Below are positions 1-64,000 of a stretch of 64,000 nucleotides of DNA, one piece after another. The position numbers and the translations under genes are program-made. The DNA is from Candidatus Poribacteria bacterium (lineage in GTDB: Bacteria; Poribacteria; WGA-4E; WGA-3G). The stretch is from contig CBDBFU010000023.1 of assembly GCA_965205025.1 (NCBI GenBank), positions 4,390-68,389 of the forward strand. Direction: 5' to 3'. The stretch's first letter is position 1. Each line of letters opens with the position of its first letter. Under the pieces are notes generated by a model. That model was not told where the DNA came from. It saw only the letters and a program-made list of their open reading frames with translations, and made no database searches.

Positions 1-1048
1 TCTCTCTAACATTCATAAGTCCATAAGTGGCATTACCTGATTTCCCAATTATCTTTCCACCATAATCTATTTCACCAATCCTTCTGCTATAGAATAACGA
101 AATAGGGGCACGGAAAATACGACCATCTTCTTGAAAGAATGGTCTTCTATCTGTTAATCTTTGTTCAAGATCAGATAATACTATACCTTGTACTTCAGAT
201 TCGATATGACTAAAATTAGGGAAGAGTGTACCAATGATTCGAGTACTTGAATTAGGTTTATAGGATACATCTGCTCCAATATGCGGTGACACACGGTCAA
301 ATAAAGCCTCTGATTCAATTGTAGCATCATATTTAGTTGATATATAACCGATCAATTCATACTTCTTTTCAGCAACCTTTTGAATAAAATTCAGATTAGC
401 TAATGTTCCGAATCTATTTGCATCCGAGACATTGACTCCTGTATCTGCCCAAGTACTTGTTCGGTCAAGACTTTGATGACGACGGACTAAGTTTAACCCC
501 CAACTTTGCTCAGTTTTTTCAGGTAAGTCAAGAATCTTATATGGGATCTTCATTTCAACAGACCAAACTGACTTATCTATAAGTGCTGCAGCTGACCAAA
601 CACCATCCCATCCTATGTCCCCCTGTTTGTCATCAAGTTGTGTACCCAAGGGATTTACAGCAAAACAATAAGTTCGTATTTTATCATGATAGGTATCAAT
701 GTAAATTGCAACATGATCCTCAAACTTAAAACTCCCATCTTTCCGTGTTTGATTAGCTATCACTTGCGTATCTTCCTGAAAACAACGAAATCCAACATAA
801 AGTGCATTATCATCATATCCTATATATATTTGTGTCTGGTCTGGAACCGTTGTCTCTAATTCAGCAATTCGAAAATCTTCAATAGGTGTTATTTGCTTCC
901 AAATATCATCATCCAAATTACCATCTATCACAGGTGGGGTATCCAGTTTCTTTACTTCTATCGTTTGAGATAACACTATTGAAATTGGATTAAAGAACAA
1001 GACGCAGAAAATCAATAGACCAATTCGAAGATAGGTTATTTTAGTCAT
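1..1048 (-). CDS. CBM9-like/DUF5916-family secreted carbohydrate-binding protein (N-terminal ~349 codons; 3' end outside window)
   Basis: Absent from the ORF track because it is open at the window edge. Minus-strand translation from ATG 1046-1048 (AAGGAG just upstream) is stop-free to position 1. It gives MTKITYLRIGLLIFCVLFFNPISIVLSQ (signal peptide), then PPVIDGNLDDDIWKQITPIEDF, IYIGYDDNALYVGFRCFQED and YCFAVNPLGTQLDDKQGD, blocks typical of family-9 CBM-like/DUF5916 proteins. Confidence 0.6.
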   Translation of the reverse strand, partial: MTKITYLRIGLLIFCVLFFNPISIVLSQTIEVKKLDTPPVIDGNLDDDIWKQITPIEDFRIAELETTVPDQTQIYIGYDDNALYVGFRCFQEDTQVIANQTRKDGSFKFEDHVAIYIDTYHDKIRTYCFAVNPLGTQLDDKQGDIGWDGVWSAAALIDKSVWSVEMKIPYKILDLPEKTEQSWGLNLVRRHQSLDRTSTWADTGVNVSDANRFGTLANLNFIQKVAEKKYELIGYISTKYDATIESEALFDRVSPHIGADVSYKPNSSTRIIGTLFPNFSHIESEVQGIVLSDLEQRLTDRRPFFQEDGRIFRAPISLFYSRRIGEIDYGGKIIGKSGNATYGLMNVRE

Positions 1049-1265
1049 TTTTCTCCTTTAGTAATTATATCAATTAAAATAAAATGGCACTAAATCAATT
1101 ATGGTTGAGTAATATCTTGTATAATCGTGATTTCAACCAAATTGTTTAGTACCAGATTTCATTTTTATTTTATTGTATATGTTAAATTTATAGTGGTTTT
1201 TCGTATCAAATTGAATATTCATTTATAGATAAGAAATCCTGTTTTAAAATCTATTTTAGATCTTA

Positions 1266-1387
1266 CAGGACTTACGCATTTCATCTTAAAGTCCCCCTGA
1301 TAAGGGGGATTTAGGGGGTTAAAATACTGAAATGACAGCTTTTTAATTCAAATTTTACCTTTTTCTGCTTAAGTTGCGTAAGTCCTG
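1266..1387. mobile_element. 122-bp MITE derived from the IS at 22197-23286
   Basis: Perfect 13-bp terminal inverted repeats CAGGACTTACGCA (1266-1278) / TGCGTAAGTCCTG (1375-1387), identical to the IS termini. Flanked by the 5-bp direct repeat TCTTA (1261-1265 and 1388-1392). No ORF. Internal hairpin TCCCCCT-GATA-AGGGGGA at 1292-1309. Confidence 0.85.
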
Positions 1388-1389
1388 TC

Positions 1390-2424
1390 TTATACATTTA
1401 ATTCCTTTAAAACTGTAGTTGCTTTTATTGCCATTTCAGATGTAGGATCGCGTCTGACTATCCTATTTAATTGATATACTGCCCGTTCATCTCCGTCCTT
1501 TGCTAAAACCAACGCCTCCTCAAAACCCTTGTTAATATAGCTTAAATCTCTTGGAATTACAGTTAGGTCTACATCTCTCCAATAATACTTTAATTCATCA
1601 GAATCCCATTTTTCATAAACATCATCCCATTTTAGATTATTGAAAATATTCAGATGTGGCTCAAGCATATGCTCTGCTATCGGATCATCTACTGCTTGAT
1701 ACCGATTGTCAAGGGATACGCGAAGTCTATCCTCTGTTAAATTCGGTAGTGCTTTATGAATAGTTAATGCTGGGAAAATCAATGTATCACCAATTTCATA
1801 GTTGGTTGTATGCCATTCACCTGCTAACTCATCTGTATCAACACAGAGTCCACCAGCCCCAAGTGAAAAGTGGTGTTCCATCACATAATTTACTCTATGT
1901 GATCCTGGTAATACCGCTAAACCACCCAACTCAATTGGACAATCACCTACTGGTGCCCAACAGGTGTATGTCTGGAAATTACCTTGAAAATGTACAAAAT
2001 CCTGATGTATCGGCGTTGTATGTTCAGTATATTTAGGATACCAAAGTCGTGCAATCTTCTGAGGATGTGGTAATACCTCTTTACCTATGATTTTTTCCAC
2101 CATTTCAACGACTTCCGACCAATGACCTGACCGATGGAATGCTTCTAATTTGTAGACCTCATGGTAAACATCAGTGTATTCAGGATCTCCCTCAGTACAC
2201 TGTGTTGAAATATCAGCAATTCCATCCATTGGATCTGTGTCTGGAATTAGCCAACCACCCTTTTGCATGGTTGAAAGCATTTCCATTCGTAATTCCAGCA
2301 ACTTGTTCGGATCTTGCAACTTCTTGAAAAATAGATAACCTTCATTCGACATTCTTGAACGTAACTTATCGGGATTATCCATTATATCATTTGATATACA
2401 AAGTTCTCGTAGTTTATCTGACAT
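1390..2424 (-). CDS. phytanoyl-CoA dioxygenase (PhyH)-family Fe(II)/2-oxoglutarate oxygenase
   Basis: 344-aa ORF. HxD triad context TPIHQDFVHFQG and distal LPGSHRV are typical of the PhyH family. The TAA stop (1390-1392) lies inside the MITE target-site duplication. Confidence 0.7.
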   Translation of the reverse strand: MSDKLRELCISNDIMDNPDKLRSRMSNEGYLFFKKLQDPNKLLELRMEMLSTMQKGGWLIPDTDPMDGIADISTQCTEGDPEYTDVYHEVYKLEAFHRSGHWSEVVEMVEKIIGKEVLPHPQKIARLWYPKYTEHTTPIHQDFVHFQGNFQTYTCWAPVGDCPIELGGLAVLPGSHRVNYVMEHHFSLGAGGLCVDTDELAGEWHTTNYEIGDTLIFPALTIHKALPNLTEDRLRVSLDNRYQAVDDPIAEHMLEPHLNIFNNLKWDDVYEKWDSDELKYYWRDVDLTVIPRDLSYINKGFEEALVLAKDGDERAVYQLNRIVRRDPTSEMAIKATTVLKELNV

Positions 2425-2461
2425 CTAATTAACATCCTTTAAGGTTCTGACCAATTACAAT

Positions 2462-3095
2462 CTATGATTCGGATATCTTTCCCATAAATTCAGGAAAGAT
2501 AAACTTTTTCAAAAATAAAGTTCTGGCATAAAAAGCTCTTGATTTACTGCCATGACCAGCACCTTTAGTCCTTGGTTGAATATATACTCCCATTTCGCTT
2601 TTCAGTGCTGAGATACCTGAAATTGAAATGCTACTCCTTACAAGTTCATAATCTGATTTAACTTGGTTATATATTTCAGTGTCTTCTAAATCAAATGTAG
2701 TAATGCGATGAAGTATAGATCTTTCTTCATCCTTACTTTCCCATATTCTTGCTGCTACTATCATTTTCCTTAATTTACTTAATAAATGACTTTCTTCAAA
2801 ACTAGTTCTTTCGACATTATAGGCATCAATCATAGTAATTGACATAGTTTCCTTTACAGTTAAATTACCATTCTTTAGTCTTTTTAATGGAATTGTTTTA
2901 AGTTCCCATGATCCAAAATTCGGAGCTTGGGGATGAATTGGTAGGTAAACCTAAATGTCTTTCAAGAACATGTCCTGCCCATCCTTTATTGATCTTATTT
3001 CCTTTTACTACTGTGACCTGATATAAATCCGCTAATACACGTAGATCATGACCTACTATTGTATTTAATTTACTAATTGCTTCTTCTCTTTCCAT
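2462..3095 (-). pseudogene. MutH/Sau3AI-family type II restriction endonuclease, split by one frameshift
   Basis: ORFs 2898-3095 and 2462-2845 are pieces of one gene. The N-piece ends ...KGWAGHVLERHLGLPTNSS. Dropping one C from the C4 run (GGGG 2929-2932 on the + strand) gives NSSQAPNFGSWELKTIPLKRLKNGNLTVKETMSITMID..., the MutH/Sau3AI catalytic E-L-K-T-I-P block. About 210 aa when repaired. Confidence 0.7.
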
Positions 3096-3156
3096 ATTTC
3101 ATCCTATAGATACTCTTGAATTGAGGTAGCTTCAAACAGACTTAAGGAAGACTCAT

Positions 3157-4119
3157 CTATTCTTGATTGAGCAATTTGATTATATGATTCATCTTTTCAA
3201 TCATTATCCACTTACGGTTATTCTGTTCAGCAACTACTGCTGTTGTACCAGTACCTGAAAAAGGATCTATTATGATGTCATCTTCGTTTGTACCTGCCAA
3301 TATAATCCTATTTAAGACTGATGTCGGTTTCTGTGAAGGATGTTTCCCGAATTGTTTTTCTGATTTTGGTGTAAGTGGTATTTCCCACATATTCCGCATC
3401 TGTTTTCCTTTATTCATCCCTTTCATAGTCTCATAATTAAATGTCCAATTCTTTGCCTTGGAACTTTCATTATTTACAGCCCAAATGATAAATTCTGTAG
3501 ATTCTGTAAACATCCGACAAGTAATGTTGGGTTGTGCATTTGGTTTATACCAAACCAGCTGAGAGATGATTCTTCTGTCAAATATATTCTGTAATATAAA
3601 TCCAATTGTAAAGATACAATGAAATGAGCCAAAAATGAATAGATTCCCATTAGTCTTTAGAACCCTGAGCACTTCTCTGATCCAATTAACCGAAAACTGA
3701 AAATACTCATCTTTTGAAAATATATCCCATTGTTCTTGCATTGTAATATGTGAACTAAATGCCCAACCTAACCCCTTTTTTTTTGACATATTAAATGGAG
3801 GATCGGTAATACAACAATCAAAGAAACTATCAGAGAATGTAGGTAGAATCTGAAGACAGTCCCCGGTAACAATCTGGTTTACAGAAGTATCTGTATCCTC
3901 AGTTGAGAAAAGGGTTGGTGAGTTACCATTCCCTTCATCAGAAGGCTCATTTAATAACCCTTGAATATTTTTTTGAATTTTCTGTGATGGGTTCATTGGG
4001 TGGATACCAGTAGAAAGATACTGAATCAAATCCGCCTTTTTTAATTTTGAATATCTTTTGAATCCGCGTATTCTTAATTCTTCTTTTATATCTCTGACAC
4101 GCATCTTATGATAGTCCAT
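3157..4119 (-). CDS. beta-class N6-adenine/N4-cytosine DNA methyltransferase with N-terminal SAP/Rho_N-like motif
   Basis: 320 aa. Motif IV TDPPFN (aa 105-110) precedes motif I FSGTGTT (aa 287-293), which is the beta permutation. The N-terminus RVRDIKEELRIRGFKRYSKLKKADLIQYL looks like a SAP/Rho-N helix-extended-helix. It lies 61 bp upstream of the MutH-like gene on the same strand. Confidence 0.8.
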   Translation of the reverse strand: MDYHKMRVRDIKEELRIRGFKRYSKLKKADLIQYLSTGIHPMNPSQKIQKNIQGLLNEPSDEGNGNSPTLFSTEDTDTSVNQIVTGDCLQILPTFSDSFFDCCITDPPFNMSKKKGLGWAFSSHITMQEQWDIFSKDEYFQFSVNWIREVLRVLKTNGNLFIFGSFHCIFTIGFILQNIFDRRIISQLVWYKPNAQPNITCRMFTESTEFIIWAVNNESSKAKNWTFNYETMKGMNKGKQMRNMWEIPLTPKSEKQFGKHPSQKPTSVLNRIILAGTNEDDIIIDPFSGTGTTAVVAEQNNRKWIMIEKMNHIIKLLNQE

Positions 4120-4246
4120 TGATTTAAAAAACTCCTGTCTTTATTGAATGGAATATAAGAAAATTACTAATGATTTTTATTTAGTTATATTCAATTTAAT
4201 GATAAAGAATCAAATTGAATTTTATGATACAGTAATTAGAAACTAA

Positions 4247-5007
4247 CTAATAAGTTTGTTTTACCCAAGACCAAGTTATGGTGAGTTTATCATTTGGATC
4301 AACTGACAGAGGCTGCAAGTCCAGATCTTTTGTTACATCAACATAATTCGCTTTTCCAAATCCATCTTTACCATCGTTACCGTTCTTCGAATTATCTTTC
4401 GCATTACCTTCATCAAAAGTGTAGTGGGTATTAAGTTTTGGTTCATCACCAGAAAGTACTTTCTTCATGAATTCATTGATCTCTTTTTCAGTTCTTGCAA
4501 CTTCCCATATTCGAATCTCATCAATTAAACCTGTACAGAACCAGTTTTGACTATCCCCTACACCAATATAGAGTGGGGCATCGGTTGCTGCTAATTTCTT
4601 TGGTTTCAAATGGAAGTGACCCCATTTTTTTTCCCATCTATATATGTACGCATCTCTTTACCATCCCAAACACCAGCAACATGCTGCCATACATTCTGTT
4701 TCAATCCTTGAACATCAAGTATCTTCGTTCCTGGCCACAAGACAAACCTTAATCCGTTCCCATTCTGAATTATTTCAGGGAAAATGTAATCTCGTTTTCC
4801 ACCCCAATCCTTAGCAAGACATTCCCCATCAGGTGTATTCATATTCAACCATGCTTCAATTGTTATTGCGGTCTTAGGATTTAAACTATCACTATTTGGA
4901 ACTTCAATTGCTGTTTTACCATCTAATTCGAGTGCGAGGTTCTTCGCCCATATATTCATAGACATTAGACATAATACAATTATGCATAAATATACCAACT
5001 GTTTCAT
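4247..5007 (-). pseudogene. LamG (concanavalin A-like) secreted protein, split by one frameshift; carries the C-terminal KLTITWSWVK tag
   Basis: ORF 4606-5007 has a signal peptide plus LamG blocks (ITIEAWLN, WQHVAGVWDG, MRTYIDGKK). ORF 4247-4609 (TTG start) continues with the LamG end PLYIGVGD...FCTGLIDEIRIWEVARTEKEINEFM. The frames join if one nucleotide is added in the T8 run 4625-4632 or the adjacent ATTT. Confidence 0.7.
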
Positions 5008-5101
5008 GATCTGTCTCCAGGATAGATATAATCAAGAATTCATCTTACATTATCCTTGACTTCTCAAAATTGGTAACCTTGATCTATTTTTACTAATAGA
5101 A

Positions 5102-5998
5102 TTATGATGCCAAATCATCAAGCATTTGACGAATATTGTTTTCACCACTATCAATAAATAAAGGAGCTAAAGGTCCTCTACCATGTAAAGTTTGAAGCAA
5201 TGTATCAATCTGAATCATCCGTTGTTGAGAACTACGACATGCTAACCACTTTTTCACGAAATCACGTGCAGGTTTAGGATTACCAGTTCGAAGTGTCTGT
5301 GTACTCTTTCTCCATTCTTGCCACTTGAATTGAAACCCACAATTAGTACATGACAGTTTCTCATCTCTCTTTTTGAGACTTTTTCTATAAGCTTTCCATC
5401 TACGAATATAATTACAATCTATGCATTCTATATTTCCATTCCTATGAAAGGCTGTGCCAACACATTTAGGACAGGACAATGCAGATGAACGATTCTGTGT
5501 TTTGACTTTTTTCTCTCTTGGCTGTACCATAGGTCTACGAACAAGATTTCGGCAATGTGGACAGGGAAGTCTAACTCTCGTTCTTACAGATTGACTATAT
5601 GATTTCTTAGTCCAACTTTTACCACAATCACATTGATATTCGTCTGAGACTTGCAGTAGATTACCACAAGTAAAACAACGGGGTTTGTTTCTTAGTGCTT
5701 GTCGACAATCACGCCATAACAGTCTCTTAGAACAGTGTGGACAATTAAACCAATTCTCTTTTGTCCCACCTTCACCTGAACTGGATAATATATCAATCTG
5801 TCGTGGAACTTTAGATTTACATTGTGGACATGGTACACGACCATTTCTGTAAACATCAGCAACTGTTACAATATCACAACATCGATCATATAACTGCCAA
5901 CCTATATCGTATAATAGTAGATCGTCATAGACACCAATTTTAGCATACCTGTATAAACGACGTATTCTAATCGGTTTAACTCTCGGTGTCCAATTCAT
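5102..5998 (-). CDS. cysteine-rich multi-zinc-ribbon protein, function unknown
   Basis: 298 aa with at least seven CxxC/CxC pairs (CPQC, CPHC, CFTC, CDC, CPHC, CPKC, CIDC, CTNC) arranged as serial zinc ribbons, and very basic linkers. It starts 20 nt after the PIN-like gene stop on the same strand. Confidence 0.55.
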   Translation of the reverse strand: MNWTPRVKPIRIRRLYRYAKIGVYDDLLLYDIGWQLYDRCCDIVTVADVYRNGRVPCPQCKSKVPRQIDILSSSGEGGTKENWFNCPHCSKRLLWRDCRQALRNKPRCFTCGNLLQVSDEYQCDCGKSWTKKSYSQSVRTRVRLPCPHCRNLVRRPMVQPREKKVKTQNRSSALSCPKCVGTAFHRNGNIECIDCNYIRRWKAYRKSLKKRDEKLSCTNCGFQFKWQEWRKSTQTLRTGNPKPARDFVKKWLACRSSQQRMIQIDTLLQTLHGRGPLAPLFIDSGENNIRQMLDDLAS

Positions 5999-6018
5999 AT
6001 CTCAATTTCTTTATGTAT

Positions 6019-6393
6019 CTACAAAATTGGTAATCTTCGTACTCTAACGTTCCTATCATCAATTGTAATAACACAACCCTTGAATAAATGGTTCTCAATC
6101 GTAGGTAAAAGTTGCAATAGGGTTTGTGCGATCTTCTCAGGATCAGGTATAGATATACGAAATGTAATCAAACTTGGTTTACTATATCCACCTAATGCTA
6201 ATAACGAAGAAAAGTCTAAGTCCTGTGTGATAATCACTTGGTTATGTGTTTGTGCATACTCAAGGATTTGTTTATCTTCAGAATCCATAGGTAATATATC
6301 TGATACTCGATGAATATCCAATCCCTGTTTTCTTAATAATGTAACAGTCTTTGGTGACAAATTCATATCAACCAAGAAACTTAGCTTAGACAT
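6019..6393 (-). CDS. DUF5615 / Mut7-C-like PIN-fold putative toxin
   Basis: 124 aa. FLVDMNLSPKTV...LEYAQTHNQVIITQDLDFSSLL matches the DUF5615 family pattern. It lies 9 nt downstream of a DUF433 gene, which is the canonical pairing. Confidence 0.65.
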   Translation of the reverse strand: MSKLSFLVDMNLSPKTVTLLRKQGLDIHRVSDILPMDSEDKQILEYAQTHNQVIITQDLDFSSLLALGGYSKPSLITFRISIPDPEKIAQTLLQLLPTIENHLFKGCVITIDDRNVRVRRLPIL

Positions 6394-6402
6394 TCAGAAA
6401 TC

Positions 6403-6636
6403 CTATAGATTCTGTTCAAATTCAATAGTATAATCTGACACAACCCAAGCCGCATATTTCATTGCATCATAAATATCAGGAATTTCCAATTCGGGATACA
6501 TCTCTATAATGTCCTCACCGGTTTTCCCATTAGCTAATAGTTTAAGTATTACACTTACCGTAATTCGTGTACCTCGAACCACAGGTTGTCCAAGACAAAT
6601 ATTAGGATTGATATGAATCCGTTCTAATTTCTCCAT
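6403..6636 (-). CDS. DUF433-family putative antitoxin
   Basis: 77 aa. NPNICLGQPVVRGTRITVSVILKLLANGKTGEDIIEMYPELEIPDIYDAMKYA is the typical DUF433 signature. Confidence 0.7.
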   Translation of the reverse strand: MEKLERIHINPNICLGQPVVRGTRITVSVILKLLANGKTGEDIIEMYPELEIPDIYDAMKYAAWVVSDYTIEFEQNL

Positions 6637-6659
6637 ATTTCCCCCATGAAACTAAAACA

Positions 6660-7673
6660 TTATAGGTTAACCACTTTACCACTTTCTATACTTTGACTAA
6701 TAGCCTCTAATACCCGCATGTTTTGGTATGCATCTTCAAGACTGGCATGTGGTTGATTTCCGGCTTTAAGGGATTGTGCCCAATGCTGCATCTCTTCAAG
6801 GTATCCCGGTCTGGATATACCATGATATGCTGTATTCAGATTCCAATCCTCTGTCGGAGTATCCACATAGCCACCACCAGCACCAGTCCATGTCGGTACT
6901 TTGTAACGTCTTAACTTACGTGTTTCAAATACTTGGATGGCTTGATTATTTGTGCCTTTAATAAAGACCATTGCTTCCAAAACTGGACCGGTTCCAAGTG
7001 TCATAGTTCCGACACCACCATTTTCATATTTTAAATTGACTGACATTGAAACACTACTCGTTGTAGAATCAACTGTTCCCATAGCATACACTTCACTGAC
7101 TTGACCCATGAAGAACCGCATGCAATCAGTTGGATGGATAACTTGATCTAACATGAAAGGCCATGCAAATGGTGAACCTGCTTCAGATAGTCGTGGTCCT
7201 GGCGCAAGATACCTTGTATGGTATTGACATGCATTACCAAAATCATCTTCATCCATCAATCGTTTTGCAAGTGTATGAGCAGGTGCATGACGCCACATTG
7301 TTCCTACCATTCCTGTCTTTCCAGTTGCAACAGATGCATCAACTAACATCTTTGCACCTTCAGCAGTAGTAGCAGGTGGTTTTTCTGTATAGATATGGTA
7401 TCCCTTTTTAAGACACTCTATACCGATATCCCTATGGAGTTTGTCTTCAGGTCTTCCAACAACAGCAACTGCATATAAATCTTCGTTTTCGAACATTTCA
7501 TTGTAATCTGTATAATGTCTTAATGCCCCGAATTTTCTCGCATTCAATTTGGCTTTCTCTTCAACCAAATCACATGTTGCAACAAACTCAAAGTCAGAAA
7601 TCTGGGGTATACACTGCTGCAATATTGATGACATTCCTCCACAACCAATAAAAGCAATTCTAATTTTTTCCAT
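6660..7673 (-). CDS. Gfo/Idh/MocA-family NAD(P)-dependent oxidoreductase
   Basis: The track ORF runs to 7754, but its first 27 codons read into the MITE at 7714-7945. ATG 7671-7673 gives MEKIRIAFIGCGGMSS, the Rossmann start typical of the family. Confidence 0.8.
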   Translation of the reverse strand: MEKIRIAFIGCGGMSSILQQCIPQISDFEFVATCDLVEEKAKLNARKFGALRHYTDYNEMFENEDLYAVAVVGRPEDKLHRDIGIECLKKGYHIYTEKPPATTAEGAKMLVDASVATGKTGMVGTMWRHAPAHTLAKRLMDEDDFGNACQYHTRYLAPGPRLSEAGSPFAWPFMLDQVIHPTDCMRFFMGQVSEVYAMGTVDSTTSSVSMSVNLKYENGGVGTMTLGTGPVLEAMVFIKGTNNQAIQVFETRKLRRYKVPTWTGAGGGYVDTPTEDWNLNTAYHGISRPGYLEEMQHWAQSLKAGNQPHASLEDAYQNMRVLEAISQSIESGKVVNL

Positions 7674-7713
7674 TATTCTCCAATCTATACATAGTATTCT
7701 ACGTATACTTGTT

Positions 7714-7945
7714 ATACCATTTCTAATTGAAAATGTCTCTTTTTTGTACCACAAACTTTATGAAGATTAAGAAAATATTTCGGCAATTCTAATTTTCCCA
7801 AACCCGGTAGGTGCGGTTTCCTAACCGCACTGGATCTTATCTTTAAAATTACCGAATTTAAAAATTAATCTTCATTCAGTTTGTGACCTGAAAAATGACT
7901 GCCATAATAACCGTCTTATGAGACAATAATTTATAGAAATAGTAT
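7714..7945. mobile_element. composite nested-palindrome MITE (family A arms enclosing modules B, C, D)
   Basis: Outer inverted repeats ATACCATTTCT (7714-7724) / AGAAATAGTAT (7935-7945). Next level CACAAACTT ... CAGTTTGTG. Inner TATGAAGATTAAG (7759-7771) / TTAATCTTCAT (7865-7875). Then TTCGGCAATT / AATTACCGAA. Core hairpin GTGCGGTT-TCCT-AACCGCAC (7811-7830). Same architecture as 29786-30058. Confidence 0.75.
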
Positions 7946-7980
7946 GTGTACTGTAAATACACGATTAAAAACTAATTCTC

Positions 7981-8199
7981 TTATTCAGTTTTTTCAAATG
8001 TATCTGTTCTTGTTTTGACATTCCTATTATTAGATTTTGCACTTTCTCGTGCCATCCATTCAAGGGAATCTGCAACTTTTTCGTGAGCTTTCATTGTACG
8101 CCACCCAACAACCATCCAATATATAAATGTAAAAAAGAAGAATAAAAACATAAAAAAACTTATACCATCCATTGAATTCCTCCTATAATAATAATACAT
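7981..8199 (-). CDS. small membrane protein (hypothetical)
   Basis: 72-aa ORF with one strongly hydrophobic segment (ISFFMFLFFFFTFIYWMVVGW). No recognisable family. The start is ambiguous (M1 or M10). Confidence 0.35.
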   Translation of the reverse strand: MYYYYRRNSMDGISFFMFLFFFFTFIYWMVVGWRTMKAHEKVADSLEWMARESAKSNNRNVKTRTDTFEKTE

Positions 8200-8216
8200 A
8201 CCGAACTAACATTTAA

Positions 8217-9323
8217 CTATGTTACTTTCGGTTCAAATGGTGTTAATAAGAGTGATGTGTTCCCCGAAGTAATTAATTCAGAAATAAGTTTCCCAGTGAT
8301 TGGCGCAAGTAATATACCATTCTTATAGTGACCAGATGCCAAAATAACATTGTCAAATCCGGGAATATAACCTAAACACGGACCTTTTTTATAATAGGGT
8401 CTTAAACCTACCCATGTTTGGTCGAATTTACATTCAGCCAATTCTGGTGCAATCACAATTGCCGCATCGATCATCTGTTTAACACCATTTACAGTTGGAG
8501 TTTTGTCGTAACCTACCATCTCAACAGTTGCCCCCAGTAATATTTTTCCATCTGTACGCGGTACAATATAGATACCAAGACCGTCAATTGTTCTTCCAAT
8601 TATGGGTGTGACAGATTCAATTAATACAATCTGTCCTTTTGCAGGTAGAATAGAAATATCGAAGTCAAGATAAGAAGCAATTTTTCCAGACCAACATCCG
8701 GCAGCAATTACAAAAGTATCTGCATATATTGATTCTCCATTTACTTTTACACCCGTTACATGACCATTTTCTTGGATAAAGCATGAAACAGGATTACCTA
8801 ATAGAAATTCCGTACCATGATTTGATGCCCCAATTGCTAATGCCTTTACCATTTTAGGATTTCGGACATGTCCATCTTCTGGAAATAGTACTGCCCCAGT
8901 GATATTCTTAGATACAGATGGTTCTAATTCACATACCTCATTAGGTGATAATACCTCCGCTGTGAACCCCCTATTGACTCGTCTTTCTGCTAATCCAATT
9001 AACCCTGCAGCTTCTGTCTCATCAAAGAACACAGAAAGTGTACCAGAACGTATAAATTCAATATCAATATTAGTTTCAATTCTGAGTTCTTCAGCTAAAT
9101 TCGGATATAATTCAAGACTTGCACGACATAATTTTGGATACGGTTCATTCGTGGTAGCATGGGATGTTAATATACCAGCACCTGCCCAAGATGCTTCAAT
9201 TCCAACACTGGCAGCCTTATCAATTACCATTACTTTAACGTTATTCTTTGCAAGTTCGTAGGCTATAGAACAACCAATAATACCTGCACCGATGATTAAT
9301 ACATCAACCTTGTTCTTAATCAA
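8217..9323 (-). CDS. thiO: FAD-dependent glycine oxidase (ThiO-like, DAO family)
   Basis: 368 aa, TTG start. Dinucleotide fold VLIIGAGIIGCSIAYELAK. The C-terminal GLRPYYKKGPCLGY...ASGHYKNGILLAPITG is typical of ThiO/DAO. Confidence 0.6.
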   Translation of the reverse strand: MIKNKVDVLIIGAGIIGCSIAYELAKNNVKVMVIDKAASVGIEASWAGAGILTSHATTNEPYPKLCRASLELYPNLAEELRIETNIDIEFIRSGTLSVFFDETEAAGLIGLAERRVNRGFTAEVLSPNEVCELEPSVSKNITGAVLFPEDGHVRNPKMVKALAIGASNHGTEFLLGNPVSCFIQENGHVTGVKVNGESIYADTFVIAAGCWSGKIASYLDFDISILPAKGQIVLIESVTPIIGRTIDGLGIYIVPRTDGKILLGATVEMVGYDKTPTVNGVKQMIDAAIVIAPELAECKFDQTWVGLRPYYKKGPCLGYIPGFDNVILASGHYKNGILLAPITGKLISELITSGNTSLLLTPFEPKVT

Positions 9324-9552
9324 TGTCTACCCCATATCAAAAATATGATACTGTGTTGTCTTACAGAAAGTTGGTTGTAATATAACATATCTGTGTACCA
9401 CTGTCAAATAAGGCTAAGTGTTTATCCACTTATTACATCTTGATTCTTGAGTATATATCGTGTATAATTTCCAATAGTGATCAATACAGATATCTAATCT
9501 AACATAATGGATTACAAATTGCATTTATAGTCTAATCCGAAAGGCTTAATTA

Positions 9553-9840
9553 ATGACACTTGGAAAGGTTACTGGGACAGTTGTCGCAACACAAAAGGAT
9601 GAAAAACTTGTTGGTAGTAAGTTGATGATTGTCCAAGATGTCGATTTAGAGGGTAAGGTAGAAAAACAATACACTGTTGCAGTAGATGCTGTAGGTGCAG
9701 GAATTGGTGAAATTGTACTTGTTGCAACAGGGAGTTCAGCACGACAAACAAGTGTAACAAGCAACAAACCTGTAGACGCCGTTGTCATGGCGATTGTTGA
9801 CACCATAGAGGTAAGTGGTGAAGTTCGATATATGAAATAG
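9553..9840 (+). CDS. eutN: EutN/CcmL-family bacterial microcompartment vertex (BMC-P) protein
   Basis: 95 aa. MTLGKVTGTVVATQKDEKLVGSKLMIVQ...AVDAVGAGIGEIVLVATGSSAR...PVDAVVMAIVD matches the EutN/CcmL consensus along its full length. The antisense ORF 9546-10040 is spurious. Confidence 0.8.
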   Translation: MTLGKVTGTVVATQKDEKLVGSKLMIVQDVDLEGKVEKQYTVAVDAVGAGIGEIVLVATGSSARQTSVTSNKPVDAVVMAIVDTIEVSGEVRYMK

Positions 9841-9852
9841 TGAGAAGGACTG

Positions 9853-11613
9853 ATGGAACAGGATAAATTGTTCCCTAATATAGCAGACAACGATGAACTG
9901 CCCTTAAAACTGGAGTTAATCAAACAGATTGGCTGGTTGGTGAAGCTTCGCTGGATAGCAATTGGAGGAGTGTTCTTCACGGTAACGGTTGCCAACTTAG
10001 CCCGTGATATGATCTCACATCCGTTACCTTTATATATCATTGCCAGTTTGATGGTGCTTTACAATTTTGAACCAAATATCCTTCGTAGAGCACCTGAAAA
10101 ACAACAATTGATGTCAATAAAAAGACAAGCAAGTATACACATTATACTTGATTTATTGTCTTTGATTGCTCTAATACACTTCAGTGGTGGTGTAGAAAAC
10201 CCATTTATCTTCTATTTCATATTTCATTTAATTATTGCAAGTATAATACTATCCAAACGTGTCAGTTACATTTTAGCCACTCTAAACACCCTCCTACTTA
10301 GTTCACTCATCTTTCTTGAGTATTTCGGTATACTCCATCACTATCATCTTAATAATTTTCTGCCAGAAAATCTTTGGCGTGATCCAATTTATATGTGGGG
10401 AGTACTTTTTGTATTTACGAGTACTCTCTTTTTTTCTGTTTACTTGGCAACAACCATTACACAGACAGCCAGGGAGAGAGAAGCGGAAACAAGAGAACTG
10501 AAAGAAAATTTAGAAGAAAAGGTCGATGAATTGGAAGAAATGAGAAAAGAGGTGGTCTTTGAAAGTAATAAACTACAATCTATAATTGAGTGTATGCAGG
10601 AAGGAGTTGTCTTTGTAGATTCGACTAATCAGACAACCCTATTTAACAAGGCAGCCCAACAAATCCAGAATGAAGAATCAAGTATAGATATAGATAATGA
10701 AAAACAGTTTGGAAGTTCAGAGACTCTTGACCAAATATCACAGGACTTTTCTGAAGGTGGGGATGCAATCGAAAGAAAAAACCTGAAAATAGGTGATAAA
10801 TATTTTGAAAACACTTATGCTGCTGTACGTGATAATGAAGAATTCTACTTAGGTACAGTACTTGTGTCCCGAGATGTAACAGACAGAAAACGTATGGAAC
10901 AACAGTTGATTTTTTCTGAAAAAATGGCTGCAATAGGTGAATTAGCTGCTGGAGTAGCACATGAAATCAATAACCCCTTAGATGGACTATTAAACTGTAT
11001 TCTAAGAATACAACGTAATCCCGATAATATCTCACAAACTCAAGAATACTTAGTCTTAATGGAAGATGCAATTCATCGTATGGAGGGTACAGTTGGTAAA
11101 CTTCTTGATTTCTCCCGCCCCCACGAACTCACATTAACTGCCATTAATATCAATGAAGTTGTTGATGAAACTGTGGCTCTATTATATTATAGTGCTACAG
11201 AAAAAGGAATAATGATAAAGAAAGATTTTCATGATGACATTTCTGATATACGTGGGGATAAACACCTATTAGAACAAGTCATCTTAAATTTGACATTAAA
11301 TGCTATAACAGCAATGCCAGATGGTGGAGATTTACTATTCCAAACTGGTGAAGCTCCAGCGGACACTTTGATCGGAAAACCAACTGTCTTTGTAAGGGTA
11401 ATTGACAGTGGAATTGGAATTTCAGATACTGTACAAGATAGGATATTTGATCCGTTCTATACTACACAGATAACTGAAAAAGGGACTGGACTGGGACTAT
11501 CAGTCTCTGACAGGATTATTAGACAACATCAAGGTGTCATTGAGGTAGAAAGTAAAGAAGGTTTTGGTTCAACATTTACAGTGAAATTACCTATAGTGGA
11601 AGTTCATTCTTAG
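9853..11613 (+). CDS. membrane sensor histidine kinase (multi-TM, PAS-like, HisKA, HATPase_c)
   Basis: 586 aa. Five or six N-terminal hydrophobic helices, H-box AAGVAHEINNPL, N-box LNLTLNAITAM, G1 DSGIGI, G2 GTGLGLSV. GAAGGA RBS before ATG 9853. Confidence 0.85.
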   Translation: MEQDKLFPNIADNDELPLKLELIKQIGWLVKLRWIAIGGVFFTVTVANLARDMISHPLPLYIIASLMVLYNFEPNILRRAPEKQQLMSIKRQASIHIILDLLSLIALIHFSGGVENPFIFYFIFHLIIASIILSKRVSYILATLNTLLLSSLIFLEYFGILHHYHLNNFLPENLWRDPIYMWGVLFVFTSTLFFSVYLATTITQTAREREAETRELKENLEEKVDELEEMRKEVVFESNKLQSIIECMQEGVVFVDSTNQTTLFNKAAQQIQNEESSIDIDNEKQFGSSETLDQISQDFSEGGDAIERKNLKIGDKYFENTYAAVRDNEEFYLGTVLVSRDVTDRKRMEQQLIFSEKMAAIGELAAGVAHEINNPLDGLLNCILRIQRNPDNISQTQEYLVLMEDAIHRMEGTVGKLLDFSRPHELTLTAININEVVDETVALLYYSATEKGIMIKKDFHDDISDIRGDKHLLEQVILNLTLNAITAMPDGGDLLFQTGEAPADTLIGKPTVFVRVIDSGIGISDTVQDRIFDPFYTTQITEKGTGLGLSVSDRIIRQHQGVIEVESKEGFGSTFTVKLPIVEVHS

Positions 11614-11623
11614 GAGGTTAGTG

Positions 11624-12967
11624 ATGAAAATTCTTGTGGTTGACGATGAAAAACTGAAATGTATGACACTTCGAGATGATTTAAGAGAATCTAATTATGA
11701 TGTCATTGCTGTTGAGTCACCCCTTATTGGACTTCAGCTATTGCAACAAGAACCATTTGATGTCTTGGTTACGGATTTACGAATGCCACAGATGCATGGT
11801 ATTGAATTTCTTAAAAAAGTGAAAAAAGAACATCCACATATTACTGTAATTGTAATGACTGCCTATGCAAGTGTCGAAACTGCTGTAGAGGCACTTAGAT
11901 TTGGGGCATATAATTACATTAAAAAACCATTCTCCAGTGGGGAATTAATCCTGATGTTGGAAAAGCTAAAATCGTTGAGAGGAAAAGCAGCTATTGAAGA
12001 TACATCAGAAAAGACAAATACAGATGAATCAGCACAAGAACAGTCTCTTTACCAAACACTGATAGGGAATAGTCAACAGATTCGAGAAATTTTTAGTCTA
12101 ATACCAAAAATATCAGCAGCCGACAGTAATATAATTATCTATGGTGAGGAAGGAACAGGAAAATCTCTTTTAGCCAAGACTATTCACTTACGAAGTACAA
12201 GAAAGCATGAACCCCTTGTAAGTGTAAACTGCTTTGGAATGACTGATGAGGTAATTGACAACGAACTATTTGGAATTGAGAATAGACAAGGAAAAATACA
12301 ATTAGCAAATAACGGTACTCTTTTTATAGCAAATATAGACTCAATACCATCTCATTTACAAGCCAAACTTTTATCTGTATTAGAAGATCAGATTCTGGAA
12401 TTGAATAATTCCAACAGAATTGATATTGATTTACGAATAATTTCTACTTCTCGTGAGAATATAAAAGAGAAAGTTAAACTGAATGAATTCATTGAAGATC
12501 TCTATTATCAGTTAAATGTCATACCTTTATTTTTACCCCCTTTACGCGAACGAAAAGGGGACATACCTATGTTAATTAATCATTTTTTAGATCTATTCTC
12601 ACCGAACCAACCGATTGGTATCGAACAGGATGCCGTAAATCTTCTTACAGAATATCCGTGGCCTGGGAATATTAGTGAACTTGAAAATATCATTGAACGT
12701 CTCGTGACCATAAATTCTGGTTCAGATATTACCACCGAAGATATTCCAATAGAATTGAAATTACCTACTCCCCAGAAGTTTGATCAAACATCTAATATTA
12801 CATCCTTTCATGACATCATAAAATCCACAGAACGAGAATTGATTTCCTGGGCAATGCGGAAGACTGAGGGAAACAAGACTCGGGCAGCACGTCTCCTTTC
12901 GATGAAACCTTCAACATTCCGTGATGCTCTTGCCAAACATTCAAGTCAAATTGATCTGGATAATTAG
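11624..12967 (+). CDS. NtrC-family response regulator with degenerate AAA+ domain (no GAFTGA, Walker B DE->AN) and Fis-type HTH
   Basis: AGGAGG at 11612-11617 favours ATG 11624 over the track start 11621. Receiver domain is intact (DD, VTDLRMP, KKPF). Walker A is GEEGTGKS. ELFG is followed directly by IENRQGKIQLANNGTLFIANID. C-terminal GNKTRAARLLSMKPSTF forms the HTH. Confidence 0.8.
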   Translation: MKILVVDDEKLKCMTLRDDLRESNYDVIAVESPLIGLQLLQQEPFDVLVTDLRMPQMHGIEFLKKVKKEHPHITVIVMTAYASVETAVEALRFGAYNYIKKPFSSGELILMLEKLKSLRGKAAIEDTSEKTNTDESAQEQSLYQTLIGNSQQIREIFSLIPKISAADSNIIIYGEEGTGKSLLAKTIHLRSTRKHEPLVSVNCFGMTDEVIDNELFGIENRQGKIQLANNGTLFIANIDSIPSHLQAKLLSVLEDQILELNNSNRIDIDLRIISTSRENIKEKVKLNEFIEDLYYQLNVIPLFLPPLRERKGDIPMLINHFLDLFSPNQPIGIEQDAVNLLTEYPWPGNISELENIIERLVTINSGSDITTEDIPIELKLPTPQKFDQTSNITSFHDIIKSTERELISWAMRKTEGNKTRAARLLSMKPSTFRDALAKHSSQIDLDN

Positions 12968-12978
12968 AGAACCATAGA

Positions 12979-13569
12979 ATGGATATTCTGGAGAAAAGGG
13001 ATTTAATACGATTTGAATCACTTGAGAGAAGAAAAAAACTGCCAACTGCAACTCGAGAATTATTTAGTAAGAAGATAACCACTCATATAATTGAATGGTT
13101 CGAGAGTCATGATAGTTTGGTTGAGAATGATTCTCCTAACGGAGTGATGGTTTATCTGAGCATGAAAAGTGAAGTGAATACTCAGGAGTTAGTAGATTAT
13201 CTATTAAATGCTGGTAAAACAGTCACTGCCCCTGTTGTTCATAATGATAGTGGTATGTTAATTCCCAAACGTTTCAATAATCTTACCTCGGATCTTGTTC
13301 AACACAGACTTGGGATGCTCGAACCAAATGAGAATTGTCCTGTATATCCAGTAACACATTTATCACATATAATAGTTCCTGGAATTGCTTTTGATATGGA
13401 TGGGTATCGGCTTGGATATGGTAAAGGCTTCTATGATAGATTTCTACCATCATGTCCGAATGCAAAAACAATCGGTTTGGCTTTTCATACACAACTCGTT
13501 GAGAATACATATCCTCAATCTTGGGATATACCCATGAAATATATATGTACTGAAAATGGTCTATTATAA
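12979..13569 (+). CDS. 5-formyltetrahydrofolate cyclo-ligase
   Basis: 196 aa. The IIVPGIAFDMDGYRLGYGKGFYDRFL motif is diagnostic of the 5-FCL family. Confidence 0.8.
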   Translation: MDILEKRDLIRFESLERRKKLPTATRELFSKKITTHIIEWFESHDSLVENDSPNGVMVYLSMKSEVNTQELVDYLLNAGKTVTAPVVHNDSGMLIPKRFNNLTSDLVQHRLGMLEPNENCPVYPVTHLSHIIVPGIAFDMDGYRLGYGKGFYDRFLPSCPNAKTIGLAFHTQLVENTYPQSWDIPMKYICTENGLL

Positions 13570-13892
13570 GTATCCAATTCACAGGTAATGGGAGTATCAT
13601 TGTAATGGATTGGATTGCATGACATTTTGGACATTTCATATATATATTTCTATGAAATATTTACTATATCATTATGGATTCTAAAGTTTATTAAAAATAG
13701 TCAAGAAGTAGTTGAATATTTTTTTGCATGTGTTATGATTCCATAAATTGATACGATGCGGTGTGAATAAATGTCTTGCTGATTCGAATGCAATTATTTA
13801 GGTAACACTCTTCTTTTGTATCAACATTTGGTTGACCTTCAAATTGTTTCTTAAGGATTTCATACATAATATAATTACAGGAGTTTATAACC

Positions 13893-14432
13893 ATGAAAAA
13901 ATTGAATGTTTTATCTTATATTTTACTCTTTTTACTTTCAAGTTCATTACATTTTTCTTCTAATGCTGAGATGAGATCTAAGGGTAGTGGAGGTAAGAAT
14001 AATCCAAACGTATTCGGCCATGTCTATATAAGTGTTAACCCATATATTACATGGATGAATGGAGTTCCTACTATGTCTATGACAGATCATAGATATAGTG
14101 TTTATAACTTTGCAGCTAAAAGTTGCAATTACGAATACGAGTATAAACAATGGTTATCACATTATGATAATGTAAAGAAAGAAACAGGAGATAATATAAA
14201 TGAGGATAAAGGATGGGGTAGTGGTAAGTTAGAGCCAATTGATGAAGAAGATAACAATTGGCCTGATTACTATTCCGGTGATACAGGTTTCCAAAATCAC
14301 TATCTTCCTGACTACAATCTTACGGTTGGATGGTGGTATGTAGTCGGAGGTTATACCCGACTTGTAGTAGAGAGTCGTAAAGGTTCGGATTCATGGGAAG
14401 TATATTCGGATGATTTAATTTTTCAATGGTAA
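13893..14432 (+). CDS. secreted hypothetical protein
   Basis: 179 aa. N-terminal signal peptide MKKLNVLSYILLFLLSSSLHFSSNA and an AGGAG RBS. No family recognised. Confidence 0.5.
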   Translation: MKKLNVLSYILLFLLSSSLHFSSNAEMRSKGSGGKNNPNVFGHVYISVNPYITWMNGVPTMSMTDHRYSVYNFAAKSCNYEYEYKQWLSHYDNVKKETGDNINEDKGWGSGKLEPIDEEDNNWPDYYSGDTGFQNHYLPDYNLTVGWWYVVGGYTRLVVESRKGSDSWEVYSDDLIFQW

Positions 14433-14501
14433 TATATTGACTAACGGTAAATCTTCTACTATTATATTGAATTAGGAATTTATTTTTATTAATAGGATAA
14501 T

Positions 14502-15521
14502 TTGATGACATTGAGATACTTATTCAGTTGTTTGTGTTTATTCTTACTTACCACGTTTGTATCTGCAAAGATACTTTTTGACTCTACCCTCGGAACAACT
14601 TTTACTCCTGGAAAAGATTGGGACTATAATATCTTTATGATGAACGATGATGGTAGTGGTATCCGAAAACTCACAGACACTCCATTTTTAGAAATAAGTC
14701 CAAGGTGGGCACCTGATGGAAAAGCTATTGCTTTTGTGAGAGACCTTGATATCGCACTGACTACGGTTAGGCAAACCGATCTATTTATAAAATCTATAGA
14801 GGGAAATTTCGAAATTAGACTCACTCATCACCCAAAACAAGATGGTGGAGATATAGCGTGGTCCCCTGATGGAAGATTTATCGCTTTTGTAAGTACTCGG
14901 AATGGAAGTTTAGAGATATATAAAATAGATGTAGCAAGTCTCGTAATAACACAACTAACTAACAATGCATTATTAGGTGGTTTATCTGCTGCCCCAGATT
15001 GGTCTCCGAATGGAGAGCAAATTACTTATGAACAAGGTGTGCCAGGAATTGGAAGAACAATCTATATTATGGATGCTGATGGTAGAAATCAGAAACAACT
15101 TATTCAGCCAAACCAGCTTGTAAGATTTAGTCCACGATGGTCGCCAGATGGTGATACGATCCTTTATGGTGAAACTGAATTTAAACTTATTCCTAGAAAA
15201 CGGATTATAGTAGCAGTAAGTCTTGTGATTTATAACTTAGAGAGAAAAGAAATTCAGTTAATTATCACAATTCCTAATCGGTATAATATCAGTAAAATGT
15301 GTTGGATAGCCCCTGGTCATGAGATAGTTTTTAGTGCAAATAACACTGAAACAAACGGAAGAGGTATTTTTCGTTACCATATTGGAAGTAAACAATTGAC
15401 TAAACTCACTGATGGTCCAGAAGGAGGCGTTTATGTAGATTGGATAGAGGATGTAGCATTAGATGCGACACCTAACGGCAAACTGTCAATTCAATGGGGT
15501 CAACTCAAACGTAGTAATTAA
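14502..15521 (+). CDS. TolB-like PD40 beta-propeller secreted protein with C-terminal KLSIQWGQLK tag
   Basis: 339 aa, signal peptide. Repeated PD40 signatures: SPRWAPDGKAIAF, IAWSPDGRFIAFVS, PDWSPNGEQITY, SPRWSPDGDTILY. Confidence 0.75.
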   Translation: MMTLRYLFSCLCLFLLTTFVSAKILFDSTLGTTFTPGKDWDYNIFMMNDDGSGIRKLTDTPFLEISPRWAPDGKAIAFVRDLDIALTTVRQTDLFIKSIEGNFEIRLTHHPKQDGGDIAWSPDGRFIAFVSTRNGSLEIYKIDVASLVITQLTNNALLGGLSAAPDWSPNGEQITYEQGVPGIGRTIYIMDADGRNQKQLIQPNQLVRFSPRWSPDGDTILYGETEFKLIPRKRIIVAVSLVIYNLERKEIQLIITIPNRYNISKMCWIAPGHEIVFSANNTETNGRGIFRYHIGSKQLTKLTDGPEGGVYVDWIEDVALDATPNGKLSIQWGQLKRSN

Positions 15522-15530
15522 TAATTCAAA

Positions 15531-15700
15531 CAGGACTTACGCATTTTCACCTATAGTTCCTTGGATAAGGAAGGTTACAGTGTAATACCATTTTCAATTG
15601 ATACACTTACATTATGAGTCCCGTAGGGACGAAATGTCTATAGAAAACGGGTTAATCCATTATCCTGAGTCCCGTAGGGACGGAATGTTTATATAATACC
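15531..15700. repeat. solo IS-type terminal repeat followed by hairpin-repeat modules
   Basis: CAGGACTTACGCA at 15531-15543 equals the IS/MITE terminus, but no matching right end is present. Then TTCCTT-GGAT-AAGGAA (15557-15572) and two GAGTCCCGTAGGGACGRAATGT units starting at 15616 and 15667 (51-bp spacing). Confidence 0.7.
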
Positions 15701-15798
15701 TTTTAAACTAAATTGGCTTTTCCAATCTTCTATTAAGGCAAACTAATTAAGTGAAATTGGTATAACATTGTACATTACCAGTTTATCAAGAATTAATA

Positions 15799-16230
15799 TT
15801 AATCAACACCTATATACGGTTTTATCTTATCCAAAGTCTTCTCCCCGATACCTTTAACTTCTGTGAGATCCTCAATAGTCTTGAAATCTCCATTCTCCTT
15901 CCGATGTTGAACAATCCGTTTTGCCATTTGAGGACCAATACTTGGTAGTGTCTGAAGTTCTATTACTGTAGCAATGTTAATATTCAGTAGTGAAGGTTTC
16001 GGTTGTTTCTCTGTCGTATCTTTTAACTGATGAGGTCTTTGTGTTGTAGTTTCTTCATTTGGAACTGCAATTAAATCTGGTTTACCAAGAAATAATGCAG
16101 GATTATATCTTCGAATTCCCCAAAAAACTGTTCCAAGTAAAATCATTATTAAAAGGAATATTACTGCACGAAAATAATGTCTTGAGACAATTCCTTCAAT
16201 TTTAGATTGATTATCTTTTTCTTGATTCAT
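15799..16230 (-). CDS. comEA: ComEA-family helix-hairpin-helix DNA-binding competence protein
   Basis: 143 aa with an N-terminal membrane anchor. The C-terminal LNINIATVIELQTLPSIGPQMAKRIVQHRKENGDFKTIEDLTEVKGIGEKTLDKIKPY is the ComEA HhH pair. Confidence 0.8.
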   Translation of the reverse strand: MNQEKDNQSKIEGIVSRHYFRAVIFLLIMILLGTVFWGIRRYNPALFLGKPDLIAVPNEETTTQRPHQLKDTTEKQPKPSLLNINIATVIELQTLPSIGPQMAKRIVQHRKENGDFKTIEDLTEVKGIGEKTLDKIKPYIGVD

Positions 16231-16236
16231 AGATTT

Positions 16237-16364
16237 ATACCATTTCTGGAAATTTAGGTCTCATTAATAGAACCTCTTATATGTAGCACAAACTTCCAGT
16301 TTGTGTAGTATTTCAAGACATAAATATCACCTAATCATGGAAGAATCATATATAGGAATGGTAT
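16237..16364. mobile_element. simple family-A MITE (128 bp)
   Basis: ATACCATTTCT (16237-16247) / AGGAATGGTAT (16354-16364) with the central hairpin CACAAACTT-CCAGTTTGTG. It fills the whole comEA-pduO intergenic gap. Confidence 0.75.
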
Positions 16365-16367
16365 TAA

Positions 16368-16910
16368 TCATGTCTTCCAGATTGGTTCAGATGAATTTGA
16401 TCTTTTGTTCACTACTCTTGCAACTACAAACAGTAGATCAGATAGTCGATTTAGGCATATAATAATTTCAGGATTAATATCAAACTCTTTTGATAGTCTA
16501 ACAACACACCGTTCAGACCTACGGCATACTGTTCGTGCTAAATGTAAGAGTCCACCTGCATTACTTCCTCCCGGTAAGATAAAGTTTGTTAGTGGTGGTA
16601 ATTCCTCTGACAGAGTATCAATACACCTCTCCATTTCTAAGGTAAAATCACCTGTAATACGTATCTCAGAGGATTTTGTATGTGATTCAGGAGTTGCTAA
16701 GTCAGCACCAAGGGAAAATAGGTGATTTTGAACTCTTTCTAATATCTCAGATATATCCGATTCTTCTATTAATGTATTCGCATAACCGATATATGCATTC
16801 AATTCATCCACTGTACCTATTGCTTCGATTTGTAATGTGTCTTTTGAGATACGAGATCCACCAAATAACGCAGTTTCACCAGTATCACCGAATTTTGTAT
16901 AGATTTTCAT
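16368..16910 (-). CDS. pduO: PduO-type ATP:cob(I)alamin adenosyltransferase
   Basis: 180 aa. MKIYTKFGDTGETALFGG...IEAIGTVDELNAYIG is the canonical PduO-type N-terminus. Confidence 0.85.
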   Translation of the reverse strand: MKIYTKFGDTGETALFGGSRISKDTLQIEAIGTVDELNAYIGYANTLIEESDISEILERVQNHLFSLGADLATPESHTKSSEIRITGDFTLEMERCIDTLSEELPPLTNFILPGGSNAGGLLHLARTVCRRSERCVVRLSKEFDINPEIIICLNRLSDLLFVVARVVNKRSNSSEPIWKT

Positions 16911-16955
16911 GATGTTTTATTTTATACTTTGTCTTGAAAGGAGTCAAAAGAAATT

Positions 16956-18314
16956 ATGAGTGATACCAACAAACAAATTGAGAGAGTAAATAGTACAATA
17001 GAAAATGTAGATGTTATTGATTTGCGAGTGCCAACCTCTGATACACTATTGGGTTCAGATCCATTTCATAAGAAACCGAATTATTCTGCTGTTTTAACTA
17101 CTATTGAGACAGATTCTGGTCATAAAGGCATCTCAGTAGCGTTTACAGCAGGGGCAGGAAATGATTGGATTGCTTATGGTGTAAAGGATCTGTCAAAACT
17201 TGTAACTGGGATGAATGTGTCTTCATTCGTTAATGATCCAGGTGCATTTTTTAGATTACTGATTGATCATCACCAATTACGTTGGTTAGCAGACGGTGTA
17301 AATCGGATGGCAATTGGTAGTATCGTTAATGCAATGTGGGATCTATGGGGTAAACTTGTTGATAAACCACTATGGAAATTGCTTGTTAACTTACCTTCTG
17401 AAAAGATTGTCCAATGTATTGATTGGCGTTATCTACGGGATGCATTGACTCCTGAAGAAGCAATAGATATTTTGAACAGCAATTGGGATAAGAAAAATAC
17501 CCGTGAAAAAGGACTATTAGAAAAAGGACCAAAAGCTTATTCTACTGCAGGCTGGCTTGGATTAACCGATGAACAGATTATTAAAACTGTCGATGATGTT
17601 AAAGCCTCTGGATTGGACTGTTTCAAGATGAAAGTGGGACAAGATGTTGACTTTGATAAGAAGAGACTTGCATTTATTCGATCAGTAATCGGTGATGAAT
17701 CAAAATTAATGTTGGATGCTAACCAAGTCTGGGGTGTTGATGAAGCAATATCTCACATGGAACAGTTAGTTGATTTTAATCCTACATGGATTGAAGAACC
17801 TACTGCAAGAGATGATGTGCTCGGTTTTGTGAAAATATCAAAATCATTAGAAAAATATGGTATAGGTGTTGCTACCGGAGAACAAGTCCCATCACCAGTA
17901 ATCTTCAAACAACTAATTACTAGTGGAGGTATACAATTTTGTCAAATTGATGCGTCCCGACTGGGTGGTGTGAATGATGTGTTGGCAGTAATTCTTATGG
18001 CAGCAAAATACGATATTCCTGTCTGTCCACATGGAGGTGGAATTGGTTTATGTAATATGATACAACATTATGCTTTGTGGGATCAGATCTGTGTGGCAGG
18101 TCATTCCGATACACAAGTTGTGGAATATTTAAACTTCCTACAAGAAGAGGTTTTTCTACATCCAATTCAGATTACTAATGGTGCCTATGTAGCACCATTA
18201 ATACCTGGATGGGGTCTGGAGATGTATCCTGAATTTGTGGTAAATCATACCTATCCTACTGGATCAATTTGGCAAGGAAGAGAGGAATCTGGTGGCATTA
18301 CTTTTATTGCTTGA
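16956..18314 (+). CDS. enolase-superfamily acid-sugar dehydratase, L-fuconate dehydratase-like
   Basis: 452 aa. The N-terminal DLRVPTSDTLLGSDPFHKKPNYSAVLTTIETDSGHKGISVAFT resembles FucD. Mandelate racemase/muconate lactonising-enzyme C-terminal metal-ligand region is present (KMKVG, MLDANQVW, WIEEP). Confidence 0.65.
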   Translation: MSDTNKQIERVNSTIENVDVIDLRVPTSDTLLGSDPFHKKPNYSAVLTTIETDSGHKGISVAFTAGAGNDWIAYGVKDLSKLVTGMNVSSFVNDPGAFFRLLIDHHQLRWLADGVNRMAIGSIVNAMWDLWGKLVDKPLWKLLVNLPSEKIVQCIDWRYLRDALTPEEAIDILNSNWDKKNTREKGLLEKGPKAYSTAGWLGLTDEQIIKTVDDVKASGLDCFKMKVGQDVDFDKKRLAFIRSVIGDESKLMLDANQVWGVDEAISHMEQLVDFNPTWIEEPTARDDVLGFVKISKSLEKYGIGVATGEQVPSPVIFKQLITSGGIQFCQIDASRLGGVNDVLAVILMAAKYDIPVCPHGGGIGLCNMIQHYALWDQICVAGHSDTQVVEYLNFLQEEVFLHPIQITNGAYVAPLIPGWGLEMYPEFVVNHTYPTGSIWQGREESGGITFIA

Positions 18315-18382
18315 TAAACCATCAGATAGTTTGTATTAATATATCTCTATTTTCTAAACACAAAGAAATTGGAATATAAAAA

Positions 18383-18709
18383 TTATGTCTCATTTTCTGT
18401 CTGATTCTGCTTATCATCCTGAGGAGTTATATTTGACTTGATATTTAAAAGTGTTTGATTGATCTCATAGAGCATTAGCAAGGCTTCACATATAATCCGT
18501 AAAATTAGAGGTATAATGACAATCCAGATAATCCCTGATAATAAACCATCCATCCAAGTATACTGATCACCATAATACCAACTATTTTCGAGAATTTGAA
18601 TTAGACCTACAATGATACATAAAATTAGCCCTATTCTATAAATTGATGGAACTATTTTTGGAATTAGATAATTATCTAATTTAGTATAGTCTTTCATTCC
18701 GACCCCCAT
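18383..18709 (-). CDS. small integral membrane protein (possibly DUF4282-like)
   Basis: 108 aa with two or three hydrophobic helices. The family call is tentative. Confidence 0.4.
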   Translation of the reverse strand: MGVGMKDYTKLDNYLIPKIVPSIYRIGLILCIIVGLIQILENSWYYGDQYTWMDGLLSGIIWIVIIPLILRIICEALLMLYEINQTLLNIKSNITPQDDKQNQTENET

Positions 18710-18742
18710 AGAATTTTAATGAAAGCACATACATAAGCAAGA

Positions 18743-19498
18743 TTAAGACCTTGCTTTTTCAGCCTTTAACTTATAATCAGCAGCAGCGGTTGAAATCCAT
18801 CCACCAATACCTACAAGTAAAAACTGCACTCCGGCTTTAACATATTTCTCAACCGTATGATCCAATGCAAGTGTACCCGCGGTTCGACCAGCATCTTGAA
18901 TACGTGCAAGTGCAGAATCAATTGTGTCTTGAACATCTTTATGACCAAGATTACCTATATGTCCCATTGATGTGGCTAAATCTGAAGGTGCAACAAAGAA
19001 TACATCAATATGGTCAACAGTGAGAATCTCATCTAAATTATCAATGGCAACAATATCTTCAATTAATACAACTACCATAGTTTGACTATTGGCTACTTCA
19101 AAATAGTTATCCACTCCATACCCTTGTCGACTTGTAAACATTCCTCGGTGTCCGATTGGAGCGAACTTAGTTCCATCCACCACATTCTGTGCTTCCTCTT
19201 TCGTATTTACATGTGGTACAGCAATTCCCATTGCACCACAATCCAATGTACGGTAGATTAATCCTTGATCGTTTCGATTAACGCGGACGATAGAGGTTAG
19301 TCCCCAAAGATCACATGCGCGGGTAAGGTCTCCTATATTAGAAGCATTCACATTTCCATGTTCTCCTTCTAACCATACAGCATCAAATTCATTTGGTCCA
19401 AAGTTGTCTATATCATCTGGATTTGTTAAACCACTTATAACATAAGTAAGTTCACCATTGGACAGTTTTTGTTTTACACGATTCTCTCTTATTTCCAT
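18743..19498 (-). CDS. HpcH/HpaI-family 2-keto-3-deoxy-acid-sugar aldolase
   Basis: 251 aa. The WLEGEHG...RVN...GIAVPHVNT...IEDIVAIDNLDEIL pattern is that of class II HpcH aldolases. Confidence 0.75.
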   Translation of the reverse strand: MEIRENRVKQKLSNGELTYVISGLTNPDDIDNFGPNEFDAVWLEGEHGNVNASNIGDLTRACDLWGLTSIVRVNRNDQGLIYRTLDCGAMGIAVPHVNTKEEAQNVVDGTKFAPIGHRGMFTSRQGYGVDNYFEVANSQTMVVVLIEDIVAIDNLDEILTVDHIDVFFVAPSDLATSMGHIGNLGHKDVQDTIDSALARIQDAGRTAGTLALDHTVEKYVKAGVQFLLVGIGGWISTAAADYKLKAEKARS

Positions 19499-19525
19499 GT
19501 ACTTTCTACCCTTTCTATAGTTATT

Positions 19526-20845
19526 TTATGCCAGAAAACCTGAAGGCAATAATTCGTGGACAGTATCAATTACAAGTTGTTCAACACCAGGAGCAAATTT
19601 AGTGGGTTGTCCAAAATAAATCATTGCACCGCCACCTTCATATCCACCTTCAGCCAATACTCTTTCAGACGGAATATAACCTGGAAAAGCATTTGAATAC
19701 GCTCCTACCCATAATCTGGTATTATCAAACTCCTTCTTTAGTCGTATGGAATAATCTACCACTACCTCACTGGCAAGAAAGACGATTGCTAAATCGTCTC
19801 CAAAAGTCCATGCTTGAATTGGATAGGAAATATCTGTTTTGATAGATTGACCATTATCCAACATTTCAAGATGCTTTTCTGCGTGATACCCAATTGCCCC
19901 TCCTTGTGCTGCAAGTTCCTTCCATCCTTCAACTGTGGGAAGTTCATCAAACGGCAAATCAACTCTCTGAATAACACTCTTTGGCATATCTGATAAGCCA
20001 ATTGCATCACGTTCAAGTTGATGAGACACCTCATGTGCAAATGCTTTTCCGTGTTCTTTCGCATAGGCAAGACGGGTATCAAATACCTCTTGTACTCCTT
20101 GAGGCATTGTTCGCATTCGAGATTCTGGGTTGGCATCTGCCCCACAACCAATTGTAATTAATGCTGTAGTTCCAGGATGTGCCAGTTGAATCTCTTCTTG
20201 TGCAAATCCTGCCCAGTCCCCACAGATATGATTATCTGAACCTGCTAATGTGGTACAATGACACGCATAACTTGCCCAAATTGCAGATAAATTTCCTTCA
20301 CTATCTGTAATTCGCATAACCGGTAAAGAGTGGTCAACAGGACCTCCTTCAGTCCGTCTATTCTTTGCGAATCCCAATTCACCGATATTCCAGGCTAATT
20401 GACAAGGTTTCCTATTCTCAAGTGCAGTAATTGCAATTGATTCTATCCAATCCTTCAATTGATCTGTATATTTGTCAATTGTTGCTTGTTCACCAGGTTT
20501 TATATCAGAACTAAAAATAAACGCAGCAGAATTTGTTAGACAAGGTGCACTGTGGGTATGTGTATAACATGCAACAAAATTCTCGCGTGATATTCCTGTT
20601 TTTTGTTTGATCCGTTCTGACACTTCCTCAGTGAATTCATCGGGTAGACCACAGTTTTCAACGGTGACCATAATAACAGGATCTTGTTCATCACTTCCAA
20701 TTGCAAGCGCTTTTGCCCATATCCTTTGTATTATACCCTCTGATTCTGTACGTCTACTACCATATCCATTCAGTCGTATGGGGTAATCAGGTGTAATATC
20801 TACTTGTGCAACACCAACTTCAATATAGTTATCTTTATCTGGCAT
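19526..20845 (-). CDS. neutral/alkaline ceramidase-like hydrolase
   Basis: 439 aa. The N-terminal VGVAQVDITPDYPIRLNGYGSR...WAKALAIG matches the non-lysosomal ceramidase N-domain pattern. Confidence 0.6.
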   Translation of the reverse strand: MPDKDNYIEVGVAQVDITPDYPIRLNGYGSRRTESEGIIQRIWAKALAIGSDEQDPVIMVTVENCGLPDEFTEEVSERIKQKTGISRENFVACYTHTHSAPCLTNSAAFIFSSDIKPGEQATIDKYTDQLKDWIESIAITALENRKPCQLAWNIGELGFAKNRRTEGGPVDHSLPVMRITDSEGNLSAIWASYACHCTTLAGSDNHICGDWAGFAQEEIQLAHPGTTALITIGCGADANPESRMRTMPQGVQEVFDTRLAYAKEHGKAFAHEVSHQLERDAIGLSDMPKSVIQRVDLPFDELPTVEGWKELAAQGGAIGYHAEKHLEMLDNGQSIKTDISYPIQAWTFGDDLAIVFLASEVVVDYSIRLKKEFDNTRLWVGAYSNAFPGYIPSERVLAEGGYEGGGAMIYFGQPTKFAPGVEQLVIDTVHELLPSGFLA

Positions 20846-20872
20846 ATATATACCTCTATATAGGATATTAAC

Positions 20873-22183
20873 TTACTTTGTCACATCTCCCTCTGGATAG
20901 GTAAGACTTTTTTTGAAAATCTCACCGTCTAAATCAGGAATAATATGTCGTGTCCCCATAACCTTACTTGATACTCCTGTGACGTTGGTTGGAAATTCTA
21001 CTGATTGTTCTTCACGACTGCGATTATATATTACCCAACCACCTGTGAACTCTCTAATAAAGAGTCCTTCTCGATCATTATATACTTGTCTCTTATCTGT
21101 TATTGGTTTGCCTAAATCGGTATCCCAAAATGTATACCAGTAATGTTTATGTTGTGTTCCATCATTATAGAGTACATAACCATCTGAATGTGTGAGACTC
21201 ATGGTTGTAAATACCCTCATCCACTGTAAATTTTTGTGACTGTCTAATTCTTCTGTTGGAATTCCCCATCCTTCAAGACAATTAACACGCGGTTCTCTTA
21301 AGTTACATTCTGCCCAATAGAGAGTATCTTCAATCTCTTTTAATCCTTCGTAGGTATAGCCATCTATATTGTCCCTAAGTGTTTCCATAAAAGTTCCATT
21401 AATTGCCCACTTCGTACGTGGAAACTTACGACGATTTCCATTTACTAATATAATAAAATCTTTTGGAACCTTCTCACGGATAAGTTTAAGAATGGTATCC
21501 CGCGCATTCTGTTCAGCTATAAATCCTCGATAACCTGAATTTTCAAATGCCCCCCATGAAGCATTTTTACCATCAGCAAGTACTACACCGTCTTCAGACC
21601 ACCAGTCAAAAAATATCCCATCATACAAACCACAATTCGCAACTGCAATTGCTTCATTCACAATTTTATCAATTACTACTGGTTTTGTAAAATCTATGAA
21701 GAATGCTCCATCCTTCCATGCAACTATCCGTTTTCCATTCTTATCCCTTAACCAATATGTAGAATTTTTTGGATGACTCGATGCATAAGCTTCGCGCATT
21801 CGTATCTCAACTATAAACAACATGTTGGGATTCTGTGAAAGATATACATCCCGTTTTTCAATTGCTTCATTCATATCACCTATCAAACGTATTTCACCCT
21901 GAGTCTTTTCAAACTTACGATGAAATATAAGTGATGAAAAATATAAATCATGGAGAACCATCTGTTCGAAATCAGTCTTTTCTGGGAGATTAAGTACAGA
22001 ACTCCAACCAATTCCACCCCAAGCAGAAAAGATTGAAGGAAAACTTCGATTTTGAATACGTGTATGAATAGGAAAGACCTTATCCTTATCTATATTTTCT
22101 ACAGATTTAATTGGATCTGAAAAGATACATACATTAGCAATAAGTAAGAATATGAAAAGTAGACAAACAATTAACCGAACCAT
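20873..22183 (-). CDS. secreted hypothetical protein (possibly glycoside-hydrolase-like TIM barrel)
   Basis: 436 aa, signal peptide MVRLIVCLLFIFLLIANVCIF. The family is not resolved. The IS left end lies 13 bp upstream of its start codon. Confidence 0.5.
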   Translation of the reverse strand: MVRLIVCLLFIFLLIANVCIFSDPIKSVENIDKDKVFPIHTRIQNRSFPSIFSAWGGIGWSSVLNLPEKTDFEQMVLHDLYFSSLIFHRKFEKTQGEIRLIGDMNEAIEKRDVYLSQNPNMLFIVEIRMREAYASSHPKNSTYWLRDKNGKRIVAWKDGAFFIDFTKPVVIDKIVNEAIAVANCGLYDGIFFDWWSEDGVVLADGKNASWGAFENSGYRGFIAEQNARDTILKLIREKVPKDFIILVNGNRRKFPRTKWAINGTFMETLRDNIDGYTYEGLKEIEDTLYWAECNLREPRVNCLEGWGIPTEELDSHKNLQWMRVFTTMSLTHSDGYVLYNDGTQHKHYWYTFWDTDLGKPITDKRQVYNDREGLFIREFTGGWVIYNRSREEQSVEFPTNVTGVSSKVMGTRHIIPDLDGEIFKKSLTYPEGDVTK

Positions 22184-22196
22184 TCTTTATAACCTT

Positions 22197-23286
22197 CAGG
22201 ACTTACGCAAAATTACAAAATGTGTTATTCTTATTGATTATGAACACATTTACACATTCTAAAAAGAAGCAAGACTTATTTTCCGATTATTGTCAATATT
22301 TGTTTTCAAGTTTTACTAATTTTACACAAACTTATTTTGCTAAACATACAGACCGTTGGAGCCACGATCAACTCAATCGCTTTCTGAGAGACGAAAACAT
22401 TCCTACAAGTGAACTCTGGGCATCCGTCAAAGACGACATCGACTTTGATGAAGAAGGATACCTGATTTTTGATGATGTTGTGCTGTCAAAAATACATTCT
22501 AAACGGATTGAAATAGTACGCTCTCAATGGAGTGGTAGTGACAGAAAGGTGATTCAAGGTATCGGTATTGTCACCTGTCTCTATGTCAACCCTAAGACAC
22601 AGGAATATTGGGTCATTGATTACCGTATTTTTGACAGAGATCATGACGGTAAAACCAAAATCGATCATTTATTGGATATGTTGCACGATGCTTATTCTAA
22701 GAAACAACTCCCATTCCGGACAGTCTTGATGGACTCTTGGTATGCGTCCATGAAAGTGATGAAAGCGATTGATAGACTTTCTAAGATCTATTATGTTCCG
22801 TTGAAACGAAACCGTCTTGTGAATGATACCAAAGGTGTAGAACCTCACAAGGCAGTCAAAGATCTATCTTGGTCTCAAGCAGAAAAGAAAAGCGGTAAAC
22901 GCGTACATCTCAAAAACTTTCCGAAAGGTTCTGTCGTAAAGTTATTCCGGTTTGTGTCTGATACCGGACGCACGGAATATATAGTGACAAACGATTTGAC
23001 ACAATCAAATGTGGATATGACTCACCAAAAGTGTCGTCTCCGTTGGAAGATTGAACTCCTTCATCGTGAGATGAAACAAGTAACCGGTATTGGTAAATGC
23101 CAATGTCGTAAGATGCGTGCCCAGAGAAATCATATTGCGTGTAGTTTCCAAGTATGGGTCTTTATGACGCGTGTTGTACGTGCTGTTGGACAAAAGATTT
23201 ACGAGTTTAAAGATGGTTTATTGAGTGATTACTTAAAACATCAACTCTCAAATCCTTCAATAAAATTTAAAACTGCGTAAGTCCTG
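22197..23286 (+). mobile_element. 1090-bp insertion sequence (IS4/IS701/ISH3-like DDE superfamily)
   Basis: 13-bp perfect terminal inverted repeats CAGGACTTACGCA (22197-22209) / TGCGTAAGTCCTG (23274-23286). 5-bp target-site duplication ACCTT (22192-22196 and 23287-23291). Single transposase ORF whose TAA stop sits inside the right repeat. Confidence 0.9.
22222..23280 (+). CDS. DDE transposase
   Basis: 352-aa ORF (GTG; an ATG at MNTFTH is possible). It has LMDSWY and a C-terminal RLRWKIELLHREMKQ block, the Y/R-x-R-W-x-I-E-x6-K signature of IS4-like DDE transposases. Confidence 0.8.
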   Translation: MLFLLIMNTFTHSKKKQDLFSDYCQYLFSSFTNFTQTYFAKHTDRWSHDQLNRFLRDENIPTSELWASVKDDIDFDEEGYLIFDDVVLSKIHSKRIEIVRSQWSGSDRKVIQGIGIVTCLYVNPKTQEYWVIDYRIFDRDHDGKTKIDHLLDMLHDAYSKKQLPFRTVLMDSWYASMKVMKAIDRLSKIYYVPLKRNRLVNDTKGVEPHKAVKDLSWSQAEKKSGKRVHLKNFPKGSVVKLFRFVSDTGRTEYIVTNDLTQSNVDMTHQKCRLRWKIELLHREMKQVTGIGKCQCRKMRAQRNHIACSFQVWVFMTRVVRAVGQKIYEFKDGLLSDYLKHQLSNPSIKFKTA

Positions 23287-23501
23287 ACCTTAAAGAAACG
23301 TGAGTATGATAAATCAGATTATTGTATTCAGTGCAGTGAATCAACGGTATAAATTCCATTTAGGCATTCCCGGGAAACAGCACCAATCGGGTTCATGAGA
23401 ATAGTATTTTGGGTGAAATGATATTCATATACCAATTGTCCAACTCACGTTAAAGTATCTGACTGTATGTAAGATATGTTTGATTATTACTATGATATCC
23501 A

Positions 23502-24419
23502 TTATTCAATTTCCATAACTTCTGCAAAAACATCTTCAAGTGTATGTTCTACTTCCCGTAATTGTCGAAGTTGAATCCCGGTTTCATGAGCCAATTTAAA
23601 AAAGAATGTACCTTCAGTCCTTTCTTCACTGATTGATGTAACTCGTAAACGACCATCAGTTTTAATTTCTGTTGTATACGAATGCTGTCCTAAAATATCA
23701 ATAAATGTTTCCCGATCACCGACTATTTTCAAATCAAAGGCTTGTGTTTGGTCTCTTCTTAATTCCTCAATATTACCTTTAACTGCAAGATTACCGTTGG
23801 ATAGTGCGAATATTTCATGACACACAGATTCTACATCCGGAAGTAGATGTGAAGATAGAACAACATTAATTCCTTTATCTTCAGCAATGTCTTTGATAAG
23901 TAATAGCATCTCCTCTCTACCAGCAGTATCCATTCCATTCGTTGGTTCATCAAGGAGGAGTAATTTGGGATCATGTATTAAGGCTTGTGCTAACTTCACA
24001 CGTTGCCGCATCCCGGTGGAATAGCCACTAATCGGTCTATAACGTTCTTCGTCAACACCTACGTAAAATAATACTTCGTGTGCCCGTTGCATTGCATCTT
24101 TTGTAGGCATTCCGCATATCTCACCAGCAAACGAAACTAATTGTACTGCGTTCATTTGAGGTATTAGACAATCATCTTCTGGCATATATCCTATCTGTTC
24201 ACGTATTCCTTCTTGTTGTGATTTTACATCCAGCCCGAACAGTTTTGCATCTCCTTGAGAAGGTCTTACAAAACCCAGTAGCATTTTAAGTAGAGTACTT
24301 TTACCAGCACCATTTGGACCGAGTAATCCAATTGCACCACCCTCTAAATTTACCGTCAATTCGTTTAAGGCATGATTCGCACCGAAAATAACAGAAACGT
24401 CTCTTATTTCTATTAGCAT
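23502..24419 (-). CDS. ABC transporter ATP-binding protein (ABC-2/CcmA-like)
   Basis: 305 aa. Walker A GPNGAGKST, signature YSTGMRQR, Walker B LLLLDEP. No permease gene is adjacent. Confidence 0.85.
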   Translation of the reverse strand: MLIEIRDVSVIFGANHALNELTVNLEGGAIGLLGPNGAGKSTLLKMLLGFVRPSQGDAKLFGLDVKSQQEGIREQIGYMPEDDCLIPQMNAVQLVSFAGEICGMPTKDAMQRAHEVLFYVGVDEERYRPISGYSTGMRQRVKLAQALIHDPKLLLLDEPTNGMDTAGREEMLLLIKDIAEDKGINVVLSSHLLPDVESVCHEIFALSNGNLAVKGNIEELRRDQTQAFDLKIVGDRETFIDILGQHSYTTEIKTDGRLRVTSISEERTEGTFFFKLAHETGIQLRQLREVEHTLEDVFAEVMEIE

Positions 24420-24469
24420 AGTATTATCTGTAATTTAGAAAACTTTAGATTTAATTAAACACTTTACTT

Positions 24470-24511
24470 GTAGGAGCGACCTCCCGGTCGCGACCAGGAG
24501 GTCGCTCCTAC
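24470..24511. repeat. 42-nt GC-rich near-perfect palindrome (REP-like)
   Basis: GTAGGAGCGACCTCC (24470-24484) pairs with GGAGGTCGCTCCTAC (24497-24511). The centre GGTCGCGACC is itself palindromic. It shares the CTTCTGTAGG junction (reverse strand) with repeats at 44592, 47886 and 48440. Confidence 0.7.
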
Positions 24512-24561
24512 AGAAGAGGCGTAGGACGCGAACGTAAGTTCAGCCAATAGAATTTAGAATA

Positions 24562-26718
24562 TTATTCATTAGGATATAATATGTCTAAATTATCGATAGG
24601 TTTTCCTGTCTGGTCTGTAATCTGTAATGAGAATCCTATACCTCTCCCTACTTCATCTATCTTAACCAAAATACTATTATTCCCAGGATTTAAGGTAATC
24701 GGTATGGTTGATTTTTCTGTATTTCTATTTCTCATATTATTTATTTCAAATTCCTGCAGACCATTCACCCACAGTTTACTTATATCAATGCAAGAAAATT
24801 TCATTACGACATCTTGTTCTATAGGAGAATTAACTGTTGAATATGCATAATAGATACCCCATTGCTCTTCCTCTTGCATTTCTATGATATTATCTAAAAC
24901 TTCATCAGAGTATTTTCTCCATTTTTCTTGACCATATTTTCCTTTATGCTCTAATGAGAAGTCCATTTTAGGAAGATGTTCATTGATGTATAATTTATTA
25001 ATTCCATTGCCATTTTCACTATCAAACGGTCCAAGTAGCATCCAAGCATTATTTATAATATAGCCAGTAGATTGAATGATAGAATTGGATTTTTCAATCA
25101 TATCATTCTCACTATAAAACTGAGCTAATGCAAATATAAACTTATCCTGCAAGGTCTGAGGATAAGATATTTCATCTATCAGTTGACTTAGCATATCAAT
25201 ATATGCGTCCCTATCTACTACATTCCTACCTGCTTTTAAAAATACCAAGTATATTTGATTTTCATAATATTGAAAATCAAATATGTTAAAATGGAACTTT
25301 ATATGTTGATAGACTTCCTTATATTTCTGATTTGCCATATATGCTTTTAATAATGTAATATGATAGTCGGTATTAAACTGATTTTCTACTGCTTTTTCAG
25401 ACAATTCCAGGGCGATCTCAGGTAATAGATTGATGTTAAGTAGTTTTTCAGAAATATTATAATATACTTCAGATATATTCTCTTCATTCACCTTACCTTT
25501 TGATAATTCTACCCACATCCTATATGAAGTTTTTGCCTTTTCTGTCATGTTTGCATTTAGGTAAGCATCTCCTAAAAGTTCAAATAAGACTGAACTATTA
25601 TCCATTTGAGTTTGAAGTTTTTCTAATAGAGTAATGAATTCTATTCCTGCATTTCTATTACTATAGAGTTTGTTCAGATTTCTTAATGCATCGTCATGTT
25701 CCTCCTGCATTAGGTTTGCTCTCAGTGAACGGAGATATACATTCTCAGCATCTGAATGCCGATCCAACTGAATATATGTATCTGCAAGATACCTATATAT
25801 ATCATAATATTTCGTATCAGATTTAAGGAATTCCTCATAATGTACTGAGGCATCATTGAGTTCTTCAAAACCGATTCTTATTGTTGGTTGTATATATTTT
25901 ACCAATTTCGCATTTCCTACCATCTTACCATGATTTTGATTAGGAGACAAATCTCTGATAGCTCCATTTTCTACATTGTTGAAATTCCAATAACCAATTA
26001 ATCCATTTTCAGTTCCTTTTGGTTCTGAAATCATATCAGAACGAATTTCTTGATCGGATCGTGCAATATTCCATACAGAAACATCATCAATTTGACCAAC
26101 AAAAGGTGAATGGCAGGGTCTTTCTTCTTCGTGTGAGCGACCAATTCGTAAAGGTAATATTGTCTTTAGCATGTGCTCTTCACCACGAAAACTACGACGC
26201 TCTACTTCTTCCCCATTAATAAATACTCTCATGACATTCTGATTAACATCAATGACTCCAGTGATAAATGTCCAAGTATTAAGTTTTACAATTGTATCTG
26301 GTACAAGGTATTGGGCAAATTTACCTGCTGGTGATGAATCAAATGAGATTCTACCATCCTCCCACAACCAAAATGTAAATTGACGATGCGTTATTCTTGG
26401 CAATCTTTTATTTCCCTTAAAAAGAATGTTTGAGTATTCGTGAGGATAGGCTTCAGGTTTTATCCATAGAGAAACAGTAACCTGCTTTGTAATGTTATTT
26501 AAACTATCACTATCTTTAATTTCAAGATAACTTTCTTTACCATCAAGATCAAGAGCACTGTCCAAAGGATTGAAATCAATTTTCTTTTGATTTAAATTAT
26601 CATCTTCTATTTTACTGTTTGAATTATTAAGGTCTTGTGCATATACTATTGAGATACAACAAAGAATAAGAACATAGAATAAGACTGAACTTATCATTTT
26701 TACTTTTCTTTTTTCCAT
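24562..26718 (-). CDS. secreted LamG + TPR-like helical + C-terminal jelly-roll protein (paralogue 1)
   Basis: The track ORF extends to 26760. ATG 26716-26718 (GAAGG RBS) gives MEKRKVKMISSVLFYVLILCCISIVYA, a signal peptide. LamG blocks VSLWIKPEAYP and FVGQIDDVSVWN. Alignable over its whole length with 30991-33132. Confidence 0.75.
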   Translation of the reverse strand: MEKRKVKMISSVLFYVLILCCISIVYAQDLNNSNSKIEDDNLNQKKIDFNPLDSALDLDGKESYLEIKDSDSLNNITKQVTVSLWIKPEAYPHEYSNILFKGNKRLPRITHRQFTFWLWEDGRISFDSSPAGKFAQYLVPDTIVKLNTWTFITGVIDVNQNVMRVFINGEEVERRSFRGEEHMLKTILPLRIGRSHEEERPCHSPFVGQIDDVSVWNIARSDQEIRSDMISEPKGTENGLIGYWNFNNVENGAIRDLSPNQNHGKMVGNAKLVKYIQPTIRIGFEELNDASVHYEEFLKSDTKYYDIYRYLADTYIQLDRHSDAENVYLRSLRANLMQEEHDDALRNLNKLYSNRNAGIEFITLLEKLQTQMDNSSVLFELLGDAYLNANMTEKAKTSYRMWVELSKGKVNEENISEVYYNISEKLLNINLLPEIALELSEKAVENQFNTDYHITLLKAYMANQKYKEVYQHIKFHFNIFDFQYYENQIYLVFLKAGRNVVDRDAYIDMLSQLIDEISYPQTLQDKFIFALAQFYSENDMIEKSNSIIQSTGYIINNAWMLLGPFDSENGNGINKLYINEHLPKMDFSLEHKGKYGQEKWRKYSDEVLDNIIEMQEEEQWGIYYAYSTVNSPIEQDVVMKFSCIDISKLWVNGLQEFEINNMRNRNTEKSTIPITLNPGNNSILVKIDEVGRGIGFSLQITDQTGKPIDNLDILYPNE

Positions 26719-26759
26719 TAAAATACCTTCCCTAAGATAGTATTTGACATTAGAGCTCA

Positions 26760-29600
26760 TTATCTATTAACCGGGATGTCCCCAGAAAGTACTTTTTTCC
26801 AATTCCACAACAAAATCGTCCCATCTTCACCAGTAGTAGCAAGAGTGTTTCCATCATGTGAGAATAGGAGGGATTTTATTGGGGCAGTGTGTCCTCTTGA
26901 GAGAGTATGTATTTGCAGACCAGAATCAATCTCCAATATATTTACATCATGGCTCTTATAATCCACAGATAAAAGTTTTGATCCATCAGGAGAGAAAAGT
27001 AACATCTCGGAAGCAACTTGATCATGTAGGATATTATTAACCTCAACTTTGTCTGAATTTGTAATATCCCATATTTCAATAGTCTCCCATCTTTTTACTG
27101 CAATTAATCTACTATCATGTGAGAACTTTAGTATATCAGCATCAAACGGATAGGATACTATTTTATTCATTCTTGCAATATCCCAAATAGTTGTTTTTGC
27201 CTCACCCTCATATCTCCCACTTGCAGCAAGTTTTTGTCCATCTGGGGAAATAGCCATTGATCTAATATAACCAGTATTCTTTTTCATATCATCAAATAAA
27301 CTGAGTTCAAATAATTGGACACCTTCTCTTACATTTATGAAAGTTACAATAGGATATTGGTATGCGTATACAAGAATATCTTGGTTAGGTATAAAGTCAA
27401 AATGGGATGTGTATATCATAGAAGTATCCTCAGACATTACAACAGTAGGTAACTCCATATTGTTAATTAGATCGTATATTCTGACTTTATTTAATTGTTG
27501 TGTGGCAATAAGATTGGCTTTTTTGGATATACTGCCTTTCCATACATAAATGTTCTGGATTAAGGATGGTGTTAATTCTTTGCCTGTGTTTACACTCCAG
27601 TTTTGTATTTTCTTGCTTGAACCAGCACTCATGATAGTAGTATCATCTGGTGAAAATGCTATAGACTCTACAAAAGCTGTATGTCCTTCTGTCACAACGC
27701 GTTTATTATTTTTGTTAGCCAGATCCCATGAACGTATTGTCCCATCTTTGCTGCCACTGACAAGTGTTTTACCGTCTGGTGACAGAACCAGAGAAGTAAT
27801 TGTATATCTGTGTCCAATCAGTGTATTAAGTTCCTGACCCGAATTGACATCCCATACTTTTATATTTCCATTACCTCCACCGGTAATAATCTTTTTACCA
27901 TCATTTGAAAATACCAATGAATAGATCCAATTGGTATCATCTTCAAGTGTAACTTTTTCTTTCCCACTTATTAAATCCCAGATTATAACTTCTTTGTCTG
28001 GAACTACTGAAGCAAATAAGCTTTCGTCTTGAGAAATTGTTATTGCTTCTATAGGTTGGTCAATTTTCTTTTTAGGTTTCCTAAAGAAATTAAAAACCTT
28101 ATCCCAATTGATCCAATTAGAATGACCCCTAATTTTGTAGGATAGTGTGATCTTAGGAATTTCTCCATCAAAGTGAATATCTTTCTTACTAATTTCGCCA
28201 CTGTTATGGCCTATTATCATGAAACTATGATCGGAATTTATGGCATAGACAGCATCCCTATCAATATAATTTAGGGTTAAAGGACTCCTGGATTTAATAT
28301 CCCATAATGACAGATGTCCAGATATTCCATCTGATCTTATTCCATATAGAATATTTTCCCCTTTTGAATAAGAAACTATAGATCCTGGAGCATAAATTTG
28401 TGATGGGAGATAGGTCCTATTTAATATTTCAGCTTGTCTATGAAATATTGATTTCTGTTTACCTGTATGAATATCCCATATTTGAATACGACTATTATAA
28501 CCACAGGTGGTGAGAGATTTTCCATCAGTTGAAAAAGTTAATGCTGTTATATTTCTTGGTTGATTAAATTGGATTGGGATACCTTCCCCAGTTTCTATAT
28601 CATAAACCCACGCACCAACACTACTTCCAACTGCAAGTTTAGATCCATCGGGAGAGAATTGCATTACATTAATTCCACCCTTTCCAAGACGGTAATTAAC
28701 TTGTGGTGGTAATCCTTTAGAATGATATTCTGGATCTGGCTCAAGATCTTTTTGAATATCAGTAACCAAGTCAGGTATCTTATATTGTAACTTCTGTATT
28801 ACGTTGTAATCTTGAATTGGATTATTACTGATATGTAATACCTCTAAATTTTCAAGTTTACTTATCGGACTTACATCCATAATATTGTTATTGTTAATCC
28901 GTAAATCATATAGTTTAGAGAGAATACCGATTGGGTTAATATCACTAATCTGATTGTTAGCCAACTGTAGTCCTGTCAGTTGATGGATTTCATATAGTGG
29001 AGATATATCTTGAATTTGGTTCTTTTGAAGTGATAGATATTTCAAGCGTAACATACCTTTTAAGGGAGAAATATTCAGAATATTGTTCTCTTGAAGTGAT
29101 AAATATCTCAGTTTTCTAAGATTAGATAATGGACCAATATCTTGAATATTATTTCCTTGTAACATCAGGTATTCAAGCTGTTTTAATTCTCGTATCGGTG
29201 AAATATCATGTATGTGGTTATCATGCAGTAATAAAGCCGTAAGTTGAGATAATTGTGCCAATGGACCAATTTCACTAATGTCATTATTATAGAGATTCAA
29301 AAATTTTAATTGAGTCAATCCTCTTAAAGGCGATAAATCAGTGATATTATTCTCATTAAGATGTAAGGTTGTTAAACTTGTGAATTTTTCTAATCCAGTT
29401 AAATCATTTATATCTCTATTATGAGCATTAATGATTTTTAGCTTATCTATTTTGTTAATTGAAATACGAGAATTAGTTTTTAATTTTAGGGCTTCCCGAA
29501 TTACTTTAGCCAGATTCTCATCTGGAATATCAACAAATTCAGATGTAGTACAACTCATAAAAATTATACTAATCAATAATAATAGAATGATATTTTTCAT
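26760..29600 (-). CDS. LRR (internalin-like) + WD40 repeat putative lipoprotein
   Basis: 946 aa. MKNIILLLLISIIFMSC is a lipobox-like signal. About nine 22-residue LRRs (LxxLxxLxLxxNxIxDISPL) are followed by many WD40 units (GHxxxIxSLxFSxDGxxLxSGSxDGTIxxWD). Confidence 0.85.
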   Translation of the reverse strand: MKNIILLLLISIIFMSCTTSEFVDIPDENLAKVIREALKLKTNSRISINKIDKLKIINAHNRDINDLTGLEKFTSLTTLHLNENNITDLSPLRGLTQLKFLNLYNNDISEIGPLAQLSQLTALLLHDNHIHDISPIRELKQLEYLMLQGNNIQDIGPLSNLRKLRYLSLQENNILNISPLKGMLRLKYLSLQKNQIQDISPLYEIHQLTGLQLANNQISDINPIGILSKLYDLRINNNNIMDVSPISKLENLEVLHISNNPIQDYNVIQKLQYKIPDLVTDIQKDLEPDPEYHSKGLPPQVNYRLGKGGINVMQFSPDGSKLAVGSSVGAWVYDIETGEGIPIQFNQPRNITALTFSTDGKSLTTCGYNSRIQIWDIHTGKQKSIFHRQAEILNRTYLPSQIYAPGSIVSYSKGENILYGIRSDGISGHLSLWDIKSRSPLTLNYIDRDAVYAINSDHSFMIIGHNSGEISKKDIHFDGEIPKITLSYKIRGHSNWINWDKVFNFFRKPKKKIDQPIEAITISQDESLFASVVPDKEVIIWDLISGKEKVTLEDDTNWIYSLVFSNDGKKIITGGGNGNIKVWDVNSGQELNTLIGHRYTITSLVLSPDGKTLVSGSKDGTIRSWDLANKNNKRVVTEGHTAFVESIAFSPDDTTIMSAGSSKKIQNWSVNTGKELTPSLIQNIYVWKGSISKKANLIATQQLNKVRIYDLINNMELPTVVMSEDTSMIYTSHFDFIPNQDILVYAYQYPIVTFINVREGVQLFELSLFDDMKKNTGYIRSMAISPDGQKLAASGRYEGEAKTTIWDIARMNKIVSYPFDADILKFSHDSRLIAVKRWETIEIWDITNSDKVEVNNILHDQVASEMLLFSPDGSKLLSVDYKSHDVNILEIDSGLQIHTLSRGHTAPIKSLLFSHDGNTLATTGEDGTILLWNWKKVLSGDIPVNR

Positions 29601-29785
29601 ATTCTTAATATCTTGTAATTCTTTGTATTCAAATAATTCAGTTATGAATGAGTAATTTGTAACGGAATTAGTCGTTTTGAACTTGAAAAGGCGCGATAAT
29701 CCCTATTATAGAGTGGGTTTATATGGTATCTTATAGGTGAGAAATTTAGGAACTTTAACCCAAATTAAACACGAGTATACAAGTT

Positions 29786-30058
29786 ATACCATTTCTGGTA
29801 ATTAAAGTCTCATTAATAGAATCTCTATAATGTAGCACAAACTTCATGAGGATTAAGTTTTAAATTCGGTAATTCCCATTTTCCCAAACTTGGTAGGTTC
29901 GGTTTCCTAACCACGGGGAATGCTATATAGCATTCATACTGTTGATTCGAATTTCTAACACATTACCGAATTATTATTTTAATCTTCATCCAGTTTGTGT
30001 AGTATTTCAAGACATAAATATCACCCAATCGTGGGAGAATCATTTATAGAAATGGTAT
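29786..30058. mobile_element. composite nested-palindrome MITE (family A enclosing modules B, C, D, E)
   Basis: ATACCATTTCT (29786-29796) / AGAAATGGTAT (30048-30058). CACAAACTT | CATGAGGATTAAG ... TTAATCTTCAT | CCAGTTTGTG. Inner AATTCGGTAATT / CATTACCGAATT. Core GGTAGGTTCGGTTTCCTAACC plus palindrome GAATGCTA-TA-TAGCATTC (29918-29935). Confidence 0.75.
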
Positions 30059-30205
30059 TATTATTCTGATGTTCTTGCTAATCTAAATTGTATCAGAATC
30101 CGTCGGAAAAAATCAACTCATTACGGAGTATCCCTTGATATACTACTTGAATTCAAATTATAAATGTGATTTAATGCAACCATTATTTACCATACCATAA
30201 GGAGC

Positions 30206-30754
30206 TTGGGTATGTTTAATAGAATTGCAGGTATGATATTCATCATCTGTTTACTCTTAGTTGCGTGCTATGTTTTGTATCAATATGATACTGCACCTGC
30301 CAAGAAAGAAGCAGCCAAAAATGCTGAAATTGTGCATCAATGGGAAAGAGAGCAATCTAATACTGGCAGCACACCAGAAACAGTGTCACCCCAAGAAACT
30401 GTGGAAAGTGCGACACCAATCGCTTCGGTGAACCCCGAACATGAGTTACTCTTCCGTGTTCGAATCAAACTATATCAACAAGGTATTCAAGCTACAGGAG
30501 CAACTTATTTACGTAACGGACTAATTTATCCTATCATAAAAGGTGTCTGTTATGTTGAATGGGATACGGTGGAATATCCAGATGGCACTGTTAAAAGGTA
30601 TGTTTCTCGTTCTACAGGACATCCTGACGATCATTTCATGCGTGGAGCAAAGGGTCGTGTTTTAGAAAGTGATATTCCAAGTCACCTCAAAATTTACACA
30701 TACCCAGATGGGGGTATTGATCCCTATGAATTTTTAAATTTATCAAAGGAGTAA
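30206..30754 (+). CDS. membrane-anchored hypothetical protein
   Basis: 182 aa with a single N-terminal TM helix (IAGMIFIICLLLVACYVLY). No family recognised. Confidence 0.45.
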   Translation: MGMFNRIAGMIFIICLLLVACYVLYQYDTAPAKKEAAKNAEIVHQWEREQSNTGSTPETVSPQETVESATPIASVNPEHELLFRVRIKLYQQGIQATGATYLRNGLIYPIIKGVCYVEWDTVEYPDGTVKRYVSRSTGHPDDHFMRGAKGRVLESDIPSHLKIYTYPDGGIDPYEFLNLSKE

Positions 30755-30874
30755 TTTGAATTGCTTACACTCATTTATAATAAGATGAAAATCAAAAATG
30801 TATTCCGTTCACTCTTAAGTTATATTATTATTAACATACGTGATTCACGGAGAATTGGTATACTTTAAATTATA

Positions 30875-30895
30875 AACCCTTATACAATAAGGGTT
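30875..30895. terminator. candidate bidirectional terminator hairpin between convergent genes
   Basis: AACCCTTA-TACAA-TAAGGGTT (8-bp stem) in an A/T-rich context. It is nested inside an outer inverted repeat TTCACGGAG ... CTCCGTGAA. No clean U-tract. Confidence 0.35.
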
Positions 30896-30990
30896 CGTAA
30901 AATTGCTCCGTGAAGGTTTCCGTGAAAGTACAATCATCTCAGAACGATAAATATTAACACTTTTCCATTTATATTAACGGATACACAGTA

Positions 30991-33132
30991 CTATAACTTT
31001 GATGGTTCGATTACCAAGTCCGGTATAGGATTCCCCATTTTATCAGTTATACGAAAATAAAAACCCCAGCCACCAGTTTCTTCACATACCTTAACGAGAA
31101 TACTGTTTTTACCTGCTTTAAGAAATACAGGAAATTTATAGTCATCAATCTGAGCTGTGAAAGTTTCTGTATGTTGAAATATTGCTTTTCCATTGAACCA
31201 TACTTTTCCTTGATCATCTGAATCAAAACGGAATTGAACGACTTGATCTTTTGGTGAGATTACCGTTGTATATGCATAACCGACTGCCCAATCCACATCC
31301 TTTCCAAGATGAACATACCCATTGAAGATTTCATCCTTCCCATTCCTCCATTGGATTTTATCATATTTCCCTTCATATACTTCATCAGTGTTAAATTCGG
31401 TTAACTCTTCATTAATATATGATTTTTTACATCCATTACCCATCCTGTTATCAAAAGGACCAAGAACAATCCAGGAATCTTCCGTAATAAATGCTGTCTT
31501 GTTAATCTCTGTCCTTGCTTTTTCATTCATTCCATTTTCTTGATAAAAATCCGCTAAAGCTAATGTTGCATGATAATATGGTGATGAGTTATTAGGCATT
31601 AAGTCAATAATAGATTTCAACATTTCTGCATAAGTATCTTTATTTTTGATATTTTTACTGGTTTTTACAATCCGTTCAAACCATCTACGTTCCATAAATG
31701 GTAATCCAATAGATTCAATATTAGTTTCAATTAGGTGAAGGGCATCCCCAAATCGTTCATTAACAAGAAAAGCATGCCCGAGTGTAATAGTATTGTTTGA
31801 ATCATATCGATTACTGAATGCTAATAATGCACAATCTAAGGCTTCTTCAGGGAGTATATTCTTAGCGAGTAGAAATTCTGCAATTCTGTTATATTCAGTT
31901 GATTGATTTTTTAGATCCGCTAATATCCTCTCATTTTTATACCAGTTTTTGTATGCATTTTCTGCTTCCTTATGTTTGCCTAACTTTGAGTATGTATCTC
32001 CTAACAATTTAAACAAGACAATACTATCATCCATTGTTGGTTCTAAACCTTCAAGAATCTCAATCAGACTATTTTCCTTCTCTTGTAGAGTATATAGATT
32101 ACTTAGATCCAATAAAATGTTATCATGCTCAAACATAGTTAAATCGGCATCTAATGCTTGGAGGTACAGATTTTCTGCATCTGAAATACGTTTAGATTTA
32201 ACTAACGCCTGTGTCAAAATACGATAATATTCAAATATATTGGGATCTTTCTCAATTTTCTGTTCATAGATTCTTATAATCTCTTGAAACTGTTCAGGAT
32301 TTGCTTCAACAGGTTCAGGTTTAATATACTCGATAATTTTTGCGTTACCTTCAAAGAATCCAACATTATTATTTTGTGAGATGTCAGTAATAATTGAAAC
32401 ATTTTTCTTATCAAAGTTCCAATAAGCCACTAAACCATCTTCATTTCCATTCAATTTATTTTTTATAGAAATCTGTATTTCATCGCTTGTTAGTGCTTTG
32501 TTCCAAACGGATACATCGTCTATCTGACCAATAAAAGTTGAAAGTGCCACTATTTCTGTTTCATGGGCATGTCCTATCCGAAGTGGTAATTTACTTTCAT
32601 AGATTTCAGGATTCCAATTAAATCCATTACTTCCAACCTCCAATCCATCTATATATAGTTGCATTATATTATTCTCTGTATCAATGACACCTGCAATGTG
32701 AGTCCATTCATTTAACGAGACTGCCCCTGAATGTGAAAAGATATATCTTTCACCTTGACCTTTCGGTGAAAATGCAAATTGAATTGCACCATTACTGCGT
32801 AAAAATAGGGCGAAACTTCTATTGCTAATTTCAGGAGTACGTTTATCACCTTTATAGACAATAGATACATATTTGTTGGGAAATGCTATAGGTCTTATCC
32901 AAGCGGTAACCGTAATCTTCTGATTAATTGTATTCAATATATTACTATCAATGATTTCTACATAGCTATTGTTGCCGTCAAGATGGAGTGCAGAATCCAT
33001 AATTATGTTATCATTCTTGTCAATATTATTTTTGATATCATTCTGTGCATAAGAAATTGAATATAACGAAAACACAACTAAATTAATCGTAAGTAGAATT
33101 ATGGGTTGAAATCGGAGAATTTTTAAAGGCAT
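30991..33132 (-). CDS. secreted LamG + TPR-like helical + C-terminal jelly-roll protein (paralogue 2)
   Basis: 713 aa, signal peptide. Blocks shared with paralogue 1: FIGQIDDVSVWN, LLGDTYSK, WIVLGPFDNRMGNGCKKSYINE, GKNSILVKV...GGWGFYFRITD. Confidence 0.8.
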   Translation of the reverse strand: MPLKILRFQPIILLTINLVVFSLYSISYAQNDIKNNIDKNDNIIMDSALHLDGNNSYVEIIDSNILNTINQKITVTAWIRPIAFPNKYVSIVYKGDKRTPEISNRSFALFLRSNGAIQFAFSPKGQGERYIFSHSGAVSLNEWTHIAGVIDTENNIMQLYIDGLEVGSNGFNWNPEIYESKLPLRIGHAHETEIVALSTFIGQIDDVSVWNKALTSDEIQISIKNKLNGNEDGLVAYWNFDKKNVSIITDISQNNNVGFFEGNAKIIEYIKPEPVEANPEQFQEIIRIYEQKIEKDPNIFEYYRILTQALVKSKRISDAENLYLQALDADLTMFEHDNILLDLSNLYTLQEKENSLIEILEGLEPTMDDSIVLFKLLGDTYSKLGKHKEAENAYKNWYKNERILADLKNQSTEYNRIAEFLLAKNILPEEALDCALLAFSNRYDSNNTITLGHAFLVNERFGDALHLIETNIESIGLPFMERRWFERIVKTSKNIKNKDTYAEMLKSIIDLMPNNSSPYYHATLALADFYQENGMNEKARTEINKTAFITEDSWIVLGPFDNRMGNGCKKSYINEELTEFNTDEVYEGKYDKIQWRNGKDEIFNGYVHLGKDVDWAVGYAYTTVISPKDQVVQFRFDSDDQGKVWFNGKAIFQHTETFTAQIDDYKFPVFLKAGKNSILVKVCEETGGWGFYFRITDKMGNPIPDLVIEPSKL

Positions 33133-33250
33133 AATCTACCTCTTTAATAGACAGCGTTAGACTATCTATGGTAATCATTTCTTTTGTTTAATTTGTGGAA
33201 CTATATCTTTCTATTGTAACGATAAATTGGATGCAACTTGTATAGATTGG

Positions 33251-34102
33251 TTAAAGTCCAAGTGAGGTTAATGTGAATGTATCGTGATACCATCCCGTAC
33301 AATTACTATGTATATAAACGATATCGTCAATAATCATCTGAAGATTATTCGGGAATTTCTCTACAAGATCATGTCCACGAAGGAAACGTCCATCATAACG
33401 TCTAAAAAACACAGTGCGACCATCCTCGTTCAAATATACTTCACACATTTCTCCACCATGTTCCGCCTCAATATCAGGATCTATGACTCGAAGACAATGA
33501 AAGGTGTTATCACCAATTGTAACATCGTACGTTCCTGCCCCTAACCCGTTCCCATCAGTGATTTTGTATGAACCATCTGGTTGAAGTCCATATCGTCCAT
33601 CGTCAAATATATGACGATTACAAGGACCACCCCATTGGTCTTCAAACCATTCATCTCCAAGTGTATTATATATCCTCTTACCATCAATAGTATTTACAAC
33701 TGCTATCCATCTTGTGTGATTATCATCAATGGCAACATACATTAAATCTGGAGATGGTGGCCAATCTTTTGTTAACAATTCATTAAATTGGATTTCTACA
33801 CATTCAGTATCTCTTATGTAAGCGTTTGCAGTAGGAATCATTTCCGTAACCGCATCTAATTTCTGAGTTTCTCCATCGTATTCTGCCCACATATACCGTT
33901 CACCCATGCGTGGAATCATAAACCACCATTGCAACTCCTGACAATCTACTTGTTTGATGGTATGTGAACTCTCAACGATTTTAATCTCTGGACGAGTAGG
34001 GGGAAATGGATGTTCAAGTATTTCTCCAGTTGGTTTTATCGTAAATTTCTCACTCATGATATTATTTTTCTCTTCCACTTGAATATTGATATAGGATTGC
34101 AC
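33251..34102 (-). CDS. hypothetical cytoplasmic protein
   Basis: 283-aa ORF (GTG start at 34102; alternative ATG at 34057 giving MSEKFTIKPTG). No signal peptide and no recognised family. Confidence 0.5.
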   Translation of the reverse strand: MQSYINIQVEEKNNIMSEKFTIKPTGEILEHPFPPTRPEIKIVESSHTIKQVDCQELQWWFMIPRMGERYMWAEYDGETQKLDAVTEMIPTANAYIRDTECVEIQFNELLTKDWPPSPDLMYVAIDDNHTRWIAVVNTIDGKRIYNTLGDEWFEDQWGGPCNRHIFDDGRYGLQPDGSYKITDGNGLGAGTYDVTIGDNTFHCLRVIDPDIEAEHGGEMCEVYLNEDGRTVFFRRYDGRFLRGHDLVEKFPNNLQMIIDDIVYIHSNCTGWYHDTFTLTSLGL

Positions 34103-34115
34103 TTGTCTGTTCGTC

Positions 34116-34208
34116 TTATGTCCTTTTCACTAAAATTATGAGAACTAATAATAAAAGTCCTACAAACACTCCACCTATAATTATCATTTCATATAAACCG
34201 AAAAACAT
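34116..34208 (-). CDS. 30-aa hydrophobic mini-protein
   Basis: Not in the track (too short). AGGAGA RBS 5 nt before the ATG. Translates to MFFGLYEMIIIGGVFVGLLLLVLIILVKRT. Paralogous to 34295-34399. Confidence 0.45.
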   Translation of the reverse strand: MFFGLYEMIIIGGVFVGLLLLVLIILVKRT

Positions 34209-34294
34209 AATATCTCCTGTCCTCTATTAATGAATAAGTGAATTGAATTACATGTGTAGTTGAGTTTTTATAATATGGCAAACACTATATGAAC

Positions 34295-34399
34295 TCAACT
34301 ACCTTTTGGATTGATAAATAGGATTATCGTTAATATAATTCCTACTATAAAAATAACAGCAAAGAACAATATTCCAATTTCAAATAAACCGATAGACAT
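34295..34399 (-). CDS. 34-aa hydrophobic mini-protein
   Basis: Not in the track. GAGGAT RBS. Translates to MSIGLFEIGILFFAVIFIVGIILTIILFINPKGS. Shares the MxxGL[YF]E start with 34116-34208. Confidence 0.45.
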   Translation of the reverse strand: MSIGLFEIGILFFAVIFIVGIILTIILFINPKGS

Positions 34400-34449
34400 A
34401 AAAATATCCTCAAATATTACTTAGTAATTCCAACTAAGAGTACGAAATT

Positions 34450-35262
34450 TTATTCATTTTTCCATCGTTTTACAGCATCCAATTTAGTTTGTTGCCAATC
34501 TGTCCAATCTTTTTTGCCTTCATATCTGACAACGTCATGTATTGTTGCACGTGGTTGATAAGTAATATAGTTCCCCGTATGCCATGCAAGATTCCTATAA
34601 ATCATAAAGTCACCGGGACCAAGGTGTACCTGTACAGCCCCAGGAAACTGTTGACAATGTTCCAAATTATAACGTTCGGCTTCCACATTTGACTGTCCTT
34701 CCTGCGGTTTTCGCAACTTCGGATCTTTTGTAGATTGTTCTTCTCCCGGCATATCCCATTGACGCAGATGACTTCCTGGTACAAACCATGTACAAGAATC
34801 AGAATAAATTGCACAATTTACCTGATTAAAGTGTCTTAGGTCATACCAGACTTCTGCTAACTTTGCCACGACCTGTTCATCTCTTGCTTCAAGAGGAACT
34901 TCAACAACACCATCACGATGCCAACCAATATGCCATGGATGTTCCAAAGGTTCAACTAACAAACCCATTATATCTACATGACCATGCGTATAGTCATCTC
35001 CAAGCAAATTCTGTATAGCATCTTTAAGTTCAGGAAGTTCTGTATAATCGTAGAATGGTTTCAGGTTCAGTTCATCACCATAATTTGAGAGTGGTTGAAT
35101 ACGTTGGGTTTGAGGACCATTAAGTTTGTGTGCCAGGTGTCGTGCTTTTTCAGCTTCTATGCGTAAATCTGTGAGTAATGATGGAGGAACAATGCCTCGA
35201 AGTATTAAATACCCTTGAGATAGATATTCATTCACCATATAGTTGTGAAATTTGAATGACAC
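34450..35262 (-). CDS. PhyH-family Fe(II)/2-oxoglutarate dioxygenase
   Basis: 270 aa (GTG start with GAGG RBS). HIGWHRDG HxD context and a distal AWHTG histidine. Confidence 0.7.
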   Translation of the reverse strand: MSFKFHNYMVNEYLSQGYLILRGIVPPSLLTDLRIEAEKARHLAHKLNGPQTQRIQPLSNYGDELNLKPFYDYTELPELKDAIQNLLGDDYTHGHVDIMGLLVEPLEHPWHIGWHRDGVVEVPLEARDEQVVAKLAEVWYDLRHFNQVNCAIYSDSCTWFVPGSHLRQWDMPGEEQSTKDPKLRKPQEGQSNVEAERYNLEHCQQFPGAVQVHLGPGDFMIYRNLAWHTGNYITYQPRATIHDVVRYEGKKDWTDWQQTKLDAVKRWKNE

Positions 35263-35476
35263 TGTTTACCTCTATGGTAGACAATTAGATATTGATTCTT
35301 ATGCGAAATCAAATATATATGTAAAGTATTAGATATTGGATGATATTTGTTATACCAGATTCCATTCATTCTACAATAATGATTTTTAGATGTCAATAAA
35401 AAGCAATATTCAATTCTACTTGACGAGTGGTAATTCTTATGTATAATGTGGAAACTATAATAGTTATAGAGTAAGC

Positions 35477-36934
35477 TTGTATATGTCTCAACCAAATTTG
35501 TTATACATTCACTCCGATCAACACAACCCCTATGTTACAGGTTGTTATGGGGATGATTTAGTAAAAACCCCTAATTTGGATAAATTAGCATCAGAAGGTG
35601 TTATATTAGATAATGTATATTGTCCATCTCCTATCTGTGTGCCATCCCGCATGTCTATGTTGACAGGTCGTTATCCTTATGAAAACCGAGTTTGGACGAA
35701 TAGTCATATACTTGATTCGGGTATTCCAACATTTGCTCATGGGATGGGTGCAGCAGGATATGAACCAGTTCTAATTGGTCGTATGCACGCATTGGGTCCA
35801 GATCAACTTCACGGATATACAGAAAGATTAGTTGGAGATCACGGACCAAATCATCCTGGTGGAATAGGAGTTGATCACGGTGAGCTGTCTGGAACAGCAG
35901 GACCTGCAAGAGTTAGTCTTGTAAAATCAGGACCGGGACAAAGTGCCTATCAGGTACACGATGAAGATGTAACAGCTGCTACAATTGATTATATGAATAG
36001 ACTTGGGATTCAGAAAAAAGCAGGACTCCTGAAAAAACCCTTTTCAATTTCAATCGGTTTTATGTTACCACATCAACCATTTGTTGCAAGAAAAGAGGAT
36101 TATGAACTTTATGAAGATATTATGACAATGCCACAACATCCTGAAACATATTCAGATAGTTTACATCCATATTTTAAGTGGTGGCGTGACAAGTGTGGAA
36201 TTACAGATGTGGAAAATGATGAGATAATACGCGCTCGGACTGCATATTGGGCACTGGTTACACGCATGGATATAATGATAGGACAAATATTGACTGCACT
36301 TCAGGATAACAATCTTGACGAAAATACACTCATAATCTATAGTTCTGATCATGGAGAACAGGTAGGTGAACATGGTCTTTGGTGGAAACAGACATTCTAT
36401 GAACACTCAGTAAAAGTGCCGGCGATTCTATCGTGGCAAGGAGTTTTACCTGAAGGTGAACGCTGTGAAAGAGTCATTAGTTCTTTGGATATAAATGCTA
36501 CTATAATTGATGCACTTGATTGTCCATCCCTACCTAATTCACGAGGTAGAAGCCTATTACCACTATTAAAAAATGAAGATACCGACTGGGAAAATATTGC
36601 ATTTTCAGAATACTGCACTGATGATAATTGTTATCATAGAATGATACGACAAGGAGATTGGAAACTGAATTATTATCATGGTCAACCATCACAACTGTTT
36701 AACCTTAAGGAAGATCCTAATGAATTGCAGGACAAAACTGATGATCCAAAATGTCAGGATATTAAGAATGAACTAACCAAGAAAGTATTGGATGGTTGGA
36801 ATCCTGAAAAAATAAAACTTCAGATGGAAGAGAAGAAATTAGATACTCAAATACTTGGTAGATGGACTCGGAATACCAAACCTGTTGATCATTATAGATG
36901 GACTCTCTTACCAGAGATGGATTATTTGGATTAA
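35477..36934 (+). CDS. formylglycine-dependent sulfatase
   Basis: 485 aa. YIHSDQHN and the CxPxR motif PICVPSRMSMLTGRY. C-terminal SDHGE. The start is ambiguous (TTG 35477 or ATG 35483). Confidence 0.85.
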   Translation: MYMSQPNLLYIHSDQHNPYVTGCYGDDLVKTPNLDKLASEGVILDNVYCPSPICVPSRMSMLTGRYPYENRVWTNSHILDSGIPTFAHGMGAAGYEPVLIGRMHALGPDQLHGYTERLVGDHGPNHPGGIGVDHGELSGTAGPARVSLVKSGPGQSAYQVHDEDVTAATIDYMNRLGIQKKAGLLKKPFSISIGFMLPHQPFVARKEDYELYEDIMTMPQHPETYSDSLHPYFKWWRDKCGITDVENDEIIRARTAYWALVTRMDIMIGQILTALQDNNLDENTLIIYSSDHGEQVGEHGLWWKQTFYEHSVKVPAILSWQGVLPEGERCERVISSLDINATIIDALDCPSLPNSRGRSLLPLLKNEDTDWENIAFSEYCTDDNCYHRMIRQGDWKLNYYHGQPSQLFNLKEDPNELQDKTDDPKCQDIKNELTKKVLDGWNPEKIKLQMEEKKLDTQILGRWTRNTKPVDHYRWTLLPEMDYLD

Positions 36935-36981
36935 AAAAATGACTATCCTTTATTACCTCATTAACTAATTTGGAGACAACA

Positions 36982-37845
36982 ATGACTAATAGTCCAATTT
37001 TAAAAGGTGAACCTTTCAGTGAAGAGAAGACTTTAGAAATTGCAGAACAATTCTTCAAAGAGGGATATGTCCATATCCCTGGTGTTCTCACCGATAATGA
37101 AGTTTCTGCATTAAGAGATAAGTCAGATGAATTATTTGATGATCCAGAATTGATGGAGAGAACTAATCCTGAACTGGCAGATGTACGTTATATCCAGATG
37201 GGGAGTCATGCAGAATCAGGTAATACACTCCCATTCATACTTCGAAACACAATTGAGCTTGATCCGATATTTCGTGATATGCTTCTCCGTGAACCTATAC
37301 TCAGTCTTGCAGAAGCCATTGTAGGGAAGAATTGCAAATTTTGTGGACAGAATGTACTTAGAAATCTCCCTGGTCTTTCAATCAGTACTTGGCATGTGGA
37401 TGGATCTGTTCATTTTCCAGTAACAGATGAGATGCCACAACATGATCCACGTTTAAGGATGCCTGTAATGTGGTTCACCGTTCAAATGGCGTTAAATGAC
37501 ATTGACACTATAGAAGAGGGACCGACACAATATGTCCCAGGTAGTCATTTCTCAGGAAGAAATCCTAACGATCAAGAAAATCCAGAATTTAATGGAAATA
37601 AACCTGTATCCATCTTCTGTAAAGCAGGGGATATTTATCTACAAGATCCACAGTGTTGGCATCGTGGTGCCCCCAATAATTCTGATAAAACACGTTATAT
37701 CCTCCAATCACAGTATGCAGCATATTGGGCATATTGGCGATTTAGTTTATGTAATGATGTACCTGTTTCGGAAGAAGAGCTAAAATCAGCAGATGATGAA
37801 TTGTTACGTTTGTTGGGTCGAAGTAGACCAAATGGTTCAGATTGA
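36982..37845 (+). CDS. PhyH-family Fe(II)/2-oxoglutarate dioxygenase
   Basis: The track start is TTG 36970, but ATG 36982 follows a TGGAGA RBS. STWHVDG HxD motif and a distal CWHRGAPN. Confidence 0.7.
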   Translation: MTNSPILKGEPFSEEKTLEIAEQFFKEGYVHIPGVLTDNEVSALRDKSDELFDDPELMERTNPELADVRYIQMGSHAESGNTLPFILRNTIELDPIFRDMLLREPILSLAEAIVGKNCKFCGQNVLRNLPGLSISTWHVDGSVHFPVTDEMPQHDPRLRMPVMWFTVQMALNDIDTIEEGPTQYVPGSHFSGRNPNDQENPEFNGNKPVSIFCKAGDIYLQDPQCWHRGAPNNSDKTRYILQSQYAAYWAYWRFSLCNDVPVSEEELKSADDELLRLLGRSRPNGSD

Positions 37846-37866
37846 GGTTATGTTAAGGACAAATCA

Positions 37867-39267
37867 ATGCCAGAAACACCCCTTCATTATAAGACGATTA
37901 CTGAGCTTTCTGAATTAATCTCATCAAGAAAACTGTCTCCTGTTGAGTTGACTAATTCTATTCTACAACGAATAGATAAACATGATGACAGATTGAAAAG
38001 TTATGCTACGCTCATGACTGACCATGCATTGGATTCTGCCAAAAAAGCTGAACAGGAAATAATGGATGGTAAGTATAGAGGTTATCTACACGGTATTCCA
38101 ATAGGTATAAAGGATCTTTGCTTTACCAAAGGTGTTAGAACTATGGGTGGTGCGAAAGTATTGGAGAACCATGTACCCACCTATAATAGTACAGTTGTCA
38201 ATAAGTTGGAATCTGCTGGGGCTGTAATCCTGGGTAAGTTAAATCTAACTGAAGGTGCAATGGGTGGTTATCATCCTGAATTCGACATCCCAATCAGTCC
38301 ATGGAATCCTAATAGATGGACAGGATCATCATCAAGCGGTTCTGGTGTTGCAACTTCTGCAGGTTTATGTACAGTTTCAATAGGAAGCGATACAGGTGGA
38401 TCGATTCGATTTCCATCGGCTGCTTGTGGAATCGTTGGCATAAAACCTACATGGGGTAGAGTCAGTCGATTTGGCGTATTTGCACTCGCTGAATCTATGG
38501 ATCATGTCGGTCCAATGACACGAAGTGTATCTGATGCTGCTATTTTATTAGAGACAATTTCTGGCTATGATGAGAATGACCCAACCTCATTACCCAATCC
38601 TGTACCCAATATGCTTGAAGGTATCGGAAATGAAATAAATGGGATTCGAATTGGATTTGATAAACTCTATACAACTAAAGATGTAGATAATGAACTTGCA
38701 GATGCGGTATGTTTAGGTGTTGATATCTTAGAGGATTTAGGGGCAGAAATAGTAGAAGTTAAAATACCAGATATGGATGAATATGCCCTTGCATGGCCAA
38801 CGATATGTACTGCTGAAGCAGTTTTAGCACATAAAGATACATATCCTTCAAGGCGTGATGAGTATGGACCTTGGTTTCAAGGTTGGCTTGATATGGGTGC
38901 TGGGATTACTGGGACACAATATGCTGAAGCAAATAACCTAAGAAATGAATGTTCAGGACACCTTAGAAGTGTTTTCAAAGATATAGATGTGTTAGTATGT
39001 CCATCAATGTCTGCCCCACCACACCCCGTCACTCCAGAATTGCTATATGGTCCAAAAGAAACCAGACCGGCAAGATTCCAGCGATTTACCGCTCCTTTTG
39101 ATTTCAATGGAGCACCAACCCTCTCTGTACCATGTGGTATGACAGAAGATGGATTACCATTAAGTATTCAGTTTGTAGGTAAACATTTATGTGAACCGTT
39201 ATTATGTCTGGTTGGATTTGCCTACGAAAATGCAACTGAATGGCACAAACTTCATCCAGAAATCTAA
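37867..39267 (+). CDS. amidase-signature family amidase (GatA-like)
   Basis: 466 aa. The amidase signature [36 protein letters not shown] is present. Confidence 0.85.
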   Translation: [466 protein letters not shown]

Positions 39268-39284
39268 ACTAAAACTAAATAAGA

Positions 39285-40232
39285 TCATTTCTGTGGTAGA
39301 TGATACCCATCAATCCCTACCTCTATCCTTAGTAGACTTCCACCTGCAGTAATGTAGAGATTTTTGCTTGCATCCCCACGTCCAAATGCGACATTCGTTG
39401 GTAATTCAGGTGTATTGATGAAACCTAATTCCTCTCCATCTGGAGCATATATGCCAATTCCAAATCGTGTTGCATCCCGAACAGCAACATACAAATTACC
39501 TTCGACATCAACTTCAAATCCATCTGGACCGTGTTCTGGTGCATAGTCCACGAGGGTTTCACGATACGTTGCAGTTCCATCAGATGACAAATCATAGGCA
39601 AGGAGTGCCATTCTACCCATACATGTAGGTAATTCATCTGGCATTTCTCTCAACGAACCACTATCATTACTACCGACATATAGAGTTTTCTGGTCAGGAG
39701 AAACTGCGATTCCGTTCGGTTTTCCAGAATCCGCAATGACTAATTCAATAGATCCATCAGTATCAATTCTATATACTCCCATCACAGGTTGTTCAACCGG
39801 TTCATGTCCAACATACCTTGGATCTGTAAAATAGATTCTACCTTTCTCATCAATAGTCAAGTCGTTTGGTGAATTGAAAGGTCTACCTTCAAATATTCCT
39901 GCGATAATATCACTTTTTCCAGTATTCATATCGGTACGTGTAATTCGTCTTCCACCAAAATCTGCACCTTCAGCAACAACTAATCGGCCGTATGCATCAA
40001 ACTTCATGCCGTTGGACATTCCACTTGGGGAACGGAATACAGACGTCTCACCTGTTGATGGGTCGTATTTCATGATATGTCCAGCTTGCATATCCGCTTG
40101 GTGTGTGAATGTAATATCACTGAAATAGACTGTTCCATTATGTGCGACAGTCGGTCCCTCAGTGAAATGTGCTTGATTATATACCTCTTCTAACACAGAA
40201 TCTTGTGGGAATACACTATCAGATTTCGCCAT
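39285..40232 (-). CDS. SMP-30/gluconolactonase/LRE-family lactonase
   Basis: 315 aa. FTEGPTVAHNGTVYFSDI plus repeated PNG/PDG beta-propeller blades. Confidence 0.75.
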   Translation of the reverse strand: MAKSDSVFPQDSVLEEVYNQAHFTEGPTVAHNGTVYFSDITFTHQADMQAGHIMKYDPSTGETSVFRSPSGMSNGMKFDAYGRLVVAEGADFGGRRITRTDMNTGKSDIIAGIFEGRPFNSPNDLTIDEKGRIYFTDPRYVGHEPVEQPVMGVYRIDTDGSIELVIADSGKPNGIAVSPDQKTLYVGSNDSGSLREMPDELPTCMGRMALLAYDLSSDGTATYRETLVDYAPEHGPDGFEVDVEGNLYVAVRDATRFGIGIYAPDGEELGFINTPELPTNVAFGRGDASKNLYITAGGSLLRIEVGIDGYHLPQK

Positions 40233-40269
40233 ATCTACTCCTATGAAATTTAGTTGTAATCAAATTGAG

Positions 40270-41288
40270 TTAACCCATCGGATGAGGACCGTTGGTATTT
40301 ACATTATGTCGGGCATGCGCGTAAACAGCATCTTGTATTTCAAGTATTCGCACTGCATCTTCTACCGATGGTACAAATGAATGTCCATTTTGTATTGCAT
40401 CGAATGCCATATTCATAATCCCCACGGATTCTCTCTCCATGTGGTATATCTTCATAAAATTCAACACCATCAGTTGTATGAACTTCTATAAGTGGTTCAC
40501 CCTTTTTTCCATATTGCTCAAAAACAGATGCCTTGGTTCCAATAAACCTAAAGAAATGATCTCCACCCCGTCTTCCTGCTGGATAGGTGTATCCAGATTC
40601 AATAATTCCTGTAGTACCACTTTCAGTTCTTAAGACACCTATACCACTATCTTCTACAATCCTACTATACATGGAATTAGACATGACACCTCCTACAACA
40701 CTAATTTCCTGATCACCAACAAATTGAAGGAATGTGTCTATACCGTGTGCAGCCTCAACTGCCCAACAACCACCACCTGAAATTACCGGATCATTATGCC
40801 AGTATGATGGTGTAGGGTCGTATCTGGAAGGTGGACCATTATTTAATCTACTGTTATAAAGAACAAGGTCACCAAAATCTCCCTGTGCTATCAACTCAGA
40901 GACGATATTGACAACACGACTTGCTCTATTTGGTAGTACAAGTGCACTGAATACACTATGTTTCTCAGATTCTTCTGCGACAGGTCTGAGACTCTCAGCG
41001 GAATCAGCAAAAGGTTTATCTAATAGATACGGAATTCGTCTAACAACACATGCTTGAATGTGAGAAGGCATCTCTGTATGCTTTCCCAGCAACAAGAGCA
41101 ACTTCAGGTTTTGTAGCATCAAGACATCCAGCTGCAGAATCGTATGCTGGACACTGAAAGTCGTTAGCTAATTGTTCACGCGGAGTGTGTTCAGCATCCA
41201 TCACTCCAATAATTTCATGTCCGAGTGATTCTGCTGTCTTAGCCATGCTACGTCCATGATGACTATAAGAGAGAACTGCTATTTTCAT
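40270..41288 (-). pseudogene. Gfo/Idh/MocA-family oxidoreductase broken by two frameshifts
   Basis: Three ORFs (41040-41288, 40340-41122, 40270-40470) tile one protein. Join 1: ...KPEVALVAGK | HTEMPSHIQACV at the TTTCCC run 41082-41087. Join 2: ...YEDIPHGER | (E)SVGIMNMAFDAIQNGHS at the (TC)n run 40430-40437. Confidence 0.7.
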
Positions 41289-41361
41289 TATAATAGCTCG
41301 TTTTTAGTATTCACCAATGTTTTCAATTCTTTATTCCCTGGGTGATTAACTTCGATGTAAT

Positions 41362-41740
41362 TTAGTTTTCGATTGAATCTTCATGTATTATATGTGTAGA
41401 TGATTTAAGCTTATGTGTGATAAGTGCGTACAAACTGATTCCTGTCCTTGAAGCTTCATTTGTTAAGGCATAAAATAAATCCGGTTCAATGGGTATATTA
41501 TATGGTCTAACGTGCCCATTTTTTAATGTAGGTTTTGGAATATGTTCTCCATCGTTTGCATAACATTCTTTCATTAATTCCCATGCACTCTTTAACTCTT
41601 CTAACGCTTCGTTAGGCGTAGATCCGAAAGCTGAGACCATTAGGAAGTTCTACCAGATGTGCCAAGTAATCACCATCCTCATCATAAAAGACATTTACTA
41701 TGAAACCATCAAAATCATCGGAATTATTCTTCATTTTCAT
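41362..41740 (-). pseudogene. hicB: HicB-family antitoxin, one frameshift
   Basis: MKMKNNSDDFDGFIVNVFYDEDGDYLAHLVELPN (from 41740) continues as VSAFGSTPNEALEELKSAWELMKE... (ORF 41362-41640) if one G of the GG at 41637-41638 (CC on + strand) is removed. The start overlaps the hicA 3' end by 17 nt. Confidence 0.65.
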
Positions 41741-41951
41741 TCTCCAAAGCATAATGTTTGAGAAATTGTCGGACTTGATACCCTTTTGCCATAGATTTAT
41801 TCGGTTGAATAACCAAACGGAACCCATTCGGTGAGTACCATATACGATGGCTACCCTTCTGCCGGCGTTGAGTCCAGTTATATTGTTGAAGTAGTTGTTC
41901 AAATTCTCGAAATTTTAGTCCATTAGGATTTCGATGTGCCTTGTTAATCAA
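41724..41951 (-). CDS. hicA: HicA-family mRNA interferase toxin
   Basis: 75 aa. KFREFEQLLQQYNWTQRRQKGSHRIW contains the HicA GSH core. Confidence 0.75.
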   Translation of the reverse strand: MINKAHRNPNGLKFREFEQLLQQYNWTQRRQKGSHRIWYSPNGFRLVIQPNKSMAKGYQVRQFLKHYALENENEE

Positions 41952-42085
41952 TTCCTCTCTTTTGATTCATAAGAATGTTTGTTATTAACTGGAAACTACA
42001 AATGTTTATTCATTCTATCAAAGGAAAATTTATACTTCAATATCTGTTTTTTTCAATTGTTCCAATGCACACAAAGGTCTTTGAA

Positions 42086-43000
42086 TTAACCGGTAGCATA
42101 ATCATCAGGATTGTTCTTACGCCAATTAGGCAGATATCCTTCTGTGTGTCCGAATCCATAAGAAGGTCCAATTTGGTTCACACTTGACCAGGGCCATGCC
42201 TGCCCTCCAATTAAACGAAATTCATCACCTTTTCCACATAACCAATAGAACATATGTGCAACATATCTTGCTATACCATGTCCACCATATTCTGCTGTTT
42301 GAAAATCGAAATCAGGTTCATGTATCCAATCACGATTTGGCTTCTCAGTTCGCCAATAACTGTATTTCAACATATGTCTTAATCCAGATGCTGTTGATTC
42401 ACCACGACGATGTAAAATACTTTGGGAGTGAATGACAAATGATCCAGCAGGTCCATCACTTGAGACACCTTTCTCAGTTATATCACGATGTGTTGGTGAA
42501 ATATGTGATCCGGGTAATATCTCTGTCGGTCCCAATTCCATAGAAGTATCTTGTGGAAAATAAAACACTTCGACGAAGTTTGTTTCAGGACCAAATACGT
42601 GATCGGCATCGTGATGCCATTCTTGTGCAGGCATTGGACATTCTACACGGTGATTACTAACTAAAACTGGTAGACCAACATTATTACCAAGTAATGAACG
42701 TAATGCTCCAGCGAGTTCCTTATTCAGAAGCACATGCTCAATATACCAATCTTCAAGTAGAAGAGTACTGGGTTCGTGTGTATCTCTCATCCTTTCTAAA
42801 TCAGCATGTGTCAATCCTTTTGGGATATAACAAGGATTTATAGGTAAATCACCGTTTAGATAATCAAAAGTACGTTGGTTAATCTCTTCTGGGACAACAC
42901 CCTTTAATTGGAGAAAACCATCACGGCAATATTGGAGTACCTGTGAGTCGGTGAGTGTCGGTTGACAATCAAAAGTACGATTTGTTTTATCATATTTCAT
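42086..43000 (-). CDS. PhyH-family Fe(II)/2-oxoglutarate dioxygenase
   Basis: 304 aa. EWHHDADH HxD motif and a distal ILHRRG. Confidence 0.7.
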   Translation of the reverse strand: MKYDKTNRTFDCQPTLTDSQVLQYCRDGFLQLKGVVPEEINQRTFDYLNGDLPINPCYIPKGLTHADLERMRDTHEPSTLLLEDWYIEHVLLNKELAGALRSLLGNNVGLPVLVSNHRVECPMPAQEWHHDADHVFGPETNFVEVFYFPQDTSMELGPTEILPGSHISPTHRDITEKGVSSDGPAGSFVIHSQSILHRRGESTASGLRHMLKYSYWRTEKPNRDWIHEPDFDFQTAEYGGHGIARYVAHMFYWLCGKGDEFRLIGGQAWPWSSVNQIGPSYGFGHTEGYLPNWRKNNPDDYATG

Positions 43001-43027
43001 AACTGTATACCTATTATATTCTCTTAT

Positions 43028-44461
43028 CTAAACATTATCTATAGTATGTGGTTCCATTCCAAGTTTCAAATAGGATTCAGGAGTAGGAAATATCTTTCCA
43101 GGATTACAGAGTCCTGTCGGATTAAAAATCCCCTTAACATTTGCCATTACTTGTAAATCTGCTGGACTGAAGATAAGAGGCATATAATCCATTTTCTCCA
43201 CACCAATCCCATGTTCTCCGGTTATTGTACCGCCGACTTCAGCACATACTGTCAAGATTTCTTTGTTAACATGCTCCACTCGTTCACATTGGTCAGCATC
43301 ACGTTCATCGAACAATACTATTGGATGGATATTTCCATCACCAGCATGGAAAACATTGGCAATTGCAATTTGATATTTTTCAGAGATCTCTGAGATACGT
43401 CTTAATACCTTTGGAAGTGTCGTACGTGGTACAACCCCGTCCTGTGTAATATAGTTTGGAGCTAATCTTCCAAATGATCCAAATGCGCTCTTTCTTGCTT
43501 TCCAGAGTTCTTGACGTTCTGCATCATCTTTGGCATAGTTCACTTCACGTGCATTAAATTCATTAAAAATCTTGATAATTTTGTCAGTTTGATTCTGCAT
43601 TCCAGCTTTAATTCCATCAAGTTCGACAATTAGAATTGCCTCAGCATCTAATGGAAAACCGAATTTGAAAGCATCTTCTAACGCTTGTATCACCAAACTA
43701 TCCATCATCTCAAGTGCAGCCGGGATAATTCCTGCACCAATTATGGTTGATACCGCATTAGATGCATCATCCATACTATCAAAAACTGCCATCGCTGTTT
43801 GATAGGATTGAGGATTTCTGGTTAGTCTAACTGTAGCTTTCGTTACAATTCCAAACGTGCCTTCTGAACCAATTAATACACCACGTAGATCGTAACCTAT
43901 TACTTCCTCTACTTCTCCGCCAAATTCAAGTATCTCACCATCAGGCATGACGACCTCCATCCCAAGAATATGGTCTGAAGTAACACCATACTTCAGGGTA
44001 TGAGGACCACCTGAATTTTCAGCTATGTTCCCACCGATTGTGCATGCTTTTTGACTTGAGGGATCAGGAGCATAATGGTACCCTTGGTCCTGAACGGCTT
44101 GAGATAAAAGTAAATTCACAACCCCCGGTTCTATCACTGCTCGTTCATTTTCAATATCAATCTCAAGAATACGGTCCATTCTATTCAAAGCAATGATAAT
44201 TCCACCCTTGACTGATAGCATTCCCCCACTTAATCCTGTACCACCACCTCTTGCGATAAATGGTGTATTGTACTTATTCGCTATTTTGACAATATCAGAG
44301 ACCTGTTGTGATGTATCAGCGAATACAACAACATCAGGCATTGCTTTAAAAGAAGGTGCAGCATCACATTCATAAACAGAAAGGGCAGTCGTGTCTGTTA
44401 ATACATTCTTTGAACCTAAAAGTTCGGTGAGATCAGATATAAGTTGTTCCTTATGTTCCAC
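43028..44461 (-). CDS. FAD-linked oxidase, glycolate oxidase subunit GlcD-like
   Basis: 477 aa (GTG start). FAD-binding PCMH block ARGGGTGLSGG and the C-terminal GTITGEHGIGVEK motif. Confidence 0.8.
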   Translation of the reverse strand: MEHKEQLISDLTELLGSKNVLTDTTALSVYECDAAPSFKAMPDVVVFADTSQQVSDIVKIANKYNTPFIARGGGTGLSGGMLSVKGGIIIALNRMDRILEIDIENERAVIEPGVVNLLLSQAVQDQGYHYAPDPSSQKACTIGGNIAENSGGPHTLKYGVTSDHILGMEVVMPDGEILEFGGEVEEVIGYDLRGVLIGSEGTFGIVTKATVRLTRNPQSYQTAMAVFDSMDDASNAVSTIIGAGIIPAALEMMDSLVIQALEDAFKFGFPLDAEAILIVELDGIKAGMQNQTDKIIKIFNEFNAREVNYAKDDAERQELWKARKSAFGSFGRLAPNYITQDGVVPRTTLPKVLRRISEISEKYQIAIANVFHAGDGNIHPIVLFDERDADQCERVEHVNKEILTVCAEVGGTITGEHGIGVEKMDYMPLIFSPADLQVMANVKGIFNPTGLCNPGKIFPTPESYLKLGMEPHTIDNV

Positions 44462-44564
44462 TTAAATAACCTAAAAAATCTGAGATTCTTATATATTCAG
44501 ATTACCACATTTCTCTTTATATGTCCAATATGTTAACCAAGAGGGCTCCATAAATAATTTGTCA

Positions 44565-44958
44565 CTATAGGCGTCAATTTAAAAGCTTAGACTCTTCTGT
44601 AGGAGGGGATTCCGATTCCCGATCTTTCCTCACCCCAGATGAAGTTAAAAAAATAAAATAGGTAATTTGGACCCAGAGGCTGGTAGGTGCGGTTTCCTAA
44701 CCGTACTATAGGCGTCAATTTTAGACTATGATTTATTGGTTTTGAGTCCCGTAGGGACGGAATGTCTATAGAAAACGCGTTTATGCACTTTCTTGAGTCC
44801 CGTAGGGACGGAATGTTTATAGAAGTCGTTATCACCAATATCCCAAGCCCCAGCGGGGCGAAAGGTGTGTAGAAAACGTGAAAACACAAAACAATAAGCC
44901 CAGCGGGGCGAAAGGTGTATCCTAAATTGACGCCTATGGTGCGGTTTCCTAACCGTAC
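44565..44958. repeat. mosaic repeat block including a TIR-bounded ~230-bp element with a 4-unit 51-bp array
   Basis: CTATAGGCGTCAATTT occurs at 44565 (also at 47861). Inverted repeats ATAGGCGTCAATTT at 44708-44721 / 44924-44937. Hairpin units start at 44744, 44795, 44846 and 44897. 21-bp direct repeats GGTGCGGTTTCCTAACCGTAC at 44686-44706 and 44938-44958. Track ORF 44587-44889 merely translates these repeats. Confidence 0.8.
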
Positions 44959-45316
44959 CGGATTCTACAAGAAACTGGAAATTACCCGAATAAATTCTTT
45001 TAAGATTCTCCTCGGTGTCGTCGGTGAGCCGATGTAGATTGCTACCATCGTTATTAATAATATATACGGCGGACTTTTGCAGCTGCCTCGGTTCCACCGG
45101 CAGAAGTTTCCTAAAAGCAATCTGCTGACCATCCGGAGACCAAACAGGCCACCAGGCACTATATGCTCCGATCCTTTGGAGATTATTACCGTCATCATCC
45201 ATCACATAGAGACCGCCACCGGTGCGTACAGAACGATACGATAAAAAAACGATTTTTGCGGGTGCCAAACTCGGTAAGAATAACAGGAACAAGCAGTAGC
45301 AGAGGAGACGTTGCAT
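44959..45316 (-). pseudogene. 5' fragment of a PD40/TolB-like secreted protein gene, truncated by the repeat block
   Basis: MQRLLCYCLFLLFLPSLAPA signal peptide, then VMDDDGNNLQRI...WSPDGQQIAF...IINNDGSNLHRLTDD (PD40 units). After about 115 codons the reading frame runs into the repeats. Visibly more G+C-rich than its neighbours. Confidence 0.6.
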
Positions 45317-45756
45317 AAAACTTGTTTACCTCCATTTTACAGTAGATTTTCCAATGCCCTTGATATTGACGTGCTGTCGGAGAGAATCGAAACGCTCTCC
45401 GACAGAGGATACTGATCAATCATGAGACTACTTATCTTCAACCCAGACTTTATAGGAATCCCAGTAAACACTTCCATCCCACCGGTAAACATAGGCGGTG
45501 ATTTCGTAGGATATGCCTCCCGCAGGCACATCATCCGGGAAACACGAGTAGGTCATCTTCGCATTAGCCAGATTATCTGGGCATGATCATCTTTGGCTAA
45601 CCACGCAAAAACGGGAAAACATGACCATAACGTAACAAAAAATATAAAAATATAGGTCGTGAGTTTGGATATAAATGATCTAAACATTTGGTTTCTCTTT
45701 CATTATTATAATAGGATATGCCAAAAAAGCATATCGTAAAGTTTATCGGGGTCCTA

Positions 45757-45883
45757 ATACCATTTCTGGTAATTAAAGTCTCATTAATAGATCTCTTTAA
45801 TGTAGCACAAACTTCCAGTTTGTGCAGTATTTCAAGCCATACATAACAAAAGTTGATGGGATAAACATTTTTAGAATTGGTAT
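45757..45883. mobile_element. simple family-A MITE (127 bp)
   Basis: ATACCATTTCT (45757-45767) / AGAATTGGTAT (45873-45883) with the central hairpin CACAAACTT-CCAGTTTGTG. Confidence 0.7.
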
Positions 45884-46457
45884 TATATTTAAACTCTCAA
45901 AATAAATGTCGAGAAGGGGTCCATCTTGAAAGTTTATATTTAAACGTTCAAGATTCGGAATACAATGTTCTGTGCTGTTTGCCTCAACACCACCAAACAA
46001 CAAAAACCCGCAACGAGGCAAAGCCGGCGTCCAGGCGCGAAAATATCGCAGATTAAATTCAGCGATAAGAAATTATGACGTAAAAATATTAACGAATGTA
46101 TCGTCGAGAGGGGGTAGTTAAAACCAGCCTTAAAAACATCGCATACACAAAAATCTTGATCAGATGAAAGATATCTGATGCATTTATTTCTGATTAGCAA
46201 TTTCATTTTTATTTTGGACTTTAGCATAAAATTTGTATTTTTTTGCAGGCAATTTAAAGCAATGAATTCAACATATGTTTACAAACAGAATAGACACACT
46301 GGTATGAATGTGAAACCTTATCTAAATTTATTTGATGATGTAAATGTCAGATGTTATAATTAACATATCTTGTGAGTTGAAATATATACTCCAACTCAAT
46401 ATTAGAGTAAACTAACAATCAATCGTGTCTATAGTCATGCATTAAAAAGGAGTAAAA

Positions 46458-47237
46458 ATGCGTTTAATTTGTCTGATATTAGGAATTACTTTCTCAATTA
46501 CTTTACTGTTACCCCAAATTAGTACAGCAAAAATTGATCCAGAAACTGCTGCCGGAGTTTGGCTGTTCGATGAGGGTGCTGGTGATGATGCAGTCGATTC
46601 ATCTGGGAAAGAAAACCACGGAAAGATCAATGGAGCTAAATGGAAGGATGGTAAATTTGGAGAAGCCCTTGAATTCGATGGTGCACATTCGGTTTCAATT
46701 GAATCTACACCAGATTTACAATTAGGTGAACAACATACCATGATGGCTTGGTTTTATGCTAAAGATATTACCACATGGCGACAACTTATTGCTAAGAACA
46801 ATGAATATCTTTTACGGATTGATCCACCACAAGAAGGTAATAAAATGTCCTCGTTTGTTCATCTAGGTGGATGGGAACCCAGAGCTTCTGCAAGTGTTCC
46901 AGACACAGATACCTGGATTCATTTTGCAGCTACTTACGATAAGTCAGCAAACAATAACCAGCTTAACGTATATGTTAATGGTAAACAAGCCGGGGCAAGC
47001 ACACGTCCTGGGAATCCTGCTGGAAATGCTGATCCAGTTACCATAGGAACATGGAATGGTGGATCATTCTTTGTCGGAATTATTGATGAAGTCGCAATCT
47101 TTAAAGCTATATTAACAGAAGCGGATCTTCAGACCATTATGGATAATGGGTTAGATAAAGCATTAGGCGGTGTTGCTGCTGTTGATGCCAATGAGAAATT
47201 GGCGACCACATGGGCAAACCTGAAATCTGATAATTAA
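46458..47237 (+). CDS. secreted LamG-domain protein with C-terminal KLATTWANLK tag
   Basis: 259 aa, AAGGAG RBS, signal peptide. LamG blocks: GKFGEALEFDG, HTMMAWFY, IHFAATYD, LNVYVNGK, FVGIIDEVAIF. Confidence 0.85.
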   Translation: MRLICLILGITFSITLLLPQISTAKIDPETAAGVWLFDEGAGDDAVDSSGKENHGKINGAKWKDGKFGEALEFDGAHSVSIESTPDLQLGEQHTMMAWFYAKDITTWRQLIAKNNEYLLRIDPPQEGNKMSSFVHLGGWEPRASASVPDTDTWIHFAATYDKSANNNQLNVYVNGKQAGASTRPGNPAGNADPVTIGTWNGGSFFVGIIDEVAIFKAILTEADLQTIMDNGLDKALGGVAAVDANEKLATTWANLKSDN

Positions 47238-47405
47238 TTTTAATATAATTCCACTAAACAAGGACAGAAGGTAAAATTCTGTCCTTGTTCTTTTAAATGT
47301 AAAAATATTGAAGAAAATCAAACCATAACACAACTAAAGATATAAAATAATTGAAATTAGACTGAAAAACAAGTAACAGAAGTAAATATACTATAGAATA
47401 ATATC

Positions 47406-47521
47406 ATACCATTTCTAATTGAAGATGTCTCTTTTTTGTAGCACAAACTTTCCAGTTTGTGGCGTATTAGATTACATTTCACAAAAACCTGTAATGCGAA
47501 CCCATTTTTTAGAAATGGTAT
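47406..47521. mobile_element. simple family-A MITE (116 bp)
   Basis: ATACCATTTCT (47406-47416) / AGAAATGGTAT (47511-47521) with centre CACAAACTTTCCAGTTTGTG. Confidence 0.7.
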
Positions 47522-47539
47522 CACATAAAAAACTTTTGC

Positions 47540-47569
47540 TTGACAAATATATTTTTATTATGTTACTAT
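47540..47569 (+). promoter_or_regulatory. candidate sigma70 promoter facing a gene-less region
   Basis: TTGACA (47540-47545), 18-nt spacer, TACTAT (47564-47569). No credible ORF lies downstream for about 1.6 kb. Confidence 0.3.
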
Positions 47570-47860
47570 ATATATCACAATAAAAGTATAACAAAAAATT
47601 TGTTATGAAACTTTCATAACAGTTATGAAAAGGAAATTACAATCTGATACACCTACAAACCTATACCAGAACAGGATTCAGAACACTTCAAACAAGAACA
47701 AAGTATGAATTTTTAAAAAAAATAAAAAAACTAACATTTTTTTAGTATATCTACAAACCCTTTCTAGGACTGACTTTAGAGCAGTTTAAAACATGCTGCT
47801 TAATAATTGTGTTATGAAAATAAAATTATGGTATATCTCATAAATATGAATCGTTATTAC

Positions 47861-48010
47861 TTATAGCGTCAATTTAAGGATTAGACTCTTCTGTGGGAGG
47901 GATTCCGATCTCCTATCCTTCAAGATCCTGTTCCTATTTTGATCGTTTCAACCCAGTTTTTCAGACACTCTCCTCACCCCCAGAGGGGTGATATGTCTAT
48001 AGGAAAGGTA
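47861..48010. repeat. repeat block homologous to 44565-44640 plus a hairpin module
   Basis: TTATAGCGTCAATTTAAGGATTAGACTCTTCTGTGGGAGGGATTCCGATC parallels 44565-44615. CACCCC-CAGA-GGGGTG followed by ATATGTCTATAGGAAAGG at 47975-48008. Confidence 0.65.
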
Positions 48011-48238
48011 TGACAACTTCCTGCAATCCAACGGAGTGCTATGTAAGTGAATAGGTGGCAACTTAGGTTAATATACTTTTTGTGAGATTCACTAAACAGA
48101 ATTCACATCTACAGAGAGAAGATCAACTAATAAATAGGAAGATGGGAAATGACAATCCAACATTTTTATAAAAATACAATCAGACAAAGAAAAAATAGCA
48201 AATGGCTTCAGTGGTCAGGAAATTCAGATAAACCAGAG

Positions 48239-48349
48239 AATGACACAAAAATCAAAATTCTCAAATTTCAAGAAAATTACCATAAACCCAGTCTACCACA
48301 GGGATTAGTGCGATTTTACAAAGTTACACCATGTAACGAAAAGTGTAAC
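48239..48349 (+). repeat. diverged direct repeat, copy 1 (candidate structured RNA or operator unit)
   Basis: AATGACACAAAA ... TAAACCCAGT ... GATTTTACAAAGTTACACCATGTAACGAAAAGTGTAAC. Hairpin GTTACA-CCA-TGTAAC at 48323-48337. Copy 2 is at 48632-48754. Confidence 0.6.
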
Positions 48350-48451
48350 TTTTTCATTTTACTTCAGAATATCCCATTATTAAGAATACTTCTATTTGGT
48401 ATAATTCCACTTTGTAGGGACGAAACCTCCCTCTTCTCTTCTGTAGGCGGG

Positions 48452-48575
48452 GAATGCGCGTATGGCATTCATACCCGCCGAATGCCATACGCGCATTCGG
48501 CGTTGATTTGGGGAATGCTAAATAGCATTCATACCGTTGATTCCCTGATTCCCTGATTCCTGGATTCCGATCCCA
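48452..48575. repeat. GC-rich palindromes and short tandem repeat
   Basis: 19-bp perfect inverted repeat GAATGCGCGTATGGCATTC (48452-48470) / GAATGCCATACGCGCATTC (48480-48498). GAATGCTA-AA-TAGCATTC (48513-48530), the same module as 29918-29935. (GATTCCCT)n-like tandem at 48538-48575. Track ORF 48149-48556 just reads through these. Confidence 0.75.
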
Positions 48576-48631
48576 GATCTTACATTCTAATGAAAACTAA
48601 CATGTCAAACCAATGGATAAGAACAAAAGAA

Positions 48632-48754
48632 AATGACACAAAATTCGTCACTGTGACAAATTCTTGTGACATAAAAAAAGTGGCTCTAAACCCAGTGTAG
48701 TACTGACGGGAAAGAGATTTTATCAATGTCACACCATGTGACAAAAAGTGTAAC
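48632..48754 (+). repeat. diverged direct repeat, copy 2
   Basis: AATGACACAAAA ... GTCAC-T-GTGAC (48647-48657) ... TAAACCCAGT ... GATTTTATCAATGTCACACCATGTGACAAAAAGTGTAAC. Hairpin GTCACA-CCA-TGTGAC at 48728-48742, a compensatory T>C / A>G change relative to copy 1. Confidence 0.6.
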
Positions 48755-49143
48755 AATTTAAACATATTAATAATTTATATATTACTATTGTGAACAGTAA
48801 AAAAACAGCAAATTTACAGAATAATACGGGGTTCAATATATAGTACATCGCAAGGAACAAAACACTCTCAATATAATGATTTATGAGATATAACCTAAAC
48901 TATACACAAGTTGGAAATGACATAATAATTACGAATTTTCAGAGTATTCAGAGTAAATCAAAGAAACCATAATTTTAGAAAACACAGAGGAATCCAGACT
49001 ATAACTGACTTTATACAAAATATAAAACATCACCTAACAGCATTTACTCTGAAAATTACACTGTTACTCTGAAACAGCTAAAAACTATATGATCCGTGAT
49101 ATTCATGACAAAAACTTTACATACCCCTTACAATCGTTGAAGT

Positions 49144-49173
49144 TTGCAACACTATACAGAAACATGCTATAAT
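49144..49173 (+). promoter_or_regulatory. candidate sigma70 promoter of the 49200 gene
   Basis: TTGCAA (49144-49149), 18-nt spacer, extended -10 TGCTATAAT (TATAAT 49168-49173), about 25 nt upstream of the AGGAGG RBS. Confidence 0.5.
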
Positions 49174-49199
49174 GAAACTACTATTTAGGAGGTATGGAT

Positions 49200-49937
49200 A
49201 TGCTTAGATTGTTCTTTATCGTCATTGGTCTCACAATTATCGGTCTTATAGCTAATATATCTGCAGATGTGTGGACTGATAATTTTGATGGTAATAAATT
49301 GGAAGAAGGATGGGAATTCCGTGATCATAATGCCAAAGCAACTAAGTACGAAGTAAAAGATGGATTCTTACACATCACCAATCCTGGAAATTGGGGACAC
49401 ACGACACCTGATAAACCAATGATTGAACGTGATATACCAAATAGTGCTGCAAAGAATATCACAGTAAGTGGAATATTTACGAGTGAACCTGATAAACCAG
49501 CTGATGCCTGGATTGGAATTTTTCTATATAGTGATAGTGATCTCAATTACGCCTGCTTCTTATTTGGCGGAGAATCAAATCAACCACAGAAGACTCTAAT
49601 CGGTAGTATGGTCAAGGGAAATTGGCAAGACAAAGGACATCCACAGACCGGTTTTGATGTTCCTCTTCATTTGAAAATTGTCAAAGAAGATGATACATTG
49701 TCAGGTTATTTTCGAAGAAATGAAAAAGAAGATTGGACACTTGCTGGTGGTAAAATGTGGAATCATAGTTTTAATATCAAACAAGTTGGTATTGGATTTA
49801 TGAATAATTGGGGTGGAAAGACTGTTACATTTATGATTGATCAATTATCTATTGAGGGGGACGGTATAAAACCCTTTTCTGTTGATCCTAACTCTAAATT
49901 AACTACCACATGGGGTAACATTAAAACTAATTCATAG
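49200..49937 (+). CDS. secreted concanavalin-A-like beta-sandwich protein (family unresolved) with C-terminal KLTTTWGNIK tag
   Basis: The track start 49194 is only 1 nt after AGGAGG (49187-49192). ATG 49200 has better spacing and gives the MLRLFFIVIGLTIIGLIANISA signal. DNFDGNKLEEGWEF...KDGFLHI resembles DUF1080/LamG-type jelly rolls. Confidence 0.7.
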   Translation: MLRLFFIVIGLTIIGLIANISADVWTDNFDGNKLEEGWEFRDHNAKATKYEVKDGFLHITNPGNWGHTTPDKPMIERDIPNSAAKNITVSGIFTSEPDKPADAWIGIFLYSDSDLNYACFLFGGESNQPQKTLIGSMVKGNWQDKGHPQTGFDVPLHLKIVKEDDTLSGYFRRNEKEDWTLAGGKMWNHSFNIKQVGIGFMNNWGGKTVTFMIDQLSIEGDGIKPFSVDPNSKLTTTWGNIKTNS

Positions 49938-50015
49938 TAATACGAGACTAACCGTTTTAATATCGTTGTTAAGGTAAGAAAGTTTATTAATCTACTATAT
50001 CTTACACCTAATTTT

Positions 50016-50060
50016 ATATGGATATTTGGGTATTATTTCAGTTTATCCAAATATCCATAT
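50016..50060. repeat. 14-bp perfect inverted repeat (operator or terminator candidate) upstream of the RND gene
   Basis: ATATGGATATTTGG (50016-50029) / CCAAATATCCATAT (50047-50060) with a 17-nt loop. No U-tract. Confidence 0.5.
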
Positions 50061-50270
50061 TGCTGTATTATGGAATCATCTTGGTCTTATGTATGCCTTT
50101 CAGTCCACTATAACGGAATTAGAGAGCAATAGAACAAAATCACGATTTTTTACTTTCAATACTAATAATTCATAATTTTACGGAAGTTCTATTGATAAAT
50201 GTATGTCAAATAAATTAGAAGAATTAAAAATACTTTCAATTGATTGATTAGAAGGAGTAGTATTTAATAA

Positions 50271-53200
50271 ATGTCCATTCCAAAAATATCTGTGAACAAC
50301 CCTGTCTTAGCAAATATGTTGATGATTCTAATTATGATATTTGGGTTGTATGCATGGATTACCCTGCCAAGAGAACTCTCTCCTGAAATTGCCCTCCAAA
50401 GTGCAACTATTAGTACTTTGTATCCTGGTGCCTCACCGGAAGAAGTTGAAAAACTTATCAGTGCACCTATAGAAGATTCAATCGAAGAAAATGTAAATAA
50501 GATCAATCTCATGATTTCTACATCGTCTGAAGGTAGATCAATCATCTCAGTAGATTTTGAAGAAATGACTGATAGGGAATTCGATAAGGAATTGGAGAAT
50601 CTGCGGACAGCTGTAGAACAAGTTAACAATCTACCAGAAGAGATATTAGATGATCCTTTGGTGCAGGAATTGGATGTGTCATCTGGGTTTCCGATGTTAA
50701 CAATTGTAGTTGGAGGAACCATATCTGAGACTCAAATGCGGGATATTGCTGAGAATCTAAAGGATGAGATATTAGAAATCAAAAATATCGCAGATGTACA
50801 AATTGCCGGTCTTCGTGAAAGAGAAATATGGATAGAAGTTAACCCAGATAAGTTGAAAGCCTATAACCTACCAATTACTGCGGTGAGTACTGCATTACAA
50901 CTAAGAAATTTAAACCTTCCTGCTGGTACGATGGAAATTGCGAACACTGAATTTATGGTGAGAACGATGGGAGAATTCTCAAATCCAGAATTCATTGGTG
51001 ATACAATTCTATCTGTTCTACCATCAGGAACTCCTCTTCGTCTTAGTGATGTGGCAACAGTCTCAGATACTTACGAAAAACCAAGAACACTATCCCGAAT
51101 TGATGGCGGATCTTCAATCAGTTTGAGTGTTCAAAAGAAAAAAGAAGGAAACACCATATCATTAGTTGCACAATTACGAGAATTAGTTACAGAACACAAT
51201 AAGAACCTACCTGAAGGAGCTGTATTGACTCCGGTTAATGATTATTCTGTAATTCTAAAAGAACGTCTTGGTATCCTTGAAACTAATGCTATCTTCGGAT
51301 TAATACTTGTCATCTTCATGCTTTTCATTTTCATAGGATGGCGTAATGCTCTATTTGCTGCGCTTGGAATCCCTGTTGCATTTATGGCAACGTTCTGGTT
51401 TATGTCTATTACAGGATATTCGTTAAGTGGCGTATCTCTTTTTGGTCTCATTTTGGTAGTTGGAATTGTAGTTGATGATGCAATTGTTGTAATAGAGAAT
51501 ATCTATAGACATATTCAATCAGGAGCTACACCAAGGGAAGCGGCAATCAGAGGTGCAGAAGAAGTCGGGTGGCCTGTAGTGGCAGCAAGCTTAACCACCA
51601 TAGGTGCATTTGGACCCCTTATGTTCATGTCAGGTGTCTCAGGACAGTTTATGCGGATTGTACCTATAATGGCAATCCTTGTATTGCTCGCTTCACTCTT
51701 TGAGGTATTTTTTATATTACCCGCACATGTTTCTGAATGGGGCAGACCAGAGCATAAACAAACAAGATCAAATAGATGGTTTAATGTTATAAGAGGGTTC
51801 TATGTAAAAATCCTGAAACGTACGATTAGATATCGCTATGTTTTTGTTGGAACTGTTTTGATGATAGGTTTAGTAACCTGTGTCGGTGCATTTCTGATTC
51901 TTGATAAAGAATTGTTCCCTGGTGAAGATTTTCCACAGTTCTATGTAAAAGCAGAAATGCCAACTACTTATGGCCTTCAAGAAACTACAGACGTCATTGC
52001 TCAACTTGAAAATGCAGCTAAGACACTACCAAAAGAAGAAGTTGCTGCTGTAGTCAGCAATATTGGAATTCATACACCAACAGGTGGATTAATGGAAGGA
52101 ATAACTTACGGTTCTAATTATGGGGAACTCATAATTGAATTAGTTCCCAAAAATCAAAGATCACGCACTACCGATGAAGTAATTGCTTCTATAAGGAAAG
52201 AAACTGTTAACATTAGTGGTATAGAGAAACTAAATTTTGATAAAATACAAGGTGGACCTCCTCAAGGACAGGACGTTGAGGTTAAAGTTAAAGGATCACG
52301 CTTCAATCAGTTAATTGAAATCGCAGATAAGCTTAAGTCTACTCTAAGTGATATTGAGGGTGTAGAGGATATCCGAGATGATTTTAGGATTGGAAAATCG
52401 GAATTACGTATATATTTGAAACCTGAAAAAGCAGCTCAACACGGAATGTCTACTTTACAAGTAGCTCAGACAGTACGTATTGCAATTGAAGGGGCAATTT
52501 CTACAACTTATCGAGAAGCTGATGAAGAAATTGATGTAATAGTCAGGTATCCTGAAAATCGTTTACAGTCAATAAATGAACTTAGCGATCTATTGTTAAC
52601 AACCCCACTTGGCACTATAATTCCATTAAAGGAAGTTGCATATATAGTTGAAGAACAGGGGTATGCGGATATAAAACGATTTGAAGGTGAAAGAGCAATT
52701 ACTGTTTTTGCCTCAGTAGATAGAACTATAACCACACCATTTAAAGTAAATCAAGCCTTAATCTCTGCCTTTGAAGATATTGAAACATTGTATCCTGGGT
52801 ACAGACTTGATTTTAGAGGATTGTTTGATGAAATTCAAGAGTCTTTCGGTGAGTTATGGAAACTCTTTGTCGTCGGTGTTTTTGTCATTTATATGATATT
52901 GGGGGCACAATTCAAGTCCTTTTTACAACCTATCATAATTCTTTTAGCAGTTCCTTTTGGTATGATAGGTGCGATGTTTGGACTTCTATTTTCAAATGCA
53001 ACTTTAAGTATGGTAGCAATGTTCGGAATTGTTGCACTTGCGGGGATTGTGGTTAATGACTCTATTGTTTTAATTGATTTTATCAATAAGTATCGTGAAC
53101 GTGGTTACAATCGATGGTATGCTATTTTAAAAGGAAGTAGTCTTAGATTACGTCCAATTATGCTTACATCTATGACAACAATTATAGGTCTAATTCCAAT

Positions 53201-53420
53201 GGCAAGCGGATTAGGAGGTAAGTCACCTATATGGATGCCAATGGCAAATACCATTATCTTTGGTCTGGCTTTTGCAACCATTATGACACTATTCGTTATG
53301 CCTTCTCTGTATGCGATTATATCAGATATAAAGAATGTATTTAGTAGAAGCAAGCAAGAAGACTATAAAATTGTTGAACACGAAGATATGATTGGAGTTC
53401 CCGCCCCAGCAGATGATTGA
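50271..53420 (+). CDS. RND-family efflux transporter (AcrB/HAE-type inner membrane subunit)
   Basis: 1049 aa, GAAGGAG RBS. Twelve-TM architecture with two large periplasmic loops. Conserved blocks VVGIVVDDAIVVIENI and GIVVNDSIVLIDF. Confidence 0.9.
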   Translation: MSIPKISVNNPVLANMLMILIMIFGLYAWITLPRELSPEIALQSATISTLYPGASPEEVEKLISAPIEDSIEENVNKINLMISTSSEGRSIISVDFEEMTDREFDKELENLRTAVEQVNNLPEEILDDPLVQELDVSSGFPMLTIVVGGTISETQMRDIAENLKDEILEIKNIADVQIAGLREREIWIEVNPDKLKAYNLPITAVSTALQLRNLNLPAGTMEIANTEFMVRTMGEFSNPEFIGDTILSVLPSGTPLRLSDVATVSDTYEKPRTLSRIDGGSSISLSVQKKKEGNTISLVAQLRELVTEHNKNLPEGAVLTPVNDYSVILKERLGILETNAIFGLILVIFMLFIFIGWRNALFAALGIPVAFMATFWFMSITGYSLSGVSLFGLILVVGIVVDDAIVVIENIYRHIQSGATPREAAIRGAEEVGWPVVAASLTTIGAFGPLMFMSGVSGQFMRIVPIMAILVLLASLFEVFFILPAHVSEWGRPEHKQTRSNRWFNVIRGFYVKILKRTIRYRYVFVGTVLMIGLVTCVGAFLILDKELFPGEDFPQFYVKAEMPTTYGLQETTDVIAQLENAAKTLPKEEVAAVVSNIGIHTPTGGLMEGITYGSNYGELIIELVPKNQRSRTTDEVIASIRKETVNISGIEKLNFDKIQGGPPQGQDVEVKVKGSRFNQLIEIADKLKSTLSDIEGVEDIRDDFRIGKSELRIYLKPEKAAQHGMSTLQVAQTVRIAIEGAISTTYREADEEIDVIVRYPENRLQSINELSDLLLTTPLGTIIPLKEVAYIVEEQGYADIKRFEGERAITVFASVDRTITTPFKVNQALISAFEDIETLYPGYRLDFRGLFDEIQESFGELWKLFVVGVFVIYMILGAQFKSFLQPIIILLAVPFGMIGAMFGLLFSNATLSMVAMFGIVALAGIVVNDSIVLIDFINKYRERGYNRWYAILKGSSLRLRPIMLTSMTTIIGLIPMASGLGGKSPIWMPMANTIIFGLAFATIMTLFVMPSLYAIISDIKNVFSRSKQEDYKIVEHEDMIGVPAPADD

Positions 53421-53501
53421 ATTCTTTGTTCCAAAGCAACTTTGTAGATAGAGAATAATACCAAATGTAAACATTCCATCAGAGTTAATAAAGGAGAAAA
53501 T

Positions 53502-54461
53502 ATGAAGATTGGATTTATTGGTGTTGGTGGTATAGCAGGAAATTATAGAGGAAGTCTAAAAAGACTGAATAAACCTATTAGAGCTGTATGTGATATAAAT
53601 GCAGATAGAGCAAATTCAATTGCCTCTGACGAAAATGCCACATCCTATACAGATCACCAAGAAATGTTGGATAAAGAGAAACTGGATGTGGTGTTTATCT
53701 GTATTCCTCCTGGAGCACATACTACACAAGTTGCAGATTCAGCAAAATCGGGTGCTGCAGTTTTTGTTGCCAAACCGATTGCCCCAAATCATGAGGTAGG
53801 CAGAAATACCAGTGATGCAATTGCTGAGTCTGGTGTCATCAATCAGGTTGGTTATATGGCAAGATATAGTGATATTACCGATAAAGCAAAAGAATTAGTT
53901 GGTGATAATCCACTTACCATGGGCATAGGTAGATTTCTTTGTAGAATGGGAGCAAGTCATCCTTGGTGGGGTAAATTTGATATTTCTCTTGGTCAGATGG
54001 TAGAACAGACTACCCATGTTTTTGACCTAATACGTTATTTTCTTGGAGATGTTCAAAGTGTACAGGCATTCGGCATCAAAGATGTATCAGGGGATATTGC
54101 AGACTTTGAAGAATGTACTGTGTGTAACCTCAAATTCAGTAGTGGTGCAGTAGGGAGTATTACAAGTACATGTGCTGCACGGGCACATGATCATTTTGCT
54201 ACCGAGTTGTTAGGAGACGACATATATCTCAAATTAACACATGATTTAGGGTTACGCGGACAAATTAGAGGAGAAGGGATCACCTACAATGGAGAGGAAG
54301 CAGGATATTTTCGTCAAGTAGAACAATTCATCAAGGCAGTTGAAGCAAACGATCAGAATATAGTTCGTTCTTCTTATGCTGATGCATATAAAACTCTTGC
54401 TGTAACACTTGCTGCGAATAAGTCCTTGGAATCTGGAAATGTAGAAAGTGTAATAGAATGA
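53502..54461 (+). CDS. Gfo/Idh/MocA-family oxidoreductase
   Basis: 319 aa, AAAGGAG RBS. MKIGFIGVGGIAGNY Rossmann start. Confidence 0.8.
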   Translation: MKIGFIGVGGIAGNYRGSLKRLNKPIRAVCDINADRANSIASDENATSYTDHQEMLDKEKLDVVFICIPPGAHTTQVADSAKSGAAVFVAKPIAPNHEVGRNTSDAIAESGVINQVGYMARYSDITDKAKELVGDNPLTMGIGRFLCRMGASHPWWGKFDISLGQMVEQTTHVFDLIRYFLGDVQSVQAFGIKDVSGDIADFEECTVCNLKFSSGAVGSITSTCAARAHDHFATELLGDDIYLKLTHDLGLRGQIRGEGITYNGEEAGYFRQVEQFIKAVEANDQNIVRSSYADAYKTLAVTLAANKSLESGNVESVIE

Positions 54462-54674
54462 AACAATTTACTGAAACTATATTACAGTTACATGCCTCTC
54501 ATATAAGATGTAGGAGGAACTTAATTTATCGTCTTATTAATTTAACCAATACTTGTGCAATATTACCTTTATAACCACAGCGAGTTGTATTAATTGGATA
54601 ATCTTCTCCTCGAAATGTAATTCTTGATTTTTTTAGCTTGTCTCGTTGTACTCTGTGTAAGCTACCTCCATGTA

Positions 54675-55055
54675 CTAAATAGGTACAAGGTCTATTTCAA
54701 CTGTATTTGGAGTGTAGTGGTCTGCAATTCTTGCTCCAGTCTGTAATTGAAGTACTGCTTCAGATGCATCAACATCACCTCGTTTTAATTCCAAAGGGAC
54801 ACCAATTAGACAATTCTTCACATCATCAATATGAAATAAGATGAAATCACATTGGTTGCTTCTCGCTTTGTCTGTGGGATAAGCTTTATCTACATCTAAT
54901 ACTACACGGTTTACAGGTTTAGACCTTAGATTAGCCATTGAAACGGTACATCCTTTTCTGGTATAGGATTTTGCATTACTGTTACCTACCCATTTCTTTA
55001 TCTGATTAAGTGTATCAATTGGATTCACTACGACTCTTGCCTTTCTTTCTCTCAT
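54675..55055 (-). CDS. small PD-(D/E)xK-like putative nuclease, partner of the upstream ATPase (possibly frameshift-truncated; extended frame reaches 54526)
   Basis: 126 aa. CDFILFH...(19 aa)...PLELKRGD fits D-x(n)-E-x-K. The start overlaps the ATPase 3' end by 41 nt. After the TAG stop (54675-54677), another frame stays open for 50 codons (LVHGGSLHRVQRDKLKK...VLVKLIRR, stop 54526-54528). One extra T in the T-run would fuse them. Confidence 0.55.
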   Translation of the reverse strand: MRERKARVVVNPIDTLNQIKKWVGNSNAKSYTRKGCTVSMANLRSKPVNRVVLDVDKAYPTDKARSNQCDFILFHIDDVKNCLIGVPLELKRGDVDASEAVLQLQTGARIADHYTPNTVEIDLVPI

Positions 55056-56475
55056 ATCGTTGTTGAAGATTTACAGTACGGTTGTATAGTCCTTCAGCAA
55101 CATCCTCATAATCCTGTGGGGAGATACCTTCTATAGATTTAAATGGTATCTCTTTCACTGTTTCGTTCTTTTGAAAATGCCATACGCCTACTTCTTCAGG
55201 CACTAACCAACAATCAGATTTATCCGAATTTTCATCAATTAATCCTTCAAGAACAAGGTTTCCTATTTCCTGGAGCAACCAATCACTATGTGTTGTTGTT
55301 ATAACTCTAACACCAGCTCTAACAAGATATGCGAGTATCACAGCCATGTCTGCTTGTGCACCTGGATGAAGATGAGCTTCTGGTTCTTCTATGATTAGTG
55401 TATCTCCAGGATTAAGAATTCCTCTAATAAATAAAACAACTGGAGCTAATTCAATCACCATCGATGATGATTGGCTTAACGGTATGTCTTTTTCACTCTC
55501 ATTAAAGGTATACCGTACATCAGGATTGCCACTAACAGATGATTTTAACTGGATTTTACCTTGTAGTATCTTGTTTTCTAATATTCCAGCAATATAATGC
55601 ATATCACTGTCAATATTTTTGTTTTCTTCATATAGAATTATCTTAGCCAAGAAATCCGTTAGAACACTTGACATCGTAGGTATATTAGATAATTCTTCGA
55701 CACCTATACGTGTAGTATGTCTAACCATAGAACTTGCAATCACTCTGTGACTTTGCATTAGACCACTACGTGCGCCAGGAAGATAATATCGACAATGTTT
55801 TCTTCCTTCAATAGTAATTTCTGACTTGCCTTCATGTTCTGGTAAGATGATGGTTATAGCATGATTCTTAGGGATTAAAACCTGTTCATCACTTGATGAA
55901 TAGGTCAAATCCAAATCAGATTCATCTGAACCTAAAGAATGCATACTTATATTCCAATATATTTTATTGTCTGACTCAATTTTTAACGAGATTGACATAG
56001 GATTATGTTGTTTTTTTAACACTCGATTAAGATTTGAAATTGAATCTAAATCAAAGCAATTTATGAGTTCTTCTTGTAAAGTCTTTTTAAAGGAATCTAT
56101 AGTAAAATAATTGTGTATACTTTCATGCATACTTTTTGGAAGATCCGATAATAAAAATGATCTGTCAATCATTGCCATTTTCCGTTGGATAATGTGCTTT
56201 TCTTCTTTTAACAAATCTTGACCATTTAATAATTCTCTCAGTAAAGGTTCAAGACTACTTGGTTCAGAATTATAGATTAGATTTGGACCTGTAAAGTCGT
56301 TAAATACTCCATGCAGAACATACATCAAGGTGGCAAGATATGTTTTTCCAGTATTACTCGGACCAACAAACACAGTCAAGGGACGCAGATCAATGTTGGC
56401 TTCGTGAATTGGTCCAAAATTTTTGACTTCAATACCTATCTTCAATTCTTGACTGGAGTCTTCTTTCTTACTCAT
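55015..56475 (-). CDS. ABC-type (AAA_15/AAA_21, OLD/RecF-like) ATPase, putative defence-system motor
   Basis: 486 aa, AAGGA RBS. Walker A VFVGPSNTGKTY, signature-like LSQSSSMVIELAP, Walker B/D-loop TLIIEEPEAHLHPGAQ, H-loop ITTTHSDWLL. Confidence 0.75.
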   Translation of the reverse strand: MSKKEDSSQELKIGIEVKNFGPIHEANIDLRPLTVFVGPSNTGKTYLATLMYVLHGVFNDFTGPNLIYNSEPSSLEPLLRELLNGQDLLKEEKHIIQRKMAMIDRSFLLSDLPKSMHESIHNYFTIDSFKKTLQEELINCFDLDSISNLNRVLKKQHNPMSISLKIESDNKIYWNISMHSLGSDESDLDLTYSSSDEQVLIPKNHAITIILPEHEGKSEITIEGRKHCRYYLPGARSGLMQSHRVIASSMVRHTTRIGVEELSNIPTMSSVLTDFLAKIILYEENKNIDSDMHYIAGILENKILQGKIQLKSSVSGNPDVRYTFNESEKDIPLSQSSSMVIELAPVVLFIRGILNPGDTLIIEEPEAHLHPGAQADMAVILAYLVRAGVRVITTTHSDWLLQEIGNLVLEGLIDENSDKSDCWLVPEEVGVWHFQKNETVKEIPFKSIEGISPQDYEDVAEGLYNRTVNLQQRYERKKGKSRSESN

Positions 56476-56538
56476 GTTTGTCCTTTACAATAATCTTCCC
56501 AAATCATTAATTTACAAATACGATATATAATTTAACAC

Positions 56539-57909
56539 TTAAAAAAATGTAAGATACGGTTTGCCTTCTATCTCGCGGAGCAACAATAGTGCAAGTTCTC
56601 TTCCATGATAGTCTCCCCACATAGATGCCTCTCCACATGGTATTTTTCTATCTTCTGGAACATAGTCCCACCCGTTGGGTCTGTGATATACTGAATGAAG
56701 AAGTAAACCTTGATGTGTTTCTGAGGCTGATAAATAGGGTTCATCAAAGAGAGTGTTTGCTACTGTTAAACCAGCTTGGTAGTATTTGGAACTTGATTCT
56801 TCTTCACCATGTTTTGAAAGGAAGTTCCCATATCTAATTAACCCTTGTGCCGCGATTGCTGCAGCAGAACTATCAACGGGTTCATAATCATTGTATGGTT
56901 CGGACGGAATTGATAGGTAATCTCCTAATTCAACCAGACCCGGAGCCCCTGTATCCCAGTAAGGTATTCCATCCTGTGCTGTGTTCTCAATGAAGAAATC
57001 TGCAGTTGCTTCAACTGCTTTCCTCATATGGGATGTCACTTCGAACTTCCCACCAAAAGAATCAAGGTCATCATCAGACAATGTATCAAAAAACTCAAGC
57101 TGCTCTGCATAACCTGTTATAATCCATGCTAAACCACGAGTCCAGGTAGAAAATGGGGAATAACCTTGTTGTGTACTGGGACATCGGTAATTTCCATCAT
57201 TAGTATTGAAGATAGATTCATGAACTACCCGTCCCCGAATATCAAAAGCATCACGACCTTCACCGTAGTAAACATTATACTTAGCAGTTGTTTGAGAATG
57301 TTGGATTAACCGTTCCAATAAGTTTATTGCTACATCACCTTCACCCATAAGGACAGCCCCAAGTGTATGTCCTATAGCTAATACACGTAATGAACGTATG
57401 GTATCTGAGAATAAAGAATGTGGTCCGTTGAAAGAAGCAATATAACCTGCTCCATCCTTAATCTCTGTCCATCGACTCGCTTGTACGGCTGCTGAAGATT
57501 TCAAAGCAATTTCATAAAAGTGCATTTCATTTTCATCAGTTGGGATAACACCTTCCCGCATAAGTCGACAAAGATTACCATAAGTGGAGACGTTATTAAA
57601 CCCGTGATCATGTACGCCAATATGTGTAACATGTGGATGCATTTTTTCAATAGTGTTCCGTCTTCCAATTTCTAAGAATTGTTCATCCCCAGTTGCATCA
57701 TATTGAAGAATAGCAGATCCAAATTGAAATCCTTGCGTCCATTCTGTCCATCCTCTGGTTGTGTATGTACCAGCAACTGTAAAAACAGGTGTGCCATTTT
57801 CTGGTAGCCAAGTGTCTTCAATTGACAATATTTTTTCACCTGAAAACTCAAAAAACCTGTCTATTTTGGTTTTCAGATCATGTATCTTTAATGAATTGTT
57901 TATCTTCAT
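56539..57909 (-). CDS. GH88-like unsaturated glucuronyl hydrolase ((alpha/alpha)6 barrel)
   Basis: 456 aa. The TRGWTEWTQGFQFG and GVHDHGFNN motifs resemble the GH88/GH105 catalytic region. The family call was made from motifs only. Confidence 0.5.
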   Translation of the reverse strand: MKINNSLKIHDLKTKIDRFFEFSGEKILSIEDTWLPENGTPVFTVAGTYTTRGWTEWTQGFQFGSAILQYDATGDEQFLEIGRRNTIEKMHPHVTHIGVHDHGFNNVSTYGNLCRLMREGVIPTDENEMHFYEIALKSSAAVQASRWTEIKDGAGYIASFNGPHSLFSDTIRSLRVLAIGHTLGAVLMGEGDVAINLLERLIQHSQTTAKYNVYYGEGRDAFDIRGRVVHESIFNTNDGNYRCPSTQQGYSPFSTWTRGLAWIITGYAEQLEFFDTLSDDDLDSFGGKFEVTSHMRKAVEATADFFIENTAQDGIPYWDTGAPGLVELGDYLSIPSEPYNDYEPVDSSAAAIAAQGLIRYGNFLSKHGEEESSSKYYQAGLTVANTLFDEPYLSASETHQGLLLHSVYHRPNGWDYVPEDRKIPCGEASMWGDYHGRELALLLLREIEGKPYLTFF

Positions 57910-57945
57910 GTATCCTCTATTTCTTATATGAACCTACTTTAGGTT

Positions 57946-58440
57946 TCAAGATGTTCCATACTGTTCACATATTACTTCAATCAAGTTAGTTGTTGATTTA
58001 CCTGGAACATTAATACCTACAACTACCTTACCACCATTTTCTTCAACAATTTCTCTTTCTACAAGCTGCTCTAATTTGTAATCTCCACCTTTTACATGAA
58101 TGTTTGGTTTGAGATCTGAAAGTAATTCGATTGGTGTCAATTCAGGAAATATCACAACATAATCAACACATGCTAATCCTGCTAACATCTCTGCTCGTTC
58201 ATCCTCAGGAACAAGTGGACGATTCTCTCCTTTGAGTTGTCTAACAGAATCATCACTGTTAACAGCGACAACAAGAAGATCCCCCATCTTCCTTGCAGCC
58301 TGAAGATAACGTAAATGACCTAAGTGTAATACATCAAAACAACCATTTGTTGTTACGACAATTCTGCCTTGTTTTCTAAGGTCATTTAACTGCAATGATA
58401 GTTCAGATCGTGTATATATTTTCTTCTGTGTCATTATCAA
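57946..58440 (-). CDS. rfaE2: RfaE domain II-type D-beta-D-heptose 1-phosphate adenylyltransferase (cytidylyltransferase fold)
   Basis: 164 aa. TNGCFDVLHLGHLRYL...LVVAVNSDDSVRQLKGENRP...VKGGDY...GKSTTNLI matches HldE C-domain motifs. Confidence 0.8.
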   Translation of the reverse strand: MIMTQKKIYTRSELSLQLNDLRKQGRIVVTTNGCFDVLHLGHLRYLQAARKMGDLLVVAVNSDDSVRQLKGENRPLVPEDERAEMLAGLACVDYVVIFPELTPIELLSDLKPNIHVKGGDYKLEQLVEREIVEENGGKVVVGINVPGKSTTNLIEVICEQYGTS

Positions 58441-58504
58441 CTTTACTTTATAAGTACTTTTTAAAAATTGCTGTCAAAATTGTTGATGTTATATTCATAC
58501 ATTA

Positions 58505-58533
58505 TTGCATATTCACTATACTTTTGCTATAAT
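58505..58533 (+). promoter_or_regulatory. candidate sigma70 promoter of the EF-Tu-like gene
   Basis: TTGCAT (58505-58510), exactly 17 nt, then TATAAT (58528-58533). It lies 55 nt upstream of ATG 58589. Confidence 0.5.
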
Positions 58534-58588
58534 AAACAAACACTAAAACAAAATCCATCCACATCATACAATTCCTTACGGTGTAAAA

Positions 58589-59746
58589 ATGAATAAGAAA
58601 AAGACATCCATTCATCAATCGTTACCTATATGCATGCTTGGTGCTAATGGACATGGTAAGACTACGTTAACAACTGGTATGGAAAGAGTCGTTGAAAAAA
58701 TTGGAACAATTCGTTCAGATACCAATACTGATTTTGCTGATCAGTTGCCAAATCACCACCAGATATGTGAAGGAGTTGGTTTTACTTTTCGATCTATTGA
58801 CTATGAAACAAGCGGAAAACACTATACACAGATAGATTGTAATACACATCAGGATATAATAAAATTATTAGTTAGTGGTACTCTGGATATTCAAGGTGCA
58901 ATATGGGTAGTCGATGCAGATGAAGGTGTAACGCCAGAATCTGAAGAACTGGTTTATATTGCCAATCGTGTTAAAGTATCCAATATTGTATCATTCTTAA
59001 ATATTCATAATACCGATGACAGTGAGTTAGTAAATATCTGTCAACATGAAATGAGAGAATTACTCACTGAATGTGGATGGAATGAGAATAATTCACCAAT
59101 ATTAGTTGGTGATGCACATAATACATTAAACTATAAAACTGTAAATTTGGGTTCAGACCAATGGAAACCTATCGTTGATACCATTTCTGCATTAAACAGC
59201 ATAATGCCGGATCCAATTGATAAATCACATCTTCATCTGGTTTTACCTATACATGAAATTGTGAAGGAAAGTAAAGAGACTGTGACATTTTCAGGTGAAT
59301 TAATACAAGGTCATCTTTCTGTAGGTCAATCCATTGATATTGTTGGCAAAGGAGACAGGGTTAAAACAAAATGTTTAAATATTAAAGAAGATGAAATAAC
59401 AGTAGAATCTGAACCAGACTGGTTATCTGTTGGACAGGTTGTATGTTCCCCAAAGACTATAAAAGCACATACAGAATTTATAGCTATTGTTTATTTACTA
59501 AGCCAGGAAGAAAGCGGAACACATATCCCTATAATTCAAAATGATAAGCTTGATATCCACCTATGGGGTATAGATGTTCATGCACGTGTTCAACTTCCAC
59601 CAGAACTATCAATCATATCTCCAGGATCAAATTGTGAGCTTTCTATTTACCTTGATCTTCCTCTTGTGATGGAAGTTGGTACAACATTCGAAATAAAAAA
59701 GATGGATCTGAGAATCGGTTTGGGAATCGTAACAGAAGTTACATAA
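58589..59746 (+). CDS. divergent EF-Tu-like protein with degenerate GTPase motifs
   Basis: 385 aa, collinear with EF-Tu domains I-III. P-loop GANGHGKT is kept. Switch I RGITI is replaced by EGVGF, DCPGH by DCNTH, NKCD by NIHN, and SAL by DAH. Domain III blocks KAHTEFIAIVYLLSQEESGTHIP and RIGLGIVTEV are conserved. Confidence 0.75.
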   Translation: MNKKKTSIHQSLPICMLGANGHGKTTLTTGMERVVEKIGTIRSDTNTDFADQLPNHHQICEGVGFTFRSIDYETSGKHYTQIDCNTHQDIIKLLVSGTLDIQGAIWVVDADEGVTPESEELVYIANRVKVSNIVSFLNIHNTDDSELVNICQHEMRELLTECGWNENNSPILVGDAHNTLNYKTVNLGSDQWKPIVDTISALNSIMPDPIDKSHLHLVLPIHEIVKESKETVTFSGELIQGHLSVGQSIDIVGKGDRVKTKCLNIKEDEITVESEPDWLSVGQVVCSPKTIKAHTEFIAIVYLLSQEESGTHIPIIQNDKLDIHLWGIDVHARVQLPPELSIISPGSNCELSIYLDLPLVMEVGTTFEIKKMDLRIGLGIVTEVT

Positions 59747-59764
59747 AGTTCTTCTTGGTTCAAT

Positions 59765-60472
59765 TTAATTCACAATCTTAAGTACATCATTGAGTAAGAG
59801 ATCACCTGTATATAAAGCACGTCCTATAATAGCACCAGATACTCCAATGTTTTTCAAGGATTCTATATCTGAAAGAGATGTAACCCCTCCCGATGCAATG
59901 ACATTTGCAGAAACAGCATCCACTATTTCTGCGGTTGCTTTTAGATTAGGACCTTTCAACATTCCATCACTTTTTATATCTGTATATATCAAAGTCTGAA
60001 CTACCGAAAGTTCTTTTGCAAAATGTATAGCAGATTTTTCAGACACTTCTAACCAACCATCTGTGGCGACCATTCCATCTCTCGCGTCAATTCCAACTGC
60101 AATTCTTTCACCGTATAAATCACATGCTTCTGATACAAGATTAGGTTGTTTTAAGGCTGCTGTACCCAAAATTGCTCTATCAACCCCTAATTCCAGAACA
60201 ACCTTGATCTGCTCGATATTTCTAATGCCGCCACCAAGTTGTGTAGGAATTGTAACTTCAGAGACGATCTCACCAACTATCTTTAGGTTTGCTGATACAC
60301 CTTGAAATGCTCCATCAAGATCGACAAGGTGTAGGTATTCTGCTCCTTCCGATTCCCATCTTAGTGCCATATCAACAGGATTATTAGAAAAAACTGTTTC
60401 TTGTTCAGCAATACCTTGGATCAGATTAACACATTTTCCACCACGTAGATCAATTGCGGGTAATATTTTCAC
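59765..60472 (-). CDS. hisA: ProFAR isomerase HisA
   Basis: 235 aa. MKILPAIDLRGGKCV ... GGGIR ... ASGGV are typical HisA (beta/alpha)8 phosphate-binding motifs. Confidence 0.85.
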   Translation of the reverse strand: MKILPAIDLRGGKCVNLIQGIAEQETVFSNNPVDMALRWESEGAEYLHLVDLDGAFQGVSANLKIVGEIVSEVTIPTQLGGGIRNIEQIKVVLELGVDRAILGTAALKQPNLVSEACDLYGERIAVGIDARDGMVATDGWLEVSEKSAIHFAKELSVVQTLIYTDIKSDGMLKGPNLKATAEIVDAVSANVIASGGVTSLSDIESLKNIGVSGAIIGRALYTGDLLLNDVLKIVN

Positions 60473-60484
60473 TTAATTTCCTTT

Positions 60485-61387
60485 CTATTCCTCACGAAAA
60501 ATACCGAGTAATTTTAATTGTGCGATTGAGATGATTGCAATAATTATAAAAAGCACCCATCCTATTGTTGCAGCATAACCAAGTCGCATAAATTGAAAAC
60601 CATTCTTATATAAATACATTACAATTGTAGAACCCGCATCTGCAGGTTCACCACCATTCGTTAATATAAATGGTAGATCAAACAGTTGGAATGATCCTAT
60701 CATTGAAACAACAACCACAAATGCAATTACAGGTCGTAATGAGGGAAGAGTAACATGAATAAATGCCTGCCACCAATTTGCACCATCTACAGCTGCAGCT
60801 TCATATAAATCCTGACGTATTCCTTGAAGTCCTGCAATAAAGTAGATCATGTTAAATCCTGCCCATTGCCATACTCCTGTAAGAATCACAGCCGGCATTA
60901 CATATTTTGCATCATTTAGCCATCCTATCTCTTTTCCAAGAAGTATATATTCGTTGTTGATAATTCCTGCGCGCTGATCATAGATAAGATTAAAGATGAT
61001 GGCAACAAATACACCTGCGACAAGTACAGGTGTAAAAAATGCTAAACGTAATATGTTCTTTCCTTTGACATATTTTGAATTTAAGATTATGGCAAGTAAT
61101 AAAGCTATAGGTAATTGTAGCGTTAATGTACCCAGTGCAAAATATGTCGTATTCCATGCAGATTTCCAAAAGATAGGATCAATAAAAAGATCTATGAAGT
61201 TGCTAAATCCTACATATATTTTACTTTGAAACCCACGCATCTCATAGAAACTCATAATGAGAGATGAGAGTAGTGGATACCCCATAAAAACAATGAATAG
61301 TATATAGAATGGAGCAATAAACAGGTAGGGAGCAATTTTCTGTTGTTGATTCCAGATATTCTTACTAAAGGTTTTATTAATCGCCAT
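60485..61387 (-). CDS. CUT1-family sugar ABC transporter permease (MalF/UgpA-like)
   Basis: 300 aa, six TM helices. EAA loop LYEAAAVDGANWWQAFIHVTLPSLRP. Confidence 0.85.
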   Translation of the reverse strand: MAINKTFSKNIWNQQQKIAPYLFIAPFYILFIVFMGYPLLSSLIMSFYEMRGFQSKIYVGFSNFIDLFIDPIFWKSAWNTTYFALGTLTLQLPIALLLAIILNSKYVKGKNILRLAFFTPVLVAGVFVAIIFNLIYDQRAGIINNEYILLGKEIGWLNDAKYVMPAVILTGVWQWAGFNMIYFIAGLQGIRQDLYEAAAVDGANWWQAFIHVTLPSLRPVIAFVVVVSMIGSFQLFDLPFILTNGGEPADAGSTIVMYLYKNGFQFMRLGYAATIGWVLFIIIAIISIAQLKLLGIFREE

Positions 61388-61425
61388 AACTGATTAGGAC
61401 TAACTTTATTTAGAAATTGAATTTT

Positions 61426-62790
61426 CTATTTAATCTCTTCTGTTCTCCATCTTGTTTGGTCTTTTGAGATAATATCCCTAACTGTAGTAGCAAGTTCAGT
61501 CAAAGCCTTTCTTGGTGACTTATCTTCAGTAACGACTTCAAAGATGGTATCATTCAATAAATCTGAAGCTTCCGACCAATACGGATTCTGATATCGTGGT
61601 GGTATATCTGGTGCCAAATCAATAAACAATTTTCCAATTCTCTGTCCACCTAAGTATTCGTCAGGTTCATGAAAAATCGGTATATCCAATGCAGATTTGA
61701 TCGGAGGTATAATCATAGTGGTTTCAAACCTATTTGCTAATCCTTCTCTATTGAAATATGTAAATTCAATCAGTTCCCATGCAAGTTCAGGATTCTTGCA
61801 CTGTTTTGTAATACCAATCATTGTACCACCACGTGTTGTTGTGCGTCTTCCCCCTTCTTCCCACGCAGGCATTGGTATTGCTTTCCACTTTCCCGCCATC
61901 TGAGGAACTTGACTTTTTAATATCCCAACATACCAATCTGGTGCTAAAATGGAAAGTATCTTATCATCCTGCATTGCAGCGAAATTACTTGGATGTCCAT
62001 GCCATGTTCCGTAAACAGGAGTTGCAATTTTATGTTCATTGAAGAGTGAACTATAAAAGGTTAAAGTATCTATCGCAATCTCGCTATCTATAATCACATT
62101 TCCATTTTCATCAAAAAACCCACCTCCCCTTTGTAGCAGAAAGTTGAAGTAATCGCTCTCTGTCTTGTTATCCAGAACAATTGCATAACGGTCAGTGCTA
62201 CCATCCCCATCCGTATCACGAGTTGCTTTTTTAGCAGCAATTATAAATTCATCCCAAGTACTGATTTCTGTCAGATCAACTCCTACTGCTTTAAAAAGAT
62301 CATCTCTATATAGGAGAACTACAGGATGTAAATCATGTGGGATTCCATATATTCTTCCATTATAAGACCAGGGTGTAAAACGATTTGGAACTAAATCATC
62401 CATCCAACCTTGACTTTCCAATAGAGGACGAAGGTCCAAGAACCCAATTTCATCTATTGCTCCCTTCAAGAAACGGCCAATTGAGGTAATTTCTACTTCA
62501 ACAATATCGGGTGCACCGAAATTTGAAAGTAGTGCTGTTAGAAGCTTGTCATGCATCGTGTCACCAAAGTTAATCAACTCAACATTTACATCAGGATAAA
62601 GTTGATTAAATAGTGGGAGTCGTGCTTGATATTCGTCATAATGAGTGGGTGCAAAAATCCAGAACTCTAAACTCTCATCTTTCTTTTCTAAAGATGCAAC
62701 AAGAAATATTGAAGAGACTACAAACAGAACCAACATTGCTATGGGTGCTTTGCCAATTGGGAAGTTATCACTATCAAATGGAATTGTCAT
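61426..62790 (-). CDS. extracellular solute-binding protein (family 1, sugar ABC)
   Basis: 454 aa with an N-terminal membrane anchor or signal. Typical SBP_bac_1 features, and located upstream of the permease. Confidence 0.75.
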   Translation of the reverse strand: MTIPFDSDNFPIGKAPIAMLVLFVVSSIFLVASLEKKDESLEFWIFAPTHYDEYQARLPLFNQLYPDVNVELINFGDTMHDKLLTALLSNFGAPDIVEVEITSIGRFLKGAIDEIGFLDLRPLLESQGWMDDLVPNRFTPWSYNGRIYGIPHDLHPVVLLYRDDLFKAVGVDLTEISTWDEFIIAAKKATRDTDGDGSTDRYAIVLDNKTESDYFNFLLQRGGGFFDENGNVIIDSEIAIDTLTFYSSLFNEHKIATPVYGTWHGHPSNFAAMQDDKILSILAPDWYVGILKSQVPQMAGKWKAIPMPAWEEGGRRTTTRGGTMIGITKQCKNPELAWELIEFTYFNREGLANRFETTMIIPPIKSALDIPIFHEPDEYLGGQRIGKLFIDLAPDIPPRYQNPYWSEASDLLNDTIFEVVTEDKSPRKALTELATTVRDIISKDQTRWRTEEIK

Positions 62791-62963
62791 GGTTTTGCTA
62801 AGAATTTATGGTGCTATATTATCTTGAGATGAATCATGTGTTCTACTACAAGTCTTAGTATTTTATCAAAAAGGTCAATTTTGTCTTGACATTTAGGAAC
62901 TGACTAATTAAAATTTATCAAAACAATTCCTTTTTTTCAATGAATAAATGGAGTATCGTTTAC

Positions 62964-63263
62964 ATGCCTACATATGATTATAGATGTCTTGAATGTGAAA
63001 CAGAATTTGAGAAATTTCAAGGCATCACAGAAGATCCGATTAAAGAATGTCCAGAATGTACAGGTAAAGTGAAAAGACTGATTGGTGCAGGGGCTGGATT
63101 GATCTTCAAAGGGTCTGGTTTTTATATCACTGATTATCGAAGTGATGGATATAAAGAATCTGCTAAGAAAGATAATAATACCTCAACCGATAAAGGTGAT
63201 AAGAAAGAAAAGAAAACCGATAACAGTAGTGAATCAAAGAGTAAGAAAGAAACTTCTGACTAA
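62964..63263 (+). CDS. FmdB-family zinc-ribbon putative regulatory protein
   Basis: GGAG lies 10 nt before ATG 62964 (the track starts at 62940). MPTYDYRCLECETEFE...ECPECTG is the CxxC_CxxC_SSSS motif. Lys/Ser-rich tail. Confidence 0.8.
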   Translation: MPTYDYRCLECETEFEKFQGITEDPIKECPECTGKVKRLIGAGAGLIFKGSGFYITDYRSDGYKESAKKDNNTSTDKGDKKEKKTDNSSESKSKKETSD

Positions 63264-63301
63264 CTGGAATTTCTACATCTAATCTACAATAGGATTCCAA
63301 T

Positions 63302-64000
63302 TTGCATACTCACCATGACCATCATCACCATAATCAGGGTGAAGAACATTCCCATCAATATCATCTTCAAAAAAAGTTCAAGATAGCTATTCTTATTACA
63401 TTCTGTGTGTTTTTAGGTGAACTTATTGGGGGTATTTGGTCGGGTAGTCTTGCTCTATTGAGTGATGCTGCACATGTAATGTCTGATGTAATTTCTTTAT
63501 TATTAAGTTGGTTTGCCATATATCTTTCAACCCGTCCAGCAACTTCATTCCGTACTTACGGTTACCACAGAACAGAAGTATTTGCAGCATTTTTAAATGG
63601 TATCACCCTCATAGGTATTTCTATTTGGATTTTTTATGAAGCATATCATAGATATATTTCCCCCACTGAGATAAAAGTAACAGGAATGTTCATTGTTGCA
63701 TGTATAGGCTTTATAGCCAACCTGATTATTTTATGGCAATTACACGGTGAGAGTCATGGGAACCTAAATGTGCGAAGTGCTGTAATACATGTGGTTGGAG
63801 ACGCACTGTCCTCCGTTGCCATCGTAATCGGTGGTGCAGTAATTCTTTTTTTTGGATGGACACCTATTGACACCATATTAAGCATACTTATTGGAGGGAT
63901 CATACTGATTAGTGCGATAAATGTAACGAAGGAGGCAGTATATATTCTTCTTGAGAATTCTCCGCGTAACGCTGATGCCGATACAGTTGCAGAACACCTA
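63302..64000 (+). CDS. cation diffusion facilitator (CzcD-like) transporter, 5' part (runs off window)
   Basis: Not in the track (no stop in window). In-frame TAG at 63290-63292, then TTG 63302 after AGGAT. His-rich start HTHHDHHHHNQGEEHSH, then LSDAAHVMSDV and HVVGDALSSV, which are CDF signature helices. Confidence 0.7.
   Translation, partial: MHTHHDHHHHNQGEEHSHQYHLQKKFKIAILITFCVFLGELIGGIWSGSLALLSDAAHVMSDVISLLLSWFAIYLSTRPATSFRTYGYHRTEVFAAFLNGITLIGISIWIFYEAYHRYISPTEIKVTGMFIVACIGFIANLIILWQLHGESHGNLNVRSAVIHVVGDALSSVAIVIGGAVILFFGWTPIDTILSILIGGIILISAINVTKEAVYILLENSPRNADADTVAEHL

Follow-up and report, generated by a model that had tools for sequence, protein, structure and literature searches.

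Some 145 exported proteins encoded by the Poribacteria genome examined here, and dozens or more in every other Poribacteria genome tested, end in a shared, flexible tail of roughly 20 residues, which is also found immediately in front of type IX secretion (T9SS) C-terminal domains (CTDs). Our preferred reading, which we hold to be about as likely as not, is that this tail is a sorting or attachment signal tied to a T9SS-like system in this phylum. We found no description of it in the papers we could search. A first-pass annotation made from sequence alone had proposed a modular, lineage-specific C-terminal address tag on exported proteins, based on four genes in a 64,000-nucleotide stretch (hereafter the window; positions 4390-68389 of contig C23 in a 5.66 Mb, 38.5% GC assembly). 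Our analyses support that proposal, and none of the results that had been named as capable of refuting it appeared. What could not be seen from the window is that the genome also encodes full-size T9SS CTDs and T9SS-like machinery, and that the tag is physically joined to those CTDs in conserved hybrid proteins. The tag is therefore probably part of, or derived from, that pathway. The features of the window that carry the tag are as follows.

49194-49937 (+), the focal gene, an intact ORF for a 247-aa exported protein with a ConA-like lectin fold
49875-49934 (+), the C-terminal tag of the focal protein, FSVDPNSKLTTTWGNIKTNS, residues 228-247, with the stop codon ending at 49937
46458-47237 (+), gene for a 259-aa exported LamG (Laminin_G_3) protein (PF13385, E = 1.2e-24), with its tag AAVDANEKLATTWANLKSDN at 47175-47234
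14502-15521 (+), gene for a 339-aa exported PD40 (TolB-like) beta-propeller protein (PF07676, E = 7e-26), with its tag LDATPNGKLSIQWGQLKRSN at 15459-15518
4247-5007 (-), a frameshifted LamG gene with a signal-peptide half at 4606-5007 and a C-terminal half at 4247-4609, with its tag SVDPNDKLTITWSWVKQTY at 4250-4306

Direct translation confirmed all four motifs, which conform to [AP]V[ED]P..GKL[TA]TTWG.[IL]K plus about 3 residues, and all four genes start with Sec-type signal peptides. The fourth motif lies on the minus strand, in a gene that is either a pseudogene or an assembly error but in which the tag is still intact. A second decayed member of a tagged family is found at 44726-45316 (-), where a 196-aa ORF has a PD40-type signal peptide and start (MQRLL...APAKIVFLSY) but no propeller end or tag. 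The description of the four carriers as unrelated requires one correction. Specifically, two of the four are LamG proteins, and the focal protein, originally described as a jelly-roll, is a ConA-like sandwich of the same broad fold class, such that only the PD40 propeller is clearly different within the window.

Genome-wide, the occurrence of the tag is far beyond chance. In a six-frame ORF scan, a strict regular expression identified 44 ORFs ending in the motif, whereas a seed HMM identified 133 and the iterated HMM converged at 145 (E<=0.01), with 0 hits among reversed C-termini and a single hit in the body of all ORFs. The consensus is hydrophobic-x-V-[ED]-P-x-G-K-L-[TA]-T-T-W-G-x-[ILV]-K, in which the W and the last K are invariant in 64 of 64 aligned tags. 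The tail following this Lys is 3 residues in about half of the cases ([SKAR][RKNQ][RKYQ]), ranges from 0 to 12, and is rich in R, K, S, Q and N. All synonymous codons are used at the conserved positions, so conservation acts on the peptide and does not reflect a DNA repeat or terminator artefact.

With respect to the proteins that carry it, the tag is confined to signal-peptide proteins, with 107 of 116 carriers of at least 200 aa (92%) possessing a signal-peptide-like N-terminus, as compared with 28% of other proteins (Fisher p = 4e-46). These values derive from a heuristic predictor rather than SignalP, and the exceptions are gene fragments. Following removal of the signal peptide and tag, the carriers (median 259 aa) fall into about 36 BLAST clusters, including 60 LamG proteins, 12 PD40 proteins, 9 giant proteins of up to 1,601 aa, and many singletons. 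At least 8 Pfam domain types are represented, among them Laminin_G_3, PD40, CBM9_1, CBM_4_9, HmuY and F5/8 type C, together with weak ConA-like and PA14 hits, and many carriers have no hit, including some that look alpha/beta. At the scale of the genome, the domain diversity is real. Apparent untagged paralogues in the LamG and PD40 families mostly carry degenerate tags. Notably, scans of the four window proteins and of the bare tag at E<=1 returned no Pfam or NCBIfam model that matches the tag.

Structural modeling indicates that the tag is not the last strand of a shared domain. The focal protein, which has no Pfam or NCBIfam hit, was modeled by AlphaFold with 31 orthologues (mean pLDDT 86) as a confident ConA-like sandwich that ends near residue 222, and Foldseek matched this fold to GH43 C-terminal ConA-like domains and lectins. 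The tag (HMM domain score 36.3 bits) follows at a pLDDT of about 58-63 and is not packed on the domain. K235 and W240 are invariant across 32 orthologues, down to 46% identity, while the linker before them varies. All 53 homologues found are 163-255 aa, too short to hold a CTD, and the 31 full-length ones aligned with the focal protein all end in the tag.

The tag profile hits 151 of 151 sampled Poribacteria genomes (22 genera, 9 families). We also scanned the genomes of 185,579 species with a degenerate DNA pattern. Of the 80 loci listed, 73 are titled Poribacteria, and of 91 pattern matches, 87 are followed by a stop within 7 codons. The exceptions are explained. Unlabelled bins carry more than 100 tags each, and a Synechococcus hit is due to chance, with that genome serving as a negative control that does not carry the tag. 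A 21.5 kb contig with two genuine tags (JAPPIL010000222.1, "Pseudomonadota bacterium RHO2_bin_21") sits in a 1.9 Mb bin that has only 5 tag hits in total, and is probably a Poribacteria contig mis-binned from the same sponge sample. A pelagic Poribacteria MAG from 3,000 m carries about 150 tags, which shows that the tag is not limited to sponge symbionts. Four IMG/VR contigs classed as viral, which may be true phages or host fragments, also encode tagged proteins ending in ...KLTTTWGEVKK or ...KLATTWGHLKSGK, of which two are full-length ~315-aa proteins with a signal peptide and two are fragments cut by the contig end.

In terms of machinery, we found that Poribacteria encode a T9SS-like set of proteins, in contrast to the genome analysis of Kamke et al. 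2014 (PMC3909097), which noted TIGR04183-like domains but no Por genes. We found no paper that describes a T9SS in Poribacteria. About 56 proteins in this genome (median length 854 aa) have a type-A CTD over the TIGR04183 cutoff, with consensus NYPNPFNPETWIPYQL...GVYFYTLTAGEFSATRKMLILK. Seven PorV/PorQ-family barrels exceed the NCBIfam cutoff, and 10-29 PorV-family matches are present in each of 13 other Poribacteria genome entries tested (two of which are the same assembly), as compared with 0 in Synechococcus. Three proteins with Propeptide_C25, Peptidase_C25 and FlgD_ig domains match the PorU sortase model NF033707, and one of these lies adjacent to a PorV gene. A single ORF of 2,160-2,340 aa shows collinear SprA matches in 7 of 7 genomes, although these remain below the curated cutoffs, so this SprA is divergent, and in the present assembly it is broken at a contig end. 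Members of this set lie outside the window at C32:129468-136961, C20:332717-339244, C2:157850-163027, C12:56829-57971, C28:221112-222062, C12:243872-244987 and C17:47-1345. The motor proteins GldL and GldM were not detected using TIGR03513 and TIGR03517 in 5 genomes, in searches for which no control genome gave a hit either.

The link between the tag and this machinery is provided by hybrid proteins. The single internal HMM hit noted above is a 619-aa FG-GAP/ASPIC protein that reads ...MVAVEPKGKQPVTWGKVKTAEVFQ-NYPNPFNPETW..., with a full tag directly before a CTD, and a second protein has a W-to-L variant. A DNA pattern encoding WGx[ILV]K, a 9-30 nt gap and then N[YF]PNPF occurs in 95 of 151 genomes and 11 of 22 genera, including the most distant classes, with 0 hits in the reversed control and a gap that is almost always 6 codons, and translations show the whole tag upstream. 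In the FG-GAP/ASPIC orthologue group, whose named members are all from Poribacteria, the arrangement persists down to 37-43% identity, with K at -7 relative to NYPNPF in 28 of 32, G at -10 in 30 of 32, and W, F or L at -11 in 30 of 32. In one FG-GAP/ASPIC homologue of unnamed source (P0161), the tag is tandemly duplicated before the CTD (...GKLPITLGQIKPHR-KLPIKLGQIKQTA-LLQNYPNPF). AlphaFold places the hybrid tag (residues 505-524, pLDDT below 50) in a disordered linker between a confident body and a confident CTD, which is the kind of linker in which PorU cleavage sites lie in known cargo (PMC11969387).

The ends of tag-only proteins also coincide with the CTD boundary. The 3-residue tails of tag-only proteins resemble hybrid junctions such as K-Q-N-R before LLQ-NYPNPF, and tag-only proteins therefore stop where the first strand of the CTD would begin. 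CTD-only cargo have their own P(-8)-[KE]-[KQ]-T(-5) motif, with P at -8 in 86% and K at -7 or -6 in 59%. The Trp that is invariant in tag-only proteins is relaxed to W, F or L in hybrids, which suggests a heavier functional load when no CTD is present.

Next to tagged genes, neighbour-family enrichment identified only abundant metabolic families and an FG-GAP/ASPIC + TPR cassette, with no peptidase or translocon. These cassettes (C11:12140-14631, C24:23894-26978, C26:59952-65603, C20:177787-181695) contain a 540-565-aa homologue of the FG-GAP/VCBS + ASPIC hybrid protein, often with a TPR protein, next to one to three tagged small proteins, mostly LamG. Five of the nine family members have a tagged gene within three genes (adjacent in three), and the one member with a CTD is the tag-plus-CTD hybrid. 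The few PorV genes within a few kb of tagged genes are instead paired with giant CTD proteins. Adjacent pairs of giant proteins (about 1,550-1,650 aa) were also observed at C27:56844-66902 and C7:197882-207970, in which the first ends in the short tag and the second in a full CTD, although BLAST did not detect homology between their bodies.

Taken together, these observations are consistent with a linear sorting motif that is read by a component of the T9SS-like apparatus. Our preferred candidate is one of the three PorU-type C25 enzymes, which would cut after the invariant Lys, release either the short tail or the tail plus CTD, and tether the new C-terminus to the cell surface, while one of the PorV-family matches may encode the shuttle or receptor. 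In tag-only proteins, the stricter conservation of the motif suggests that it has taken over the whole signalling role. This model remains an inference, as no experiment or structure shows binding or cleavage and no receptor was identified. Cleavage after Lys in particular is inferred only from the specificity of the C25 family, which appears to include the Lys- and Arg-specific gingipains, whereas known PorU sites prefer small residues. There is precedent for strongly shortened T9SS signals, as the CTDs of Prevotella intermedia can shrink to 43-55 aa and 22 residues of Hbp35 suffice for secretion (PMC11969387), and CTDs hold separable secretion and targeting signals that are read by specialised shuttles, as documented in Flavobacterium (PMC12618676).

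The tag differs from the established signals with which we compared it. Like a type-A CTD (TIGR04183/PF18962), it is C-terminal on Sec-exported adhesin, lectin and propeller-type proteins. However, it is only about 20 residues, is predicted to be disordered rather than an Ig-like sandwich, lacks motifs B, D and E, and lies N-terminal to the CTD when both are present, and hhalign of the tag profile against the poribacterial CTD plus 30 upstream residues gave a probability of 0.1%. This finds no support for a truncated CTD homologue. Conserved PorU cleavage-site motifs, for example PT/GI in Prevotella intermedia, are likewise short linear motifs in the flexible linker before the CTD, but the tag is much longer and more conserved than those described and, above all, is carried by about 145 proteins per genome with no CTD behind it. 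Tripartite signals such as LPXTG/sortase, PEP-CTERM/exosortase, GlyGly-CTERM/rhombosortase and MYXO-CTERM share a short signature motif (V-[ED]-P resembles PEP), an extreme C-terminal position, a K/R-rich tail, dozens to hundreds of unrelated substrates per genome and a lineage-restricted distribution, yet the tag has no transmembrane helix between motif and tail, no NCBIfam sorting model matches it, and no exosortase or sortase partner was identified. It is also unlike the beta-signal of outer-membrane proteins, as the tails are mostly R, K, S, Q or N rather than a terminal aromatic residue and the carriers are soluble lectin and propeller folds. If a C25 (clan CD) enzyme does cut after the Lys, the 3-residue tail would be a short leaving group, perhaps like those of asparaginyl endopeptidase/butelase ligases (N-HV tails) or GPI transamidase, although this is purely an analogy.

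A serious rival, which we regard as possible but less likely, is that the tag is an autonomous, lineage-specific envelope signal with no link to T9SS, read by an unidentified receptor or translocon that either secretes the protein or holds it non-covalently on LPS, an outer-membrane protein or peptidoglycan. On this view, its position before CTDs would reflect only a need to end up near the mature C-terminus, or past domain shuffling. The absence of detectable similarity to the CTD or to any Pfam or NCBIfam sorting model favors this view, as does the fact that tag-only and CTD proteins are almost entirely different families, with only 3 tag proteins having homologues that end in a CTD. The tag-only architecture is also stable across a whole orthologue family, and its invariant Trp and Lys may be typical of interfacial or LPS-binding peptides. 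As a weak point of the T9SS reading, the means by which a CTD-less protein would cross the outer membrane is unexplained. By contrast, the fixed 6-codon spacing of the phylum-wide hybrid junction and the termination of tag-only proteins at the CTD boundary are hard to explain without a functional link to CTD processing, and no alternative machinery emerged from the neighbourhood analysis.

The remaining alternatives appear improbable. A periplasmic quality-control, degradation or regulatory tag recognized by a C-terminal-processing protease or PDZ protein (Prc/CtpA/DegS type) would fit a flexible C-terminal element on exported proteins. However, PDZ-type readers need a precisely placed free C-terminus, whereas the tail here varies from 0 to 12 residues and the motif also occurs internally before an 85-aa CTD, and it is implausible that about 3% of the proteome, all binding modules, would be constitutively marked for degradation across a whole phylum. 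That the tag is no signal at all, but rather the last strand of a cryptic domain or an inert scar of CTD loss, might be suggested by the many beta-sandwich carriers and the coincidence of tag-only ends with the CTD boundary, but is already largely refuted. Both AlphaFold models leave the tag unpacked, it also sits on PD40 propellers, HmuY, giant and alpha/beta-looking proteins, and its Trp is kept more strictly in tag-only proteins than in hybrids, the opposite of what a decaying scar would show.

In a bolder version of the T9SS model, which has an appreciable chance of being correct although it is less likely than not, the disordered peptide would act as a complete stand-alone signal that takes more than 100 small folded proteins per cell across or onto the outer membrane without any CTD, read by one branch of the greatly expanded PorV family or by a PorU-type sortase. 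If so, it would be the shortest known outer-membrane sorting signal of a diderm bacterium and a new class of cargo for a T9SS-like machine that may lack the GldLM motor.

Overall, the tag marks about 3% of the predicted proteins of a dominant, uncultivated sponge-symbiont phylum, and the tagged set is almost entirely carbohydrate- and ligand-binding modules, which are the proteins most likely to touch the host matrix. A defined 20-residue signal offers a ready way to predict the poribacterial surface or secreted proteome, as well as a portable tag for surrogate T9SS hosts. The presence of PorU, a divergent SprA and a strongly expanded PorV family in a phylum outside Bacteroidota revises the statement in its reference genome paper that Por genes are absent. 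Finally, the natural series of CTD-only, tag-plus-CTD and tag-only proteins is a ready-made dissection of which part of a T9SS signal serves translocation, shuttle binding, or cleavage and attachment.

Follow-up and report, generated by a model that had tools for sequence, protein, structure and literature searches.

The locus and its genes

The window, that is, the whole stretch of 64,000 nucleotides of Poribacteria DNA analysed here, contains a pair of minus-strand genes of about 1.95 kb in total, encoding a large ATPase and a small predicted nuclease (Table 1). The overlap between the 486-aa and 126-aa genes noted in the preliminary description agrees with the ORF coordinates: it is 41 nt if the nuclease starts at ATG 55055, and 14 nt if the start is GTG 55026–55028. 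The same 41-nt overlap was called in the relative L001. In the stop-to-stop frames of loci L011–L033 the nuclease frame opens at about 2986–3001 and the ATPase frame closes at about 3004–3041 in nearly all cases, the exception being L019, where the frames do not overlap. Judging by this arrangement, we take the two genes to be translationally coupled.

Table 1. Coordinates of the features of the ATPase–nuclease locus in the window
Feature	Coordinates	Strand	Description
ATPase gene	55015..56475	minus	intact ORF, 486 aa
Nuclease gene, 5' part	54675..55055	minus	126 codons; holds D54/D56, C69-D70, E89-L90-K91 and Q103; ends at premature TAG
Nuclease gene, 3' part	54526..54678	minus	50 codons in another frame, stop-free; rest of predicted last core strand and C-terminal module
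Frameshift site CCT ATT TAG	54675..54683	minus	from DNA alignments to L001 and L005
Overlap of ATPase 3' end and nuclease 5' end	55015..55055	minus	41 nt

On one side the pair adjoins a Gfo/Idh/MocA gene (Pfam, 2e-19), as had been described. On the other side lies a gene for a 456-aa protein, whose earlier GH88-like assignment did not hold at the Pfam threshold, the GH88 match scoring 21.7 bits against the cut-off of 26.6 bits. The promoter and terminator scan of positions 54300–56750 yielded fewer promoter-like sites than in shuffled sequences and no terminator, hence it is uninformative. No RNA family was found by the Rfam scan of the whole window.

The ATPase

The large protein matches two Pfam domains, AAA_15 (95.3 bits, 7.8e-27, cut-off 32.1, residues 15–400) and AAA_21 (44.3 bits, 3.2e-11, cut-off 27). 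The Walker A motif GPSNTGKT occupies residues 38–45 (with K44), the signature LSQSSSM residues 333–339, the motif LIIEEPEAHLHP with the Walker B EE363-364 residues 360–371, and the H-loop TTTHS residues 393–397 (H396). The Q-loop, YLPGARSG at about residues 231–238, is of the arginine type (R236). The domain matches and the motifs support the initial assignment of this protein, by sequence, to the OLD-like ABC ATPases (AAA_15/AAA_21). Its sole sequence match in the PDB is 6p74, an OLD-family protein.

Among the PADLOC models, the best match is PD-T4-4_A (1e-33) and the second is PDC-M47A (6.2e-29). Both are partial, covering the N- and C-terminal lobes only, with scores about those of the generic AriA/AAA_15 model; AriA (7e-28), Old (3e-12) and GajA (2e-10) also match. 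NCBIfam provides nothing informative for either the ATPase or the nuclease. In hhalign comparisons the ATPase yields 99.2% with PD-T4-4_A and 97.0% with WonA; the alignment to WonA reaches residue 470, and the C-terminal extension (about residues 400–486) aligns with that of WonA. By analogy with these proteins, the ATPase may serve as a sensor or motor. Its dN/dS is 0.18 relative to L005, a 90%-identical relative.

The frameshift in the nuclease gene

The nuclease ORF stops at TAG 54677–54675 within CCT ATT TAG, and a stop-free frame of 50 codons runs from 54678 to 54526; the assembled sequence of the region 54660–54700 contains CCTATTTAG. It had been suggested that one additional base would fuse the two frames into a protein of about 176 aa, and the comparison with homologues bears this out. 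About 100 homologues of 164–176 aa cover 95–100% of the repaired 176 aa with no gap at the junction. In the DNA alignments one base is missing from the window, which reads CCTAT-TTAGTA against CCTGTCTTGGTC in L001 and CCTATCTTAGTA in L005, the core of the difference being CCTATCTTA in the two relatives against CCTAT-TTA. The codons at this site are CCT ATC TTA in L005 and CCT GTC TTG in L001, and the missing base falls between 54679 and 54678 (codon 126/127), at a short T-run. Since the homologues are single proteins from end to end and two relatives have the extra base, either the window has lost 1 nt at about 54678/54679 or the assembly is wrong there. The values of dN/dS are 0.14–0.28 on both sides of the frameshift, hence the gene was under selection until recently; the lesion is recent, unless the assembly is at fault. 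As the assembled effector is truncated inside the predicted last core strand, the system in this window is most likely inactive as assembled.

An assembly or sequencing error, the real genome encoding the whole 176-aa nuclease and a functional system, is a plausible explanation, although not the one we favour. It agrees with the 50 downstream codons being free of stops, with the identity of 38 out of their first 40 residues to those of the closest relative, L005, with the low dN/dS on both sides of the shift, and with the position of the missing base at a T-run. However, this run is just three bases long. Moreover, the other genes of the syntenic block of about 12 kb are all full length compared to the relatives, hence the assembly is not indel-prone there, and nuclease genes are independently broken in five other Poribacteria species, so that natural decay is common at this locus. 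A check of assembly quality by other split genes in the window produced one candidate pair, at 41362–41902, with no Pfam match. On the other hand, a programmed ribosomal frameshift setting the amount of the nuclease is very improbable. While the downstream frame is intact and conserved, both relatives aligned at the DNA level and all aligned homologous proteins retain a single frame there, and in the other damaged copies the breaks lie elsewhere. Nor does CCU AUU UAG correspond to a canonical slippery site of the X XXY YYZ or prfB type. We rejected programmed frameshifting, as the shift is observed at this position in no relative and the site is not slippery.

The predicted nuclease and its family

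The nuclease ORF contains the motifs CDFILF (C69-D70) and PLELKRGD (E89-L90-K91). Conserved positions are also found in the C-terminal module of the repaired protein, namely H134, Q137, FRG at 148–150 and PINTxRC at 154–160, and in this clade the module (FRG...PINTxRC) has three near-invariant cysteines. The family comprises 1169 clusters in the representative library (50% identity, E ≤ 0.001), its members being typically 155–170 aa long, and contains no Pfam domain. CD, ELK and Q are near-invariant across 128 diverse members. The window nuclease, whether truncated or repaired to 176 aa, has no significant Pfam or PADLOC match, and neither collection reveals a Toprim/DUF4435 or HNH domain in it.

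The AF2 model of the nuclease (pLDDT 81.8, pTM 0.82) has an alpha-beta-beta-beta-alpha-beta core. D70 is on strand 71–77, E89-x-K91 ends strand 82–91, and Q103 is on helix 97–114; as the criterion for PD-(D/E)xK we used a core of this order whose second strand bears D and whose third strand bears (D/E)xK. The top Foldseek matches in the PDB are all PD-(D/E)xK proteins (EcoO109I, Bse634I, Can2, Cdn1, Card1, HamA, Hjc), but they are weak, the best E-value being 8.5e-3, all exceeding 1e-3, with TM-scores of 0.31–0.38. Hence the PD-(D/E)xK pattern initially seen in the partner is retained as a prediction, with the motif set present and the best fold matches, albeit weak, all of this class. Foldseek against viral predicted structures yielded weak, mixed matches only, and the sequence search of the PDB with the nuclease profile gave nothing even at E = 10.

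Comparison with known systems

WonAB, from a prophage of Vibrio cholerae WASA-1, is an abortive system that arrests translation (Adams et al. 2025, PMC12137116). Its defence requires both genes, the ATPase motifs and K71 of WonB, and the K71A substitution abolishes both defence and toxicity (PMC12137116). The same paper cites the operon "OLD-ABC ATPase + novel REase" of Krishnan et al. 2020. For comparison we used eight WonB/novel-REase sequences from Supplementary Tables 4–5 of PMC12137116. The broad nuclease family aligns with these eight at 96.7% (hhalign, E 4.4e-10, 103 columns), WonB D40/C52-D53/E69-L70-K71/Q81 corresponding to D54/C69-D70/E89-L90-K91/Q103 here. The family HMM scores 29.2 bits for the Corallococcus novel REase and 24.2 bits for V. 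cholerae WonB. The matches of the window nuclease to WonB and PD-T4-4_B are visible at the profile level only. At the level of sequence profiles, we regard the family as homologous to WonB/novel REase within a superfamily, rather than as a close member of that group. The motif QLQxG, typical of the clade considered here, is absent from the sequences examined from Supplementary Tables 4–5, and an exact search of IMG/VR with the published wonB qPCR primer gave no match.

Both loci are two-gene operons of adjacent, co-oriented genes, one for an OLD-like ABC ATPase and the other for a small nuclease of the variant REase fold, predicted in our case. They share the order of nuclease motifs, D ... 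CD[FYW] ... ELK ... Q, where K91 corresponds to the essential K71, as well as the arginine-type Q-loop (PxxRS) and the aligned C-terminal extension of the ATPase. However, our ATPase exceeds the 394-aa WonA used in the comparison by about 90 residues, the stretch between its two lobes does not align to WonA, and the identity over the C-terminal lobe is 24%. The nuclease has about 35 residues more than WonB (176 vs. about 140 aa), its likeness to WonB is detected only by profiles, and the FRG...PINTxRC module has no counterpart in WonB. Further, WonAB is prophage-borne, whereas the Poribacteria locus, known here from sequence alone, is chromosomal and syntenic.

PD-T4-4 of E. coli ECOR58 protects against T4 (Vassallo et al. 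2022, PMC9519451); no cleavage by the purified complex was seen with any of 11 DNA substrates (bioRxiv 10.1101/2025.07.10.664194). It also combines an ATPase with a PD-(D/E)xK nuclease and is of a similar size (about 1.97 kb vs. 1.95 kb here). Over the C-terminal lobe the ATPase shares 35% identity with a bona fide member, and the nuclease cores align on CDF, [DE]LK and QL. However, the PD-T4-4_A model scores 115 bits here, in two partial stretches, compared to 614 bits over positions 1–474 of 474 in a true member from Vibrio phage NC_048066. This difference rules out full-length PD-T4-4_A membership of the ATPase. PD-T4-4_B membership of the nuclease was also rejected, as neither the truncated nor the repaired protein matches. 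In the family, PD-T4-4_B matches 7 of the 128 members (E ≤ 0.01) and one of the 36 close relatives (E 0.023), and the broad family aligns with bona fide PD-T4-4_B at 78.7% (hhalign). Its kinship with PD-T4-4_B, and likewise with PDC-M47B, is weak.

For PDC-M47, a candidate system of PADLOC-DB v2, no experimental characterisation was found in the literature searched. It resembles the locus in that PDC-M47A is the second-best match of the ATPase and the PDC-M47B models are the most frequent match of the nuclease family, the most-matched one, PDLC04668, recognising 65 of the 128 members (E ≤ 0.01, the best 1.4e-7). Nevertheless, the A match is partial, and the E-value of PDC-M47B is 0.045 for the 126-aa fragment, with no match for the repaired protein.

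PARIS (AriAB), Gabija, Septu and OLD share with the locus the OLD-like ABC ATPase superfamily and the logic of an ATPase sensor coupled to a nuclease effector. Their effectors are Toprim/DUF4435 or HNH domains, whereas that of the locus is a small protein of its own, predicted to be of the PD-(D/E)xK class. As this partner has none of these domains by Pfam and PADLOC, we discarded membership in PARIS, Gabija or Septu.

Conservation in Poribacteria and beyond

Poribacteria are symbionts of sponges. The 29 genome matches to the pair all come from Poribacteria. Among the loci of these species representatives, at least 25 retain the order GH88-like gene, ATPase, nuclease, Gfo/Idh/MocA gene. Both genes are present in 27 loci; the ATPase is split in L036 and absent in L038. 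The pair diverges faster than its neighbours: the flanking genes are 75–87% identical, compared to 46–55% for the ATPase and 51–64% for the nuclease. Besides the window copy, the nuclease has been lost or broken independently in five of the 29 species; thus, across Poribacteria, the candidate toxic effector is lost repeatedly and the ATPase is mostly kept.

Most loci have no adjacent mobile-element genes (integrase or transposase), and the GC content of the pair is near that of the flanks, with no marked anomaly. The pair had been described as a cassette inserted between sugar-metabolism genes; given the same arrangement in at least 25 other Poribacteria species, the term is misleading. By this comparison the pair appears to have occupied one chromosomal site for a long time and to have been inherited vertically, rather than to be a recent insert. 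The adjacent slot in relatives contains a second pair, ATPase plus DUF4276, hence this region may be considered a small defence hotspot. For a defence system it is atypical to stay in stable synteny throughout a lineage, with a GC content close to the native one and no mobile genes alongside, and this counts against such a reading.

The pairing of the ATPase and the nuclease, to be checked in orthologues according to the preliminary description, is kept in every context examined. Outside Poribacteria, the members adjoin defence-type genes: M78 peptidase, AbiJ_NTD4, DUF1156, AAA plus S8 protease, and transposase.

Discussion

The gene structure, frameshift, homology, conserved pairing and synteny are observed directly, and we consider it probable that the locus is a coupled two-gene module directed against phages, of the same kind as WonAB, PD-T4-4 and the "OLD-ABC ATPase + novel REase" operon. 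Its components are the OLD-like ABC ATPase and the nuclease, about 175 aa long, for which a variant REase (PD-(D/E)xK) fold is predicted. This module was initially thought to be of an undescribed flavour. That claim has to be withdrawn, as PD-T4-4 (PMC9519451) and both WonAB and the novel-REase operon (PMC12137116) share its architecture, as does the PADLOC candidate PDC-M47, PD-T4-4 and WonAB having been validated experimentally. At the same time, PADLOC and Pfam produced no full-length matches of both genes to a named system, those of the ATPase being partial and those of the nuclease absent, and hence, as far as these profiles reach, the locus represents a distinct clade of a known kind rather than an already annotated member.

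Defence function, complex formation, the target and the abortive outcome are proposed by analogy, and ATPase-licensed abortive infection is the likely mechanism. As in WonAB, the ATPase would form a dimer whose C-terminal extensions carry the nuclease. Licensing of the nuclease would then come from a phage-derived signal combined with the binding or hydrolysis of ATP. The licensed nuclease would cut a nucleic acid of the cell and so abort the infection, an RNA of the translation apparatus being a more likely target than the chromosome. The copy in the window is probably non-functional as assembled.

The fixed site could also mean that the pair is no immune system in Poribacteria but has been domesticated for a housekeeping role, such as the repair or surveillance of DNA or RNA. 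The same position in at least 25 of the 29 species representatives, most loci having no integrase or transposase nearby, GC content near that of the flanks, and purifying selection (dN/dS 0.14–0.18) agree with this. Nevertheless we consider it unlikely, given the divergence much faster than in the flanking genes, the nuclease being lost or broken in five species and the window, the homology to experimentally validated defence systems, the defence-type neighbourhoods of family members elsewhere, and the second pair in the adjacent slot of relatives. Even less probable is a toxin–antitoxin addiction module, where the ATPase merely neutralises a toxic nuclease. A small overlapping two-gene operon is compatible with it, Pfam labels AAA_21 as "putative AbiEii toxin, Type IV TA system", and a toxic product would agree with the nuclease being the gene preferentially lost. 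However, the locus is chromosomal, syntenic and off mobile elements, and the homologous WonB shows toxicity only together with active WonA, which rules out simple sequestration for WonAB (PMC12137116).

Within the preferred reading, an anti-phage module, we tentatively suggest that a WonAB-type module has turned into a fixed-site, vertically inherited "core" locus across Poribacteria, retained as the species diverged, with the effector repeatedly decaying. The extra C-terminal module could alter the target or regulation compared to WonB, and the locus would then be a distinct lineage-entrenched subtype rather than another gene pair of mobile defence islands.

While the partner type is already known, which corrects the main claim of novelty, a large Pfam-less family of 1169 clusters is now placed in the WonB/novel-REase superfamily, and this would improve annotation of defence systems in metagenomes. 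The evolutionary mode, with one chromosomal site, fast divergence and repeated loss of the effector, is unusual for such a system. Hence Poribacteria offer a natural series in which to ask what abortive-infection effectors cost a symbiont.

Gene layout and the frame of the nuclease gene

The two overlapping minus-strand ORFs of the preliminary description are confirmed by the ORF table; the overlap is 41 nt, or 14 nt with the GTG at 55026–55028 as the start. All the ATPase motifs quoted there are located in the sequence, namely GPSNTGKT (residues 38–45), LSQSSSM (333–339), LIIEEPEAHLHP (360–371) and TTTHS (393–397), and an arginine-type Q-loop, YLPGARSG, lies at about 231–238. Judged by its sequence, the large protein belongs to the OLD-like ABC ATPases. 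It matches AAA_15 (7.8e-27) and AAA_21 (3.2e-11) in Pfam, and its sole PDB sequence match is an OLD-family enzyme. The top PADLOC models are PD-T4-4_A (1e-33), PDC-M47A (6e-29), AriA (7e-28) and NsnB (2e-27), all partial matches confined to the two ATPase lobes.

The small ORF is terminated by the TAG within CCT ATT TAG (54683–54675), and a 50-codon frame without stops (54678 to 54526) extends past it. The proposed one-base repair, fusing the two into a 176-aa protein, is backed both by homologues and by DNA. About 100 proteins of 164–176 aa span 95–100% of the fused query, the top one (P0001, 174 aa) being 71% identical, and the junction is ungapped in the protein alignment, DLVPI/LVHGGSLHR in the window being aligned with DLVPVLVHGGSLHR. 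At the DNA level one additional base relative to the window is seen both in L001, a 71% relative, and in L005, the closest relative (ATPase 90% identical), where CCTATCTTAGTA is aligned with CCTAT-TTAGTA of the window; the L005 nuclease has a single open frame across the 166 codons present on its contig. The frameshift is present in the assembly and the frame repair is correct.

Since the dN/dS of the window against L005 is low on both sides (0.18 for the ATPase, 0.14 for the 5' part of the nuclease gene and 0.28, from just four changes, for its 3' part), the lesion is either recent or an assembly error. Compared with relatives, none of the remaining genes in the syntenic block is truncated, and therefore the assembly is not obviously indel-prone. 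A genuine mutation seems to us the somewhat likelier reading. The assembled nuclease ends within the last core strand (126–129) of the fold predicted by AF2 and lacks the conserved H134, Q137, FRG and PINTxRC positions; the window copy of the pair is probably inactive.

Elsewhere in the window lie two adjacent short ORFs, of 92 and 96 aa, which share 29 nt and for which Pfam gives no match. They may be a second split gene, which would bear on assembly quality or genome erosion.

Positions of the features discussed, by locus
Locus	Feature	Position	Strand	Remark
Window	ATPase ORF	55015–56475	minus	486 aa; ORF table
Window	Nuclease 5' ORF	54675–55055	minus	126 aa; ORF table
Window	Adjacent ORF	41362–41640	minus	92 aa
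Window	Adjacent ORF	41612–41902	minus	96 aa
Window	'GH88-like' gene	56539–57909	minus	456 aa
Window	EF-Tu-like paralogue	58589–59746	plus	385 aa
Window	Second-ATPase slot	53421–53501		82-bp gap only
L008	Second-ATPase slot	9608–11537
L002	Second-ATPase slot	9679–11108
L007	Second-ATPase slot	10759–11561
L001	RDD-family gene	5373–6470
L001	DDE transposases, type I restriction-modification set	11188–16525
L003	PD-T4-4 pair	2116–4147		NC_048066
L034	Broken nuclease	about 3001–3530		frameshift; ATPase intact
L035	Broken nuclease	about 3001–3530		frameshift; ATPase intact
L036	Broken nuclease	about 3001–3530		frameshift; ATPase split by about 1.25 kb
L038	Broken nuclease	about 3001–3530		frameshift; ATPase absent
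L039	Broken nuclease	about 3001–3530		about 63 alignable residues left; ATPase intact
L006	Neighbours of the pair			M78 peptidase, DUF4325, AbiJ_NTD4, DUF1156
L009	Neighbours of the pair			AAA+S8 protease, another SMC/AAA_15 ATPase, transposase

The nuclease family

While the Pfam and PADLOC searches proposed earlier recognised the ATPase, the repaired nuclease had no significant match: neither it nor its truncated form matched any Pfam or NCBIfam family, and nothing in PADLOC was significant. Searched with its profile, 1.84 billion representatives yielded a family of 1169 clusters at E ≤0.001 and 688 at ≤1e-10, with members usually of 155–170 aa. In 128 diverse members, C36, C69-D70, E89-L90-K91-G93, Q103-L104, G107, P125 and C160 (repaired numbering) are near-invariant.

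The AF2 model (pLDDT 81.8, pTM 0.82) has an alpha/beta core in which D70 and ExK lie on successive strands and Q103 on the next helix. Its Foldseek matches in PDB are weak (E 8.5e-3 at best), yet all those at the top of the list are PD-(D/E)xK nucleases (EcoO109I, Bse634I, Can2, Cdn1, Card1, HamA, Hjc, N.BspD6I), and hence the predicted nuclease-like fold is supported, though not proven.

The cysteines C36, C69 and C160 are invariant or nearly so across the same members; binding of a metal or a cluster, as in Cas4, is a possible role.

Relation to known systems

An ATPase with a small PD-(D/E)xK nuclease is an architecture already in the literature. PD-T4-4 of E. coli ECOR58, listed as 'ATPase, nuclease' (1973 bp), was validated against T4 (PMC9519451, Tables S1–S2), and its effector is classed as PD-(D/E)xK by reviews and a 2025 preprint. 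WonAB, from the WASA-1 prophage of V. cholerae, consists of an OLD-like ABC ATPase and a 16-kDa nuclease with a variant REase fold; its authors relate it to PD-T4-4 and to the 'OLD-ABC ATPase + novel REase' operon, which 0.96% of genomes carry (PMC12137116).

The WonB and novel-REase sequences for comparison were taken from PMC12137116 (Supplementary Tables 4–5), and the reference PD-T4-4 pair from Vibrio phage NC_048066 (full-length match of A at 6.4e-185, match of B at 6.5e-18). In this P2-like phage the full-length pair lies between the repressor and integrase genes and is annotated merely as an AAA family ATPase and a hypothetical protein. In profile-profile comparison, the broad nuclease family matches eight WonB/novel-REase sequences with 96.7% probability (E 4.4e-10, 103 columns), the residues of the window nuclease aligning with those of WonB as D54=D40, C69-D70=C52-D53, E89-L90-K91=E69-L70-K71 and Q103=Q81; the single PD-T4-4_B yields 78.7%. 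With the family HMM, a novel REase from Corallococcus reaches 29.2 bits, and WonB of V. cholerae 24.2 bits. In a member-by-member scan, 65 of the 128 match the PDC-M47B model that is matched most often (1.4e-7 at best), and seven match PD-T4-4_B. The ATPase family matches PD-T4-4_A at 99.2% in the C-terminal lobe (35–38% identity) and WonA at 97.0%, the latter alignment running to residue 470 and taking in the C-terminal extension, the part of WonA predicted to carry WonB.

However, the window ATPase is longer than the WonA used in the comparison, and its two lobes are separated by a divergent region; the nuclease exceeds WonB by about 35 aa, with a conserved C-terminal module of its own; and the pair falls short of full-length membership in PD-T4-4. 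Sequence comparison thus places the pair in a separate clade within a superfamily of systems including WonAB, PD-T4-4 and PDC-M47. The preliminary description of a defence-type ATPase–nuclease pair stands, but not its undescribed flavour, given the same architecture and the profile-level homology.

Conservation and decay in Poribacteria

When one genome was scanned for each species, 29 loci were recovered, every one of them in a Candidatus Poribacteria MAG. The pair had been described as an insert, but at least 25 of the 29 have the order of the window ('GH88-like' gene, ATPase, nuclease, convergent Gfo/Idh/MocA gene), and the wider synteny (EF-Tu-like, cytidylyltransferase-like, HisA-like and AcrB-like genes) is common to the relatives; hence the pair is not a recent insert. 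The GC profile around it has no marked anomaly. Across these loci the flanking proteins are 75–87% identical to those of the window, the ATPase 46–55% and the nuclease 51–64%; divergence this fast is characteristic of conflict genes. Five other species have a broken nuclease gene, with the break at differing positions, making six independent lesions with the window, which would fit a costly or toxic effector.

The Glyco_hydro_88 match of the 'GH88-like' neighbour is below the Pfam threshold (21.7 vs 26.6 bits, one short stretch), and therefore its role in sugar metabolism is weakly supported. The EF-Tu-like paralogue, syntenic in relatives with long flanks (L001/L002, L007/L008), has Pfam matches limited to GTP_EFTU and domain-3. 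In L001, the closest long relative, an additional RDD-family gene separates the GH88-like gene from the ATPase.

As the orthologue check proposed earlier bears out, the partner is retained within Poribacteria and outside them, in the latter case beside defence-like neighbours (L006, L009). Several Poribacteria have, in the interval from the Gfo/Idh/MocA gene to the AcrB-like gene, a second ABC ATPase of about 425 aa (AAA_21) accompanied by a DUF4276 partner of 213 aa or by an ORF of 50 aa, and this looks like a variable defence slot adjoining the conserved pair. Since this slot, just 82 bp long in the window, is occupied in relatives, and since L001 carries a type I restriction-modification set along with transposases beyond the Gfo gene, the region behaves as a small defence hotspot within a conserved backbone.

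Proposed mechanism

Protection by WonAB depends on each of its two genes, on the motifs of the ATPase and on K71, and WonB is toxic only with active WonA; translation halts, DNA remains intact, and WonB is labile to Lon (PMC12137116). With purified PD-T4-4, all 11 DNA substrates tried stayed uncut (bioRxiv 10.1101/2025.07.10.664194). By analogy with WonAB, and because PD-T4-4 left those substrates uncut, we propose that the ATPase dimer would be the sensor and licensing factor, that the nuclease would dock on its C-terminal extensions and cleave either an RNA of the translation machinery or some other nucleic acid of the cell, and that this cleavage would abort infection.

The remaining interest of the pair is its unusual entrenchment and recurrent effector decay in Poribacteria, together with an annotation for a large orphan nuclease family.

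Follow-up and report, generated by a model that had tools for sequence, protein, structure and literature searches.

The gene at 58589..59746 on the + strand of the window, by which we mean the whole 64-kb stretch of Candidatus Poribacteria DNA that was analysed, comprises 385 codons plus a stop codon, and probably encodes a pseudo-GTPase of EF-Tu descent that is confined to this phylum, does not cycle, and presents a remodelled, strongly conserved binding face in domains II and III. We class it as a pseudo-GTPase because the GTPase fold is kept, several G motifs are lost and the gene is under purifying selection. Few proteins are as conserved or as thoroughly studied as EF-Tu, and the phylum-wide retention of a switch-dead derivative under purifying selection points to a cellular function of this scaffold that has gone unrecognised. 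Current annotations of the family are inconsistent ('hypothetical protein', 'GTP-binding protein', 'elongation factor Tu'), and the last of these is misleading.

Descent from EF-Tu and distribution in Poribacteria

Collinearity with bacterial EF-Tu, which an earlier reading of the DNA without database searches (the sequence-only reading) had proposed, was borne out by HMMER: residues 14-384 align with EF-Tu chains of the PDB (E = 2e-52 to 1e-43), and the peptides quoted in that reading, GANGHGKTTLT, HYTQIDCNTHQDI, KAHTEFIAIVYLLSQEESGTHIP and FEIKKMDLRIGLGIVTEV, are all found in the ORF. Identity to E. coli EF-Tu is approximately 29%. EF-Tu models are the top NCBIfam matches, and none of their cut-offs is reached: TIGR00485 scores 195.3 bits (cut-off 522.4), and NF009372, NF009373 and NF000766 score 201.5-205.1 bits (cut-offs 449-479), followed by EF-1alpha with 48 bits and SelB (TIGR00475) with 43.9 bits. 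Pfam recognises GTP_EFTU (PF00009; 68.7 bits against a gathering threshold of 26.5, residues 13-184, E 6.5e-19) and GTP_EFTU_D3 (residues 290-384, E 1.8e-11); the EF-Tu D2 domain was not detected by Pfam in the 385-aa protein. Judged by these profiles and alignments, the protein descends from bacterial EF-Tu. We rejected an identity with the archaeal SelB-like aSelBL proteins, because the SelB model reaches 43.9 bits compared to about 200 for the EF-Tu models, and the family members are all bacterial, from Poribacteria.

Intact orthologues are present in at least 80 Poribacteria species genomes, and 183 relatives were found altogether. The best 80 of the 183 matches in GTDB genomes are Poribacteria MAGs, bar four labelled only 'uncultured bacterium', and the members bearing organism names are all Poribacteria; a HMMER search over 1.84 billion representatives yielded only two full-length representatives above the score level of canonical EF-Tu. 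The family is found only in Candidatus Poribacteria, an uncultured phylum that lives in association with sponges. Its gene is under purifying selection, with dN/dS of 0.11-0.15 (hisA: 0.09-0.14), and the ORF is intact in 87 of 87 loci. Together with the breadth of species genomes, these values speak against a pseudogenised orphan, an outcome that the sequence-only reading had envisaged.

Three clades, A, B and C, all poribacterial, can be distinguished, with neighbour-joining bootstrap support of 100% for A+B+C and 100% for A+B. Decay has proceeded stepwise: clade C lost Thr61 and Gly83 only; in clade B the G4 motif became NxxE, G5 became DAx and the aminoacyl pocket was lost; clade A, to which the gene of the window belongs, has the most losses, with G4 changed to NTxx and a 14-residue deletion in addition. 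Read from C through B to A, the clades are a natural series of stages, showing which constraints are relaxed earliest as a translational GTPase turns into a pseudo-GTPase. Each genome appears to hold a single copy, because about 14 clade B and more than 40 clade A chromosomes share no chromosome length; clade A and clade B genomes are distinct circular contigs within one sponge sample. Inheritance is vertical, as seen from the presence of hisA downstream in 76 of the 87 loci and from a uniform GC content, and a horizontal origin was rejected on the same uniform GC content and conserved synteny. The family diverges faster than its surroundings: identity among orthologues is 55-65% versus 74-90% for the neighbouring genes, and the Kimura distance within this one phylum is 0.38, compared to 0.26 among the canonical EF-Tus sampled, whose names span several phyla.

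In each of the three clades the gene stands alone as a monocistronic unit. The promoter that the sequence-only reading assigned to it can be read in the DNA and is conserved: TTGCAT (-35, 58505-58510) is followed, after a 17-nt spacer, by TATAAT (-10, 58528-58533), which a TG at 58525-58526 makes an extended -10 (TGcTATAAT), and across four relatives (the window plus L007, L008 and L009) the block 58498..58536 (+ strand) is conserved, in contrast to the variable intergenic DNA around it. A consensus scan did not list this promoter, because TTGCAT agrees with TTGACA at only three of six positions. The 5' UTR measures about 50 nt; a leader RNA or riboswitch was rejected, given this shortness and the absence of Rfam matches in the 64-kb window, where no tRNAs were found either. 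Convergent with the gene, as had been stated, lies hisA (59765..60472, - strand; Pfam His_biosynth, 4.7e-79), the two stop codons being 18 bp apart. A cytidylyltransferase-like gene (57946..58440, - strand; Pfam CTP_transf_like, 1.3e-20) is the divergent upstream neighbour, in 56 of the 87 loci. Both serve as synteny markers only: a functional tie to either was rejected as unsupported; the neighbours change from clade to clade (hisA; peptidase M20; AP_endonuc_2; SNase; hisD). Nowhere in the loci of the three clades does a conserved neighbour or operon partner suggest a ribosomal or other role.

G motifs, structure and the former tRNA-binding face

The Walker A/G1 P-loop GANGHGKTT (residues 18-26, 58640..58666, + strand) is retained, in agreement with the sequence-only reading: GANGHGKT conforms to GxxxxGK[ST], and G18, G23, K24 and T25 show little or no variation across the three clades, where the P-loop consensus is GxxxxGK[TS]. 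The companion claim, that G2 to G5 are lacking, stands for Thr61, Gly83, Lys136/Asp138 and Ser173, which are lost; it does not stand for Asp80 and His84 of G3 and Asn135 of G4, which remain. Neither the HMMER alignment to PDB EF-Tu nor the MAFFT alignments with 120 family members and with 105 canonical EF-Tus restore the missing motifs. On the + strand, the former switch I/G2 (58769..58783) reads EGVGF for RGITI, and the switch I threonine has been lost as previously noted, Thr61 being replaced by Gly; the G3 remnant (58835..58849) is DCNTH for DCPGH, with Gly83 changed to Thr and Asp80 and His84 kept; the G4 remnant (59000..59011) is NIHN for NKCD, in which only Asn135 is kept; and the G5 remnant (59111..59119) is DAH for SAL.

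Among 120 clade A members, position 61 is G in 98, S in 21 and N in one; position 83 is T in 116, and position 173 is D in 116. Position 84 (four commonest states) is H in 93, Y in 15, N in five and Q in four; His84, present in the window protein, is replaced in at least 24 of the 120 and in several clade B subclades, the substitutes across subclades being Y, N, Q, D or P. Lys136 has become T, I or P in clade A, where position 138 is G, N, D or S and Asn135 is invariant. Clade B has Tyr or another residue at position 61, together with NKAE, NQTE or NKTE as G4 and DAE or DAL as G5, and clade C has Pro at position 61, NKID and SAK. The gamma-phosphate sensors Thr61 and Gly83 are gone in all three clades; Walker A, Asp80 and Asn135 are universal in them. 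From these motifs we infer that nucleotide would be bound and hydrolysis would be absent; some residual NTP turnover may occur in the clade A protein, because His84 is mostly kept and Walker A, Asp80 and Asn135 are universal.

The AF2 model of the 385-aa protein (pLDDT 79.7) comprises the full three-domain EF-Tu architecture, including the domain that the Pfam search missed. Its former switch I forms a beta-hairpin predicted with confidence (pLDDT 86-90), and domain II is less certain (pLDDT 55-77). The top structural matches are open GDP-form EF-Tus (TM 0.70-0.74 over about 390 columns, probability 1.00), a fit that is approximate only (TM ~0.73, rmsd ~9 Å), and GTP-form structures are absent from the top 50 matches. 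EF-Tu complexes with Tse6 and CdiA are among the structural matches. A canonical EF-Tu put through identical modelling shows a helical switch I of low confidence; its matches to closed GTP forms have TM 0.88-0.90 and those to GDP forms 0.55, and a bias of AlphaFold towards GDP-form structures was rejected on this control. The suggestion that the protein is frozen in one state agrees with the predicted open, GDP-like model and with the loss of Thr61 and Gly83 in every clade.

An entropy scan of clade A picks out the P-loop and the remodelled domains II and III as the sites of its most conserved stretches. Retention of domains II and III, as claimed before, holds for domain III (residues 290-385, 59456..59743, + strand), with its GTP_EFTU_D3 match; domain II is heavily remodelled and escapes the Pfam D2 model. 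That domain II is about a dozen residues shorter was confirmed by HMMER and MAFFT: 14 residues are missing at E. coli positions ~260-273. VGKGDRVKT (residues 252-260) is the most conserved nine-residue stretch of clade A (mean H = 0.05), with GKGDRVKT (residues 253-260) at 59345..59368 (+ strand), and VESEPDWLS (residues 272-280, 59402..59428, + strand; mean H = 0.13) stands beside the deletion, which falls in the aminoacyl pocket strands. Domain III carries family-specific ESGTHIP, ND-K-P, LW and KKM motifs on the former T-stem-binding face, and the derived residues G325N, Y326D, R333W, R377K and E378K are common to clades A, B and C.

The aminoacyl/CCA-end pocket and 5'-phosphate site, which we take from ternary-complex structures to consist of H66, E215, D216, F218, T228, E259, F261, R262, N273 and R288, is altered in the window protein at every one of these positions: H66S, E215H, D216E, F218V, T228S, E259K and R288V, with F261, R262 and N273 deleted. 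The same pattern of loss runs throughout clade A, in which conserved basic or aromatic residues (Y/H215, R228, K259) occupy pocket positions. Clades A and B have deleted or replaced the pocket strands and no longer have R288, which binds the 5'-phosphate; EDVF and T228 of the pocket persist in clade C. Two further residues, His319 and Lys89, are invariant. With the domain II aminoacyl pocket destroyed, the tRNA binder suggested from the sequence is, in the form of a classical aminoacyl-tRNA binder, unlikely for clade A. Of the canonical invariant residues, clade A keeps 54% in the P-loop, 50% in helix D, and none in helix C or at the N-terminus. The conservation of helix D may be structural only. 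Helix C is the core of the EF-Ts interface, and an EF-Ts sponge was rejected because none of its 15 canonical invariant residues is kept in clade A and His118 is not conserved.

Possible functions

In the explanation that we favour, the pseudo-GTPase would no longer cycle between GTP and GDP and would not deliver aminoacyl-tRNA. It would hold a permanent open, GDP-like shape in which the former switch I is locked as a beta-hairpin, as modelled, and a nucleotide or other phosphate ligand probably still sits in its P-loop, bound without base specificity. The protein would act as a stoichiometric binding module through the domain II/III face (GKGDRxKT, ESEPDW, ESGTHIP, KKM), where canonical EF-Tu takes up the tRNA acceptor and T stems. 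A precedent for an open-state role on ribosomes exists: domain I of EF-Tu(GDP) touches bL12 on hibernating ribosomes (PMC10901736). By analogy, our preferred guess, made with low confidence, is a non-cycling regulator associated with the ribosome or RNA that would dock like open EF-Tu(GDP) on hibernating ribosomes; the half-retained helix D would then, with equally low confidence, make the contact between domain I and bL12. A bolder version can be put forward only tentatively: that this is the first EF-Tu-derived bacterial pseudo-GTPase family, with a single origin in the stem lineage of Poribacteria and kept single-copy in every descendant; that it mimics open-state EF-Tu on the ribosome (bL12 stalk/A-site region) or RNA without a nucleotide cycle, for example as a partner in ribosome parking or hibernation or as a translation regulator; and that its clades record the order in which the gamma-phosphate sensors, base specificity and the tRNA pocket were lost.

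The loss of the sensors in every clade also bears on the possibility of an active NTPase of changed specificity (ATP or any NTP) that cycles through a non-canonical switch. The universal Walker A, Asn135 and Asp80 (the Walker B equivalent) would suit such an enzyme, as would the His84 of most clade A members and the NxxE form of G4 in clade B (NKAE, NQTE or NKTE), which presumably resembles the ATP-preferring YchF/OLA1 GTPase branch. Yet Thr61 and Gly83, universal gamma-phosphate sensors, are missing throughout, several subclades have Y, N, Q, D or P in place of His84, the model turns the former switch I into a rigid hairpin, and positions 136-138 vary so freely in clade A that a defined base pocket is not to be expected; we regard this reading as rather improbable. 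A still smaller likelihood falls to a GTP-cycle-free carrier or sequesterer of tRNA or of an unusual aminoacyl-tRNA, akin to aSelBL and perhaps supplying a non-ribosomal, aminoacyl-tRNA-dependent enzyme. R377K and E378K do raise the positive charge of the T-stem-binding face of domain III, where His319 and Lys89 are invariant; clade C keeps EDVF and T228, pocket positions of clade A are conserved as basic or aromatic residues, and non-enzymatic binding of aminoacyl-tRNA has been proposed for aSelBL (PMC3037878). However, in clades A and B the pocket strands and R288 are gone, the tRNA-contact residues are, unlike in aSelBL, not conserved, and no tRNA, aminoacyl-tRNA synthetase or aminoacyl-tRNA-dependent transferase is a conserved neighbour in the loci examined.

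A decoy or guard against toxins or phage factors aimed at EF-Tu, which had been raised from the sequence, is very unlikely. EF-Tu is a known toxin target or cofactor, as in the Tse6 and CdiA complexes among the structural matches, the gene diverges faster than its neighbours, and 36 of the 87 loci have an AAA_15/AriA-like cassette 2-3.5 kb upstream. Against this stand the single-copy, vertical and phylum-wide inheritance at a fixed housekeeping locus, a dN/dS of about 0.12 without sign of an arms race, and the variability of the cassette, which was gained and lost independently of the pseudo-GTPase gene. The only PADLOC-DB match, PDC-M02B (E = 1.7e-4 over 70 residues), is marginal and does not identify a defence protein, and on this lone match and the synteny of the locus among housekeeping genes a defence role was rejected as the main explanation. 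The idea that the gene is the sole EF-Tu of the organism, or else a decaying pseudogene copy, is extremely improbable. Its one support is that a tblastn search with E. coli EF-Tu, covering the window and 86 poribacterial loci (about 1.5 Mb), found only the pseudo-GTPase gene and no canonical tuf. An EF-Tu that lacks the aminoacyl pocket as well as Thr61, Gly83 and NKxD is unable to sustain GTP-dependent decoding; the score of 195 bits against 522 for TIGR00485 and the position of the gene outside any ribosomal-protein or str-operon context likewise contradict a sole EF-Tu, and a pseudogene is contradicted by 87 intact copies of 87, the low dN/dS and the conserved promoter. The 64-kb window contains no translation genes that lead to a tuf locus. 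We call the gene a paralogue because EF-Tu is essential. The canonical EF-Tus nearest to clade C are from Chloroflexota, Gammaproteobacteria and Atribacteria, none being named Poribacteria, and a Poribacteria EF-Tu has entered the concatenated tree of one paper, where it is given without sequence.

Comparison with known systems

The poribacterial protein shares with bacterial EF-Tu the three-domain fold, Walker A, Asp80, Asn135, Lys89 and His319. It differs in scoring less than half of the EF-Tu family cut-offs, and in being modelled as open, whereas canonical EF-Tu is modelled as closed. The assertion that no described family has this motif set held up: the NCBIfam EF-Tu scores are far under their cut-offs, and neither a 2015 survey nor the literature yields such a family, the literature searched containing no published description of a switch-dead poribacterial EF-Tu family. 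The only distinct bacterial EF-Tu-like subfamily listed in that survey is actEF-Tu (Atkinson 2015, PMC4342817). Like the poribacterial family, actEF-Tu (EF-Tu3) of Actinomycetales is a lineage-restricted, divergent EF-Tu copy. In contrast to the poribacterial family, in which the G motifs have been lost, actEF-Tu keeps them and is still a GTPase.

Other switch-dead EF-Tu-like proteins exist, such as a Myxococcus 'GTP-binding protein' (WP_267698135.1) and an 'elongation factor Tu' of Priestia megaterium, and in an exhaustive search many 50%-identity cluster representatives are full-length EF-Tu-like proteins without Thr61 and/or the Gly of DxxG. Most of them keep NKxD and SAL; they are approximately 25-32% identical to the window protein, do not group with the poribacterial family and have none of its signature motifs. 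To our knowledge they are likewise uncharacterised, and their frequency in other bacteria and metagenomes may point to a wider, undescribed class.

A functional parallel is offered by eukaryotic Ski7, a pseudo-GTPase paralogue of Hbs1/eRF3 within the EF1A/EF-Tu family, which has lost switch and catalysis and is reused as a binding adaptor. Ski7 differs from the poribacterial protein in being eukaryotic, in belonging to another subfamily and in having known partners (the exosome and the Ski complex), so that the relation is one at the superfamily level only.

A likeness in the manner of decay is found in aSelBL ('EF-Pyl'), also a paralogue within the EF-Tu family of translational GTPases with a disrupted G domain, degenerate G2 and G3 and a catalytic His that is not conserved (PMC3037878). 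In both cases the disruption tracks phylogeny, and aSelBL, too, has been proposed not to be a classical GTP-hydrolysing factor (PMC3037878). The two differ in descent, aSelBL being derived from archaeal SelB and the poribacterial protein from bacterial EF-Tu, and in what was given up: aSelBL often deletes the P-loop and conserves domains II and III together with the residues that bind aminoacyl-tRNA and the ribosome. The poribacterial protein is the reverse of aSelBL, with its P-loop kept and its tRNA pocket lost.

The gene and its relation to EF-Tu

The open reading frame for a 385-residue protein proposed in the sequence-only reading lies at 58589..59746 on the forward strand, with all peptides quoted for it present, and its collinearity with bacterial EF-Tu is borne out by HMMER alignments of residues 14-384 to practically every EF-Tu chain in the PDB (E = 2e-52 to 1e-43). 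Pfam recognizes the EF-Tu G domain (6.5e-19) and domain III (1.8e-11) in the protein; domain II was not detected by Pfam. The top NCBIfam matches are four EF-Tu models at 195-205 bits (curated cut-offs: 449-522), and the EF-1alpha and SelB models give <50 bits. Because EF-Tu models are the best matches but remain far under their cut-offs, the protein is clearly a descendant of bacterial EF-Tu and as clearly does not qualify as one. Machine alignments agree with the earlier reading of the motifs by hand and do not restore the G motifs: the P-loop GANGHGKT is intact, EGVGF stands for RGITI (Thr61 to Gly; EF-Tu numbering), DCNTH for DCPGH (Gly83 to Thr, with Asp80 and His84 kept), NIHN for NKCD and DAH for SAL, and domain II is 14 residues short relative to EF-Tu.

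The promoter claimed for the gene likewise holds: TTGCAT (58505-58510), a 17-nt spacer and TGcTATAAT (58525-58533), all on the forward strand, sit in a block conserved in four relatives, with variable DNA on either side. A consensus promoter scan omits the site because its -35 element agrees at only 3 of 6 positions. The stop codons of the gene and the convergent hisA are 18 bp apart (59747-59764); no terminator-like hairpin was found in this interval, and the two transcripts probably overlap.

Conservation, clades and genomic setting

A search of 5.8 billion proteins returned 277 matches to the window protein at E <= 1e-10. The best 120 of these show 56-100% identity and, a few longer gene calls excepted, span 383-388 aa; their named members are all Candidatus Poribacteria, labelled 'hypothetical protein' or 'GTP-binding protein'. 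Scanning one genome per GTDB species gave 183 relatives, the best 80 of which all come from Poribacteria MAGs or complete chromosomes, except four labelled only 'uncultured bacterium'. The reading frame is intact in all 87 loci compared (385-394 codons, one longer start call), GC content is uniform across the locus, and hisA lies downstream in 76 and a cytidylyltransferase-like gene upstream in 56 of the 87. Among the four closest relatives pairwise dN/dS is 0.11-0.15; hisA (0.09-0.14) and the cytidylyltransferase gene fall in the same range. The gene is a conserved family, not a relic. Its product diverges faster than its neighbours, being 55-65% identical among relatives where these keep 74-90%, and the mean Kimura distance within its own group (clade A) is 0.38, higher than the 0.26 among the canonical EF-Tus sampled, whose names span several phyla.

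Only two full-length representatives, P0121 (48% identity) and P0122 (38%), scored above the ordinary EF-Tu level when 1.84 billion cluster representatives were searched exhaustively with HMMER; the next scores lie at ~150 bits and ~30% identity. Each of the two represents a further poribacterial clade: clade B has ~60 clusters, many on contigs of 2-6.5 Mb, and clade C has 14, with named members called 'GTP-binding protein' or 'elongation factor Tu [Candidatus Poribacteria bacterium]'. The next matches after clade C, at much lower scores and ~43% identity, are canonical EF-Tus from Chloroflexota, Gammaproteobacteria and Atribacteria. A neighbour-joining tree groups A+B+C and A+B with 100% bootstrap support each, and ten derived residues common to the three clades (G15C, D21G, M91L, M98I, P111V, G325N, Y326D, R333W, R377K and E378K) likewise tie them together.

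The motif states run as a series across the clades. Clade C has lost Thr61 and Gly83 alone (GHFGHGKT, ESGIPIA, DCVNH, NKID, SAK, pocket residues EDVF); in clade B, G4 reads NKAE, NQTE or NKTE and G5 DAE or DAL, with the pocket residues exchanged for others and His84 or His22 missing from some subclades; clade A has REGVGIT, DCETH, NT-x-G/N and DA-x together with a 14-residue deletion. Walker A, Asp80 and Asn135 are the sole motif features kept in all three. Since ~14 clade B and >40 clade A chromosomes have no length in common, and one sponge sample holds a clade A and a clade B genome as separate circular contigs, the best reading is that the clades are orthologous, belong to different lineages of Poribacteria and occur once per genome. 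The gene of P0475, a clade B member, is convergent with hisD, that of clade A with hisA, and on the downstream side clades B1 and C repeatedly have a peptidase M20 gene, either immediately next to it or with an AP_endonuc_2 gene in between (loci L092 9299-10603, L005 11231-12472 and L087 11241-13566); these contexts may be remnants of an ancestral one.

Elsewhere in the window, an AAA_15/AAA_21 ATPase of 486 aa (55015-56475, reverse strand; PADLOC PD-T4-4_A 1e-33, AriA 7e-28) is overlapped downstream by a 126-aa reading frame (54675-55055, reverse). This cassette (54675-56475) stands between conserved genes in 36 of 87 syntenic loci, is 40-55% identical between them, and resembles a variable defence candidate of two genes at a hotspot. 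A 456-aa protein (56539-57909, reverse) with 77-93% identity across Poribacteria, for which Pfam gives only Glyco_hydro_88 below threshold (E = 1e-4), is a conserved, enzyme-like protein of no firm family. Eukaryote-like repeat proteins have been reported for Poribacteria, and the window holds a 946-aa LRR and WD40 beta-propeller protein (26760-29600, reverse) flanked by two Laminin_G_3 proteins of ~720 aa (within 24562-33132, reverse). Four PhyH-family dioxygenase paralogues (1390-2424, 34450-35262, 36970-37845 and 42086-43000), a sulfatase (35477-36934) and several GFO/IDH/MocA oxidoreductases form an enlarged enzyme repertoire, which probably serves to break down sulfated or modified carbohydrates. 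A DDE-family transposase (DDE_Tnp_1; 22222-23280, forward) lies among metabolic genes, and an N6/N4 DNA methyltransferase (N6_N4_Mtase, 3e-49) occupies 3157-4119 (reverse), with no partner restriction enzyme identified.

Functions lost and retained

Positions at least 90% conserved in 105 canonical EF-Tus were scored for retention in clade A. None of 15 is kept in helix C and none of 6 in the N-terminus; retention is 21-27% in switch II and switch I and 25% in domain II, and reaches 54% in the P-loop strand, 60% in beta-4 and 50% in helix D. Helix C with His118 is the core of the EF-Ts interface in the EF-Tu:EF-Ts structure, so that its complete turnover argues against EF-Ts binding by clade A proteins. 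Classical carriage of aminoacyl-tRNA is likewise unlikely for clade A, because residues for the aminoacyl end or 5' phosphate of tRNA are replaced (H66, E215, F218, T228, E259, R288) and others of the pocket deleted (F261, R262, N273). Conservation within clade A peaks in the P-loop, in the hairpin after the former switch I, and in new domain II/III motifs (VGKGDRxKT, VESEPDW, EESGTHIP, FExKKM). The new motifs occupy the sites at which canonical EF-Tu binds the acceptor and T stems of tRNA. We read this domain II/III face as a binding face that has been remodelled, not abandoned.

An AlphaFold2 model of the window protein, built with the 87-sequence family alignment, has a mean pLDDT of 79.7 (G domain mostly 84-95, domain II 55-77) and folds the former switch I into a confident beta-hairpin (86-90). 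Its closest PDB matches are open GDP-form EF-Tu structures (TM 0.70-0.74), including EF-Tu(GDP) on Balon-bound hibernating ribosomes; GTP-form structures are absent from the top 50. As a control for a preference of AlphaFold toward the commoner GDP-form structures, the canonical EF-Tu P0335 was modelled with an equally deep alignment: its switch I forms a low-confidence helix (pLDDT 49-55), and the model fits the closed GTP forms 1ob2, 1exm, 1eft and 1ttt at TM 0.88-0.90 and GDP forms at ~0.55. This contrast between predictions favours a protein locked in an open-like conformation, in agreement with the frozen form suspected earlier.

The family derives from EF-Tu, is specific to the phylum, occurs as a single copy and is under purifying selection; as judged from the alignments, it lacks both sensors of the gamma-phosphate, the specificity for the base, the EF-Ts face and the tRNA pocket. 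Its motifs suggest that the protein does not cycle; since Walker A, Asp80 and Asn135 occur throughout the family, a nucleotide or phosphate ligand may still be bound. Its mode of action would be stoichiometric binding via the new domain II/III face, and as a concrete guess we favour a regulator associated with the ribosome or with RNA. Helix D is linked to the bL12 contact, which its half-retained state would fit. A cellular role of the open state has a precedent in open EF-Tu(GDP), which docks on hibernating ribosomes via Balon, the bL12 C-terminal domain and 16S rRNA helix h5 (PMC10901736).

Among the rivals of such a regulator we place first an NTPase with altered specificity, as the NxxE form of G4 in clade B resembles that of YchF, which is ATP-preferring. 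Next comes a non-cycling binder of tRNA or of an unusual aminoacyl-tRNA, by analogy with the proposal for aSelBL (PMC3037878). A decoy for factors that target EF-Tu is disfavoured by the vertical, fixed-locus, single-copy inheritance and by the lack of a defence signal. A pseudogenised duplicate without orthologues, for which the sequence-only reading had allowed, is refuted by the 87 intact reading frames and by dN/dS of 0.11-0.15, and it is very unlikely that this protein is the cell's only EF-Tu, although tblastn with E. coli EF-Tu over the window and 86 poribacterial loci (~1.5 Mb in all) returned this paralogue alone and no canonical tuf.

Comparison with known families

With EF-Tu models below their cut-offs, and the family described nowhere in the literature searched, no described family fits it, in line with the sequence-only reading, to which none with this motif set was known. 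The exhaustive search also contained many other full-length EF-Tu-like representatives without Thr61 and/or the DxxG glycine, so the phenomenon is wider than Poribacteria; switch-dead EF-Tu paralogues seem to be widespread and, in the literature searched, undescribed. Those among P0123-P0270, for instance P0146 (Myxococcus WP_267698135.1, 'GTP-binding protein') and P0129 (Priestia megaterium), mostly keep NKxD and SAL.

We rate the poribacterial family as a putative pseudo-GTPase derived from a translational GTPase. The bacterial actEF-Tu is still a GTPase. The eukaryotic Ski7, a pseudo-GTPase from the EF1A/EF-Tu family, is one of the two nearest conceptual analogues of the poribacterial proteins. 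The 2015 survey of translational GTPases by Atkinson lists actEF-Tu as the sole distinct bacterial EF-Tu-like subfamily (PMC4342817). The other of the two analogues, the archaeal aSelBL (PMC3037878), derives from another subfamily than the poribacterial proteins and has a different retention pattern; the same differences set Ski7 apart from them.
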